DNA from: Paragordius varius
Taxonomy: Eukaryota; Animalia; Nematomorpha
NCBI GenBank assembly: GCA_964247055.1
Contig: OZ176052.1
Coordinates: 248,001 to 312,000, forward strand
Direction: 5' to 3'
DNA: 64,000 bases
In this document: positions 1 to 64,000 of the stretch, one piece after another
How the letters are laid out: each line of letters starts with the position of its first letter
Position numbering within the stretch: position 1 is the first letter of the stretch
Program-made: the position numbers and the translations under genes
Notes under the pieces: generated by a model
What the model was told of the DNA's origin: nothing
Seen by the model: the letters and a program-made list of their open reading frames with translations, nothing else
Database searches by the model: none

Positions 1-125
1 ATTTATTATCTTAGCATTAAACAAATAAATATAGCATTTATATTGGCTCCTTTTTCTTGACATATTCTCCCATTTATGTATTATAATGTGGCAACACTTG
101 AACACATTCATATAAATTCAATTTC

Positions 126-157
126 TTCTTATCAGCTTAATATTTGATACGATCTCT
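126..157 (+). pseudogene. U2: Short U2 snRNA fragment (stem IIa region)
   Basis: TTCTTATCAGCTTAATATTTGATACGATCTCT resembles U2 TGTTCTTATCAGCTTAATATCTGATACGACCTCT; mirror copy at 31666-31692. Confidence 0.6.
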
Positions 158-204
158 ATTATGTGCTCCTAAATATAAGCTTCATCTCTTCAATCCAATA
201 TTTA

Positions 205-441
205 TACCATTTACAATTTGAATTCGCCCTTATTCACCTTCAAACATTCAAATCTGAAATGAATTATGTGTTTTTAAGAGTAAAAATTACCTATATTTTA
301 AAAAAATGAAATTTTGTTTAAAATTAAATTAATACTGGAAAAATAATAAACTATGCCATAAAGATATATTTTATATTAATAATGATTTTTGCCCGAAAAT
401 ATATAATTTATTTTTAGGGTGATTTTGAATTGTAAATAGTA
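205..441. mobile_element. MITE-A (TACCATTTACA termini, TA-flanked)
   Basis: Starts TACCATTTACAATT and ends AATTGTAAATAGTA; interior matches 27026-27422 and 54406-54716; the paralogous site at ~31627-31640 is empty. Confidence 0.8.
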
Positions 442-460
442 TATATATATAGTGATCAAA

Positions 461-555
461 GTGAGCGCCTTCCCGAAATCTCCAAAAATAAATTTATTAA
501 TTATTATGGATCTTTTTAATGGTCGTATATCAAATATCAATATGATAAGAACAGA
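461..555 (-). pseudogene. U2: Degenerate U2 snRNA 3' portion
   Basis: Minus strand reads TCTGTTCTTATCA...TTTATTTTTGGAGATTTCGGGAAGGCGCTC (Sm site and start of stem III), preceded by an A-rich retroelement tail. Confidence 0.75.
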
Positions 556-1890
556 TTTTATTTTCAATGTAATATACATTAAAACTAAAAAAGGTCCGTG
601 TGGTTAAATATAATATTTTTTTATATGTTGGTGAATGCTGGATTATGGGATGGACACATAAGAATTTATGATTATTTTATAATAAATTTTGTACGAAAAT
701 ATTTTACGAATAAAAAACAATCAAAAAGAATAGGAGTGAAAAACTCTAAACAGGGTTAAAAATATTCCTCCAAGGGAATTTATATTTGATCTTGTTAGTT
801 GGTCTAATTGCACCACATTCCTTTTGATTCGATGACTGTTGTTTTGTTTAAGGCTAGATCACCGTAACAGAGCTATGTTCAAGAACATTTGTGTTGTTGA
901 TTGGAGGTGATGAGCAATGATTGGCTGTGTTGATGTTTAAACTGTGGCTAATGAATTAACTTAATTAGCCATGGCGCTTGTAAAAACGGTTTTGATAACT
1001 TAGCTACCATTTTACTAGGACCAGAGCTGTTATAGGAGCCATATTGTTGAATAATCATCAGGCTTCCGAATCGAAAATTAAGTAACATGGTGTTAAATAT
1101 GTTAACTGTTGGTCGTTTTTAGAATACCGTTATCACTTCCGAAGGCCATAGGAAGTATCTTGACCTCGTTTGGGTTTTGAGACAATAAGGGCATCAGCTG
1201 GATGTATTTGTCCACCTTATTGATACAGGTTGAGACCAAAGCCCCCCGCGTTCATCAAGGCAGGTCACGTCAATTAGAAAATGAATGCCGTGATATTTAT
1301 TACTAAATATAATAAAGACGAAGGGTACCCGGATAAGAGTAGTCGTACAAAGCTTCAACGCAACATAAAAATGTTTAAAGTAATCATAAAGACGATGTAA
1401 TAGTGAGCTATTTATTCGTAAGAAATCTTAGCACTGATTAAAGATATGTAGTAAAGTGGGTGCCGCTATCATCACTATTGCGATGATGCGGGAACCTGGA
1501 CGAGTGTTTGTAGGGTTTTTAATTTGAGTTGATTCAATGAATCTTCAATTTTGAATCCTACCTCGGATGTTTTGAAAGAGGAACTGGTCTAGGGGGAAGC
1601 CGCCTCGATGCGAGCTTGGGAATGACGATAAGGCTATGTAAAAACGGATAATTATTTTAGACTAAATAGTTCGAACAAGGCGGCGGAAGAATGGGTCAAT
1701 GTTAAGGTTGTTACCCTTTTATAAAAAAGTGCTAATTGGAATAGTCCTATAGAGTAGACCGAGAAGCACGATGCCGTACGAAATTAGCTGAAATATTGGA
1801 GACATTAATGATTTCAAATTATTTGATGGAAATTTTGAAATATACGAGACAGAGCGAAGTCGAGTGGTCGCTGAAATTTGGTGGTTAATA
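556..1890 (-). mobile_element. Decayed Utopia-like RLE non-LTR retrotransposon, 3' part (B-like)
   Basis: Minus-strand remnant FLIDVTC.. of the RLE domain at ~1200-1290; similar to the copies at 9.6-12.9 kb; 3' end abuts U2 TCTG at 555. Confidence 0.7.
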
Positions 1891-1894
1891 TGGT

Positions 1895-2450
1895 AGAAAG
1901 TTCAAGTTGGCCCTTTGACTTTTTTGTTTTTAATTTTTATCAATCAAATCGTAAATAATTCATCTATTTTATTGTTTTTAAACCTATTTTCTATTATTTA
2001 ACATAAATTTTAAATCGATATCAATTTTTAAGAAACCGTATATTTTTAATAATTTTTTAAAATAATTTGGAATATGTAAAAGATTTAAACACGATATGAA
2101 AAAATATATAAGTTTTCTGGGATATTAATTAAAATTATTCCTTAAAAACATTTAAAACTCAATAATTTTGTTCAATTGAAAAAAATAGTTTGAAACAAAA
2201 TAGTGGTTTTTTAATTAAAATTTTTTAAATGAATAAATATATAAAAAAAGAAAATTAGGTCAATAAATAATAAAATAAAAAAATAAATGCAAAAATTATG
2301 CTTAAATCAAATTTATAATTTTTAAGGAACTTTAAGTGTTTAAGGACCAACTTGAAATGTTCAAGGACCAATATGAATTGTAAGGACCAACTTGAACACT
2401 TCAAGGACCAACTTGAAGTGTTCAAGGACACTCTTGAAGTGTAAATGGTA
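1895..2450. mobile_element. MITE-B (TACCATTT(A/G)CAC terminus, 21-bp subterminal repeats), one end truncated
   Basis: About five units of TTCAAGGACCAACTTGAAGTG ending GTGTAAATGGTA at 2450; uninterrupted counterpart of 26683-29640. Confidence 0.75.
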
Positions 2451-2599
2451 TATATTTATGTTAAATATTAATTGTGTTTAAAATGCACCAAAATTTTGTT
2501 GAACAAACGTTTTAAATAAAATTTAGAAATACAAAATAAATATTAAAACTTAATATACTATAATCTTTTATTTGTGAATGATAGAATACTTATACCGAC

Positions 2600-3250
2600 A
2601 TACAGCAGGACGTATCTAACATACTGGGCATGACGGATTGCAAATGATGAACAATAAGCGAGATATTCTTTATATTGGCCATGTGTACAAACAAGAAAAT
2701 TTTGAAGAATAATGTGAACCGTGTAAAAAGAACAAACCTAATATGAAGTAAATCCTATACGTGAGAATGAAACCCAACACCACGTTGTGGGAGATGATTG
2801 ACCTTGACATAGCCGGGCCCATAGAGGGGTATTTTTGGTTAGTCGCGATTGATAGTGCTCTCAGATAGGTTGATGTAGAACTAAAATCAATAACATCACA
2901 AAATATTGAATTGCTTAAAAAAAATATGGAAAGATTTAGGTCTTGAGATAAACGGTGACTGATAACGGGACGTATTTAACATCAATAAATTCAGAAGTAC
3001 GTTACATAATATTAATAAACATATTTTAGTGTGTCTAAAGCTAATGGATTAGTTTTAAGATTTACTGCAACCTAAATTTATAAAAACTGAAAACATGCAT
3101 GGACACGAAGCATTGGAAATAATTTATATGGATATCGAATCAAAACTACACAGTGCAATTAGGAATACACCATCAGAAGTCTTTCTCTAAAGACACCCCA
3201 ATGGCCCATTATCATGGCCAAATCCGAGTTCATAGATAACGAAATAAAAC
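2600..3250 (+). pseudogene. Ty3/Gypsy integrase remnant
   Basis: Frameshifted pieces: H.G..YWP...CEPCKK (HHCC finger), WEMIDLDIAGPIEGYFWLVAID, VTDNG, SKANGLV.RF, all typical of the gypsy integrase core. Confidence 0.75.
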
Positions 3251-5779
3251 AGACTCGTCAATTTGTTCCAAGGCTGAAGGTTCTTATAAAAAATGATAGA
3301 GAAAGGATGGAGATCAGAGAAGCCTTAGAACGCAGGGGCCAACTGACAGTGTCCTCAGAAAGCACGCAAGCATTCGAAACAAAAAAATGGAATGATTTTA
3401 TATCAAAAGAAAATATTTCTATCTCACAAGATCTTGAAGCCGCAAACAATACATAAAATCAATGGAGACACACCAACTTATGATAGCAGCTAAGTCGGAA
3501 ACCGAGTATAACACATATCCAAATATCCACAATGTCAACAAAAACCTCCCGATTGTTGTATATTATAATGCAAATAACATTCTACTTTAATTAGCCAATT
3601 ATCCAACAAATATATAAATACACCTGAGTGGCGAAACTACGGAGAGCTAGGAGGAGCAGTGCGGAGAGGCCCAGGCAAAACAGGGGCCCTTTTATATAAT
3701 TTATAGTAAATTTAATCCCCCTTTCTATTTTGAGTGGGGGCCTAAAATTTATTACCTTTTTTATTTACAGATATGTAAGTAATGATTTCCTGATTGTTAT
3801 ACTTGCAAAGAATAAAGAGAATTATTTATTAAAAGAAAGAAAAAGCGCAAAAATGCATTTTTTTACTATCTCAATAAGCGGTTTTATTACAAGTTGATAA
3901 TTAATAAACCCCTTAATTCTTTCCAGTTATCACCTTAAAAAGTGAAAATAGTTAAAAAATAAATAACTGAGATAATTGACAACAAAAAAGAAAAGCTTAT
4001 AAATTTATAGTCCTAAATTATTTTGTTATTTAAAATTATAAAATATAAAACATGTTATGAAGATTATTTTCTTAGTTTATCTTTGCAATTAGAAGTCTTA
4101 GTGCGGCGAATGGATTAAAAGTATAATGCAAATAACATTCTACTTTAATTAATTGACAATCATCCATTTAAATATATATAAATACACCCGTAGAGACACA
4201 AAACACTTAGTTATATTTTACCCAATTCAACAAAATAAATTTTTTTTATTTTTAATTTAAATATAGACGTTTATAACCGTGTTTTGAAGCTGTCCAAACG
4301 AATTTAGAAGACAAAAACTAAAAAAATACAAGATTTTTCCATACAGAAACATAATGTTTGATAAATCAATAAACTTGAACAACTTTCATATCAGTATTTT
4401 TTTAAGTTTAAGCTCTGGGTTATAAAAATTCCACGAAATGCGTTGAAACAATAAAAAGGTAATGAAATGTTTGCACTAGTTATAATGGTAAGAGCATAGA
4501 AAATAGGACATAGAATATAAATGCATATAGTAACACAAAAATCACATATATTTTTATATATAACACTTGGATATAACACAGTTATTTTAATCCTTCAATT
4601 TTGGGGTCGATAGTAACCCCACTGTCAAAATTTAATATTTTAAAAAAGGAATGCACTTACATACGAGAAATCAAAATTTATTAATATACTTGATAATTAT
4701 TTTATAAATAAACCGGAATGTTGCAAAACAAAACACTTTTACTGGTTACAATGTAGATAGATTTTAATTAAACTTTAATTTTAGCCATAGAACCAAATAA
4801 TGTAACAAAAATTGCGTTGAGAAGTTCGATATGAACTATTTTTTAAAAATTAATTTTTTTAAAATTGATTGCTGTTTCTCTCACTCGTTTTTTTTGTTTT
4901 TTTACAACTCTTCCTCCTTTTATTTCCGTTTTTTAATTCAAAATTTATTTAACAAACACAAAACCACCTTATTAACGCACATTTCTTTCACTATTTAAAT
5001 ACCCAACTTTTTAAATCTTGTATTTTACCTCGTGGTATCTATCGATGTTGTCAGCTGAAAACGACAAAACCGCATGGATTTTTTGAAATCAGGCGATTCG
5101 CTCAAGATCGTCTGCCTTATGAATATGATAAGTACACACCAAAGCCATATAATTTTTTTTATCTATACTTTAGGAATATGTTTATCATTTTGTAAAGAGT
5201 GCAATATAAAGATGATGAAGTTTTACTGTAACTCGGATATGAATCCATAATAAAAGTTAAGTCCATTTTTATAAATTTTATTTAGGTTATCCTATATCGG
5301 TAAAATTATTATTGTTTTTTATTGTTAACGTTTTAATTAATTAGAACTAATAATCAACAGCTCAATCAATAACAAACCTCTGATCCAAAAATAAACAATG
5401 TCCTTTCCAAAGCGCACCTTGTGTACGGTATCTTTTAATTCTCTTTTGATATAATAATCAAATTAAATAACACTATTTACAGTTAATAAAAAATTAAAAC
5501 ATGATAACATAATATATTTCTGCAAAAATTTGCATTTATAAAAATTTCAGTAAAAAATTTAAAAGGTTTTTCCCAATATAACGTCCACATAGGACGACCT
5601 TTACCGCCTTTTACTATTTTACACGCCTTAGTGTAGGAGTGATTAGCATATCATTTTTCACAGATTCTAATTACATATCCAATGAAACGTATAATACTAA
5701 ATTCATGATAAGCAAAAATGTGTAAATAATTATAAAATGCGCAAACAATGATTTATGATACCATCACGATGAGTTAATC

Positions 5780-8077
5780 CAGTGATACTCAAACCGCGGC
5801 CCGCGGGCCGCATGCGGCCCTAAGTGTGCTTTAAAAATGCACTATGACTGATATTAAATTTTTTTTAAATAATATTTATTTTTTACCCAATTTGAATGTA
5901 GAAAAATTTCCTACATTAAAATGATTTTAAAATTTATGATTTATGGGCACACGTTGTTTCTTCTTCTTTTCTTTATTCCTATTTTTTTTACATAATATTT
6001 AAACATAAATTCAAAGGATGACAAATGCCAAAAAACGTAAATTATCCGATGAAAATCGCTCCTTTAAAAAAGAATGGGAAACTAATTTTTTTGTCGTTTT
6101 AAATAACAATGTTGCTACCTGCCTTATATGCAAGGACAATATAATTATAAAAAAATACAATATTGAAAGACATTTTAAAATCCATTATTCTCATAAATTA
6201 CCAGAAAATCTTGAGGAAAGAAATGAAAAATATAAAAATTTTATGGAATTATACGAGAAAGAAAAATCTATTATGGCCATAGCTTTTTCCCAGGAAAAAG
6301 CTGTAACATTAGCTTCGTATGAAATTTGCTATATTTTAGGAAAAAATATGAAACCGTTTACTGATTCCCAACTAATTAAAGAATGTTTAATAAATGGTTG
6401 CACTTTTTTATTTGATAAATTCCATAATAAAGATCAAATCATGAGGCAAATTAAAAAACTTCAACTTTCTGATTCAACATGTGCTCGACGCATTGAAGAT
6501 ATGTCTAAATATATTTTTAACAATACATTATTGGCTCTGAAAAATTGCAAATACTTCAGTATTGCAATCGATTCTAGCACTGATATAAGTTCAACACCTC
6601 AATGTGCGCTCTTCGTGAGATTTTGCAACGACAAAATAATCAACGAGGAATATTTGAAATTTTTACCAATGAATAATACCACAAAAGGCAGTGATTTTCT
6701 TGAAGTAATTAGCACCTTTTTCGATAATAATGGTATATCTATGAAAAAATTGGTTTCGATCTGCATAGATGGCTGTCCCTCTATGATTGGAATAAACAAA
6801 GGGTTTATTTCTCTTTTAATAAAACAAATATAATTTGCAAAATCTATTATCCTTTCACTGCTTCATTCATCAGCAAAACTTGGTTTCGCGTGTAAAAGAT
6901 GAATCACTAAATTTAGTAATTAAAACGGTTGTGGATATAGTTAACTACATCCGTGGCAGAGAATTCAATCACATTAAATTTAAAAACCTTCTGAAAGATA
7001 TCCACAGTGAGTTTGATGATATTCTTTTGTACACCGCTGTGAGATGGCTAATCCTTAGCAAAGTATTGAATAGATTTTTTGATTTAAGACATGAAATTTT
7101 ATTATTTATAAAAGATAACAGAAAGTTTGAGGAGGAAATTAATAGTGACAAATGGTGGGTTTTATTAACCTACCTTTGCGACATTACTTATAAACTTAGT
7201 ACTTTTAATACAAGTCTTCAAGGGAGCAAAATAATAACCCAATTTGCTAATCATATATTTGCTTTTGAAGAAAAATTAATAATATATAAACAAGATTTTA
7301 TAGATAAAACACTCCTACATTTTCCAACACTTAAAACGATTCATAAAGAAAATATGGAATTTACCGCGGATATTAATTTAATAATAGACAATCATTTCAT
7401 TTTATCTAATGAGATGAAATTCAGATTTCAAGAATTAAAAAATATAAAAAATTGCTTAAAGCTAGTGGAAAATCCATGGCATATGGATATATCCAACATT
7501 AAGCAACTTGAGCTTTTTGGTTTTGATCAGGCGGTTATCATTGAAGAATTCGTTGATTTTAAAAATGATTCCAATTTGGAAGCTATATTTAAGGAAAACC
7601 GTAGAGAAGAAAGATATATAGAGTTCTGGCAAGTTGTGCCAAATAAATATGAAAATATAAAAAAATGTGCTCAAGTTATCTTAACTATTTTTCCATCAAC
7701 TTACACGTGTGAGACGGCATATTCAAAAATGAAGTATATTAAGAATACTTACAGAAATCGCTTAACTAATGATCATATGGACGACGTATTAAGAATGGCC
7801 TGCCATGAGGCGAAACCAAATTTGTCAAAAATTATTGGTTAATATTAAAATAAATGTTGTTATCAATATATTTTAATTTTTAAAACTAAATGGTGCAAAA
7901 CGAATTTTTAGCTGGATTTACATGCGACCCGCAAAAAATTTATTGTGCTGATTTAGAGTATAAATATGTGCGTATGTGTCAAATAGCTATGGAATATTTG
8001 CCATTATAAGGTTCATGGCCCTCGAAAAAAAAATATGTTTTATTTGGCCCGTCAAATTTTTTTGGTGAGTACCACTG
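5780..8077 (+). mobile_element. hAT DNA transposon, Buster/Charlie/SPIN-like
   Basis: TIRs CAGTGATACTCA / TGAGTACCACTG; perfect 8-bp TSD AGTTAATC (5772-5779 and 8078-8085) with central TA; subterminal GGCCC motifs; empty paralogous site at ~15130. Confidence 0.95.
6018..7842 (+). CDS. hAT transposase (~606 aa) with one frameshift at ~6831
   Basis: ORFs 6018-6833 and 6835-7842: BED-like CLIC...RH, FSIAIDSSTD, ICIDGCPSM, HCFIHQQ, VRWL and STYTCETAYS (DDE triad present). Confidence 0.9.
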
Positions 8078-8291
8078 AGTTAATCCATACATTGAATGCA
8101 TTTTCATTTTTTTATTTTATACCAATACCTTTAAATATGTTTGTCATTTAGACATAATATTTCACATACTCTCCATAATGTTATTTTTTGGAGTTGCCTA
8201 TTATTGAAATTATTTAAAAATTTTAAAACAAAAATAACATATTCGTTAAAACACTACATTTATTTTTAATTTCTATATTTTATTGTAACAA

Positions 8292-8405
8292 TTGACCTGA
8301 TGGGGATGGATAGGCAAGTTTAGAAAATCCTCCCCAAAATCTCCAAAAATAAGGTTATTAGGGACCTCTTTAGAAGTAGTATTAATATTAAGCTGAAAAA
8401 CACAA
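8292..8405 (-). pseudogene. U2: Degenerate U2 snRNA 3' portion
   Basis: Minus strand retains TCAGCTTAATAT, stem IIb, ATTTTTGGAG and the stem III sequence; stem IV is lost. Confidence 0.75.
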
Positions 8406-9262
8406 ATTTATTTAAAACACCATTACCTTTTGGGGTATTTTCTATACCAGAGCCATTTGTATATATATATATCTTAAAAGTATTTAAGGTATTAAGCTAA
8501 ATTTAAAAATATGCTTTCTTTAGTTTTTTAGGCGCATTCAAAAATTTTATACAATGTAAAATAGTGAAAAAATTCGTCTCAATTATGCCGCTAATTTTTT
8601 CAATAATTTTATTTAAATCGCCAATGGACAATAATTAAAAAATTTAACTTTAAAAAGCTTTCAGGCTACATTTTACCAGCAAATACTTGATGTATTTTAT
8701 ATCAGTTGTTCGTTTATATAGTGTTTTGGAGGCTTCACAATTCTAGACTCTAGAAGTCACAAAACTGTAAACTACAAAGAAATTGATAATTCAATTTTAA
8801 CTAAAATAACCAAAGCTGTAATTTATTTACAAAATTTAGCTCTGGGATATAAAACTGCCCCAAAATGTAAATAAGGACAAAAAAATTATATATTATTAAA
8901 TATATATATATATTTATGTGTGTATTATTACTTTATACTACAAGGATTATATCAAATGTTGACGAAATAATAAATGCTATACTAGTTATAGTACTGAGAA
9001 TAAATTGATTATTTTATAGATTATTTAAAATAAGGTGGTTATATATTTCCTACATAATTTTTTGAAATTATAATGATTCTCCATATTTTTGAGCTGTAGA
9101 AAATGGTACTGCTTACTATTTGCTTGCGAATTATTTGAGCATCTAGCGGTGAGCAGAGTTTATTAAGAATAATATTTTTCGGGTGCCATGCATTTAATGC
9201 TCCTACGATAGTGGAAGAATCCAGACTGTTTTAAATTGGGATTGTAATTGAGGAATAAAATA
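8406..9262 (-). mobile_element. 5'-truncated Utopia-like element (subfamily D): ORF C-terminus plus 3' UTR
   Basis: 9050-9262 is paralogous to ORF 16082-16366 (VLPLIVGALGAW...TIFYSSEIW), the RLE C-terminal motif; 3' end abuts U2. Confidence 0.7.
8423..8870. mobile_element. MITE-C with imperfect ~30-bp inverted ends (TTTTGGGG..TATATCCCAGAGC)
   Basis: Left end GGGGTATTTTCTATACCAGAGC is inverted relative to right end GCTCTGGGATATAAAACTGCCCC; related sequence at 15485-15960, ~41910, ~62650 and ~4410. Confidence 0.5.
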
Positions 9263-9439
9263 TTTTTTTTGTTTTTGGAGTTTTGGATCCTGGTATAAAT
9301 AGAAAAGTGGCCCGATATTTATAGAGTCTATAAAAACTGATTTGTTTATATGATCCTTATAAACTTTTCATTTTTCTATCATCATTTTTTAATAAACTTT
9401 GTTTTGTTATAAAAAGGTAAAATGGTTTTAATGATTGTG

Positions 9440-9584
9440 TTTGGGCTCCTGGAGATACTGCAATACGTTGACCCGATGGGGAGAGATAGGCAACTTAGAG
9501 CGCCTCATCAAAATTGCCAAAAATTAATTTGGTATCATGGACCTCTTTAGAGCTCCTATCAGATATTAAATTGATAGGAACAGA
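9440..9584 (-). pseudogene. U2: U2 snRNA 3' half
   Basis: Minus strand TCTGTTCCTATC..TAATATCTGATAG..., Sm site ATTTTTGG, loop IV GTATTGCAGTATCTCCAGG. Confidence 0.9.
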
Positions 9585-10705
9585 TTTTTACTTATTTTAT
9601 ATATAATATATGTAAATGTTGGCTATGAAATGAAGACTTACGAATTTATATTTAAAATTTATAATAAATTTTGTCATAAAAATATTTTACGTGTAAAAAA
9701 TTAACTACTAATAGAGGAAAAAATAGGAGAAAAAAAAACCCCGGATGTAGTTAAAAAAACATACCCATAGTAATCTCTGTTTGATTCTGTTGGTAGATTT
9801 TATCTCGCACAGTCGTTTTCATTCAATTGTTGTATTGTTGAAAGATTGACCAAAGTAATAGGGCTGAGTCCTGGTGTCATTTGTGATGTTGATTGTAAAT
9901 TATCAATATTGGTTGTGTTCTAAGTACATGTTTCGGCAGTGGCTGGAGAATTGACGGCCGGGTTAGAGGTCATATCTCTGTCGGTAAGTTCCTCCATTTT
10001 TAAACTCGTACCAGAGCCGTGATGAGTGTCGTATTGTTGAACTTATCATCAGGGTTCTGAGCCGAGAAATAGAGGAACTAGATGTAATATTCTTTAAACC
10101 TACGTCGTTTTTTGGGTACCATGATCCTAAACTTCCGACCATCAATGGGAGTATCTTGACTTCGTTTGAGTTATTAGACAATAAGGGAATTAAAGAGGTA
10201 TATTTTTTCACCTTATTTTTCCAGCCAAGGCCGCCAACCGATCATCAAAAGGACAGGTCACGTCGATGATGTATATAATGCCGCGGAATTTAATTACTAA
10301 GTCAGGTTTCAGGGGGAGGGAGGCTGGGTAGAAGTTCTTGGATATGATTTCAACACCACATGAAAAATGTGTTTTTAGTATAGTGACGATGGAATCATGC
10401 CGAGCTCTCCATGCACGCGAATATTTTAAACAATGATTAAAATATGGGGTAGAGTGTCAGGATGGCGCCCGCATCGTCGACACGGGGGGTTATGCGAAGA
10501 GCCTGGTCGCGTGTTTGTTGGAAGTAAGTTAAGGCGGGCCCGATGGATAAATCTCCAATCTCGAAAAGAAATGCCTGATCCGGCTGTAATAAATGAGGAG
10601 CTAGCTTTGTGTAGGGAGGCTGCTTCGATGGCACGGCCTTGCGAAGGACACGCGATAAGGTTTTTTAAAAACGAATTAGTAAAGTTAGCATAAATTGTAC
10701 GAAAC
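9585..10705 (-). mobile_element. Utopia-like remnant (subfamily B), 3' part
   Basis: ORF 10426-10707 (WRFIHRARLNLLP..CRRCG..TLPHI, CCHC knuckle), IIDVTC, and ORF 9963-10211 (KYTSL..LPLMVGSLGSW); 3' end abuts U2. Confidence 0.9.
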
Positions 10706-10707
10706 AA

Positions 10708-12872
10708 GTAGGGCGACGCTGCTAATTCCCCCTAGACCCAATTCGCTTTTAGATACGAGCTACAGAATATCTCTATCATTATTTAAAAGTCCTCCACCTA
10801 TCTTTCCAAAATTATTTTTTCACCGCATCAGAAAGGATTTATACTTTATAATTGGGTTCTCGAACATTTCTCATTCACAAATTGTCTTCGGCATCATCGA
10901 CACCCATGCTTCCTTCTGGGGCTCATGCTGTTTCTTATGATTCCGTCCGCCATTTTGATATACCTTCGCGGAGTTAGATCTGATAATTTGTTTTCAATTC
11001 TATTTAATCTTTTCTTTAATTCCTCCACTCGCATTCTAATCGAGCGAGCCCTTCTTCATTTTTCTTAAAAGAGGAACTCGCCAAGGATGTCCTCTTTTCC
11101 CCTTCTTTTTAATTCAGTCATCAATCTTCTGATATCCTCCCTGAACAACACTCATTACACCACTTGTCTCGCTTATGCAGATGACTTGTAATCATATCCA
11201 ATAATAATGATTAATGGTGCATTCGTGGCTCACTCTTTTCTAGGGCCAGTTTGCAATACCCCCGTTTAAATAAAAATTATTAAACATCTATCTTACATAG
11301 GGAGTTTATCCACTTCCCATATAGAGATAGATGGACACGTGGTTCCCACTCTGCAGGAAGGCCAGACTCATGATAAGCCAGATAGGATTGTGGTTCCTCC
11401 CGACAACTTGAAGGTAGATGCTGGATGCTTTAAAAACATTTGTACACTGATCCATAAATTTCGTATGGGTTCGGTGTCTGCATACTCTAAAGAAAATCAC
11501 ATCGCTTTCCCAATGAACCTCCACTATTACATCCCAGTCTTTAAAGAAGGTCTAGACGTCTCTAAAACATTCTTTCTTCCCGATATATAAAGACTAGACT
11601 CAGGCTCCTAACTAGCTCTGATCCGTTCATTCTGAACACGCCTATTCTACTCTTCTAGCCACCATTTCTTAAAGAACAATATTCAAAACCGCATTTGAAT
11701 CCAAAACCTTTGATTTTTTCTCAGGTTCAAACAATCTAAACCTTCAACATCTTCAGCCAATCTCGCTTGGAATCCAAATGCCTTGGCCTCCAATCCGAAT
11801 ACTTCAATTCCCAGCTCTTTATAAAAGAAAGTTTAATATTGACCTGTTCTCCTGTCGCGCACCTGTTCGTCCAATTTATTCTAAATATTGTTCGTTTTTA
11901 AACAGCCTTATCGCGTGCCCATCCCAAGGCCGTGCTATCGAGGTAGTTTTCTTCCACAAAGCCAGCTTCTCATTTATTACAGCCGGATCAGGCATTTCTT
12001 TTCGGGATTGGAGATTCATCCATCGGGCCCTTCCAAACTTACTTCCAACAAACGCGCGTCCAGGTTCTTCTCACAACTCTCGTGTCGGCATGATTTCATC
12101 GTCAATATAACTAAAACACATTTTTCTTGTGGCGTTGAAATCATATCCGAGAACTCCTACCCAGCCTCCCTCCCCCTTAAACCGGATCTACTGGTTAAAT
12201 ACTCTAAGGATAATCTATATCATCTACGTGAACTGTCCTTTAGATGATCGGTTGGCGGTCTTCTGGAACAATAAGGAGAAAAAATATACCCCTTTAATGT
12301 CCTTATTATTTGATAACTCAAACAAAGTCAAGATATTTACGCTAGTCGTCGGTTAGGATCATGGTATACGAAAAACGACAAATAGTTGAAGCATATCACA
12401 CTCAGTTCCTCTATTTTTTGGCTCGGAAGCCTGATGATGAGTTTTACAATACGACACTCATCACGGCTCTGATACGGGTTTAAAAATGGAGTAACTTCCC
12501 GAAAGAGATTCCGACCAATTCTTTGCGTCTGCCGAAACATCTACCTAGAACTCAACCAATGGTTATCATTATCAATCAATTATGACTCAGCAATGATACT
12601 TTGGTTAATTCCTCAACAAATCAACAGTCGTCGAATGGAAACGGAATTGTGCGAGAAACAAACCAACAGGATCAACCAAAGATTGCTTTGGGATAGTTTT
12701 TTTTCCAATCCCGTCCGGGGTTTCTTATTTTTTTTAACGTAAAATATTTTTATTTCAAAATTTATTAAAAATTTTATATTTAAATTCGCAAATCTTCATT
12801 TCATAGCCAGCATTGATCAATCTATTGAAAAATATGTTATAATTAATCACACATATATATAATAAATAAAAA
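10708..12872 (+). mobile_element. Utopia-like remnant (subfamily B), RT to 3' end
   Basis: GDAAN..SLLDTSY (RT start), CLAYADD at ~11165, PSQGRAIE..WRFIH, KPDLLVK; 3' end abuts U2 at 12873. Confidence 0.9.
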
Positions 12873-13020
12873 TCTGTTCTTATAAGTTTATTATCTGATA
12901 CGATCTCTAAAGAGGTCCATGATATACGATTTTTGGAGATTTTGGTGAAGCGCTCTGGGCTTGCTTATCCCTCCCCATCAAATTAACCTGGTATTGCAGT
13001 ATCTCCAGGAGTGGCCCAAA
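12873..13020 (+). pseudogene. U2: U2 snRNA 3' half
   Basis: TCTGTTCTTAT...ATCTGATACG...GATTTTTGGAG...CCTGGTATTGCAGTATCTCCAGGAGTGGCCCAAA. Confidence 0.92.
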
Positions 13021-13398
13021 CACAATCATTAAAAACAATTTGAAAACTTTTGAACAATATAACATCAAAATGTTCGAAATTATAAATTTTTTTTATATTT
13101 TTATAACATTTTTAATATGAACAAAATTTGTTTAACATAAGCTACTGTAATACCAATTAGCCAACAATAGAGTGATTAGGCCAAAACAAATATGCTTATC
13201 GTATGTTAAATGGATAAATTTTTGCTGTAAACGAGATCGAATCCAAAAAATAAAAAAGGCGTAATTTACTGATCTAAATGTCGATTAGAATTTACTAATT
13301 AAAATTGCTTTAAAAGGTTTTATAAGTACTCAGTGGACAAAAATACAAATTACAAATATATTGTAATGTTCATTAGTCTTAAAAAACGGGTGGATTAA

Positions 13399-13720
13399 CA
13401 CTTGATTACAACGTTTTCTTTTCAGTGTCTCGATTCAAATTGGGGTATTTAGTTACCCTGGCTTGTTTATTAAGTATTTCAAAAAATATGGAATAAATTA
13501 ATAACCTAGTAAAATCTTGCACTTATATAGCATTAATGACTAGAAATATAATAAAATATTTATTCAAAAATACTTAATATTAGCCAACAAGACATCTGTG
13601 CATAAGCCAAATATCAAATACCACTTTTTCTGCTATTTTATTAATGTTTAATATGTTTTACTAAAAAAGTAAACCTGTTTTAGCCTTATGTAATAAAAAC
13701 ACGATATTTTGCTAAAGAAG
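13399..13720 (+). mobile_element. Partial piggyBac-like MITE
   Basis: TTAA followed by CACTTGATTACAAC; matches the left part of 62942-63486; paralog at ~21340-21680. Confidence 0.6.
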
Positions 13721-15358
13721 TGATAATAAAAATATGCCGGATGCTCAACATTAATTTTATATAGCCGTATGCCAAAGAAACTTTAAAGTGAATGCGGAAT
13801 TTTAAAAATAGCAATTGTATTATAAAGGAATATTATAACTGGAACTTATAGATAAAAGATAATGAATATGAATGCGGCATATTAACAAGATTTTACAAAG
13901 GGAATATTTTAATTATAACATTGATTTATGAAAATTGAATTTTATTGGTCTTTAAGTGTTAAAATAATATTATGAAAGGTGGATTTAAATATCACACATA
14001 TTTAATAAATACCAATTGGAATTTATGATCTAAAATAAAAAGATAACCTCTCATTAAAAACGGAATTACATCTTACTAGCAAAACACACATTATAAAGTT
14101 TAATAATGCTTTATACGAAATCGTATTAAACAAAATAAGTACTGTAACAGTATGATAAATATGCACTCGGTTAAATTAAGTTAGAATATATATATACGTT
14201 ATATCTTAAAGAATGTTATGCTATAAAATTAACCTATTAATATAAATTTATAATATAATCGATAAGATTTATTTTACCTGTAAAATATCAAATATTTCTT
14301 ATTTTATTTTATACTTGTCTTATATATAAAACTTATCATTATATCCCTAGAAGTCAACCCGAACCCCCACGTAACTAGACGGCTATCACTGAACCACCAT
14401 TGACTGGTGTATGGAAGGGCCGCAAGGGACCTCTTTTGTGGACAGTGGTGATGTGGGTTTGCTACACCCTTTTTTTGTTACACCTTGATCACCATTAGAA
14501 ATATAAATTTTATATTTATACTTTAGGAATATGGATGATTCTATTTGTATAAAGTGCAATTTAAAGATGATGAAGTTTTACGGTAACTCGGAAAGCCTTT
14601 TATAATAAAGGTTAAGTCCCTTTTTATACTAAATTTATATTTTTATTTGGGTTATTGTCAATCGATAAAATTATTATTTTTTATCGTTAACTTTTTATTT
14701 TATTAAAACCAATAATCAACAGCTTAATCAACCAATCTTTGATACAAAAATCAAACAATGTCCTTTCCAATGCACAGCTTATGTACGGTATTTTTAAGTC
14801 CTTCTTTTCATATATTAATCAAATTTAATACACTATTTTACAATAAATAAGTATTAAAACCTATTTATTATTTTATATATAATGCAAATATTTGCAATCA
14901 TAAAAATTTTGGAAAAAGTTTTAAAAGTATTTTTTTAATTATTACGGCCACACAGGACGATTCTTACCCCATTCTTAAGCTTTAAGTCTTAGTGTAGGAG
15001 GGATGTAATATTATTCTTCACGGATTCTAATAACATTGCGCATAATACTAAATTTATGGTAAGCAAAAATGTGTGCATAATTATAAAATTCGCAAACCAA
15101 TTAATGATTTATGATAACAGCACGATAAGTTATAATCTATACATTGGTATACATTTTTATATTATAATTATATCTTATCACCCTTAACTATGTTTGTCAT
15201 TTAGACATAATATTTTTGATTACATACTCTTATTTTTAGAATAATGTTATTTTTCGGAGTCGCCTTTTATTGATATACATTTAAAAAAAATAATAAAAAA
15301 AAATAAATTCGTTATAACACGACATTTTTTTTTAAATTTCAATATTTTATTGTAACAA

Positions 15359-15459
15359 TTGACCCGATGGGCATGGATAGGCGAATTTAGAACTGCCTCT
15401 CCAAAATCTGGTTAAGGAACCTCTTTAGAGGTAGTGTTAATATTAAGCTGAAAAACAAA
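15359..15459 (-). pseudogene. U2: Degenerate U2 snRNA 3' portion (duplicate of 8292-8405)
   Basis: TCAGCTTAATAT, CTCTAAAGAGG and GCCTATCC..CCCATCGGGTCAA on the minus strand. Confidence 0.7.
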
Positions 15460-16330
15460 TATTTATTTAACAACTTATTAACTTTAGGGATAGTTTTATA
15501 TCCCAAAGATTTTTACAATATGAATAATTAAAATTATTTAAGGTATTAAGCAGAATTTAAAAATTGCCTTCTTTAATCTTTATGGTGCGCATAAAAAAAA
15601 TTTAAACGATCTAAAATTGTATATAATTGCTCATATCACATTTTTACCGCCATTTTTCTATAAATTTTAATTCGCCAATTAACTGTCAAACATATATTAT
15701 AGTTGGCAAATGTAAATATTTAACTTTAAAAAGCTTTCAGGCTAAATTTTATCAGCAAAAACTTGATATATTTGGTTTTAATATCAGCTGTTCGTTTAAT
15801 AGTGTTTTATAGGTGTTTCAGTTTAAAACTTTAGAAGTCATAAAATTGAAATATACAAGCTTTTCTATTTAATACAAGAGAAATTGATAATTAAATTTTA
15901 ACTGGAATAATTTTCAAAACTGTAATTTATTAACAAAATTGAGTTTTGGGATATAAAACTATGTAAATTATGACAAAAAAAGTTAATCAAGTGTTAAATA
16001 TATTTGTGTGTTTTTACATTATCCCATATGGAATATATCTGAAGTAAAAGAATATTGAGAATAAATTGAGTATTTTATAGATTATTTGAAATAAGGGGGT
16101 GGTTTATTTCCTAAATTATTTGATACAAAGGATCTCCATATTTCTGAGCTATAGAAAATGGTATTGCTTACCATTTGCTTGCGAATTTTCTGAACATCTA
16201 GCGGTGAGCAGGGTTTATTAAGAATAATATTTTTTGGTTGCCATGCACCTAATGCTCCTACGATTAGTGGAAGAACCCGGATTGTTTTAAATTGGGATTG
16301 TAATTGCGGAATAAGATATTTTTTTTTTGT
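15460..16330 (-). mobile_element. 5'-truncated Utopia-like element (subfamily D)
   Basis: ORF 16082-16366 encodes KYLIPQL..VLPLIVGALGAWQPKN..TIFYSSEIW. Confidence 0.75.
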
Positions 16331-16524
16331 TTTTGGAGTTTTGATATAAATAGAAAAGTGGCCCAATTTTTATAAAAACTATAAAAACTGATTTGTTTAA
16401 AACTTAAACATACACAACATCATCATCCTTATAAACTTTTCATTTTTCTATCATCATTTTTTAATGAACTTTGTTAATGAATATTTGTTTTAAAAAGGTT
16501 TTTTAAACGGTTTTAATGATTGTG

Positions 16525-16666
16525 TTTGGGCTCCTGGAGATACTGCAATACTAGGTTTGACCCGATGGGGAATAATAGGCAAGCTTTCCTCAAAATTGCC
16601 AAAAATTAACTTAGTATCATGGACCTCTTTAGATGTCGTATCAGATATTAAAATTATAGGAAGAGA
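16525..16666 (-). pseudogene. U2: U2 snRNA 3' half
   Basis: Minus strand TAATATCTGATACGACATCTAAAGAGGTCC..ATTTTTGG..GTATTGCAGTATCTCCAGG. Confidence 0.88.
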
Positions 16667-18545
16667 TTTTTATTTATTTTATATAAAATATATGTATAAT
16701 AATATAAGTTGATCATTTTTGGCTATCAAATGAAGACTTACGAATTTAAATTTAAAATTTTAATAAATTTAGTTATAAAATATTTGACTTGTAAAATAAT
16801 AGCTACCAATAGGGGGAAAAAATAGGAGAGAAAAATACCGGACGTACGGAGTTAGAAAAAAACTCTCCCAAAGCAATCTTTGTTTGATCCAGTTGGTTGG
16901 TTTGATTCTTTCACTATTTCGTTTTCATTCAACTGTTGTATTGTTGGATTGACCGCAGTAACATGGCTGAGTCCTAATGTCATTTGTGATGGTGATTGAA
17001 AATGAATACCATTGGTTGGGTGGATACATGTTTCGGCAGTGGCTAGAGAATTGACGGTCGGGTTCGAGGTTACATCTCTGTCGGGAAGTTTCTCCATTTT
17101 TAAACTCGACCAGAACTGAGAACGGAGTAACTTTGTGTAATATGCTGCAACCTTTCGTCGTTTTTCGGATACCATAATCCTAAACTTCCGACGACTAGTA
17201 GAAGTATCTTGATTTCGTTTGGGTCATGCAATAAGGGAATTAAGGCCTATTTTTTTCTACCTTATTGTCCCAACCGTGGCCAAGGCCCCTAACCGATCAT
17301 CGAAAGAAAATTATCCTCCGGTATTTAACCACTAAATCCGGTTTAAGGGGGAGAGAAGCTGGGTAGGAGTTCTCGGATATAATTTAAACTCTGCTTTAAG
17401 TATATTGACGATGGAATCATATTGAGCTCTCCATGCGCGGGAATATCTTATACAATGAATAAAAATAAGGGGTAAAGTTTTTAGGTAACGCCCGCATCTA
17501 CGACATGAGTGGTTGAGAAGAACCTGGACGCGCGTTTGTAGGAAGTAGTTTTAGTCGGTGCTCGATAAATGAATCTCCAAACCACGGAAAGAAATACCTG
17601 ACTCGGAGGTTATGAATGAGAAGCTGACGAGGTAAGCCGCCTCGATGGCACGACCTTGGGATCGAAACGCGATAAGGTTGTTTAAAAACGAACAAGTATA
17701 TTTAGAATAAATTGTACGAACAAGTGCGCGACGGGAGAACGGGTCAATATTAAGGTTTTCACCTTTTATAAAAAAGTGGGAATCGGAGTATTCCCACTGA
17801 AGCCCGAGGCGCGTGGATGCCAAGCGTGATCTGAAGATGTTAGAGACACCAAAAAAATCTAATTTATTTGACTGAGAGAAAATCAGAGATATCGGATTCA
17901 GAAGGGGTTTCGACTTTAGTTCTTTGGGAAATGGTAGCTATAAGGGTAGAGAAGGCGTGTTCGGAAATGGACGGATCAGAGCTGGAAAGAAGCTTAAAAG
18001 CTGAATCTAGTCTTTAAATATTAGAAAGAAGGGATGTTTTGGGAATACCTAGACCGCCTTTAGAGACTGGAATATAAAAGTAGTTTGTGGAGGCTCCCTG
18101 GGGAAACAATGTGATTTTATTTATTATATTACGAATTCGGGAATCTATTTTATTTAAGTCTAGACACCGATCCCATACGAAATTTATCTGTCAGTGTTGG
18201 GAAGACAAATGTTTTTAAGGCATCTAGAATCTGCCATGGTTTCAGGTTAGATGAAACTGGTTTCTATTGCCAAAAGGAGATCCGATAAGTCGGGTGGAAC
18301 CAGCAAGCCTATTGGTTTTCCAAGGTAATCGTGGGCCTGGCCTTTCTGCAGAAGTGGATATACCTCACTGAGTAGGCTTGAAGTTTGTTGTAGATAGGTT
18401 AATTCATATTCCGGCCTAGAAAAGAGTTAGCCAAGCTTGCACCAGACTTAATATCATCACTATTATTGGATATGACACCATGTCATCTGCATAAGCGAGA
18501 CAAGTGGTGTCATTAGTGTTGTGCAGTATTCCTTTAATTACAATA
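16667..18545 (-). mobile_element. Utopia-like remnant (subfamily B), end of RT to 3' end
   Basis: CLAYADD at ~18480-18510 (minus), SQGRAIEAA (ORF 17551-17823) and RLE remnants; 3' end abuts U2. Confidence 0.88.
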
Positions 18546-18549
18546 TACT

Positions 18550-20831
18550 AGTGGGCGACGCCGCTAATCCAACCAACCTTAAGATTCGCTTTTAGATACC
18601 AGCTACAAAATTTCGCTAATATATTTTCAAGTCCCTCTCCACTTATCTACTAAAAACATTATTGTTCCCCCCCCCCCCCCATTAGAAATGATTTATGCTC
18701 ACGATTAGATTCTCCAACATATATCTCTCATTTGGCAAAAATTGTCTTCGGCCAGACAACATCAACGCTCATGCGTCCTTCTGTGGCTCCATGTTCCCGA
18801 TTTTGTTTCCGTCCAGCATTTCGGAGGCCCATTGCGGTATGGGTATTTCTGATAACTTGTTTTAATTTTGTCTAATCCTTTTTTGATTCTTCGCACATTC
18901 TAAACGAACTTCTTAAGAGCTCGCCAAGCATGTCCTCTTTTCCCACTACTTTTTGATTTTGTTATTGATCCCCTGAGATCCTCCCTGAACAACACTCATG
19001 ACGCCACTTGTCTCGCTTATGCAGATGACTTGGTGATCATCCAATAATAATGATAATATTAATTCTGGTGCAAGCTTAACTCTTTTCTAGGCCAGCTTGG
19101 AATACGAATTAACCACTTTATATCCAAATTATAAACTTCAAGCCTACTCAGCGATGTTTATACACTTTACATCTAGAGATAGATGGACACGTGGTTCCCT
19201 CACTGCAGGAAGGTCAAGCCCATGATTATTTAGGAATACCGATAGGATTGCTGGTTTCTCCTTACAACTAATCGGATCTATTACTAGCACTGGAAACCAT
19301 AGTTTCATGTACCTTAAACTATGGGAGATGCTGGATGCCTTAGAAACGTACGTATTCCTAACACTGACACATAATAATGTATGGGATCGGTGTCCAAATC
19401 TGATTTAAATAAAATAGAGTCCAAAATTCGTAATACTATAAGGAAAATCACCGCTTCCCCAGGGAGCCTCCACAAAATATTTTTACATCCCAGAGTCTAA
19501 AGGGGTTAGGCGTCCCTAAAGATCTCTTCTTTCTGCTATTTACAGACTAGATTCAGCCTTTAAGCTCTTTCCAGCTCTGATCCGTCCATTTCCGAACACG
19601 CCTTCTCTACCCTTATAGCTACCATTTCCCAAAGAACTAAAGTCGAAACCCCTTCTGAATCCGATATCTCTGATTTTCTCTCAGGTTCAAATAAATTAGA
19701 ATCTTTTGGTGTTTCCAACATCTTCAGCCAATCACGCTTGGCATCCACGCGGATCGGGCTCCAATGGGAATACTCCAATTTCCACTTTTTTATAAAAGGT
19801 GCAAACCTTAATATTGATCCGTTCTCCCGTCGCGCACTTGTTCGCACAATTTATTCTAAATATACTTGTTCGTTTTTAATCAACCTTATCGCGTTTCGAT
19901 CCCAAGGTCGTGCCATCGAAGTTGCTTACCTCGTCAGCTTCTCATTCATAACATTCGGGTCAGGTATTTCTTTTTGAGATTGAAGATTCATTTATCGAGC
20001 CCCGACTAAATCTACTTCCTCGAACGCGCGTCCAAATTCATCCCACAACCCCTCTTATCGGCGATGCGGGCGTCACCTGGAAACTTTACCCCTTATTTTT
20101 ATTCATTGTTTAAAATATTCCCACGCATGAAAAGCTCGGCATGATTCCATCGTCAGTATACTTAAGCACATTTATCTTGTAGCGTTGAAATTATATCCGA
20201 GAACTCCTCCCCAGCTTCCCTCACTCTTAAACCGGATTGACCTGTCCCTTTAATAATCAGTTGGTGGCCATAACTTGGGACAATAAGGTGAAAAATTATA
20301 CTTCGTTAATGTCCCGATTGTCTCATAACCGAAGTCAAGATATTTTCACTAGTCGTCAGAACTTTAGGATCTTGTTCTCCGAAAAACGACGATATTGCAC
20401 ACAGTCCCTCTATTTTTCGGCTCATCACGGCTTTGGTACGAGTTTAAAAATGGAGGAACTTCCCGACAGAGATGTGACATCGAACCCAATCGTCAATTCT
20501 CTAGCCACTACCGAAACATGTTTCAGAAATGGTGATCATTTTCAATCAACATCACAAATGACGCCAGGACTCAGCAATGTTACTTTGGTTAATCCCTCAT
20601 CAATACAACAGTTTTCGAGTAAAACGGAATTGTGCGAGAATTACACCCCTTTCGAAGAGTTTTTTTCCAACCCCGTATGGGGTTTTTCTCTCCTATTTTT
20701 TTAACGTAAAATATACAAAATTTATTAAAAATTTTAATTTAAATTCCTAAGTCACCACTTCATAGCCAGCATTGATCAATTTATTGAAAAATATGTTATA
20801 ATTAATCACACATATATATAATAAATAAAAA
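18550..20831 (+). mobile_element. Utopia-like remnant (subfamily B), RT to 3' end
   Basis: Same 5' truncation point as 10708 (GGGCGACGC(T/C)GCTAAT); CLAYADD at ~19010; ORFs 19738-19977 and 20237-20704. Confidence 0.9.
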
Positions 20832-20983
20832 TCTGTTCTTATAAGTTTATTATCTGATACGACCTCTAAAGAGGTCCATAATATTAAATTTATTTTTGGA
20901 AATTTTGGAGAGGCGCTCTGCGCTTGCCTATCTCTCATTATCTGGTCACCCTGGTATTGCAGTACCTCCAGGAGTGGCGCAAA
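20832..20983 (+). pseudogene. U2: U2 snRNA 3' half
   Basis: TCTGTTCTTAT..ATCTGATACGACCTCTAAAGAGGTCC..TTATTTTTGG..CCTGGTATTGCAGTACCTCCAGG. Confidence 0.93.
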
Positions 20984-22653
20984 CACTTAAAAACGATTTG
21001 GAAACTTTTCAATATAAAGTTCGAAATTATACAATTTTTTTGTATTTTTACAACATTTTTAATACGAAAAAAATTTGTTTAACACAAGCTACTGTATTAC
21101 CAATTAGCCAACAATAGAGTGATTAGGCCAAAACAAATGTGCATATCGTATGTTAAATGGAATTTTTGCTGTAAACGAGATCGAATCCAAAAAATAAAAA
21201 AAGCGTAATTAACTGATCATAAAATATGTCGATTAGAATGTACTAATTAAAATTGCTTTAAAAGGTTTTATAAGTACTCAGTGGACAAAAAAACAAATTA
21301 CAAAATCATTTGTTTTGAATAAACGCGTAAATTAAAACTTGGTTGCAACGCATTCATTTCAGTCCTTCGATTCAAATTGGGGTAGTTAGTTGCTTATTTC
21401 AACTTAAATATTTAAAAAAATATGGAATAAATTGTAACCCTTTGAAAATTTTGCACTTATATATCATTAATGAATCGAAATATAATAAAATATTCATTCA
21501 AAAATACCTAATATTACTTATTCAGAGGTAAAACCCAAAAGTAAAAATTTAGCCAACATGACGCATGTGTATAAGCTAATTATAAATATAGTGAATATAC
21601 CACTTTTTCTGTATTAATGTCAAATATGATTTTACTATAAAAGTAAACTTAATTTTACCTTATAAAATAAACAAGATATTTTGCAAAAAAAGTAATGATA
21701 AACCTATGCCGGATGCTCAACAATAATTTTATATAGGCGTTTGCCAAAGATAACACTTCAAAGTTAATGGAGAAATTTAAATTACAACTAGAATTTATAG
21801 ATAAAAGATAATGAATATGAATGCGGCATATTAACAAGATCTTACAGAGAAGAAGTTATAATTATGAAATATTATATGGTCTATAAATGAAAATTAATAA
21901 TATACAGAACGAAAATTACATATTACTAGCAAAACACACACTAATCAAAGTTAAATAATGATTTACAAAATCTTATTAAGCAAGATAAATACTGAACAGT
22001 ATGATACATATGCACTCGGTTAAATTAAGTTAGAATATACGTTATATCTTAAAGAATGTTATGCTATAAAATTAACCTATTAATATAAATTTAGAATATA
22101 ATCGATAAGATTTATTTTACCTGTAAAATATCAAATATTTCTTCATTTTATTTTATACATGTTTTATATATAAAACTTATCATTATATCCCTAGAAGTCA
22201 ACCCAAACCCGTAACTAGACGGCTATCACTGAACCACCTTGACTGGTGTATGGAAGGGCAGCAAGGGACGTCTTTTGTGGACAGTGGTGATGTGGGTTTG
22301 CTACACCCTTTTTTTGTTACACCTTGATCACCATTAAGAAATATAAATTTTATATTTGTTTGTTCAATATATTTTAAATTTTTTAATATTATTAATTTTT
22401 TCACGCCTTCAGGAATTTTTTTTTACTTTTTAGGCATTAAAATCGTAAAAGTAATATTTTTTGCCATGGTCCATTTTATCATTAATTATTGTTATTCACG
22501 CAAGTATGTTCACTTTGTTAAAATATAATACATCACTTCTTAAATTTTTTTGGTCCCTAATGTGGTATATATAGAAGTGGCTTCATATAGATACACACTA
22601 TAAAAACTGATTTTATCATTTTGTTAAAAAAATCAAATTGATTTTGATGATTG

Positions 22654-22799
22654 TTGGGGCGGCATCTGGAGATACTGCAATACCATGTTGACCCGATCGA
22701 GGGTATATGCAGGCCCAAAGCGCTTCCCCAAAATCTCCAAAAAATTGATATTTGGACTTCTTTAGAGGTTGTATCAGGTATTAGGCTGATAAGAAGAGA
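22654..22799 (-). pseudogene. U2: U2 snRNA 3' half
   Basis: Minus strand TCTCTTCTTATCAGCCTAATACCTGATAC..TTTTTTGGAGATTTTGGGGAAGCG..GGTATTGCAGTATCTCCAG. Confidence 0.88.
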
Positions 22800-25012
22800 A
22801 TGATTTCATTACATATGCAATTATATTATATTAATTAGATATGGAAGAAAATGTCACGAAGAAGGAAAAAAAGAATGAATATAAATGGTGTGTTTGATAC
22901 TATAGTAATAACTTATTCATATTTATTAAGATTTTTTGATGTATGGATGGGATTAGATCCAATATAATTATTGTATACAAATTCATACATCTGAGCTATA
23001 GAAAATGGTGCAGCTTGCCATCATTTTCCGGATTGTGGAAGCCTCTTGGGCTGGGCAATTTGTTGATGATAAAATGATTTTTTGGATGCCCAGCACCAAT
23101 AGCTCCTAATACCAGAGGTTCTATTTCAACCTTCTTATAATGTGTTTGCATTATAGATATTAGAGGGTTGTATTTGTCAATTTTTTGTTATATGCCTCCG
23201 TTAGGGACTGATATCTGTTTTTAAATGGATAGACGGCATCTATTATATAACAGATATCTTTGTTGAGTAATATTAGGCCAGGTTATAATAATAGATGTGT
23301 CGAGTAGGTGTTTTCATTCATTATTGTTGTATCCTTTGTTTTTCTAAAATATCCAAACAAGCGTTGTGTCGCCTAATCCAGTGCGGAGAGTATTGGAGGC
23401 AACGATTTAACACATGTGGGAGTGTTTCATTAGTCTTCCTACATCTCCTGCACATTGGATTTTTGGCTGATCCTGGACGGCTATTCACGGGCAGCAGATT
23501 AAGGCGTGCTTTATGAATAAACCGCCAGCATAGATGTATATGTGCCCGAAAGGGTAAAGTTGTATTAGGATGAGCATCCAGTAGTTTTGATCTGTATTTC
23601 ATTATTGAAGTATTGGTTTAACTCAGTATCGTTAGTGGAGGTTGAGTTTGTATGTTTAGCTATTGTATGTTTATGATGGATTTTAGCTTGGTCTGCCAAT
23701 ATTTCATCGGGAGAAGTGAGGAGTTTGTAGGTTGAGTCAATTATATATGCATCATGTAGAATACCAAGCTGAGATAAACCGAGACCGCCTGCTTTTGTGG
23801 GTGCATAGAAATAATTGGTATTGGCACTGGCGGGTAAGGCTGTAATTTTTTTGATCAGGGATCGAATTTTATTATCAGATTTGGTTAGCTCGGTTTTTTT
23901 ATTGCTTCCATTCTGAGAGAGTGGATAATGGTTGGAAATATGAATGTTTTAAGGAAGTCTAATTTCTGCCACGGTGCCAGATTTGATTGTGTTATATTGT
24001 CTACCAGGTTATTCAGTTCATGGGTATTTTTAGGGGGTGCTAAAGGTGAAATTGGTTTGCCAAGGTAAGAGATGGATTTTCCTTCTGGGATTTGTTCGAG
24101 GATTTGATTATGTATGGTTATATTAGGATTTGGCGAGTTAATACATAGAAGAGATTTGTTCGCATTGATTGTTATGTTATGGGTTTGAAGCCATTGTTCT
24201 GCGGTGTGGATAGTTTTCTGGAGAGCATCTACTTGGTGTGCGATGATTACCAAATCATCGGCATATGCTAGGGGTTTGGTGGATATGTTCAGCAACTCCA
24301 AGAGTGGGTTGATGGCCAGGTTAAATAAGGTTCCGGAGACAGGGCAGCCCTGTTTAATGCCCTTTTGAAATGGAATAGGATATGTCAGTCCGCCTTGTGT
24401 ATAGATTTGGGTTTTAGAATTAGTTATATTTTGAATGATTATATTTTTTAGTAATGTTTTTATTGGAAGTTGATTAATTGTATTGATAAGTATGTTGTGC
24501 GGAATCGAATAGGCTTTGATAATATCAAGAAATGCTATTAATAGTCTATGTTTATCTTGTTTCGCACTCTTTATTTTTTGTTCAATCACATAGTTGTGCT
24601 CAAATACTCCATAGGGCATAAAGCCTTTTTGATTAGGGTGAATTAGAGATTTGTCAATTATGGATTTCAATAGGGTTTGGTTGACATATTTAAAAAAGAT
24701 TCTATATAGTGTGTTGGAAATAGTTATTGGTCTAAAATTTTTTATTTCATTAATGTTACCGGATTTGTGTATTAGGATTGTTTTGGAAGAGAGCCAGTCA
24801 TCAGGTAATGTCCCTAGCTGAATTATTTTATCAAATATTGTTTTTATGATTGGTGAATGTGTCTCTATTTTTAGCCAGGTGGTAGGTGTAATACCGTTTG
24901 GGCCTGGTGAGGTTGATTTAGACCTTAGGAGCTGTTTGGTAACTTCATTATAAGATAATGGAAATGGGGAAAATGGTACAGGTTGTGGTTGATGTAGATT
25001 GGGGGATCAATA
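22800..25012 (-). mobile_element. Utopia-like remnant (subfamily C), RT to 3' end
   Basis: SPGPNG, ORF 23885-24670 (QKGF, FLDI.KA, KGIKQGCP.SG, LAYADD, YLG), ORF 23321-23602 (CRRC..ETLPHVLNRC) and RLE tail; 3' end abuts U2. Confidence 0.92.
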
Positions 25013-26270
25013 AAAAAACCGAGCTAACTAAATCAGATAATAAACTGGGGACAATACCCGATGACTGGCTTTGTTCCAAAACAATTCTAATACACAAAAG
25101 GGGTACCATTAATGATATAAAAAACTTTAGACCCATAACTATTTCTAACACACTCTATATAATTTTTTTAAATATGTCTAACCAAACCTTACTGAAAACC
25201 ATAATAGATAAAACTTTAATTCACCCTAATTAAAAAGGATTTATGCCCTTTGATGGAATATTAGAGCACAACTATGTGATTGAACAAAAAATAAAGAGTG
25301 CGAAACAAGATAAACATAAACTACTAATAGCATTTCTTGATATTATCAAATCCTTTGATTCGATTCCGCACAATATACTTATCAATACAATTAATCAACT
25401 TCTAATAAACACATTACTAAAAATATAATCATTCAAAATATAACTAATTCTAAAACCCAAATCTATACACAAGGCGGACTGACAGATCCTATTGCATTTC
25501 AAAAGGACATTAAACAGGGCTGCCTTGTCTCCGGAACTTTATTTAACCTGGCCATCAACCCACTCTTGGAGTTGCTGAACATATCCACCAAACCCCTAGC
25601 ATATGCCGATGATTTGGTAATCATCGCACACCAAGTAGATGCTCTCCAGAAAACTATTCCCACCGCAGAGCAATGGCTTCAAACCCATAACATAACAATC
25701 AATGCGAACAAATCTCTTCTATGTATTAACTCGCCAAATCCTAATATAACCATACATAATCAAATCCTCGAACAAATCCCAGAAGGAAAATCCATCTCTT
25801 ACCTTGGCAAACCAATTTCACCTTTAGCACCCCCTAAAAATACCCATGAACTGAATAACCTGGTAGACAATATAACACAATCAAATCTGGCACCGTGGCA
25901 GAAATTAGACTTCCTTAAAACATTCATATTTCCAACCATTATCCACTCTCTCAGAATGGAAGCAATAAAAAAACCGAGCTAACCAAATCAGATAATAAAA
26001 TTCGTTCCCAGAAAAAAATAACAGCATTACCCCCCACAGCTAATACTAACTATTTCTATGCCCCCACCAAAGCATACGGACTTGGTCTGCCACAGCTAGC
26101 AAACCTATGACAACTTTTTAATTGATTCAACTTACAAATTATTAACGTCTCCTGATCAATATTTAGCAGCTCAAGCCATTAATGATTTAAAACATACCGT
26201 ATCTAAACATACAAAGTCAACCACCACTAACGATATTCAATTAAACCAATACTTAAAATTACACTTGTAA
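25013..26270 (+). mobile_element. Utopia-like RT fragment (subfamily C), inverted arm
   Basis: ORFs 24958-25233, 25243-25428 and 25566-25982 repeat the RT domain of the minus-strand copy. Confidence 0.92.
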
Positions 26271-26279
26271 CAACGTTGC

Positions 26280-26600
26280 CCATTTGCATCTCATCTATTA
26301 ATCGGATGTCGCTCTGTGTAACTCTTTCTTGTGGGATCCACACTCTTGGAAACAAATCGAGGGTCCGGCCATCTCTAGTAATGTCAATGATCACTTTTAT
26401 ATTGACCCGTGGAAAATCGAATATGTAACTCTCTCTCTCTCTCAAGGATATTTATCCCTATTAAGAAATCATCACTAAATAGTATGCCACGTGCCTCAAA
26501 ATCACTATCATCAACGATCCTTTTTAAAACATAGCTTATGATTGATTTGCCTTCATATCTTGTCTTTATAAAAAATTCCTCTCTGTTCAACCATAAACTT
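26280..26600 (-). pseudogene. Possible retropepsin-like (LTR retroelement protease) remnant
   Basis: DFLIGINILER..YIFDFP.VNIKV resembles the C-terminal D.LLG.D.L....IDF pattern of retroviral-type aspartic proteases; no D(S/T)G motif was found. Confidence 0.3.
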
Positions 26601-27025
26601 TAATACCAGCAAAGATTTGATATGCCAATTTTTGATAGTGTGATCATGTCATGTCGTCTATTTTGGTTAGGAATGATTGATATACCATTTGCACTTCAAG
26701 AGTTTCCTTGAACACTTCAAGTCGCTCCTTAAACATTTTTGGTTCTTGAACATTTCAAGTTGGTCCTTAAACATTTTAGTTGGTCCTTGAACACTTCAAG
26801 TTGATTCTTAAACACTTCAAGTTGGTCCTTAAAAATTTTAAATTTTGATTTATCCATAATTTTTGGATCTAAAAATAAAAACTTTTATTAAAAAACCACT
26901 TTGTTTAAAACTATTTTATTCATTTGAACAAAATTATTGACTTTTAAATGTTTTTAATGAAAAATTTTAATTAATAACCCTGAAAACTTATATATTTTTT
27001 CATTTCGTGTTAAAATCTTATTATA

Positions 27026-27422
27026 TACCATTTACAGTTCAAATTCACCCTTAAACAATTCAAATTCACCCTCGAACAATTCAAATTCACCCTTGAACAA
27101 TTCAAATTCACCCTCGAACAATTCAAATTCACCCTCAAATAAATAACATGTTTTTTAAGATTAAAAATTACTTATATTTTAATATATTTTTAAAAAATAA
27201 AATTTTGTTTTAAATTAAAATAATACTGAAAAAAATAATTAATTATGCCATAAAGTTATATTTTATATTAATAATGAGTTATAATAGTTCGAAAAAAACA
27301 TAATTTATTTTTAGGGTGAATTTGAATTGTTCGAGGGTGAATTTGAATTGTTCAAGGGTGAATTTGAATTGTTCGAGGGTGAATTTGAATTGTTTAAGGG
27401 TGAATTTGAACTGTAAATGGTA
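27026..27422. mobile_element. MITE-A with ~110-bp perfect TIRs built from 21-bp repeats
   Basis: TA-TACCATTTACAGTTC...GAACTGTAAATGGTA-TA; about four units of AATTCAAATTCACCCTCGAAC on each side, in mirror order. Confidence 0.92.
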
Positions 27423-27447
27423 TATTCAAAATTATATTTAGAAATTA

Positions 27448-29410
27448 CAGTCATGTCTATATAGAATTGTCAGAAATTCGTATTTAAATGATTATAATTT
27501 TTTTTTAATTGTTTTGATGTTTGATATGTCAACTTTCAACATGCGCATTTTTAAGCCTTAAAATAATAATAGCCTATTTATTGTAAGAATTTTAATTTAT
27601 ACTTAAAAGATATTGCAAAATATTATTCTTGATGCACAACATGCGCACATTGTAATTTTTATCTTTTGTAAAATATTAATTATAAAATTTTATTAACTCA
27701 AAGTTTAAACACACATAACCAAAATATAATTTAAAAGATAAAAATATTTATTGATAATTATAATATTTTAAAAAATTTTTAATTGTTTTCATTTTCTAGG
27801 GGTTTTCTTTGCATACATTCCAACAAAATATGTGAAGAAAAATTATAATAATTTTTTAGATTTTTTTCCCTTCTCTCTTCGCAAAGTCTTGCAATTTTAT
27901 TATGTTGCTCTAGAGGGGTACTACACCGGGGTTTTATCATATTTATGTTTAATCTCATGAAAAAAACATTCAATGGGATTCAGTTGTGGCGAATATGGAG
28001 GTAAATAAACTATTTTATTCCTTAGCTCACCTAACACCGCGGCTTTGTGAATAGGTGCATTATCGCAAACTATTATTGAACTTTCAGGGATTCTTGTTAA
28101 ACATTCCGTCAAAAAAATCGAAAATCATCGCCTCTAAAGGCGCCTTCTTTTGTTCTGTAATTAATAACTCCCTGACAACCAATCATACATATCAATGAAA
28201 CATTTTTTCCTAAAATAAATTTAAATTTTACCTTTGTTAAATCCCTCTACAATAGGAGATTTGCCCTTTGGAGCTCTACCCCATATATTTGTAAGTTTCA
28301 AACTGAAGCCTGACTCATCAATAAAAAAAACTTTTTCTTGTGGAATATCTTTAACCAATCTGGCATAATTATAACGCTTTTCTATATTCTCTGGGGTGTT
28401 TCGTTCCCGAGGTTGTAAAATACACCTCTTTCGAGTAATTTCTGAATCCGAGAGAATTTTGTAAATAGTTGTTCTGCATACTTTAATATGGTCTGGTATT
28501 TGTTCCATTATTTCATCGATTGTTAATTCACAATCATTGTTTATTAATCTTTTGACAGCATCTATTATTTCTGGATTTCTGAATTTGTTACGCCGACCAG
28601 ATTTATTTCTATCAGTAGAATTCCCAAGAATTATTTTTCTTCTTAATATATTTATAGATGTTAAGGACATATCAAAATAATCCAAAAATTAATTTGAGGG
28701 TTTTTCCAAATTTTTGGGATCAAAAAATAATTTTTTAGCTCTATCTATTTTTTCCTTATTCCAAAAATTATGTTCTAAAATTTAAAAATATTAATACTTT
28801 TATGTTTTATTTTTTCACGAGATAATTCATTTTCATTCAATGGAACATCCAAATCAGATACTACTAATTGTTATTTTTAAATACTTGAAGACTCTTCACT
28901 TGTATCCGATTCAAAAGTATAAACTGAGGGAGCTATGTTTTCCTTTAATATTGGATTTTGTTCTGAATTTTTATTTTTTAATATAAACCTTCAAGTACAC
29001 TAGCTGCCGAGCAAAGAAGATATAATGGGTTATCGTTGATATTCATAATTTTTTAAAATAACTCTAGATTTATGATTTATTTCTTTATATATATTTAGAG
29101 ATTAAATGGACATCTGCTTGGGTTTAGTTTATATTTTAAGTGCATGTTAAAAACCCCTAGAAAATGAAAACAAATATCAAACTTGGTTATCATAAATTAC
29201 ATGCGCATGTTGTAGATAAAATGTTCAAGAATAATATTTTGCAACATCTTTTAATTATAAATTAAAAATTCTTACAATAAATAGGCTATTATTATTTTAA
29301 GGCTTAAAAATGCGCATGTTGAAAGTTGACATATCAAACATCAAAACAATTAAAAAAAAATTATAATCATTTAAATACAAATTTCTGACAATTCTATATA
29401 GACATGACTG
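27448..29410 (-). mobile_element. Tc1/IS630-like DNA transposon (1963 bp)
   Basis: TA flanks at 27446-27447 and 29411-29412; ~190-bp TIRs starting CAGTCATGTCTATATAG; inner 24-bp inverted repeat at 27783-27806 / 29150-29173; internal DDE transposase. Confidence 0.95.
27779..29046 (-). pseudogene. Tc1/IS630-type transposase (~390 aa if spliced): four predicted micro-introns, one nonsense codon, two frameshifts
   Basis: Motifs FFIDESGF, WGRAPKG, GKNVSLI, IVCDNAPIH, YLPPYSPQLNPIE. Predicted GT-AG introns at 28963-28988, 28864-28884, 28775-28797 and 28210-28231. In-frame TAA at 28689-28691. Confidence 0.85.
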
Positions 29411-29749
29411 TAATAAAGATATACGGTTTCAAGATTAGAAGTTGATATCGATTTAATATTTTAATAATAGAAAATAGGTTAAAAACAAAAATAGATGAAT
29501 AATTTACGATTTAATTGATGAAAGTTAAAAACAAAACAAAAAAGCCCAAGAACCAACAACTTTAATTGTTCAAGGACCAACTTAAAATGTTGAAGGACCA
29601 TCTTGAAGTGTTCAAGGACACTCTTGAAGTGCAAATGGTTCAAATAACTTTTTCGTAAGGACCAAAACCAAAAGCACTATGATAATCCTGATACATTTTC
29701 CTATCAGAAAATACATATATATATAATTTTAGATTGATTTTAGTGGACG

Positions 29750-31525
29750 CTGTATAATAAAATGTCAATGAGTTCCTCAGCCTTACTAACTCCGCAGCCA
29801 TCTAACATGCACGTTCCTTCTCTAAAGACAAAGCTTAAGATATTTTGGAAAACCGATAAAATCTGATCCCATTCGACAACCTATCAGATTTGCTGGTAAC
29901 CTTGGTAGAACCAGAGCAAATGAATATGTATTCACAACAGTGTTTAAAACAGGCCGAACTTAAAAGGACTCGCGCATTCGTAGTAAAAGAATAATCACAT
30001 CGCTTCTCCAGAGAGCCTCGACTAACTATATCTACATTCCTGGTTCTAAAGAGAATCTTGACGTTTCTAAAACATCTCTTCCTTTGGATATATACAGATT
30101 AAACTCAGCTGCGCTTTCTACCATTTTAACCACCAAATTTGAGAGAACACTCGACTTCGCTCTGTCTCGTATATTTCAAAATTTGGATCAAATAACTTGA
30201 AATCATTAATGTCTCCAATATTTCAGCTAATTTCGTTCGGCATGCGTCTCTCGGTCTCCTCTCTAGGACTACTCCAATTAGCACTTTTTTTATAAAAGGG
30301 TAAAACCCTTAACATTGACCCATCCTCCCGCCGCCTTGTTCGAACTATTTAGTCCAAAATAATTCTCCGTTTTTACATAGCCTTATCGCGCGTCATTCCC
30401 AAGCTAGCATCGCGGCGGCATCCCTCCACTAGACCTCTTTCAAAACATCCGGGGTAGGATTCAAAATTGAAGATTCATTGAATCAACTCAAATTTAAAAC
30501 CCTACAAACACTCGTCCAGGTTCCCGCATCATCGCAATAGTGATGCGAGCGGCACCCAACTTTACTACATATCTTTAATCAGTGCTAAGATTTCTTACAA
30601 TTATTTAAAACATTTTTATGTTGCGTTGAAGTTTTGTCCGACTACTCTTATCCGGCTACCCTTTCTTTTTATTATTTAGTAATAAATATTACGGTATTCA
30701 ATTTCTAATTGATTTCTCTTTATTATATTTAGTAAAAAATACCACGGTATTCGATTTCTAATTGACGTAACCTGCCTTGATGAACGCGGGAGGCTTTGGT
30801 CTCAACCTGTATCAATAAGGTGGACAAATACATTCAGCTGCATTGTCTCAAAATTCAACCGATATCAAGATACTTCCGCTGATCTACGGAAGTTTATGAT
30901 AACGGTATTCCAAAAACGATCAACAGTTCAAATATTTAACACCTTGTTAATTTGTTTCGGTTCAAAAGCCTGATGATTGGTTCAACAATATGACTCTTAT
31001 AACAGCTCTGATCCTAGTTAAAAAGTGTTAATCTTTACGCCATAACTAAGTTATCGGAACCGTTTTTACAAACCATGGCTAATTAAGTTAATTAATTAGC
31101 CACAGCTTAAACATCAACACAGCCAGTCATTGCTCATTACCTCCAATCAACAACACAAATGCTACTTGAATATTGCCCTGTTAGGGTGGTCAAGAAGTTC
31201 TAAACAAAACAACAGTTATCGAATAAAAATGATTGTGCTGCAATCAGACCAACAACAGGATCAACCAATTCCCTTGGAGGAATTTTTCAACCCTGCTCGG
31301 GGTTTTTCGTTCATATTTTTTTCCATGAGTGTTATTTTACATAAAACATTTTTACAAAATTTATTATAAAATAATCATAAATTCATGTGTAATCATCCCA
31401 TAATCCAGAATTCACCAATCAACCTATTTGAAAAAAAATATTATAATTAACCACACGGACCTTTTTTTAGTTTCAATTTATAAATATATATATATATATA
31501 TATATTATATTGTAAATTAAATATA
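29750..31525 (+). mobile_element. Decayed Utopia-like remnant (B-like)
   Basis: YIP..K..LDVSK-like segment at ~30030, FLIDVTC at ~30755; inverted twin of 556-1890. Confidence 0.7.
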
Positions 31526-31615
31526 TATGCTCTTATCATCTTAATATGTGAAGCGACCAATAAAGAGATCTTATATAAAAATATATTTATTTTTGGAGAT
31601 TTTGGGGAGGCACCC
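31526..31615 (+). pseudogene. U2: Degenerate U2 snRNA 3' portion
   Basis: TATGCTCTTATCATCTTAATATGTGA..TTTATTTTTGGAGATTTTGGGGAGGC. Confidence 0.7.
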
Positions 31616-31665
31616 ACTTTGATCACTATATATAAATATTAGATTGAAGAGAAAATGCTAATTAA

Positions 31666-31692
31666 GACGGTTCAGATATTAAGCTGATGAGT
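31666..31692 (-). pseudogene. U2: Short U2 snRNA fragment
   Basis: Minus strand CTCATCAGCTTAATATCTGA; lies at the 3' end of the minus-strand remnant at 31693-32345. Confidence 0.6.
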
Positions 31693-32345
31693 TGAGAATG
31701 AATTTAATAAATATGTTTATTTGTGGCATTATATTATAATGGAAGAGTATGTCAAGAAAAAGGAACCAACATTAATGCTATATTTATATTTAATACTAAG
31801 ATAATAGAAAAATATATTAAATATTTGGATGTAATGTTTTGAATTAGTTAATATATATAATTTTTTATGAATGTGTTCCATACTTTTGAGTTATAAATGT
31901 GCTTCCCATTTGTTTGCAAGAGCCATTCTTTATATATTATCATCTATATTTTTGTTTTATGTGCTTGCATTAGGGGTAGAATACTGTTGGTATTTATCAA
32001 TTTTTTTTAATAGAGTGATCTTTCATAGTTTTTTCTGTTTTTAAAATTCAAAGCAATTACCTTTAATATATTAATTATATAAGGGTTGTTGTGTTAAGAA
32101 GATGTGTTTTCATAAACTAATTTGGTGTTTTTTAAATTTCCAGGCATGCGTTATGCCCTTTTGTCCAGTGCGGAGAGTATTAAAGGCAATGGTCAAGTTG
32201 ATAGAGAGTTTCATTAGCCTTCCCACTTTATTACCATGGGTTTTCAGGAGAGTTTGGGCGACTATTCACAGGTAACAGTTTTCGGCGATGTTTGTGGATA
32301 AATCAGCCAGCCGGTTTTGAACGATGTATTTCCCGTCTGGATAAA
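31693..32345 (-). mobile_element. Decayed Utopia-like 3' remnant (C/D-like)
   Basis: Minus-strand KLLPVNSRP..NET...YSPHW.KGH remnant at 32150-32320, similar to ORF 23321-23602. Confidence 0.65.
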
Positions 32346-32739
32346 TTTAATTTAATTTTTCTGTATTAAAAGAAAATTTATTTGTTTAAAAATATAAAAA
32401 AATATGGGTAATTCTTATATTGGAAAGCACATAATTAATTTGAATTTAAAATGTTCAGGGGTCAATTTGTAATGTTCAAAGGTGAAATTGAATCACTATG
32501 TAACACCATACTACTACGTTATACTCTTTCCCTTCATTAGTAATTAGTAAAAATAATCATTATTTAATGGGCATGGTAATGATTACTCGTGCACCATGGC
32601 CCTTCGTTTCTTTTTTATTTTCATTAATATTCATTTTTTTACTCCTCTAATATTAATTTCTTTACTACAAATATTCTTTTATTCAATCCACTGTAATCCA
32701 CCAGAATTGGTTTCACTATAGAAATAAGCATTAATTTCA

Positions 32740-33660
32740 CCTTGCGGTAATGTACAGGACTTAAGATTTGTGCGAGGATGAGTCAATTAAAGATATATCG
32801 ATTAGAGAGCGATTTCCAAACAGAGCTTTTGATGATTAGTCAGTATAATAAACGGCTGTCACATTTTTGTCCGAAACAATCAAGAATCCAACAAGTTTAC
32901 CCAAAAAATAACGGGACTTATCGAGCAGGTATGAGGTTGGGTGATCTTTGATACATGGGTCCTAAGTCATTAGAGTGCGATTTATAATTAGGATTATTTT
33001 TATATCAATAGAAGATAGAGAGGGTTAGGGCAATTGCGGCTTTCATAGAGTCAGGGCTATCAGTGATGATAGTGAGATCGTCCGCGAAGGCCAAGCATGA
33101 GGTAAGGCGTTGATTGTTAAGGGCTACGATAATGGGATTAATGCAAAAGATGTTAAAAATTAGGCTGGAAAGAGGCACCCCTGCTTGATTCCTTTAAGAT
33201 AGGGATGGGGTCGGTAAAATTTTTATCAATTAAAAATTGTGTTGATGAGTTAAGTAAAATAAAGTTTAAAAGGCTTTCAACGGGTGGGCGCAGGCCAAGG
33301 GACTTTAAAAGTTGTGCACAGACAGGGTGGGGATGGAGTCGAAAGCGGGGAGATGTCTAATCATAAGAAAATGGACTGGTGGTTCGCTGTTCGGGCTTTA
33401 GACAGGCGGTTGTAAACGTAGTTATTATGTTTCAACACGCCATTAAAAAGAGGAGAATCCTTTTTGTTGGGGGGTGATCAGGTTGTGGAGGGACACGTGG
33501 TGGCTTAGGTGCTTATGGAGAATTTCTGTAAAGATTCGATAAATTATATTTGTGATAGCGATGGGGCGAAAGTTGTCGATCAGAGATGTCGCCTTACTCT
33601 GGAAAATTCGCAGTAAAATCAATAATGTTGTAAACATGAAGTCAAAAAAGATAATTTGGA
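32740..33660 (-). mobile_element. Utopia-like RT remnant (subfamily A)
   Basis: NFRPIAI, HNLITPQQKG, CLAFADD on the minus strand; similar to the RT of the full-length element. Confidence 0.85.
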
Positions 33661-33699
33661 TCAATATTCCGCTACAACCGTTATTCTATCCCTTCTAAA

Positions 33700-35000
33700 C
33701 AACTTAAAAATGTTTTTGAAATTTTATTTAAAAACAAATTTGTGGATCTTTTTCCCATAAAGCTTGACGTGGTGTTAAGATCTTCGAATGCCTTATACAT
33801 AATCGATGCCAGAGTTATTTTTTGAGAAAGAATACACAGATCTTATTCATTACCAAAGAGAAATTAAGAAAGAACGCCTCTCAAGTTTCGACCTTTGAAT
33901 CAAACCAATCATCACTACTTTAAATATCAAACCCCTGACTTCGGGTTTGGGCCTCGCAGATGATCTTATCATCGCAGATAGCCCTAACACCATAAAAACC
34001 ACAATTTCCCTGACTCGCTCGTTAATTTCAATTGATATAAAAAAATATTCAAGTCTTGAATCCTTAATTATATTTCGTACACGACAACGACTTGCAAACC
34101 ATACAATTATTTATCGGCGACCATAGGATTCCATACCTCGTTGATGGTGAGTCCCATATTTGCGAAAACGCGTCTTTGTGATTATTTCCAAGATTTTTGA
34201 AATATGCCTGCCTTATATTCCAAACTGTCCCCAAAGCATGGCTTCAATCATTTTCCATCTTAATCCATAAAAAAGGTGACACCTCCGACCCCTCCAATTT
34301 TCGCCCCATCGCCATTTCTAACATAATCTATCGAATCTTTGCTATAATCATCCATAAATTCCTCAGCCACCATGTGTCCCTCCACAATCTCATCACCCCC
34401 CAACAAAAAGGGTTTTCCCCCTTCGACGGCGTGTTGGAACACAATTACTACATTTCCAACCGCTTGTCGAAGGCCCGAACAGCGAACCACCAGACCATCT
34501 TTCTATGGCTGGACGTTTCCGCCGCCTTCGACTCGATTCCCCTGCCTGTCTGCACCAAACTTTTAACGTCCCTTGGCCTGCTCCCACCCCTTGAAAGCCT
34601 TTTAAATTTTATTTTACTTAACTCTTCTACGCAATTTTTAATCACCTTACCTACCCCCCATCCCCTATCTTAAAGGAATTAAGCAAGGGTGTGCCCTCTT
34701 TCCGGCCTAGTCTTTAACATCTGTATTAACCCCATTATCGTAGCCCTAAACAATCGACCCCTCACCTCATGCTTGGCCTTCGCGGACGATCTCACTATCA
34801 TCACTGATAGCCCTGACTCTATGAAAGCCGCAATTGCCCTAACCTACTCCTTCTTATCTTCTATTGATATAAAAATAATCCTAATTATAAATCGCACTCC
34901 AATGAATTAGGACCCATTCAATTATGTATCGACAACCATTCAATCCTTGATGGTGAACCCCATAATTTGGCAAACCTGTCAGGTTACTGATTGCTAGATA
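33700..35000 (+). mobile_element. Scrambled Utopia-like fragments (subfamily A): RLE piece, post-RT piece, RT
   Basis: YIIDA-like piece at ~33790; ORF 34197-34673 nearly identical to the full-length RT; LAFADD in ORF 34689-34910. Confidence 0.85.
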
Positions 35001-35589
35001 TAAACTCTCAAACTTTATTCGTTTATATCGATTTAATAACTCAGCCTATATAATAATTTAAACAAAAAAGGGCTAGCATATACAATTAACAAACTAAAAC
35101 GGTTCTGAAAAAATATTATAGTTCCTTTTGGTTCTAAAATAAATTTTGTTTGAAACCACAATATTTAATTATACCAAAAGTTAAAAGTATTTTGCCAAGT
35201 TTATACCAGAAACCGAGTTGAAAAATTAATTTATGAACAAAATTTTACCATTAAAAGTTAGAAAAATAAAATATACCTAAGTATATTGTTCACATAGAAA
35301 AACAACTTGGATTTCAAAAAGATAATTTATTTCCGTGCATTCCTAACGACCAGTAAGGGTACCACCTCAACATTGTGAATGATTCTAAAAATAATCTAGG
35401 TGATAAAATATTTGATCTCCCATTCCATGAATGATATTGTTTGTGTTGGGAACGAAATTTAATTAAAGGATTCATTTACACTCTTCGTTCATGTATATAA
35501 CTAAAATATAACATAAAAATTTACCGGATGTTAAAATATTCCAAAATTTATAACATGCGCGTTATAACCATATGAACCAGATTTTTTAA

Positions 35590-36127
35590 CACTTGGATAC
35601 AACACATTCATTTTAGTCCTTCAATAAATTGGGGTCGTTGAATACCCCAGGCCTGTTTAAAATTAAATTTAAAAAATATGGAAGGAATCAAAACGATGAC
35701 AAAATTTTAAATACCGGAATATATAAAAAAATTAGTCAAAAATACTTGATATTACTTATTTTTAGCTAAAACCTCAAGGTAAAAATTTTGTCAGCATGAC
35801 ATGTATGCATTAGCTAAATTAAAAAATAATAAAAAATAAACCATTTTTTCTTATTCTATCAATATTAGAAGTGATTATAAAAAATTAGATTTCATTTTAG
35901 CATTAAATACAAATAATCACGATATTTTGCAAAAATGTTGTAAAATAAAAATAGCGTCGAAGTAATTTGATATGTTTTTTTCACAAAACCAAATTTTAGA
36001 TATTTCCGGTTATTTATATAATTTTGGGATAGAAGCATAAATTTAAAATGGGACCATTTTTTTCAATAGTTTTTTAAAATAAAATATATAGTCTGGGGTA
36101 TTTAGATACCCAATTTATATCGAAGTA
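35590..36127 (+). mobile_element. piggyBac-like MITE
   Basis: TTAA-CACTTGGATACAACAC...ATCGAAGTA; same family as 62942-63486. Confidence 0.8.
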
Positions 36128-36291
36128 TTCGATAGTTTTTAATAATTATTTTAAAGGTATTCCTAATAAATATACAAAAAGTAGTATTGCATATTATTGC
36201 ATTTTAGCGATTTTACTATTAAATATTTTTTATAAATTAGATCTAAATAAAAATTATAAGGAAATAGGTTTTTTAACAGCTTAATATTTAA

Positions 36292-36853
36292 CACTTTACA
36301 ACACATATATTTTAGTCCTTCGATCCAAATTGGGATAATTATACCCCAAGCCTTTTTAAAATTAAATTCTTTAAAAAATATATAAGCAATCATAACCATG
36401 TCAAAATTTTGCACTTATATAACAATAATAAACCGAAATATATAAAAAGTTTTATTCAAATTTGGTGTTACTTATTTAAAGCTAAAACCGAAAGGCGAAA
36501 ATTTAGTCAACGTAACATGTGTGCAATGGTAAAAATAAAAAATAATACAAAATAGCCCGCTTTTTTATTTCTATCAATGTTAGATGTAATTATAAAAAAG
36601 CTTTAATTATACCCTAAAAATTAAACGAAGACGATATTTTTAAAAAATTTTGTAAATTAAAAATGGCGTCAAAGTAGTTTGACATGGAACTTTTTTTTCG
36701 AAACAAAATTTTATTTAGATATTTTGGCATATTTACATAATTTTTACTAGGATAGAAGCATAAATTTTAATCGGGAACGTTTCATTCAGTAGTTTTTTAT
36801 AAATCACAACTCAAATTTAGTATTGGGTATTTAGATACCCCAAATCGAATGTG
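36292..36853 (+). mobile_element. piggyBac-like MITE (tandem second copy)
   Basis: TTAA-CACTT...AATCGAATGTG-TTAA. Confidence 0.8.
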
Positions 36854-37419
36854 TTAATCTGGTCGGTTATTCACAACTTCACAAGATTTATAATCTTTTA
36901 GCATTTTTATGTTATCGAAAATATAAAGTATGTTCTTCAATTTCTCTAATTTTAGTTATGTACATCACAACTTGATTAGGTATTGAAAAAAAAGTTTAAA
37001 CAATGAAAACAAAAAAAACATATTGTAAGTTTTAACATTTTTCTTTTCCCTAAAGTCTATATATTTTTAAAAATAGAAAGCGGTGGCTTTGTGATCTGTT
37101 TCCGAAAACCGGTAGACCCATTCAAATCCAAATGTCTAAAAAGAATCATAATTGCATACCTCGACAATAGCTTGGTCTTTGGCCCACCGCATGTTAAAAA
37201 CGATTTTTTTTGAAAACAAAATCAACAAAAGTCATGTCTTTGAGATATTTTCCGGAAAACGTGTTGGACCATTTGATTTCAAATATGATTTTTTTTTATT
37301 TTTTGATTGCGCCGAAAATAGTCGGCTCTCTTTTTTAATTTATACCCTCTTTTTACACGGCCTGTAAAATGCCATTTTTTTCAAAAAAATTGTCGACAAA
37401 AATAATTTTTTGAAACTAT

Positions 37420-37600
37420 GGGTCGGGTGATAAAAAAAATTTTTTTGACTTAACATGTATGTTTTTCAAGTCAGGCTTGCTTTCATGTGATAAAGAACAT
37501 CACGACTTAAGTCAAGCAAGGAAACATAAGGAGGTGACAAAAAATTATATGATCAAGTAAAACCTAAAGATTTTGCAAGTGTAGTGTAGGGTAATGTCAC
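37420..37600 (-). mobile_element. Isolated right-end fragment of the Harbinger element
   Basis: GGGTCGGGTGATAAAAA...; inverted match to 41255-41445. Confidence 0.75.
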
Positions 37601-38129
37601 CATATAGACTGTTTTTCACAGTACAGTACTGAATTTTTAGAAAACAACTGCGACTGTACTGTGCCCACTTTTTTACTGCTTTTTGAAATTAAAAAAAATT
37701 AATTTTTTATGAATATATATTAATTACCTTTTATTTATTCAAAAAAATTATTTTAAGATATAATACCCTCTGTAAAAGTAACCCCATGATTTGAAATTGT
37801 TCATTGCGGTAAAAACTAAGATTGGCCTATTTTTAATTGGTTCGTATTTGATTTTCTGCTGGAATTATACATAAAATTGGATTTTGGATCGGTCAAACCG
37901 CTTATAATTCAGCCTTTAGCGCAGTGAGGAAACTATAAATCTTGGACTTCACCGTAAGATTCAGGTTAATGGTTCTTGCACTAAGGGCTTTCGCAAAAAT
38001 ATGTGCCTCAAAATTAACAAAATAAATTTATAATATTTTAATAAATTTTTGATTAAGTTCAGTAAGTTCATTTTTTCTTATAATTATCAAACGGAATTTT
38101 TTTTATGTAAATTACAACTAACATCGATA

Positions 38130-38415
38130 GAAATAGAAAAAGTGGTTTTTTTTATATTATTTTTTAATTTTACAATTTGACACGTGTCACGTTGACGAAA
38201 TTTTTGCCTCTGGGTTTTAGGTTAAAATAAGTAATATCAAGTATTTTTGAATAAAATTTTTATATATTTCGGTTTATTAATGTTATATAAGTGGAAAATT
38301 TTGCCATGGTTTCGATCCCTTCTATACTTTTCAAAGTATTTGATTTTAAACAGGCCTGGGGTCAACTACCCCAATTTGAATCGAAGGACTAAAATGAGTG
38401 TGTTGTATCCAAGTG
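38130..38415 (-). mobile_element. Partial piggyBac-like MITE
   Basis: Ends TGTTGTATCCAAGTG-TTAA. Confidence 0.75.
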
Positions 38416-38527
38416 TTAATGCAAAATAGCATGAAGTACGCTTCAACAAAATTTTGCAAAATTATATTTTAAAATTGTATGCATTTTTTAATTTTTAGCT
38501 GATTAGCATATATTTTGAATATTTTAT

Positions 38528-41445
38528 GGGTGGGGTGATAAAAAAGTCGCACTTGACTTGTAAGCCAAGCGTGGCAAGTTGAGCAAGATTACTTAAGCCA
38601 GTAAGTGTACACTGGAAGATCGGTGATAAAAAAAACACTTAAGTCAAGTTTTTTGCTTATGAATGTAACTTTTTTTTTACCACCCAATTCAAATTATGCG
38701 GGGAATATTTTGAAAATTTACAACGAAATTTATTGATTTAGGCAACAAAAAAATAAACAACCAATACAATATGCATTTATTGAAGTTAAACTCAAAGTCA
38801 GGTATGTTAAAATTATAAATATTAAGATTTTTTAAAAATACAACCCGGTACCTATAATTTTTAGATGATGAAATTTTTCGCCCTTCAAACACTCTTATAT
38901 TATTTTACAACAAGTTTAACATAATACAGTTATAATACATATATAATTATAGCATATATCTTAATTATTCAATAAGCAATACCAGTCTCACGAAATAACA
39001 ATTGTACTTAAAAAATCTAACCAAAGGTTTAGGATAATTGAGGGGCGATATATAATATTGTATTTAACTCAAATCACGGAATAACAGGTGATATCTATAA
39101 AAAACAATTTACGTAAATCAAGTAAAAATATTTGTATATTAATATAGATTGTTGCACGTTAAAAAACGTATCTACTTTAATAGGACGTACCCTAAACAAT
39201 TTTGTCGTTATTAATCCTGTAGATTCATAAATTAAGGTTAATTTGTTTTTGAAAATACATTATATAACCTTAGACTATAGATTTTTAAAAATATCCTTCC
39301 ATTATTAAAATTTATGTTGTGTTTGTTATCTGATTACAGTAAACAAATGTACATGAACAATTTTAGAAACAGATCGGAGCGCAAAAAAATAGAGCTGCAA
39401 CATATGAAACGTTTGTTAAGTAATGATGAAAGCATCGATTTTATAACTTCACAAATTTTCCCTAATGATATTAATGAAAAAAGTAGTGGCGCACTTTCAC
39501 CCAGATCACCTGTGGAGATATTCCTCCGTTTAGCGACCCCGGGTTTCAGAGTTGGGCCGTTGATTTTGGTGTAGAACAATCCACCTTAGCTAAAACATAT
39601 CTAAAGTGGCGGGAAAAATCTGTGACATTGCTCATTACAAACTAAATTCATTGCATTCCACACCAAAGAGAGAGTAGTCATTGAAAGACTATTTGGTCAA
39701 CTCAAACGCCGGTTTCCATTATTGCATAATAAAATGAGACTCCGTCTGGATACCGCAATTAATATTATTGTAAGTTGCGCCGTTTTATATAACATGGCTT
39801 ATCGATCGTACTAATAATATTAATGATGATGAAGACAATGCGGATAGTGATAGTGCTCTGAGAGGAATCTCAGGGCGACAAAAACGAGATAATATAGTGA
39901 ATATATTAAACGCATATAATTTATTATAAATTCACATTGATTATAAATATAAAATAAATTGATAATGAATTAAAATTATTGAAGTTGGTATTTTTATAGA
40001 GGTAAAACTTCTTTTTGAAGCAGTAACACTTCATAATGTAATTCCAGAACTTTAAATTGCATGTTAGCTATCGTGTCTTGAGATATTTTCTTGCTTCTTG
40101 ATATATTATTTAATTGTAGGTGATTGGGGCACGGAGTACCTATAATATAAAATAAAGTTAACATTTTTTGTTACTTCTATACCTTTAATATCAAGTTTAA
40201 AATAAAAAATCGTAGTAACAATTGTAGTTTATATATAAATAAAAGGATTTTAACCTATAAGGAATAAATAATATAAAAAAATTAGGATGCATATGCAAAA
40301 TTAGAGTAATTATATAAATGCGGTATATCATAGAAGCGAAATCACACGTGGAATTTATAGTTTAAAAGATATTAAATATTATACGAATGCGGCATATTAG
40401 CACCTTCTCGAAAAGGGAAAAAGTTTCGAATATTTTTGGCGAAAATTAAATTTTTATTAAAAATATAAAATCGATAGTGCTTCTAGTCTAGGAAAAATTG
40501 ATTTAATTATTGAAAAATTTTAATCGATGCCAACTTGATTTTATAATTAAACTCAAAAAACATAAAAATGAATAAACCATGTTAACACAAAACTTATTAA
40601 ACTTAAATGCTCTAAAAAAATCGTATTAAACGAATAATTTATCTTTTAACATGATAAATAAGTATATACTTCGGTTAAAATCGTCTAAAATTTATATATG
40701 TTGTGCTTTAAAGAATGTTATTAAATACCAACTGAACCATTCATAAAAATATAAAGCATATAGCTGAAAAGACTTTATTATCATTTAATTACATACAAGT
40801 ATATTTACAAAATTATGCCTATAAGTCAACCCATATCCAAACAACAAATGGCTGTCATTGATGCATTCTGGTGTGAAAGGTAGCATGAGACGTTTTCTTT
40901 AAACATTAGCGACGTGGGTCTACTGCATCCTCTTGATAAACTTTGATGAAACTAAAAAACTTAACCCGGATTGGGATAGTTTCTATTAAATAAATTAAAA
41001 ACAAACTTGTGATTTTGCATATGTTCACTATAAGAGTTCACAGAAATTATAACAGGATACTTTAATTTCTATTTAAAAACATTTTATACAGTTTTTCCAA
41101 ACATTTTATTCTCTTCTGTATCCAACTATTTTGAATATGTAAAATTAGCCAAAATTATGAGATAAACAGATCAAAGGTTCTAATTACATATAAAACCTAA
41201 ATTATATACATAAAAAGTTACCAAAATATATTTTTCCAAGTTTTTGTATATGTCAAGTGTGCCCTATACCACACTTGCAATATCTTTAAGTTTTTCTTAA
41301 TCATATGATTTTTTATCACCTCCTGTTCAAGTTTTCTTGCTTGACTTAAGTGCCCTAATGTTAAATTTTTTTTATCACATGAAAGCAAGCCATGACTTGA
41401 AAAACTTGCAAGTCGAGTCAAAAAAATTTTTTTATCACCCCACCC
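38528..41445 (+). mobile_element. PIF/Harbinger DNA transposon, decayed (2918 bp)
   Basis: Perfect TIR GGGTGGGGTGATAAAAA; 3-bp TAT flanks (38525-38527 and 41446-41448); plus-strand transposase remnant and a convergent minus-strand coiled-coil ORF remnant at ~39970-40110. Confidence 0.85.
39314..39800 (+). pseudogene. Harbinger (DDE_Tnp_4-like) transposase remnant with the catalytic core deleted
   Basis: GALSPRS..EIFLR helix-turn-helix region, then HTKERVVIERLFGQLKRRFPLL...IIVSCAVLYNMA. Confidence 0.85.
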
Positions 41446-42720
41446 TATACAGCAAGCTGCATGTTTGCGTTTATAAGAAACTCCCATTTACATAATTCCG
41501 AAAATGGGACTTTCGGAGTTCACATCAAAAAATTAAATACCTATAATATTTTGCATTTTATTAGTTTATTATAAATTTTAGTGATATGTTTTGGAAGCAT
41601 TTATCTTTCATAAAAAAATTTTTTTACTAATATTTTTCGCGAATTTTGCCATTTTATGACCTGAAACTCTTGCCATAAAAGTGTAAACCATCTTAAACAC
41701 GTGTAACTCCTAAAACCAAAAACACCGTTCCTGATATATTCTATCGGAATATATAAAAAATAAAAATACTTTCTTTTGAAGACCAAATTAGCGATATATA
41801 TATATATATATATATATATTTCATCAGCTTATCTTATGATACAGGACAATGTTTGATAATCATATTTTAACTAAAATAGGTCTTAAAACAGTATTATAGT
41901 TAAAAGATTGAGCTCTGGGATATGTAACTTCCCTAATACATGGCGGAAAAAAAGTGAAAACGTCATAAAGTGCAAATTAATGCACAATTTATAAGGTTTA
42001 AATGCGCTGGCAAAATCAAACATAAAATTTATATATCTATATTTTGCAAAATAAAATTTCATGTTATAGCAATTATATATTTTTTTAACGTTAAATGCTG
42101 TTGTAGTACTTTACTCCACATCATGGTTTTATTTTTTAATTCTAAATTTCTTTTACAAATAATACATATTTTCACCATGCTTACACCATTTTTTTATTAT
42201 TTTCTTTGAATATTTAATTATTTAAATAATCACTATTATCCCTATTTTTATAATAAATTTATTGTTTCGCTAGATTTATTTTAAATTTTTCAAATATGTT
42301 CATGAGATACATCGTTGTAATATTTGTTTATATTTATTTTTAAACCATAAAAATTAAATTTTAATTTTTCTACGAATATTTTTTGAATTTTATTTTTTAT
42401 TACTACTTAATGATTATTCACTCAAGTATGTGTCATTTTGTTACCATATTTTACATGACAACTTATATTTTTTGGTCCATAATGTTATTTTTATTTTTGG
42501 AGATTTGGTTCCTGGTATAAACACAAAAGTGGCCTGATATCGATACACATTATAAAATTCTTTTAAACCTTTTTAATATGCACCACTCCTTCATAACTTT
42601 ATAATATTAAATTCACAACCTTATAACATTTTATAAACTTTTCAAATAATTTTTTTAATAAAATTTGTTAAAATTTTATCTGTTTGTAAAAAAGTTTCTA
42701 AATTGATTTTAATGATTGTG

Positions 42721-42872
42721 TTTGGGCCACTCCTGGAGGTACTGCAATACCAGGTTGACCCGATGGGGAGGGATAGGCAAGCCCAGAGCGTCTCCCCAAA
42801 ATCTCCAAAAATAAATTTAATATCATGGACCTCTTTAGACGTCGTATCAGATATTAAGCTGATAAGAACAGA
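42721..42872 (-). ncRNA. U2: U2 snRNA gene, 3' part (from nt ~40), separated from its 5' end by the retrotransposon
   Basis: Minus strand TCTGTTCTTATCAGCTTAATATCTGATACG...TTTATTTTTGGAG (Sm site)...CCTGGTATTGCAGTACCTCCAGG (stem-loop IV)...GGCCCAAA. Confidence 0.97.
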
Positions 42873-45800
42873 TTTTAATTTATTAATAAACAAAAAAAAA
42901 AAAATATATATATACATGTTTTAATATATGATTGTGGTTTGTATACAGGTAAATATGAAGAAATGCAATGCAAAGTTCACAATTTGATATGATTATATGT
43001 TAATGATTTTAATAAATGTTTATTATTTTAGTTTTTATTTTATGCTACTCTTTTACTAGTTCACCCAAAAAAAACTCCTCAGTGAGGAGAAAAAATTTGA
43101 AGGAAGGTGGGGTGAACTGGAAACCGAAGAAAAATCTCGAAGAGAGATTAAAAAACTTCGGAAGAAACCAAAGAAAAGGGGGCGCTGGAGGTTGTAGGCT
43201 CTTGGCTAGGAGCAGAAGTCGGGGTCAGAAAGGGGGGATTTGGTTGGGGCCGGATGGTTCCGGATTTGAATTCGTGCCACAATTCCGAGGACAGATGGAT
43301 GGTAGAACTAATCATGAGTCTGCGGAGGCGCGGAATATCGTTCGCACGGCATAATTTTTTTAGGACAAGGTCGTTAGGAGGATACCAAGCCCCAAGGGCT
43401 CCGACAATTAACGGTAAAACTTCGACAGTATCGTTTTCTTTTTCAAAAAAGGATATTAGGGGAGAGTATTTTGATATTTTCGCTTCATGGGAACGGGTCA
43501 GACTAGCAAACTGGTTTTCAAAAGGGACACTGGCGTCGATAATATATAAAGCATTAGAAGATTTCAATACCAAGTCAGGCTTTAAGGGGAAGGGGCGCAC
43601 AAATTCGTCTTCAAATAAAATTTCAAAACCGTATTTTAAGTTATTTTTGAGGAGGGTTAGAATTCGATTATGGCGGAATCTCCACGATTGGGAATATTGG
43701 AGGCAGTGGTTAAGGATATGGGGGAGGGTCTCTGGAAACTTACCACATCGCCGACAGGAAGGGTTTTTTTGTGAGCCTGGCCTACAGTTTATTGGGAGTA
43801 GGTTAAGTCGGGCACGGTGAATGAAATTCCAATCGCTAAAGGATGTATAAAGACCAGAAGAAAGGAAATGGGAACTGGCTTTGTGATGGTGGACAGCGTC
43901 AAGGACTTTACCTTGGCTGGGTGAGTTAAGAATTTCTTTTAGGTCTTCACTTTTTATTTGGGAGGAAATGGATTTTACGATGGCTTTCCGGGAGTTGGGG
44001 TCGATGCGAAAGTTGGAGCCTTCGATGAAAATAAGATTATCAGTAAAAACCCATTTTATGTTAAGACGCGAAGAGGCCAGTCTGGATATTGAAAAAATAT
44101 TGGAAACGCCAGATGCGGGCAGGTTAGAAACGCCGGATAGGAATTCGGATAGGTCAGCTTCATTAGGAGAAAGAGTTTTAAAGCGCTGGCTAACCGTGAG
44201 TTTGAGTTCCTCTTTTGCCATTTCTGCAATAAGGGGGTCGGGACTAGTTAGGATTTTGTATGTGGAATCTATTTTATAAATATCGCATAGCGAAGAAAGG
44301 CGATTGAAACCTAGTCCCCCGGATTTTGTGTCAATATAAAAGTAAGCAGTCGCTGCACCTTGGGGAAGTGAAGTCAATGATTTAAGGTTTGCGCGAAGGT
44401 GAGTGTCGATTGAGGAAAGGTCGGATTTTAGTACTGATCCCAGACGAAGTTTGTGATGGGTGGTTGGCATAATAAAAAGTTTTAAGGCGTCGCATTTTTG
44501 CCATGGGGTCAGGGAAGATGACATAATTTTGTCAATTAGAAGGTTAAAGTTAGAAAGTTTGTCTGGAGCTATCAGAAACCCAACAGGTTTTCCCAGAAAA
44601 TCATGGGGTTCACCATCGAGGAGGCATGGGATAGGGTGGTCGTCAATAGATAAATGAAGGGGGCGCAACCCGTTGGGATGGGGTTCGTAATTAAGGATTC
44701 GGGACTTTGATGGGTTAATTTTAATGCCAATAGAAGATAGAAAGGAGTTGGTAAGGGCAATTGCGCCTTTCAGAGAGTCGGGGCTATCAGTGATGATAGT
44801 TAAGTCGTCAGCGAAGGCCAAGCAGGAGGTGAGGGGACGATTGTTTAGGGCTACGATAATGGGGTTAATGCACAAATTAAAGATTAGGCCGGAAAGGGGG
44901 CACCCCTGCTTGATTCCTTTAAGATAGGGGATGGGGTCGGTGAGGTTTTTATCAATTAAAAATTGGGTTGAAGAATTAAGTAAAATAAAATTTAGAAGGC
45001 TTTCAAGAGGTGGGGGCAGGCCAAGGGACGATAAAAGTTGGGTGCAGACAGGCAGGGGAATCGAGTCGAAGGCGGCGGAAACGTCCAGCCATAGAAAGAT
45101 GGTCTGGTGGTTCGCTGTACGGGCCTTCGACAGGCGGTTGGAAATGTAATAATTATGTTCCAACACGCCGTCGAAGGGGGAAAACCCTTTTTGTTGGGGG
45201 GCGATAAGATTGTGGAGGGCTACGTGGTGGCTGAGGAATTTGTGGATAATTTTAGCGAAGATTCGATAAATTATATTAGAAATGGCGATGGGGCGAAAAT
45301 TGGAGGGGTCGGAAGTGTCGCCTTTTTTATGAATTAAAATGGAAAAAGATTGAAGCCATGCTTTGGGGACGGTTTGGAGTAGAAGGCATGTTTCAAAGAC
45401 CTTGGAAATAATCAGGAAGTTGGGGTCTATAAGGCGCCAATGAGAGGCGGACATACGGTCAGGGCCGGGTGTAGAATTTAAGCAGGCGTTGAGAGAGCTA
45501 CTTATTAACTCTTTAGAGAATTCTGGAAATGGCATGGTTGGAGGGGGAGTGATATTGGGTATAGAATCAGGAGTATAATCAGAGGGGCCAAACCGGTTTT
45601 TAAAAAAGGAGAAAACATCATTTAAGGAAGCACTGCACCTAGATGGATTGGGATCAATTATGGAGCGGATGGCTTTCTTTTTATTTTTATTATACAAGCG
45701 GCGGAGATTAGGTTGGGGCATGCCATGGGATATAGGGTTTTCGAGTTTGAGACTGACTCTTGCTTCAAAGATTAGTTCGTCGTACACAGAATTGAATTCC

Positions 45801-48474
45801 TGGGCATTTGTGACGGAGGAGAGACGTTCAATTAATTGAGAGAGTGACAATCTGATGTTGTTGTAGTCAGGTCTGTTAGATGGCCGACTAGAAGAATTGG
45901 TGGAGACTCTTGTGGGTTCATCAGGTGTATTATCAGCAGTAGGAGGGTGTTGATTGGTGGGGGGTAGTTGCTTGATATTCGTCTTTGTTCTCTTCATCGT
46001 ACGTTTGGGTGGTAAACGGCTGTTGTTTGGGAGGATTAGACTCATCAGAGGGATTGGATCTGCATTGGTTTGGTTATTATTGTTACGAATGGCGTGAGGA
46101 CTATCTGAGTTGTTTTTATTATTACTATTGTTGTGTTCTCGCCTGATGGTATTGAGTTTTTCTTGATGGTGGATAATACGCGGATACCTGTTGTTGGGGA
46201 CATCAGAATTGGTACGATTGTGGAAGTTATCATTAGGGGTGTCAACGTGGCTGTTATCTTTGTGTCCATTGGTTGTTTTGTTCACAGATAAAACCTCGTA
46301 TCGGTTGGTCAAATCAATCAAGGTTGGGTTGTTCGTGCGCCGTTTTAACCAAGCTGGAGAGTGTCTAGCTCTTTTAGCCGGTGGAGTTTTGGGTGAGGAT
46401 TGATTGTGTAAACTGGGAACTGATGTCATGAGACAAGGTTTAGGAGGACAGCTTGATGGATGGTTTTTGACGGGTGATGACATGTATGGAGATTCGCGAT
46501 ACTTGTAGAGAGGTGGAAGTGATAGACTCATGAGTGAGGGAATATTTCGTGGATTTCTTGGTGGGGTCATCATGAGATTATTAAAGGATGCTATTGGAAC
46601 TCGTTGGATTGGAGTAAAATTTTTTGAGGATTGGGGATTGCGAGTGACAAGTGGAGGATATTGACTGCGTGAGGAAGGTAGATGACCTAGATTGTGAGAT
46701 ATTCGTTGGCTGGGAGGGGTGTGAGCATGTGGAACCAAGTGCGATAAATTAGTCGGAGTGACTGAAAGTGAATTTGGAGAGTAGAGCTGGCGATTAGATG
46801 TTGTTGGAAGTTGTGAATTTAAGGCCTGGGCGTAGGTTGGTCTGGCGTTCGGAGGATGGGGACTCCATGGTATAAGAACGGGGGAACGCCTCAGTGGGGG
46901 TGACCAGTGAAAAGGGGCACGGGATATTAGTGGAGAGACTGGGTGGATACGCCAAGGTTGCTGCTGGGATTGTCGATTGAGGTAGCTGTTAAAACCGAGA
47001 GAAGCCTTTTTATGGGTGTAAGTATGGTTTGCCAAACCTTGATTGCTGGGGAAGGATTCAGGACAGAGACGGCATTTGAAAGGGTTATTAGAATTTTTTA
47101 ACATAACTCTATCCTTAAGACAGGGGTGGCGAGACGGTTTAGAAGATATATACTGTCTACAAAGCGAGCAGAATTTGAAAACTTTTGTGATAAAAATATT
47201 ATGATTTATTCTTAAATGGCGCAGAAGAGAGTGACGCGAGATGTACCATTCATGGCCCGAGAAAGATGCAGGGCATCCTGTTTCCGAGCAAAAAAACGTT
47301 TGGGGGATCGGGAATGAAATAAATAAAGAATTATTGTCTCTTTCCGGTTTGGACATTTGAGTAATTAAATTAAAATGGCATTAAGATAAATATGTATGTT
47401 GTGGGAAGGAGTCGGGGTAAGAATATCAAAAAAAAGGGGGAGATATGTGATAAAGTATAAAATATCCATTAAAAAAAAAAAAAATAAATTAAAATGAGCG
47501 ATATGTATAATTAGAGATTTAAAAATAAAGTGTGTACAGAAGATGGGTATATATAAAAATCAATAACAAAGGTGATTAAGTAGGAATTATAATAAAAAAA
47601 AGTAAGGAAAGTTAATAAAATATCATTTACCATAGATTAAAGAGCGTTATGTATACCATATAAAAGCAAGCTTATTGAAGAACCAAGTGATGGGTTGTGT
47701 AAATAAAATTTTGAATTCATTAGATTTCGGGCTTGAGTGTGTTACTATTTTCACGAAGAAATTTTCCGGATTGTATAGGAGGCAGATAAGACAGAAGTGT
47801 GACAACCAGGGATAAATTTTCAAGTAAATTAGTTAAGATTTCCACGAGTTTGCTTTTGGAGAGTTGAGAAAATGTAATAGGTGAGAGGTTAAAGATAAGA
47901 TTGGTAGGCTTTCCAAGTTAAAGTTGCGAGGATTAATTAATCTGGATTATATGAGATGCAGAAGATTGACAACCAGGGATCCGATGCAAAAAAGTGGAAT
48001 AAATTTAATGGAATTCGTTAAGATTTCCGCAAATATGCTGTTTTTAGAGGGAGTTGACAGAATGTGATAGGAGTAGGGTTGAAGATAAAATTGGTAAGTT
48101 TTCCAAGTTAAAGTTTTGAGAATTAATAAAATTAATTATGAAGCGAATTAAGACGGATATAACCAAACTAAAGAATATATGTTTAATAAAAATTTTCAAA
48201 GAAAATATAAAAAGTTTCGAAGGAATAACAAAGTTTCAAAAGGATAAACACAGAAGTAATAAACTTCCGCCTCCCAAATAATATCAGGAAGGGCGGAAGG
48301 ATGGGTCACGAGACCACGCGAAAAGTGTGTAGCTTATGCGATATAGCCGAAGGGAATTAGATGATGATTAGGATAAGGATCGATGATGTAATATGTATAG
48401 TGATTGGATTAAATGAGATATGATAATTTGAATTTAATAATATAATAGATGGATGTAATATAAAGAATTTGCTT
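42873..48474 (-). mobile_element. Full-length Utopia-like (U2-targeting, RLE-type) non-LTR retrotransposon, 5.6 kb
   Basis: Bounded exactly by U2 nt 1-37 and the U2 3' part; ~1.1-kb 5' UTR, single ORF, ~275-nt 3' UTR with A-rich end; no TSD. Confidence 0.95.
43148..47356 (-). CDS. Retrotransposon protein, 1402 aa: three N-terminal zinc fingers, low-complexity linker, RT, CCHC knuckle, RLE endonuclease
   Basis: CSETGC...H.RINH, CSLC...HPC, CRLC...HTYTH; TPGPD, NFRPIAI, QQKGF, WLDVSAAFD, KGIKQGCPLS, LAFADD; CRRCGKFPETLPHILNHC; RHN..KPDLV..IIDA..K..KY. No stops or frameshifts. Confidence 0.97.
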   Translation of the reverse strand: MSKPERDNNSLFISFPIPQTFFCSETGCPASFSGHEWYISRHSLLRHLRINHNIFITKVFKFCSLCRQYISSKPSRHPCLKDRVMLKNSNNPFKCRLCPESFPSNQGLANHTYTHKKASLGFNSYLNRQSQQQPWRIHPVSPLISRAPFHWSPPLRRSPVLIPWSPHPPNARPTYAQALNSQLPTTSNRQLYSPNSLSVTPTNLSHLVPHAHTPPSQRISHNLGHLPSSRSQYPPLVTRNPQSSKNFTPIQRVPIASFNNLMMTPPRNPRNIPSLMSLSLPPLYKYRESPYMSSPVKNHPSSCPPKPCLMTSVPSLHNQSSPKTPPAKRARHSPAWLKRRTNNPTLIDLTNRYEVLSVNKTTNGHKDNSHVDTPNDNFHNRTNSDVPNNRYPRIIHHQEKLNTIRREHNNSNNKNNSDSPHAIRNNNNQTNADPIPLMSLILPNNSRLPPKRTMKRTKTNIKQLPPTNQHPPTADNTPDEPTRVSTNSSSRPSNRPDYNNIRLSLSQLIERLSSVTNAQEFNSVYDELIFEARVSLKLENPISHGMPQPNLRRLYNKNKKKAIRSIIDPNPSRCSASLNDVFSFFKNRFGPSDYTPDSIPNITPPPTMPFPEFSKELISSSLNACLNSTPGPDRMSASHWRLIDPNFLIISKVFETCLLLQTVPKAWLQSFSILIHKKGDTSDPSNFRPIAISNIIYRIFAKIIHKFLSHHVALHNLIAPQQKGFSPFDGVLEHNYYISNRLSKARTANHQTIFLWLDVSAAFDSIPLPVCTQLLSSLGLPPPLESLLNFILLNSSTQFLIDKNLTDPIPYLKGIKQGCPLSGLIFNLCINPIIVALNNRPLTSCLAFADDLTIITDSPDSLKGAIALTNSFLSSIGIKINPSKSRILNYEPHPNGLRPLHLSIDDHPIPCLLDGEPHDFLGKPVGFLIAPDKLSNFNLLIDKIMSSSLTPWQKCDALKLFIMPTTHHKLRLGSVLKSDLSSIDTHLRANLKSLTSLPQGAATAYFYIDTKSGGLGFNRLSSLCDIYKIDSTYKILTSPDPLIAEMAKEELKLTVSQRFKTLSPNEADLSEFLSGVSNLPASGVSNIFSISRLASSRLNIKWVFTDNLIFIEGSNFRIDPNSRKAIVKSISSQIKSEDLKEILNSPSQGKVLDAVHHHKASSHFLSSGLYTSFSDWNFIHRARLNLLPINCRPGSQKNPSCRRCGKFPETLPHILNHCLQYSQSWRFRHNRILTLLKNNLKYGFEILFEDEFVRPFPLKPDLVLKSSNALYIIDASVPFENQFASLTRSHEAKISKYSPLISFFEKENDTVEVLPLIVGALGAWYPPNDLVLKKLCRANDIPRLRRLMISSTIHLSSELWHEFKSGTIRPQPNPPFLTPTSAPSQEPTTSSAPFSLVSSEVF

Positions 48475-48511
48475 CTACACTTTGATCTTAGCCAAGAGGC
48501 CGAGAAGCGAT
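48475..48511 (-). ncRNA. U2: U2 snRNA gene, 5' part (nt 1-37)
   Basis: Minus strand ATCGCTTCTCGGCCTCTTGGCTAAGATCAAAGTGTAG, the conserved U2 5' end running into the branch-point recognition sequence. Confidence 0.97.
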
Positions 48512-48550
48512 AACCACATACAAATTTTCATTCTTCAATATAAATTTATT

Positions 48551-48571
48551 TCCTTCCGGGAATCGAGACAT
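48551..48571 (-). promoter_or_regulatory. Candidate snRNA proximal sequence element (PSE)
   Basis: GC-richer TCGATTCCCGGAAGG at about -55 to -41 from U2 +1, the usual PSE position; only loose similarity to known PSE consensus. Confidence 0.3.
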
Positions 48572-49293
48572 TATTCTCACCTTTATATTCTTTTTTCGAA
48601 TTCAAATAGTTGGAAAAAGCATTTTTTTAGCTATCGAATGATACCAAATACTCTATATTTTGTTTCAAATTGTGATATTTTTACAATGTTGCTCTCACAT
48701 TTTCACCATTTTTATATAGATGCTTTCTATACACATTATATCCATTTGTTTTAGAATTTTGTTTGTATATATACATTATCTCTGTGTGTTAATATACCTG
48801 TATTTATTATATTATCCACATCCAGCATTATATATTGTAAATATCATACAATAAATTTATTATTATTATAATTCTATAAAAATGTTTTTGGGTTGATGAA
48901 TGGGAATTTAAATATAGAAAAAATCTTGACTAGGATATTAGAATAATTTCTTGTGTTTTTCAAATAAAACAATCTCCAAAGGAATATGTAATTTGCATCA
49001 ATTTTCTAAGGTAAAATAATATTTTATTATATATAACGATATATAAAAAAATTTATTTGTACTAATACAAGAATATAATGATAAATCGTAAATTTGATAA
49101 TGAGAGAAACAAAATTTGATACTGTTTTAGATTTAAAGCGCGAAGAATATAACTTTAAAATGGTGCATAATTAACTTGAAGAATAAGGCAGATCTCCAAT
49201 AGTAACCATTTAAGATAGATTCAAATTTGGAATTAAACGATATAAAATAACGGCGTAAAATTATGAATAATTGATTTCATAAAATCAAATATA

Positions 49294-49475
49294 CAGTAGC
49301 GTATGCAGTAAAAGATTGTTAGTGCAAAGTAATCTTAATGAACACAAAACAGGGGGACAATTTTCATATATTAATTATCATTCAGTCCTATTTATAAACA
49401 TATCCATAATATCCCCCTGTTATGTGTTCATTAAGATTATTTTGCACTAACAATCTTTTACTATATACGCTACTG
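49294..49475. mobile_element. Tc1/mariner-type MITE (182 bp)
   Basis: TA-CAGTAGCGTAT...ATACGCTACTG-TA with ~70-bp TIRs. Confidence 0.88.
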
Positions 49476-49604
49476 TAATTAAAATGGAAAAAAACTTTGT
49501 TGCAGATGCCGCGAAAAAATGTAATAAAATTGCAGATAAAATCATTTGTAACTTATGCAGATTGTAAATTAAAAAAATTCACAAAAAGAAAACCTATTGA
49601 TATA

Positions 49605-49776
49605 CAGTAGCGTGTGGCATAAAACAATATTTGTCCATAAAAGAATAAAAAAATGTTTTTTTTTTAAAAAAATAAGTCTAGTTGTAATGTACATAATTTA
49701 TAATGTCCCTTTGTTTTTTTGAAAAAAAAAATTCATTCTTTTATGGACTAATAATGTTTTATATCATACGCTACTG
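49605..49776. mobile_element. Tc1/mariner-type MITE (172 bp)
   Basis: TA-CAGTAGCGTGTG...CATACGCTACTG-TA; same termini as the previous MITE, different interior. Confidence 0.85.
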
Positions 49777-51112
49777 TAGTAGTATTTTATTATTAAATTA
49801 CCAATAAGCGAAAAATAAAGCCGGTAATTTCTTTATTTAAAAGGGAGAATAATATCAAATGATAATAATTCTATGCCACCAAATGTGTTTTTATTTTTTC
49901 TTCAAGATGTAAAAAATACCTAAAAGGATAAATAAATTTCTACACTTCATCAAAATTACTTCTTTCCATGTGCGCAAATTTTATATTGTACAGTATTTTT
50001 ATGGGCATGCCTTCTTTTCATTAGAATATATTAGGGAAAAGATAATATATAAACGTAATTGAAACTTAAAATATGTTTTTGTTTTCATTGTTCAATCTTT
50101 TTTTATCAACACGTAATCAAGTTTTGATGCATAACTAAAATTATGAAATTGAAGAGCACTATATTTTCTATAACATAATAAATGCTAAAAGATTGTAAAA
50201 GAAAATCTTGTAGAGTTGTAAATAATCGATCCAATATTGTACATATTAGGTTGTTAAAAAACTGAAACTCATTTTAGATCTTAAATTAATATTTTATAGA
50301 AAAATCGCTAAAATGCAATTTAAATTATGCTGTAAGTTTTAAATTAAACAATAATCGCTTAAAATATTTACTATTATTTACCTATATGGCGGCTTTGTTT
50401 TGCTGATTACTGATGTTTTCGTTCTGGAAAATAAATTATTTATGTTTCAAATTATATTAAACATTATTTGGTTGAAATGCAAATGATTTTTAAATATTAA
50501 AATCTCTGTCAAAAGCGTTACACTGTATTTCAAATGCCGTCATTACAAGTATATTTAGCACACACTATCAAGATTATCTATATCTGTCCTAGCAAAATTA
50601 TATTTGTATGAAATTAATCTTTTTTGTATATTTAGAAGCCATTAAACCTACAATTTAAAATCGTCAGACTATAATTTTTGTATAAATCACATCGTATGAT
50701 TAAATAAAAAGACGTGTTTAATTTATATTGTTTGAAAATTTAAAATGGTTATCAGAGTCTGGATTTTAAGCGTTTTGAGTGAGGTAGACTCTGAACTTAA
50801 GACAAGCTTGGATCTTCATGCCCACTGGTTATTATTTTTTTCATTGCCTAGATTTTTGTTGTGCCCGTTTATAAAATATACTTTTCTTTCACGCTAATTT
50901 TTAATCACTTTAAAACGACAATAAAATATTTATATGGGCATTAAAATATGCAACTTAAAACGCAGTAAGTTGTTTTTTAAGATGATGGATAATGTTCCAT
51001 AAAAACTACTTTTACTGTGAATATAATTTTCCTTATCTTTATTTTCTATTGGTGCTTGATACGGTTGACTGCAAAAAAATTCACTTTCACGTTATTCAAT
51101 ATAAATATTTTA

Positions 51113-52992
51113 CAGTCATGTAGACTTTATATTGTTAAAGATTTACTTTTTTTCGTTAATTGGGTATTAATATTTGGTAAAGAATATAAAAACAAGAGCA
51201 ATATGGTATTACCATATCATATTCTCTAAAAAAGTAAAATAAGTGTGGGGGAAGGGCGTCGGAAATCTTTAGTAAAAAATGAAAATCTTAAAATATTGTT
51301 ATAGGGGAATGGTAATATTTTTGTTAATCTTTTAGCAATTATATGTTGATTTAAAAATTTATTTCGCACTACACATATGAAAGAGGATTGACGTCAGAAT
51401 TAACCTAATTAATTTGATGAATATTTTGTATGTTAAATTTTAAGAATATTACAGCAATTTATATTTGAAATATTGTTGTTACGTATTTAGATGCGGAATT
51501 TTGTGGGTTTTTATCTTTAATAATCTAATAGATAGTAAAATAGGTATTTTTATATTATTAAGGATTCAAAATTAACTTCAATTACTATTTTTCAACATGA
51601 TAAATACCTGTATTAATCGAAATTGGTTGTATTATTTTAAATAGTTGTTATTAGTAATTAAAATACAGGTTATATATTTGTGAAAATTTAGTTTATAGAT
51701 TGGTTTTGTTTTTATGTTTTTCATGGTTAATTTTTATGTCTTTACATTTTAATAAGGTATAAATTGCGGTTTTTAAATTTAGTCAAATTTAATTTTTTTT
51801 GTTTTTTATTTAACATTGTTAATTGTAATTAATTACTACATATTTGGAAATTTTAAAAAATACAGGTGAAAATGGCAGTTTTTAAAATTTAACATTTTTT
51901 GTATCATTGTTATTTGTTATTAAATAAATATTTTGGACTTTTAAAAAACAGGTGAAAATTGCGGTTTTTAATAAATTAGTAAAATTTTTAATGTTTTGTT
52001 CAACCTCGCTAATTTATTAATTACTATTTTTGATACATTGATATATACAGGTAAAAATTACTATCATTTGAATAAACTAGCAAGGTTGAACAAAACATTA
52101 AAAATTTTTTAATTTTATTAAAAACCGCAATTTTTACTTGTTTTTTAAATGTCGAAAGTATTTGATAATTAATAACAAATAACAATGATACAAAAAAAAT
52201 TAAATTTGAAAAATGTTAAAAACCGCCATTTTTACCTGTATTTTTTAAAATTTCCAAATATGTAGTAATTAATTACAATTAACAATGTTATGATAAAAAC
52301 AAAAAAAATAAATTTGACTTAATTTAAAAACCGCGATTTTTACCTGATTAAAATGTAAACACATAAAAATTAACCATGAAAAACATATAAACAAAACCAA
52401 TCTATAAACTAAATTTTCACAAATATATAACCTGTATTTTAATTACTAATAACAGCTATTTAAAATAATACAACCAATTTCGATTAATACAGGTATTTAT
52501 CATGTTGAAAAATAGTAATTGAATTTAATTTTGAATCCTTAATAATATAAAAATACCTATTTTACTATCTATTAGATTATTAAAGATAAAAACCCACAAA
52601 ATTCCGCATCTAAATACGTAACAACAATATTTCAAATATAAATTGCTGTAATATTCTTAAAATTTAACATACAAAATATTCATCAAATTAATTAGGTTAA
52701 TTCTGACGTCAATCCTCTTTCATATGTGTAGTGCGAAATAAATTTTTAAAAAAAATCAACATATAATTGCTAAAAGATTAACAAAAATATTACCATTCCC
52801 CTATAACAATATTTTAAGATTTTCATTTTTTACTAAAGATTTCCGACGCCCTTCCCCCACACTTATTTTACTTTTTTAGAGAATATGATATGGTAATACC
52901 ATATTGCTCTTGTTTTTATATTCTTTACCAAATATTAATACCCAATTAACGAAAAAAAGTAAATCTTAAACAATATAAAGTCTACATGACTG
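51113..52992. mobile_element. Fold-back element: ~0.9-kb inverted arms, 52-bp spacer, Tc1-like ends
   Basis: TA-CAGTCATGTAGACTT...AAGTCTACATGACTG-TA; arms at 51113-52018 and 52071-52992, near-perfect in the outer ~600 bp; no ORF of note. Confidence 0.93.
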
Positions 52993-54405
52993 TAATTTGC
53001 GATATATCTTAGCCTAAATCAAATTCAGTATTTTTAAATCTGTATTGCAGTCCAATGTTGATTTTATAAATCGGATTTTCAACTTTCTTTGCCGGCTCTC
53101 TATCATCTTCGATTTGTGTCTTTTCAAAAGAGAAAATTTATTGTTAAAATATCGTTGATGTCAAACGATTTTGCTGCAACAAAATTAGAGTCACTTTAAA
53201 AAACAAACATATAAATTTCCATATGTAGTATTTAATAAATATCTCAATAATGATTTCGCGACTCTTCCCCAAATTATTTTATTGTATTTCTGGGATACCC
53301 ACTTTGGCGATACCTCTTTAAAAAAAATCCCATATTAACCAATTAATATTAAACCCTTTTGACGGGTGCTTAACCTCAATTTACACTCCAAGCCAATAAC
53401 TTTATTTTACTTAGTTATCGATATTTTTGTAATGGTATTAAGCTTACGTAATTTTTAGGATTCAACAATAATTTCCAAAACTAACTAATATTTTCAGGAT
53501 TTAAAATTTATTATCCAACAAAAAATAATAAAATGCGGTCCAAAGATCGCTCACCCTCGGACCTTAAGTTTCAAATGCTTATGAAAAGGACGCTTAAATA
53601 TAATACAGTTGATGTAACCAATGTTATTGTTAACCCAAATAAGTAAAAAAATCTTTTTATTTGATTGTGCGAAAAAAGATAAAACGTGATGCCATAAATA
53701 AATCATTTATTGATAAAAGAGGTGAAAAGAGCTAACTCACAAAAAAGTATGCTTAAAAAGGTTTAACTGTATTTACTGTTCCTCAGATCTTTATTAACAT
53801 TTAGTAGTAGAAGAATGTCAGTAACAAATAAATTATATGTATGATCCGTATACCTTTTAAGGCATTTTTACCCCTGAGCGATAATAAAAATCAATAACTT
53901 TATGATAAATAAAAAAAGGATACTTATTTCAGACTTTTAGTATAAAAATAATTAAAATCTTTTTAATTACATTTTGACAACCAATTATTAATAATTAGAA
54001 AATAAGTCGTTTGTTTTAATTATCGATTATACTTGTACATAAATTTTACTTTAAAATACCTTCCTGTCTATATGTGTATCGTTTTTTATAATATTTATAC
54101 AAACAACAAACAAGTTTATAGCAATCGGAACACCTTCTTATGTATTTGAAGCAAGGGTCTCAAGTGTTAACAATGTAAAGCAGTAAGTAATTTGAAAGTT
54201 TTTACGTAATAATTTTATTAAGGCAATGTGATATAAATTTACACCAATAAGATACTTACATAATTCAGAATTATTCAAAAGAACCCCTATTATTTATAAT
54301 CTTATAAACTTTATTTATATGTTTAAATGTCTATAAAAAATACATTGTAAATTTGTAGGTCTTCAATCTATTCTAAATTGTTCTATATATATATATATAT
54401 ACATA

Positions 54406-54716
54406 TACCATTTACAATTTAAATTCACCCTTGAACGATTCAAATTCACCCTATAACAATTCGATTCACCCTCGAACAATTCAAATTCATTCTAAAATAA
54501 AATGTGTTTTTAAGATTAAAAAATACCTATATTTTTTTATATTTTTAAAAAATACAATTTCGTTTAAAATTAACATATTACTGAAAAAATAATAATTTAT
54601 GCCATTAGAATCTGCTTTTTTATAATGATGAAAATTAGCCCGAAAACACAATTTATTTTTAGGGTGAATTAGTTAAGGGTGAATTAGTTAAGGGTGAATT
54701 AGAATTGTAAATGGTA
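54406..54716. mobile_element. MITE-A
   Basis: TA-TACCATTTACAATT...AATTGTAAATGGTA-TA with AAATTCACCC repeats; ~60 bp downstream of the homeobox stop codon. Confidence 0.88.
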
Positions 54717-54777
54717 TATATATATCGAGTATGACCGGCATGATTTTCGTAAAAAATTTATTCAAAAATGTTTTTAT

Positions 54778-55603
54778 TCAAATTTGCATATATGTTTTAT
54801 GAAAATCGTAAATTTCAGATTGTGGCAACAGAGTCCTGTTGTTATTGAAATAATATAAATCTTGATGAAATGTAGACGAGTCGATTGCAATGTTATAATT
54901 TGAGTTTGTCGTTTGATAACCCTGCAAAAATGGTGTAATTGAAACAATCGGATTTTGATTCCATATTAATTTGGGATTTTTAACAGAGATAGTATTTGCA
55001 TTGGTTGTTAAAATCTTTGGTTCTAAAACCTTGCCAGTTAAAGATACTTTTTGAGATTTGGAAAATGCATTATTTGAGTACTTTTGCTTACTGCAAGATT
55101 TTATGGCGAGCAAATTGTGATCGTTTTTGCGATATTTTGCTCTTCGGTTTTGAAACCATATCTAGAATTGGATAGAACATTATAGTTTATTTATTAAATT
55201 ATATAATTAATTGATTTAATCTAAATGTTAAATTATCATATAATTTTGAAAAAAAATTGTTAAATTAATTATGAAAAATAAATAGAATGGAAACCACTAA
55301 TTAATTATATTGGTACATAAAATATTCTTTGCTAAATTCTATTACATTATATTGTTTTTGTGGTATAATTAATTTAATTAAGTTTAAAAATAAATAAACT
55401 TGAATTTTGGCTTCGTTTAAGTGAATAAGTTTGGCCAAGTCCTCCCGAGCATAAACATCTGGATAATGGGATTCTGAGAATGCATTTTCCAATATTTTTA
55501 ATTGATGTGGCGTGAAAGATGTCCTTTGTCTCCTATTTGGACAACTATGTTTCTCTACAATGTTGCACGATTCTATATCAGAAAAAGCGGTTCTTTTTAA
55601 CAT
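54778..55603 (-). CDS. PRD-class (Q50) homeobox gene; exons ~55603-55400 and 55161-54778, intron 55399-55162
   Basis: Spliced homeodomain [45 protein letters not shown]|[12 protein letters not shown]; GT-AG phase-0 intron at the conserved PRD position between codons 46 and 47. Start codon uncertain (55603 or 55642, or further upstream exons). Confidence 0.9.
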
Positions 55604-55688
55604 TAAACAAAATATATATATATATATATTGGGTGCAATCAATCATTAATAAAATTGTGTATTATCTAATTTTTTTACATGTAATATA

Positions 55689-55807
55689 CAGTAGTTTAAG
55701 TATAAAAATAAAGTTTGCCCATAACTAAATAAACAAAATTACTGTTAAAAGATAGGAATAAAATTGTATAATTTCTACCATTCGTTGTTTTTTACTATAC
55801 GCTGCTG
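55689..55807. mobile_element. Degenerate CAGTAGCG-type MITE
   Basis: TA-CAGTAGTTTAAGTATAAAA...CTATACGCTGCTG-TA. Confidence 0.5.
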
Positions 55808-56996
55808 TATTTTTTCTATAAATGTTACAAATATTAAAAATCTCACTTTTCAAGAGTTCATATGTCACTCAAATTTTTACATAACTTATTTTCTATCTTA
55901 TAACACATAACAAGTGGTAAAATTACATTTCAAAACTGTCATTATTAATTAACAACTTCCATTAATTAGGAACGTTATTTTTTCAACACTTAAATGAACT
56001 TTTGAAAAATTTTATGTAAAAAATTTAAAATGAAACTTTTTTAAAAACAATTTGACATGTCTATTAATTAGGGTTTTAAATTTTTTTGTTTGATAACTAT
56101 ATTATTTTGAAAGCTTAGAAAAAGATTAAATGACCACTTATAAAGATAAGCATACAGAACTTGAAAGGTTTTTATTTAAATTTTTAACTTCAAAGGAATC
56201 GTCACCGCAATTTGATTAGTCAAACCATTTCAGCCGCTAGTCAAGTCCCCAATCTTGTCATAAATGGACAATCGCGGGCGACTATGGTTTTTCCTCCTAA
56301 AAAAATAATTATATAGGGAAGTACATGTAAATTTGTTCATGAATACATTGATTTCCTATGTCATCTCAGGAGTATTTTAATCCACGAAAACGATTATTTG
56401 TTTAAAATGTTGGAAAAGGGAACTCCGAATAATTCTCAAGAAAGCACGGCTGCTAATGATAATGCTGCTAATTTGCATCTCATCGATATGAAGCGAGATT
56501 ACAATTTGAATCAAGTTATTGATTGAGTTTTTAAACTCTTTTAGATTTCAACTGGCAACAGTTTTTGTTATGAAAATTCTGTGAAAGAATTTGAATGGTG
56601 AATATTAGCTATCTTATGTGCCTGTAATTGAAAGAAATAAATTGTTTTTCCATTTTAATTTATTGTCAACTTTATTTATATTATTGCTTTTATGTTAAAC
56701 GATCAACGAAATTATATTGTTTCTTTTAAAGCAATAATTATAAATATGGTAGCAAAGATGCGTCATTTTCAAGGTATTTTTAAGCCATCCATTTTGTCAC
56801 AATAATTGTTTTAAATAAAATTACTATATAATTATAACAAAGGCAAAATAATATTTACTATCTTGCATACTATATCAGCTAAAAAAACTTTCACTAAAAA
56901 TTATTCTTTTGTTTTATTTCTCTTCGTTTCCAAATTTGGCAACATTGTTGTACACATACATTGTTTTTATTCTTTGTTGCAAAAATCGTGATAAAA

Positions 56997-58045
56997 ATGC
57001 AACCAAATTATAAATCCTGCCCACATTCATTACATGCACATTGTTTTACAAGTCCAGCTTTTTGTGATTTTTGCGGTTCCATGATTTTTGGTCTTATTCT
57101 CCAAGGGCTAAAGTGCAGTGGATGTGGAAGGCCGTTTCATAAAAAGTGCGCTACAAAAATCCCAAACGATTGTTCCCAAAGCCAATTGTTTAAGCAACGG
57201 AATAATTATTCGAGAAATAACCAGGAGGATTCAAATAATTTGGGAGAAACAACAGCTGGTCGAATTATATCTAATCCTGTCGGCAAGGTTTAGTTATTTA
57301 AAACTTTCAATCCATTTGACCGCTGATATGTTATAGTTTTTGGATTAATTAGACATTATAAAGCCACATATTGTTAAAAGTAAGCAGGTAGATCCGGTTG
57401 TGTCACATAGCTTCTTAAATAAACGTAATTAATTTGGCCAAAATAGCATTATATCACGTTCAATTACAGCGTATGGTGTATAACTTGGTGACAATAAAAT
57501 TAATTTATTAGAGAATTAATTTTTTTAACAATAAAACTTGAGATTATATTGATAATCTTGAAAACTAAAAGACAATTATTATCAAAAAGATAACAAACAT
57601 ACCTTTTTAAACCTTCATTTTACCAATATAAATAACTTAATTATATTTTTGTAATTTAGGTTTGGGGTAACTAATTTTCCCTTAGGTTTAAAAATATGAC
57701 CTTCAAATTGTTTAAACATTTCTGTATAATTTCTATTTTTATTCTAATTACCATTGCTGTTTTAAACACACACTATCAGTAAAACAACGCAATTTTTTAT
57801 ATATTATAGAGTGATTTTGGAATAAAATCAACAACTGCCCCAGAAGACATAATTGGTAAATTTTTACACATTGTATTTTTCAAAAAGCTTTAATTTGATA
57901 TTTTTTTTAAATATCTCTCAAGATTCTGAAAAACGAACGCTAGGAATAAGCCACAATCTAGAAGCTCATACATAAGTTGCGACCATTTGCCTTTCCTGTA
58001 AAAAATTACTTTTGGGTCTCAGAAGACATGGATTACAATGTATAG
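56997..58045 (+). pseudogene. Protein kinase D-like N-terminal fragment (C1a and C1b), probably disabled
   Basis: C1a [50 protein letters not shown]; phase-consistent exons 57337-57387, 57810-57855 and 57923-58045, the last giving HNLEAHT*VATICLSCKKLLLGLRRHGLQCI; two in-frame TAA; no kinase domain seen in the window. Confidence 0.75.
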
Positions 58046-58496
58046 GTTGGTTAAAACAGTTTTCAAAATATTGTAAAAAAATTTATTTTTCAAATATTGT
58101 AGTTACTCCGGCCGATAAAATATTGTTTAAATATGAAGTCGGTTGAATTTTTTTAAGTTTAATGATTTATTTATGGTTATTTCTTAAAATAGATGCCTTT
58201 CCTATTAAAAATAAACATAAAATGCAAACAATTGACCACAAAATTACATGCCATTTTACTTGTCTAAAAAATATACTTTTTGATTCGAATAGGATAGAAA
58301 ACAATTGAAAAAAACGTTAAACATGTATTAAAAATTAGTAACGTTTCTTGAAAAGCTATGTACAATTAACGAATAGTTTTTATAATTGAGTTTTAATTGC
58401 ATGTCAATAATTTTAGTTTTTTACCAGCATTTTAGTTTGACCATATTTGTTTGGTGTTACACCAACCATTCATGTTTCATTGAAAATACTTTTATT

Positions 58497-59463
58497 ATTC
58501 CAAATCTTAAGTGAGGCAACGTTCCCGGCGGACTGGAACAAATCACTAGCGGTCCCTATATTTAAAAAGGGCGATCCTAAAATATGTGATAATTACCGCA
58601 CAATAGCATTAATCAATTAAACCTCAAAAGTGTTCCTAAAAATATTACAAAACCGTCTACAAACATATGTCAACCCGGAAATCTCAATGACGCAGGGCTT
58701 TAAAGAAAAAAGAATGCCGAGACATGATCTCAAACATTAGATGTATAATGGAAAAAAACTGTAAATTCCAAAATTACACCTATGCTTCGTGGATTTCTCT
58801 AAAGTTTTCGATACCGTTCAACATGATATTCTCTGGAAGGCCCTTAAACAAATAGGAGTTTCCGATCACTTAATCATATTAATTAAATCCATCTACTCCA
58901 ACTCCTGTTCCCAAGAAATATGAAGACACATAGCCATCGCTAAATGCGCTCTAGCCTCACACTACAAGATATGGAAATCTCATGACATAAACCTAAAAAC
59001 AAAAATCCGACTAATAAACGCATTAATATTTCCTATCATGTTATACGGATGTGAAAGCTGGACTATCAAAAGTGAAGACGAAAAAAGAATAAACGCTTTT
59101 GAAATGTTTTGCTGGAGAAAAATACTTGGTATAACATGGAAGGACAAAATAAAGAACATCGACATCGTAAATAAAATTAACGCACACACAACGCTTCGGG
59201 GTAAAATAATAAAACAAAAATTCGGTTACTTTGGACACATTATTCGGGGACATTCTTTGGAAAAGGATATTATGTTAGAAAAAGTAAATGGCAAGATAGG
59301 AAGAGGACGAATACGTATTCGCTGGATAGACGAAATCTTATCACTTTCCAAATTGTCACTGCAAAAACTATCTCAAAAAGCTCACGACAGAACCGAGTGG
59401 AGGAAGTTTTACTACAAAATCGCTAATGGTCGATACTAACTACAAGCTCAACAACAATAATAA
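58497..59463 (+). mobile_element. RTE/BovB-like LINE remnant with an internal deletion of the RT core
   Basis: PIFKKGD..NYRTIAL, CFVDFSKVFDTV, then YGCESWT..AFEMFCWR..YFGHI..GRGR.RIRW; tail of short CAA/TAA repeats. Confidence 0.9.
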
Positions 59464-59999
59464 AATTAAATATAACATTAACAATTATGCATTTTGATAA
59501 TTTATGCTTAATATTTAATTTAAAAATATTTTAGCGTGCCATTTCAATTCTTGCAGGAAATGCGCCCACAACCTTCGACCCGATTGCATCGAAAACCAAA
59601 CTTTAATTCATTCTTAATTTGAATCAAATTCGCTATAAAATTTTATATTTTATTGTCTATACAAATCGATCTATGCACTTTAACGAATATCACGATTAAA
59701 TTATTTATTTATCATTTTTATGAAGAGATCGGAAATTCTATTTTCCCAAAGGATTTGCATCAATGTTGTAAATGGTAATTTTATACATGCAACATTCTGG
59801 ATTATTCTATTATATAATATATAAAAAGTAAGAATTCCAAGAAAAACCTGATTGTGATATATTAAAATTTCGTTTAAAATTTTGTGCAAACCCTCCTAAA
59901 AGTAAAAAACGAATTTAAAACGGCTAAATAGGATAATAACGGTGTGCCAAGCTATCATGATTTTTTAAAAAAATGTGCTAAACTGAAGTTTATCACAAA

Positions 60000-60497
60000 T
60001 TAAATTTAACATCTTTATTTCTGGAAAAACCTTTTTTTGTATCTTTTTGGTTAAACTACCTTAACATTTAAAAAATAGTATTTATAGAACATGGTGTATA
60101 TAACTGGTTGCAGTTTAAATTCTGAATACGATTTCTACTTAAAAGCCATTACAAAAAATTTGCAAAATATCATGTTTATTTGATTCTAACGTTAAATTAA
60201 AGCTAATTTTTATTGATAGAAATAGCAAGAATGGTTTTGTATTATTATTCAATTTATCAATGCACATATGTTATATTGATTATATTTTTCCCTTTATTAC
60301 ATTAAAAAAAGAAATATTAAGTATTTTTGAATAAAATTTAATATATATTTCGCTTTATCAATGTTATATAGGTGCAAAATTTTGCCACTTTCGATTCCTT
60401 CTGTGTAATTTAAATTATTTAATTTTAAACAGGCCTGGGGTATCCAACTACCCCAATTTAAATCGAAAAACTGAAATGAATGTCTTGTATCCAAGTG
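60000..60497 (-). mobile_element. piggyBac-like MITE, other end degenerate
   Basis: Ends TTGTATCCAAGTG-TTAA; interior matches the family. Confidence 0.75.
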
Positions 60498-61103
60498 TTA
60501 AGTATTGATTAATTTGGACTTTATTGAACGGATGCATATTTTTGTATCATTTGTCTCAAAATTTACTCATTCAATAAACCCTATCTTTATAATGTATGGC
60601 TAAACGTGAGGGAAAAATTATCAAAAAGGGCTTAGTAATTACAAAAAATACTTTATTAAACCTGGCCTACACGTTTTTAGGAAACATCGTTCAAACTTAA
60701 AATTGGACTTCTATTTTTGAAAAAACCCGATTTTTACACAGGGTGGAACAAAACAGAGGGCCTAATATAAAGTCGGCGTATTGATAAATGATTGAATATT
60801 TTTTACTTTTGCAATTGGAATGGGCATACGTTTTCCCCAAGCTTTAAGCTCAAACCTCTTATTTTTATTAATACATAGATTAACTTTGGAAAATTTTAAC
60901 TTACAATTTATTTGATATTTTTTTAGTTTTATACGAGGTATTTGTTATTATCTAATTTCATAGCGCGAATTTTGGATAAAGTTAAAAAATGTCCAAATGA
61001 TAAGTTTTTATATTTTCAGGAAATGAGGCTTTGATAATAAATTTTAACCAGAAAACTTTCAGAAACAATATTTTGTCTACTTAAAGCACTGGTCTGTAAA
61101 CTC

Positions 61104-61432
61104 GTAAAAAAATCAGATAATACACAAATTTATTGATGATTGATTGCACCCAATATATATATATATATTTTGTTTAATTTTAAAAAGGACGGCTCTTTCT
61201 GAACGAATCATGCAACATTGTAGAGAAACAGTTGTCCAAATCGGAGACAAAGAACATCCTTCACTCCACAATTGAAAATATTGAAAAATGCATTCTCAGA
61301 ATCCCATTATCCAGATGTTTATGCTAGGGAGGACTTGGCCAAGCTTATACACTTAAACCAAGCTAAAATTCAGGTTTATTTATTTTTAAACTTAATTAAA
61401 TTAATTAGCCACAAAAACAACATATGTAATAA
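61104..61432 (+). pseudogene. Inverted partial duplicate of the homeobox gene's first homeodomain exon
   Basis: Matches ~55345-55680 in reverse; [45 protein letters not shown] with a 3-nt deletion, E17K and an upstream frameshift; second exon absent. Confidence 0.88.
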
Positions 61433-61444
61433 ATTATAAAAAAA

Positions 61445-62388
61445 TTAAACATTACACGACTTAAACTTGATTTGGAGGTGATAAAAAATCATATGATCAA
61501 ATAAAACTTAAAGATTTTGCAAGTGTGGTGTAGGGCACACTAGACAGATTTAGAAATATGGATAAAATTATTTTGGAAACTATTTATGTATAAAATGTAG
61601 GTTTTATATGTTATTAAAACCTTTGTTAATAATATAAATTTTTAATCTAATAAATTTTGGCTAATGGACTTATTCAAATGGGGTGAAAAAGGGGATAAAT
61701 TTTTATAATAACTCTACTAATATTTAATAAAATGCATATAAAAATGTGCTAAATATATCGATTCCGTGAACCCGCAAAAAAATTCTCGAAAATATCCTAA
61801 AAATAATATTAAAAATTAATCTTGTATAATTTCGAATCTGCGTTAAATAAACGCTAAAGGTTACTTCACTATTCATTAACTAAGTTAAAGTATTTATATT
61901 ATAAATTTATTTCGAATGTAATGTTGATAATCAATAATAATAATATGTTATATTGTATAAACATCTTCCCATTATATTTGCAAATGGACTCCTAACAAAT
62001 GAGTAGTGTGGTAAAATAATAGAGAGTATTTTAAGAGCGAATGGTATCATCAACTTAATAATTATTAACGGGCTTAATATGTAGAAAAATCTATGATATT
62101 AAATAAGATACGTATTAAAGAGTTTGAGAAACTTCAATAAATGCATATTGTATTAATTGTTTATCTTTTGGTGCCTTATTTTATATTGTTTGGCTGAAAA
62201 TCATCAAAATAATTTCGGCAAAATTCGAACGGGTGGCAAAAAAATGTTACATTCATAAGCAAAAGACTTGACTTAAGTGTATTTTTTTTTCACTGATCTT
62301 CAAGTATACACTTGCTGGCTTAAATAAACATGCTCAACTTAGCACACTTGACTTACAAGTCAAGTGCGACTATTTTATCACCCCACCC
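61445..62388 (-). mobile_element. Non-autonomous deletion derivative of the Harbinger element
   Basis: 62040-62388 matches 38528-38900 in reverse including the TIR; 61445-61780 matches ~41040-41330 in reverse. Confidence 0.75.
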
Positions 62389-62941
62389 ATAATATTTTAT
62401 GAAAAATTTAGCTATATTTTATGAATGAAGATTTAGCTTTAACCAAAAAAAATTTAATATATTCGCAAATTTTTCTATTTTCTGATATAGAACTCTTGCC
62501 ACAAAAGTGTAACTACACGTGTAAGCCTATCATTCCTGCATTTTACTATCGTAATATAAATATTTCATCATTTTATCCTTATAATACTAGACAATGTTTG
62601 ATAATTATAATAAAATAGGTTTAAAACCAGTATTATAGTTAAAAAATTGAGCTCTAAGATATGTAACTTCCCAAATATGTCATCGCGGACAAAAAAGTTA
62701 AACAGGTCATAAAGTGCTAATTCAAGCAAAAATTCATGAGGCTTGAATGCACTGGCAAAATTAGACAAAAATATAAATCTATAATTTTCAAATTAATATA
62801 TTATGTTATACTTTAAATGCTGTTCGTAATCCACATGGTTTTATTTTAATTTATTTTACAAATAGATATTTTTTAAATACTACATATTTTCGACATGCTT
62901 CCACCATTTTTTTATTATCGCGCATTTCTTCTAGTGTTTAA

Positions 62942-63486
62942 CACTTGGATACAACACATTCATTTTAGTCCTTCGATTTAAATCGGGGTAGTTAAATACC
63001 CCAGGACTGTTTAAAATTATCTTTAAAAATTATGGAAGGAATCGAAACCACGGCGTTTTGCACTTATAATAAACCGAAATATATAAAAAAATAATACTTG
63101 ATATTACATATTTTAAGGGAAAAACGAAATAAAAAATTTAGTCAGCGTGACATGTCTGCAATGGTAAAATTGAAAAATAATATAAAATAAACCGCTTTTT
63201 TAAATTCTAATGTTAGATGTAATTTAAATAATAAATTAGCTTTAATTACTCTTAAAATTAAATGGACGATATTTTGCAAATATTTTGTAAAAAAATGGCG
63301 TCAAAGTTGACATGAAACTTTTTTCTCCAAAACAATATTTTATTTGGATACTTTGGCATATTTATATAATTTTTATTAGAATAGGAGCATAAATTTAAAT
63401 TGGAACCGTTTCGTACAGTAGTTTTTTAAAAATCCTAACTCAAATTTGATCTGGGGTATTTAGATACCCCAATTTGAATCGAAGTG
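62942..63486 (+). mobile_element. Complete piggyBac-like MITE (545 bp)
   Basis: TTAA TSD at 62938-62941 and 63487-63490; termini CACTTGGAT / ATCGAAGTG; the paralogous region at ~42200-42240 lacks it. Confidence 0.9.
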
Positions 63487-63719
63487 TTAAATCAATTATT
63501 ATTATCCCTATTTTTTAAATAAATGTTTATATTCACTAGATTTATTTTAAACTTTTAATGGTTAAATAGGTTCATGAGGGCCTTCATTGTATTATTTCTA
63601 TCTATTGATTTTTAGACGCCATAAAACATTAAAATTTAGTAATAATTTGTCTAATGACATTTGTTTTCCATTTTTAATAATACTACTTAATTAATATTCA
63701 CTCAAGTATGTTTTCAATC

Positions 63720-64000
63720 ACATTATCTCATATAAATTAGATATGGAAATGTCAGAAAAGAATAAAAGTAAATAATGAGAAAAGAACGAATTTAAATGCT
63801 GTGTTTGTTTAATACTAGAGCAATAATTTATTCATATTTGTTAATGTTTTTTTGATGTGGGGGATTAGATCCAATATAATCATTGGATACAAATGAGCTC
63901 CATAGTTCAGAGCTATAAAAAATGGTACTGCTTACCATTTGCTCGATGATCGTGGATGGTTCTTGTGCTAGTCATAAATTATTAATGATTAAGTCATTTT
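63720..64000 (-). mobile_element. Utopia-like 3' remnant (C/D-like), running off the window
   Basis: GAGCTATAAAAAATGGTACTGCTTACCATTTG matches the TIFYSS coding segment at ~16150 and ~23000; UTR similar to 22840-22980. Confidence 0.65.

What the first reader, a model, noticed from the sequence alone, without database searches (positions are those of the whole stretch)
42721..48511. Intact site-specific retrotransposon sitting inside a split U2 snRNA gene
Seen: on the minus strand, U2 nt 1-37 (ending ...AAAGTGTAG) is followed by a 5.6-kb element with an unbroken 1402-aa ZF-RT-CCHC-RLE ORF, then U2 resumes at (A)TCTGTTCTT. Only 1-2 target nt (T or TA) are missing and there is no TSD; the insertion falls at the branch-point recognition sequence. 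Known: Utopia is an RLE-type non-LTR family that targets U2 genes at this position, and R2-like RLE elements are of interest as site-specific gene-insertion tools. Inference: this is a young, possibly active Utopia-like lineage with both junctions and the upstream U2 flank preserved, so it could be co-transcribed from the U2 promoter.
Basis: partly seen in the sequence, partly recalled or inferred. Interest (0 to 1): 0.85.

Follow-up and report, generated by a model that had tools for sequence, protein, structure and literature searches.

The report
Utopia retrotransposon splitting a U2 gene
A complete, apparently still functional jumping gene of the known "Utopia" kind sits at its usual spot inside a U2 splicing-RNA gene of this animal. 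It is a new family in a new host, not a new mechanism.

Summary
On the minus strand, U2 nt 1-37 (48511-48475) is followed by a 5.6-kb element with an unbroken 1402-aa ORF, and U2 resumes at (A)TCTGTTC (42873/42872-42717). Compared with this genome's intact U2, only T or TA is missing and there is no target-site duplication.

The ORF has three N-terminal zinc fingers, an RT with FADD, a CCHC motif and a PD..D..K restriction-like endonuclease. It has no Myb, Ulp1 or APE domain.

A second intact copy on contig C8 is 98% identical. Its flanks beyond the U2 unit are only about 70% identical, so it is a separate insertion. dN/dS between the two copies is 0.16.

In a tree, this family groups with four other families of the same genome. 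Three of these also split U2 and one sits in U1. Their sister clade (100/100 support) consists of spider, tick and metagenome elements. All three members whose flanks could be read join U2 at the same TCTGTTC.

This is a new Utopia family (Kojima & Jurka 2015) in a new host, which other agents identified as a horsehair worm; I did not test that. This scan has already reported Utopia in U2 genes elsewhere in this genome.

The parts
48512..48751 (-). Upstream flank of the split U2 gene, holding the snRNA promoter blocks (a distal block near -130 to -90, an A/T-rich TTTATATTGA block near -40, and a proximal block at -16 to -1).
   Evidence: The same blocks stand before the intact U2 genes L001 and L002 and before other split units, while the sequence between the blocks is diverged.
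48475..48511 (-). U2 snRNA 5' stub, nt 1-37, ending GTGTAG.
   Evidence: It matches 37/37 to the intact U2 and gives a partial Rfam U2 hit.
47357..48474 (-). Element 5' UTR (1118 nt), starting AAGCAAATTC. It contains a degenerate internal duplication (47809-47940 and 47996-48130, 77% identical).
   Evidence: No Rfam family matches at E<=5. The fold z-score is -1.6.
43148..47356 (-). Single ORF of 1402 aa, with no stop or frameshift.
47012..47290 (-). Three N-terminal zinc fingers: ZF1 CCHH at residues 23-52, ZF2 CCHC at 63-79, ZF3 classical C2H2 at 95-115. This is the likely target-DNA-binding module.
   Evidence: All 12 Cys/His ligands are invariant across families A, C, D and E and two outside relatives. 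Pfam gives a weak C2H2 match. The AF2 model shows beta-beta-alpha units at mean pLDDT 70.
45676..46981 (-). Long Pro/Ser/Asn-rich low-complexity linker (about residues 126-560).
   Evidence: Composition is P 14%, S 13%, N 12%. dN/dS over residues 1-560, which also hold the zinc fingers, is 0.33, against 0.10 in the enzymatic part.
44690..45334 (-). Reverse transcriptase domain, with the catalytic FADD at 44804-44818.
   Evidence: Pfam RVT_1 E 4e-34. It aligns to R2 RTs in the PDB at E 1e-51.
43703..43756 (-). CCHC zinc knuckle (C-x2-C-x8-H-x4-C) just before the endonuclease.
43466..43675 (-). Restriction-like endonuclease with the motifs RHNRI, KPDLV, IIDASV and K-x3-Y.
   Evidence: It aligns residue by residue to the RLE of a solved R2 protein, 9nl2.
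42874..43147 (-). 3' UTR (274-275 nt), ending in a T-run followed by AATAAATTAAA(A). There is no poly(A) tail.
   Evidence: The terminal AATAAATT[A/C]A motif is shared by families A, B, C and D and by the outside relative L053. The fold z-score is -1.9.
42717..42873 (-). U2 snRNA 3' part (nt 39/40 to the end), starting (A)TCTGTTCTT.
   Evidence: Rfam U2 115 bits. It is 98.7% identical to the intact U2 over 154 nt.
42694..42716 (-). Conserved block just downstream of U2; I take it for a 3' box from its position (not tested).
   Evidence: It is conserved between this unit, the C8 unit and the intact units.

Best explanation
This is a full-length, apparently coding-competent copy of a U2-gene-specific non-LTR retrotransposon of the restriction-like-endonuclease type. 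It is a new family (called 'A' here) of the known Utopia group.

Inferred mechanism, by analogy with R2 biochemistry and the Utopia literature:
- The three N-terminal zinc fingers position the protein on U2 DNA.
- The RLE nicks the bottom strand next to TCTGTTC.
- The freed 3'-OH primes reverse transcription from the element's conserved AATAAATTAAA 3' end.
- The top strand is cut 1-2 bp upstream, after GTGTAG. This loses T or TA and leaves no target-site duplication.

What is shown: the anatomy, the exact junctions, three separate U2 insertions of the family, purifying selection on the lineage, and its place in a clade of U2-flanked elements. What is inferred: the order of cleavage events, current activity, and how the element is transcribed.
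For: Junctions and ORF.

Domains: RVT_1 at 4e-34, with no Myb, Ulp1 or APE match. The CCHC and PD..D..K motifs align to solved R2 proteins. The three-ZF scaffold is invariant.

Genome-wide: all near-identical A copies lie in U2. These are the window copy, C8:7026-12606, and the palindromic copy at C3:349-357 kb.

Separate insertions: between the window and C8 copies the element is 98.0-99.3% identical, while the flanks beyond the U2 unit are only 69-70% identical. The C3:352 kb copy has a different 5' junction, GTGT+CG.

Selection: dN/dS is 0.16 overall and 0.10 in the RT-RLE part.

Tree: the host's five families are monophyletic (100/99) and sister (100/100) to a spider, tick and metagenome clade. 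Three of its members (L050 Trichonephila, L053, L052) abut U2 exactly at TCTGTTC.

Literature: the published Utopia description gives U2 resuming at UCUGUUC (nt 39 in its numbering), no TSD in arthropod families, a ZF-RT-ZF-RLE layout, and disrupted U2 genes outnumbering intact ones (PMC4640811). Here, 4-5 U2 genes are intact and at least 30 are disrupted.
Against: No named Repbase Utopia, NeSL or R2 sequences could be put in the tree, so clade membership rests on shared target site and on host groups known to carry Utopia.

There is no RNA, population or biochemical evidence of present activity.

Only two intact copies of the family exist.

The oomycete RNase H-bearing relative (P0040) falls outside a large assemblage that also contains sponge Myb-bearing elements. 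'Utopia' as a whole is therefore not recovered as a clean clade in my sample. The original paper likewise reports only 60% support.
Confidence: 0.9

Rival explanations
1. The identity is the same (Utopia in U2), but the family is no longer mobile. On this view the window copy is a recently dead relic whose ORF is intact only because too little time has passed.
For: Only two intact copies exist, plus one rearranged palindromic copy carrying stops. There is no expression or polymorphism evidence. The U2 3' half behind the window copy already has 2 substitutions in 154 nt.
Against: A dN/dS of 0.16 between the two intact copies means their differences arose while the protein was under selection. 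All catalytic motifs are intact in the window copy, and the C8 copy keeps a full open frame with no change in them. Four intact target sites remain available.
Confidence: 0.3
2. The copies multiplied at the DNA level, by segmental duplication or gene conversion between U2 units, rather than by retrotransposition.
For: U2 units are repeated and recombine.
Against: The window and C8 copies share 98% identity only across the element and the U2 gene. The flanks fall to 69-70% identity with many indels. The 5' junction differs in the third copy. The copies lie on different contigs.
Confidence: 0.05
3. This is a lineage unrelated to Utopia, for example an R2 or other NeSL-group offshoot that acquired the same U2 site by convergence, as the APE-type element Keno did.
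For: Convergence on this site is documented: Keno and Utopia share it (PMC4640811). No named Utopia references were available for the tree. NCBI auto-names the spider relatives 'R2DM'.
Against: The sister clade comes from spiders and ticks, groups in which Utopia is described, and its members whose flanks could be read use the same junction. True R2 proteins are far more distant (179 bits against 673 bits). There is no Myb domain. The endonuclease is an RLE, not an APE as in Keno.
Confidence: 0.05
4. The split U2 gene is an assembly artefact.
For: None specific. The region is repeat-rich.
Against: Ten loci in four families, on five contigs, show the same paired structure: a 5' stub of 31 to 39 nt, an element, then the U2 3' part. 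The contigs reach telomeric repeats.
Confidence: 0.01

Closest known systems
Utopia, the U2 snRNA gene-targeting RLE non-LTR retrotransposons of the NeSL clade (Kojima & Jurka 2015, PMC4640811)
   Same: The 3' junction is the same: U2 resumes at TCTGTTC. There is no TSD, as in arthropod families. Both have a single ORF with 1-3 N-terminal ZFs, an RT, a ZF and an RLE. Both show several co-resident low-copy families kept only in U2 genes, and disrupted U2 genes outnumber intact ones.
   Different: The host is new: Nematomorpha according to other agents, not in the paper's host table and not found in the papers searched. The families are 35% or less identical to any database protein. The U2 5' stub (31 to 39 nt, 37 in family A) is kept in 10 split loci, whereas 5' flanks were found for only 11 of the 65 published families. 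The linker is long and low-complexity, and the 5' UTR is 1.1 kb. A sister family has moved to U1.
R2 (28S rDNA-specific RLE retrotransposon)
   Same: Both have the RT, CCHC and RLE core, alignable to solved R2 structures at E 1e-51. Both have no poly(A) tail, a precise 3' junction and a variable 5' junction. Both reside in a multicopy RNA gene from which they could be co-transcribed.
   Different: The target is U2, not 28S. No Myb domain was detected. No HDV-like ribozyme was detected at the 5' end. The sequence distance is much greater than to the U2-flanked relatives.
Keno (Tx1-group APE-type element that uses the same U2 site)
   Same: Per PMC4640811, its 3' flanking U2 sequence is identical.
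   Different: Keno carries an apurinic/apyrimidinic-like endonuclease. This element carries a C-terminal PD..D..K restriction-like endonuclease and has no APE domain.
NeSL-1 (spliced-leader gene-specific elements of nematodes)
   Same: Both belong to the same broad RLE clade. A Ulp1-bearing relative (P0043) appears in the same large assemblage in the tree.
   Different: No Ulp1 protease domain is present. The target is U2, not spliced-leader genes. It is not the nearest clade in the tree.

Membership tests
Utopia | Insertion in U2 snRNA genes at the specific site, with the 3' flank starting at UCUGUUC (nt 39 in human numbering). | tested here: met
   The window copy, the C8 copy and the palindromic C3 copy all join U2 at (A)TCTGTTC. 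No near-identical copy lies outside U2.
Utopia | Single ORF with N-terminal zinc finger(s), a central RT, and a C-terminal zinc finger plus restriction-like endonuclease. | tested here: met
   Three ZFs, RVT_1, and CCHC plus PD..D..K motifs aligned to the R2 RLE.
Utopia | RT phylogeny places the element with named Utopia families inside the NeSL clade. | tested here: inconclusive
   The element is sister (100/100) to spider, tick and metagenome elements, of which three were checked and abut U2 at the same site. Named Repbase references could not be loaded, so the placement is by proxy.
Utopia | No or variable target-site alteration at the 5' junction; arthropod-type families make no TSD. | tested here: met
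   There is a 1-2 nt deletion and no TSD. One copy has the variant junction GTGT+CG.
R2 | Insertion at the conserved R2 site of 28S rDNA. | tested here: not met
   Both flanks are U2.
R2 | Myb DNA-binding domain after the N-terminal zinc finger(s). | tested here: not met
   Pfam gives no Myb hit at E<=0.1. Residues 126-560 are low-complexity.
NeSL-1 | Spliced-leader gene target and an N-terminal Ulp1-like protease. | tested here: not met
   No PF02902 hit. The target is U2.
Keno | APE-type endonuclease N-terminal to the RT. | tested here: not met
   No APE or exo-endo-phos hit. A C-terminal RLE is present instead.

The most novel reading that the evidence does not exclude
The element is transcribed from the U2 snRNA promoter as a U2(1-37)-element-U2(39-end) chimera. 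This RNA would keep the U2 5' end and, downstream, the Sm site, the terminal stem-loops and the presumed 3' box.

Such an RNA could use the snRNA pathway (Integrator 3'-end formation, export, Sm-core assembly and re-import) to bring its RNP back to the nucleus. Its U2 flanks would also guide integration: the downstream U2 sequence would anneal to the nicked primer, and the cDNA complement of U2 1-37 would anneal upstream. That would explain why separate insertions have identical, duplication-free junctions without any ribozyme.
Probability: 0.12. Interest if true: 0.7.

Novelty: new member of a known kind. Interest (0 to 1): 0.38.

Why it matters
Utopia is the only RLE retrotransposon group known to home to a Pol II snRNA gene, and no member has been studied biochemically.

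This genome offers clean material for such work:
- At least eight intact full-length copies in four families, with both junctions and the target gene's promoter preserved.
- A shared three-zinc-finger scaffold across those families.
- A sister family that has moved to U1.

Together these form a natural series for asking how RLE elements read and change their target. That question matters to groups adapting R2-like elements for site-specific gene insertion.

The host side is also of interest. Only four U2 genes with the normal target site are still whole, against at least 30 split ones, in an animal that other agents report to have 21-26-nt introns.

The finding itself extends a known family to a new host. 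It does not reveal a new mechanism.

Tried and rejected
Expression and chimeric U2-element transcripts remain untested.

Ribozyme or structured RNA: Rfam at E<=5 over 42600-48700 gave only the two U2 pieces and chance-level hits. MFE folds of the 5' end (z -1.6) and the 3' UTR (z -1.9) are unremarkable. The 5' UTRs of families A, C, D and E differ in length (142-1118 nt) and share no obvious motif. I did not write a descriptor search for HDV-like folds because I could not recall the published descriptor reliably.

N-terminal structure: an AF2 model of residues 15-125 reached only pLDDT 70.5. Foldseek against the PDB gave no hit at E<=0.001, only generic three-finger arrays such as WT1, Zif268 and CTCF at E of about 4e-3 (collected). 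This gives no evidence for or against the co-folded ZnF pair reported for some Utopia proteins (PMC13188248).

Phylogeny: the first tree run with the mixture model did not finish. The trees reported use LG+G4. The gene models P0001 and P0012 were left out because they span more than one copy. The Trichonephila ORF was instead cut directly from L050. Near-duplicate and very long-branch rows were dropped for the careful tree (P0052, P0054, P0042, P0037, P0010, P0032, P0034, P0038, P0041, P0099, and extra copies of families C, D and E).

Host identity was not tested here. The horsehair-worm assignment comes from other agents' notes.

E2F-like TTCGCGC motifs as an internal promoter: four occur in the 5' UTR of family D, but only one in A and none in C or E. 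This is not a shared feature.
Full report
**1. Observation**

Read on the minus strand, the window shows these parts in order:
- a U2 promoter-like flank;
- U2 nt 1-37 at 48511-48475, ending AAAGTGTAG;
- 5.6 kb of foreign sequence;
- (A)TCTGTTCTTATCAG and the rest of U2, down to 42717.

Rfam scores the 3' part at 115 bits and the 5' stub at 42.5 bits. The 37-mer is unique in the window and is not expected by chance.

The only long ORF in the interval is 43148-47356(-), 1402 aa with no stop.

The genome (G000, 110.5 Mb, 44 contigs; the window is C3:248001-312000) has intact U2 genes that read GTGTAG-TA-TCTGTTC (L001 and L002). The insertion has therefore removed T38, or T38 and A39. The ambiguity arises because the element ends in a run of A. 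There is no target-site duplication. The split lies inside the branch-point recognition sequence, GUAG|UA.

**2. Anatomy of the element**

- The 5' UTR is 1118 nt and contains a degenerate internal duplication.
- Three N-terminal zinc fingers occupy residues 23-52, 63-79 and 95-115. All twelve Cys/His ligands are invariant across the host's families and two outside relatives.
- A Pro/Ser/Asn-rich linker of about 430 residues follows.
- The RT (Pfam RVT_1, 4e-34) carries FADD.
- A C-x2-C-x8-H-x4-C knuckle comes next, followed by a restriction-like endonuclease with RHN, PD, D and K-x3-Y motifs. These align position by position to solved R2 proteins (E 1e-51).
- Pfam reports no Myb, Ulp1 or APE domain at E<=0.1.
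- The 3' UTR is about 275 nt and ends AATAAATTAAA(A), with no poly(A) tail.

**3. Copies in the genome**

A DNA search of the whole assembly and a protein search find the following:
- a second full-length copy at C8:7026-12606, 98% identical, with a 1403-aa ORF open;
- a rearranged copy at C3:349-357 kb, made of two inverted arms that together carry one element and both U2 halves, with stops;
- older RT fragments at 71-92% identity, all within C3:245-520 kb.

Every near-identical copy is joined to U2.

The window and C8 copies have the same junctions. However, their similarity (98.0% in the 5' UTR, 98.1% in the ORF, 99.3% in the 3' UTR) stops at the edges of the U2 unit. The 440 nt upstream and 430 nt downstream are only 69-70% identical, have many indels, and share just the conserved promoter and downstream (presumed 3'-box) blocks. 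These are therefore separate insertions into different U2 genes, not a duplicated segment. The third copy has a different 5' junction, GTGT+CG.

Between the two intact ORFs, dS is 0.053 and dN is 0.009. dN/dS is 0.16 overall and 0.10 in the RT-RLE part. The differences therefore arose in lineages that depended on a working protein.

**4. Other families and the state of the U2 genes**

Four more families related at 32-46% amino-acid identity are present.
- B, C and D are also in U2. C has the 1-37 stub. D has a 1-35 stub and a 3' junction at TATCTG. Five D copies are 97-99% identical to one another, and four of them have open ORFs.
- All four U2 families end in AATAAATT[A/C]A.
- Family E is not in U2. 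Its one full-length copy (L042) is flanked by U1 snRNA on both sides.

Intact target sites are scarce. Only two canonical U2 genes remain, plus two variant genes on C2 that keep the site. A variant on C4 has the site changed to GTAGAACTCG. Against these stand at least 30 U2 3' parts and about 10 5' stubs.

The window itself is a graveyard. It holds nine further U2 3' parts. Seven of them begin at or near TCTGTTC; two are too decayed to tell. Several follow a decayed AATAAAT(A/T)AAAA end, and broken remnants of families A, B and C lie upstream of most of them.

This is the pattern Kojima & Jurka describe for Phytophthora and Nasonia: several low-copy families, and disrupted U2 genes outnumbering intact ones (PMC4640811).

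**5. Relatives elsewhere**

A search of about 5.8 billion proteins with the RT-RLE part gave no hit above 35% identity. The best hits come from spiders (Trichonephila), ticks (Dermacentor, Rhipicephalus), a tortoise (Gopherus), a soft coral, a sponge (Ephydatia), oomycetes with an RNase H domain, and unnamed metagenome contigs.

I fetched nine of the encoding contigs and scanned them with Rfam.
- In Trichonephila (L050) and two metagenome contigs (L053, L052), the ORF is followed by U2 starting exactly at TCTGTTC. L053 even ends AATAAAATTAAAA.
- A more distant relative (L056) sits in a U1-5S-U2 array. It joins U2 a few bases further on and has a 15-bp duplication.
- The other five contigs end too close to the ORF to show a flank.

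In a maximum-likelihood tree (48 rows, 827 columns, LG+G4, 1000 ultrafast bootstraps):
- the host's five families form one clade (100/99);
- family A pairs with B (99/97), then with C (100/100);
- D pairs with the U1-resident E (100/100);
- the whole clade is sister (100/100) to the spider, tick and metagenome clade, which includes the three contigs shown above to abut U2;
- the tortoise clade is next (97/96);
- the sponge clades (some with Myb), a Ulp1-bearing pair and the oomycete element lie further out.

Named Repbase sequences could not be obtained, so membership in Utopia is shown by target site, architecture and proxy relatives rather than by named references.

**6. How it most likely works**

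Shown: the exact junctions, the domains, the separate insertions and the selection.

Inferred from R2 biochemistry and the Utopia paper:
- The zinc fingers place the protein on U2 DNA.
- The RLE nicks the bottom strand beside TCTGTTC.
- The 3'-OH primes cDNA synthesis at the conserved 3' terminus.
- The top strand is cut after GTGTAG, 1-2 bp upstream. This explains the small deletion and the absence of a TSD.
- The GTGT+CG junction of the third copy fits the 5'-junction variability known for R2 and Utopia.

How the RNA is made is open. The U2 promoter blocks are retained in front of the stub. An RNA carrying U2 sequence at both ends would explain the precise junctions. However, no ribozyme family was detected, the folds are unremarkable, and I could obtain no reads.

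**7. Comparison and novelty**

The element meets the defining features of Utopia that I could test. It fails those of R2 (28S target, Myb), NeSL-1 (spliced-leader target, Ulp1) and Keno (APE).

No paper in the searchable library links Utopia to Nematomorpha. I did not verify the host assignment myself. It comes from other agents' notes.

This scan has already reported Utopia insertions in U2 genes on other DNA of this genome (s1-257476 and others) and the U1-resident family (s1-266884 and others).

What this report adds:
- the independence test for the two intact copies;
- the dN/dS estimate;
- the census of intact and disrupted U2 genes;
- the tree placing all five host families in one radiation next to U2-flanked arachnid elements, with the U1 family nested inside.

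**8. Verdict**

It is a new family of a known kind in a new host, probably still or very recently mobile. It is of moderate interest as material for studying target recognition by RLE retrotransposons. Interest 0.38.

Noticed in passing
window 112-158, 463-592, 8292-8414, 9436-9622, 12853-13024, 16521-16678, 20812-20987, 22650-22821, 31482-31609: Nine further U2 3' parts lie in the window. Seven begin at or near TCTGTTC; two are too decayed to tell. Several follow a decayed AATAAAT(A/T)AAAA element end. Broken remnants of families A, B and C lie upstream of most of them (9024-12704, 16085-20635, 22986-26255, 30370-35017). The window is part of a U2/Utopia graveyard spanning about C3:245-530 kb.
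   Followed up: partly
L042 (G000:C6:3723500-3732000), element about 1644-5742: Family E has an intact 1280-aa ORF and is flanked by U1 snRNA: a 21-nt 5' stub and the 3' part (Rfam U1, 74 bits). In the tree it is sister to the U2-resident family D (100/100), which fits a U2-to-U1 target switch within one host-specific radiation. Two 5'-truncated E copies (L041, L043) are not in U1, though one carries 11 nt of U1 after its 3' end. Other agents already reported U1 targeting.
   Followed up: partly
L005 (G000:C4:2626169-2626361) and L003/L004 (G000:C2:11950601, 11982449): These are variant U2 genes. The C4 gene has the branch-point recognition and target region changed to GTAGAACTCG and has differently sequenced stem-loops. 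The C2 genes have a different stem-loop I but keep the target, and some of their neighbours are split. Only two canonical intact U2 genes remain (C1:15223126 and C3:526786). Whether the altered C4 gene escapes insertion, or relates to the very short introns reported for this genome, is unknown.
   Followed up: no
L031/L048 (C8:1-13900), L040/L049 (C6:1-14500), L045 (C4:1-9500), L034 (C6:10101000-10109000): At three contig ends that begin with TTAGGG-type telomeric arrays, split U2 genes with family A, family D or a short B-like insert lie about 3.6-6.3 kb inside the array. A fourth split U2 (family C) lies about 6.6 kb from the other end of contig C6, where I did not check for an array.
   Followed up: no
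window about 42474-42510 and the same position in other U2 units: About 200-350 bp downstream of each U2 unit lies a short inverted copy of U2 nt 80/97-113. It is conserved between units whose other flanking sequence has diverged.
   Followed up: no
L036 5' UTR (G000:C5:12781500-12790000): The 556-nt 5' UTR of family D carries four (A/T)TTCGCGC motifs (E2F-like), against a window background of 0.23 per kb. Family A has one and families C and E have none. This may be a family-specific internal promoter.
   Followed up: partly
L056 (ENA metagenome contig ERZ26696836, 8418 nt): A more distant relative (P0016) sits in a tandem U1-5S-U2 array. It joins U2 further downstream, with the 3' flank starting CTTATCAGC, and has a 15-bp target-site duplication.
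   Followed up: partly
L032 (G000:C3:348000-357999): Two inverted arms of family A are joined head to head. One arm carries the U2 3' part and the other the U2 5' stub, forming an 8.7-kb palindrome derived from one insertion. Both arms have stops.
   Followed up: partly
window 6018-7842 (+): Two adjacent ORFs (271 and 335 aa) give a weak DUF4371 match and a hAT C-terminal dimerisation domain match. They are a broken hAT transposase.
   Followed up: no
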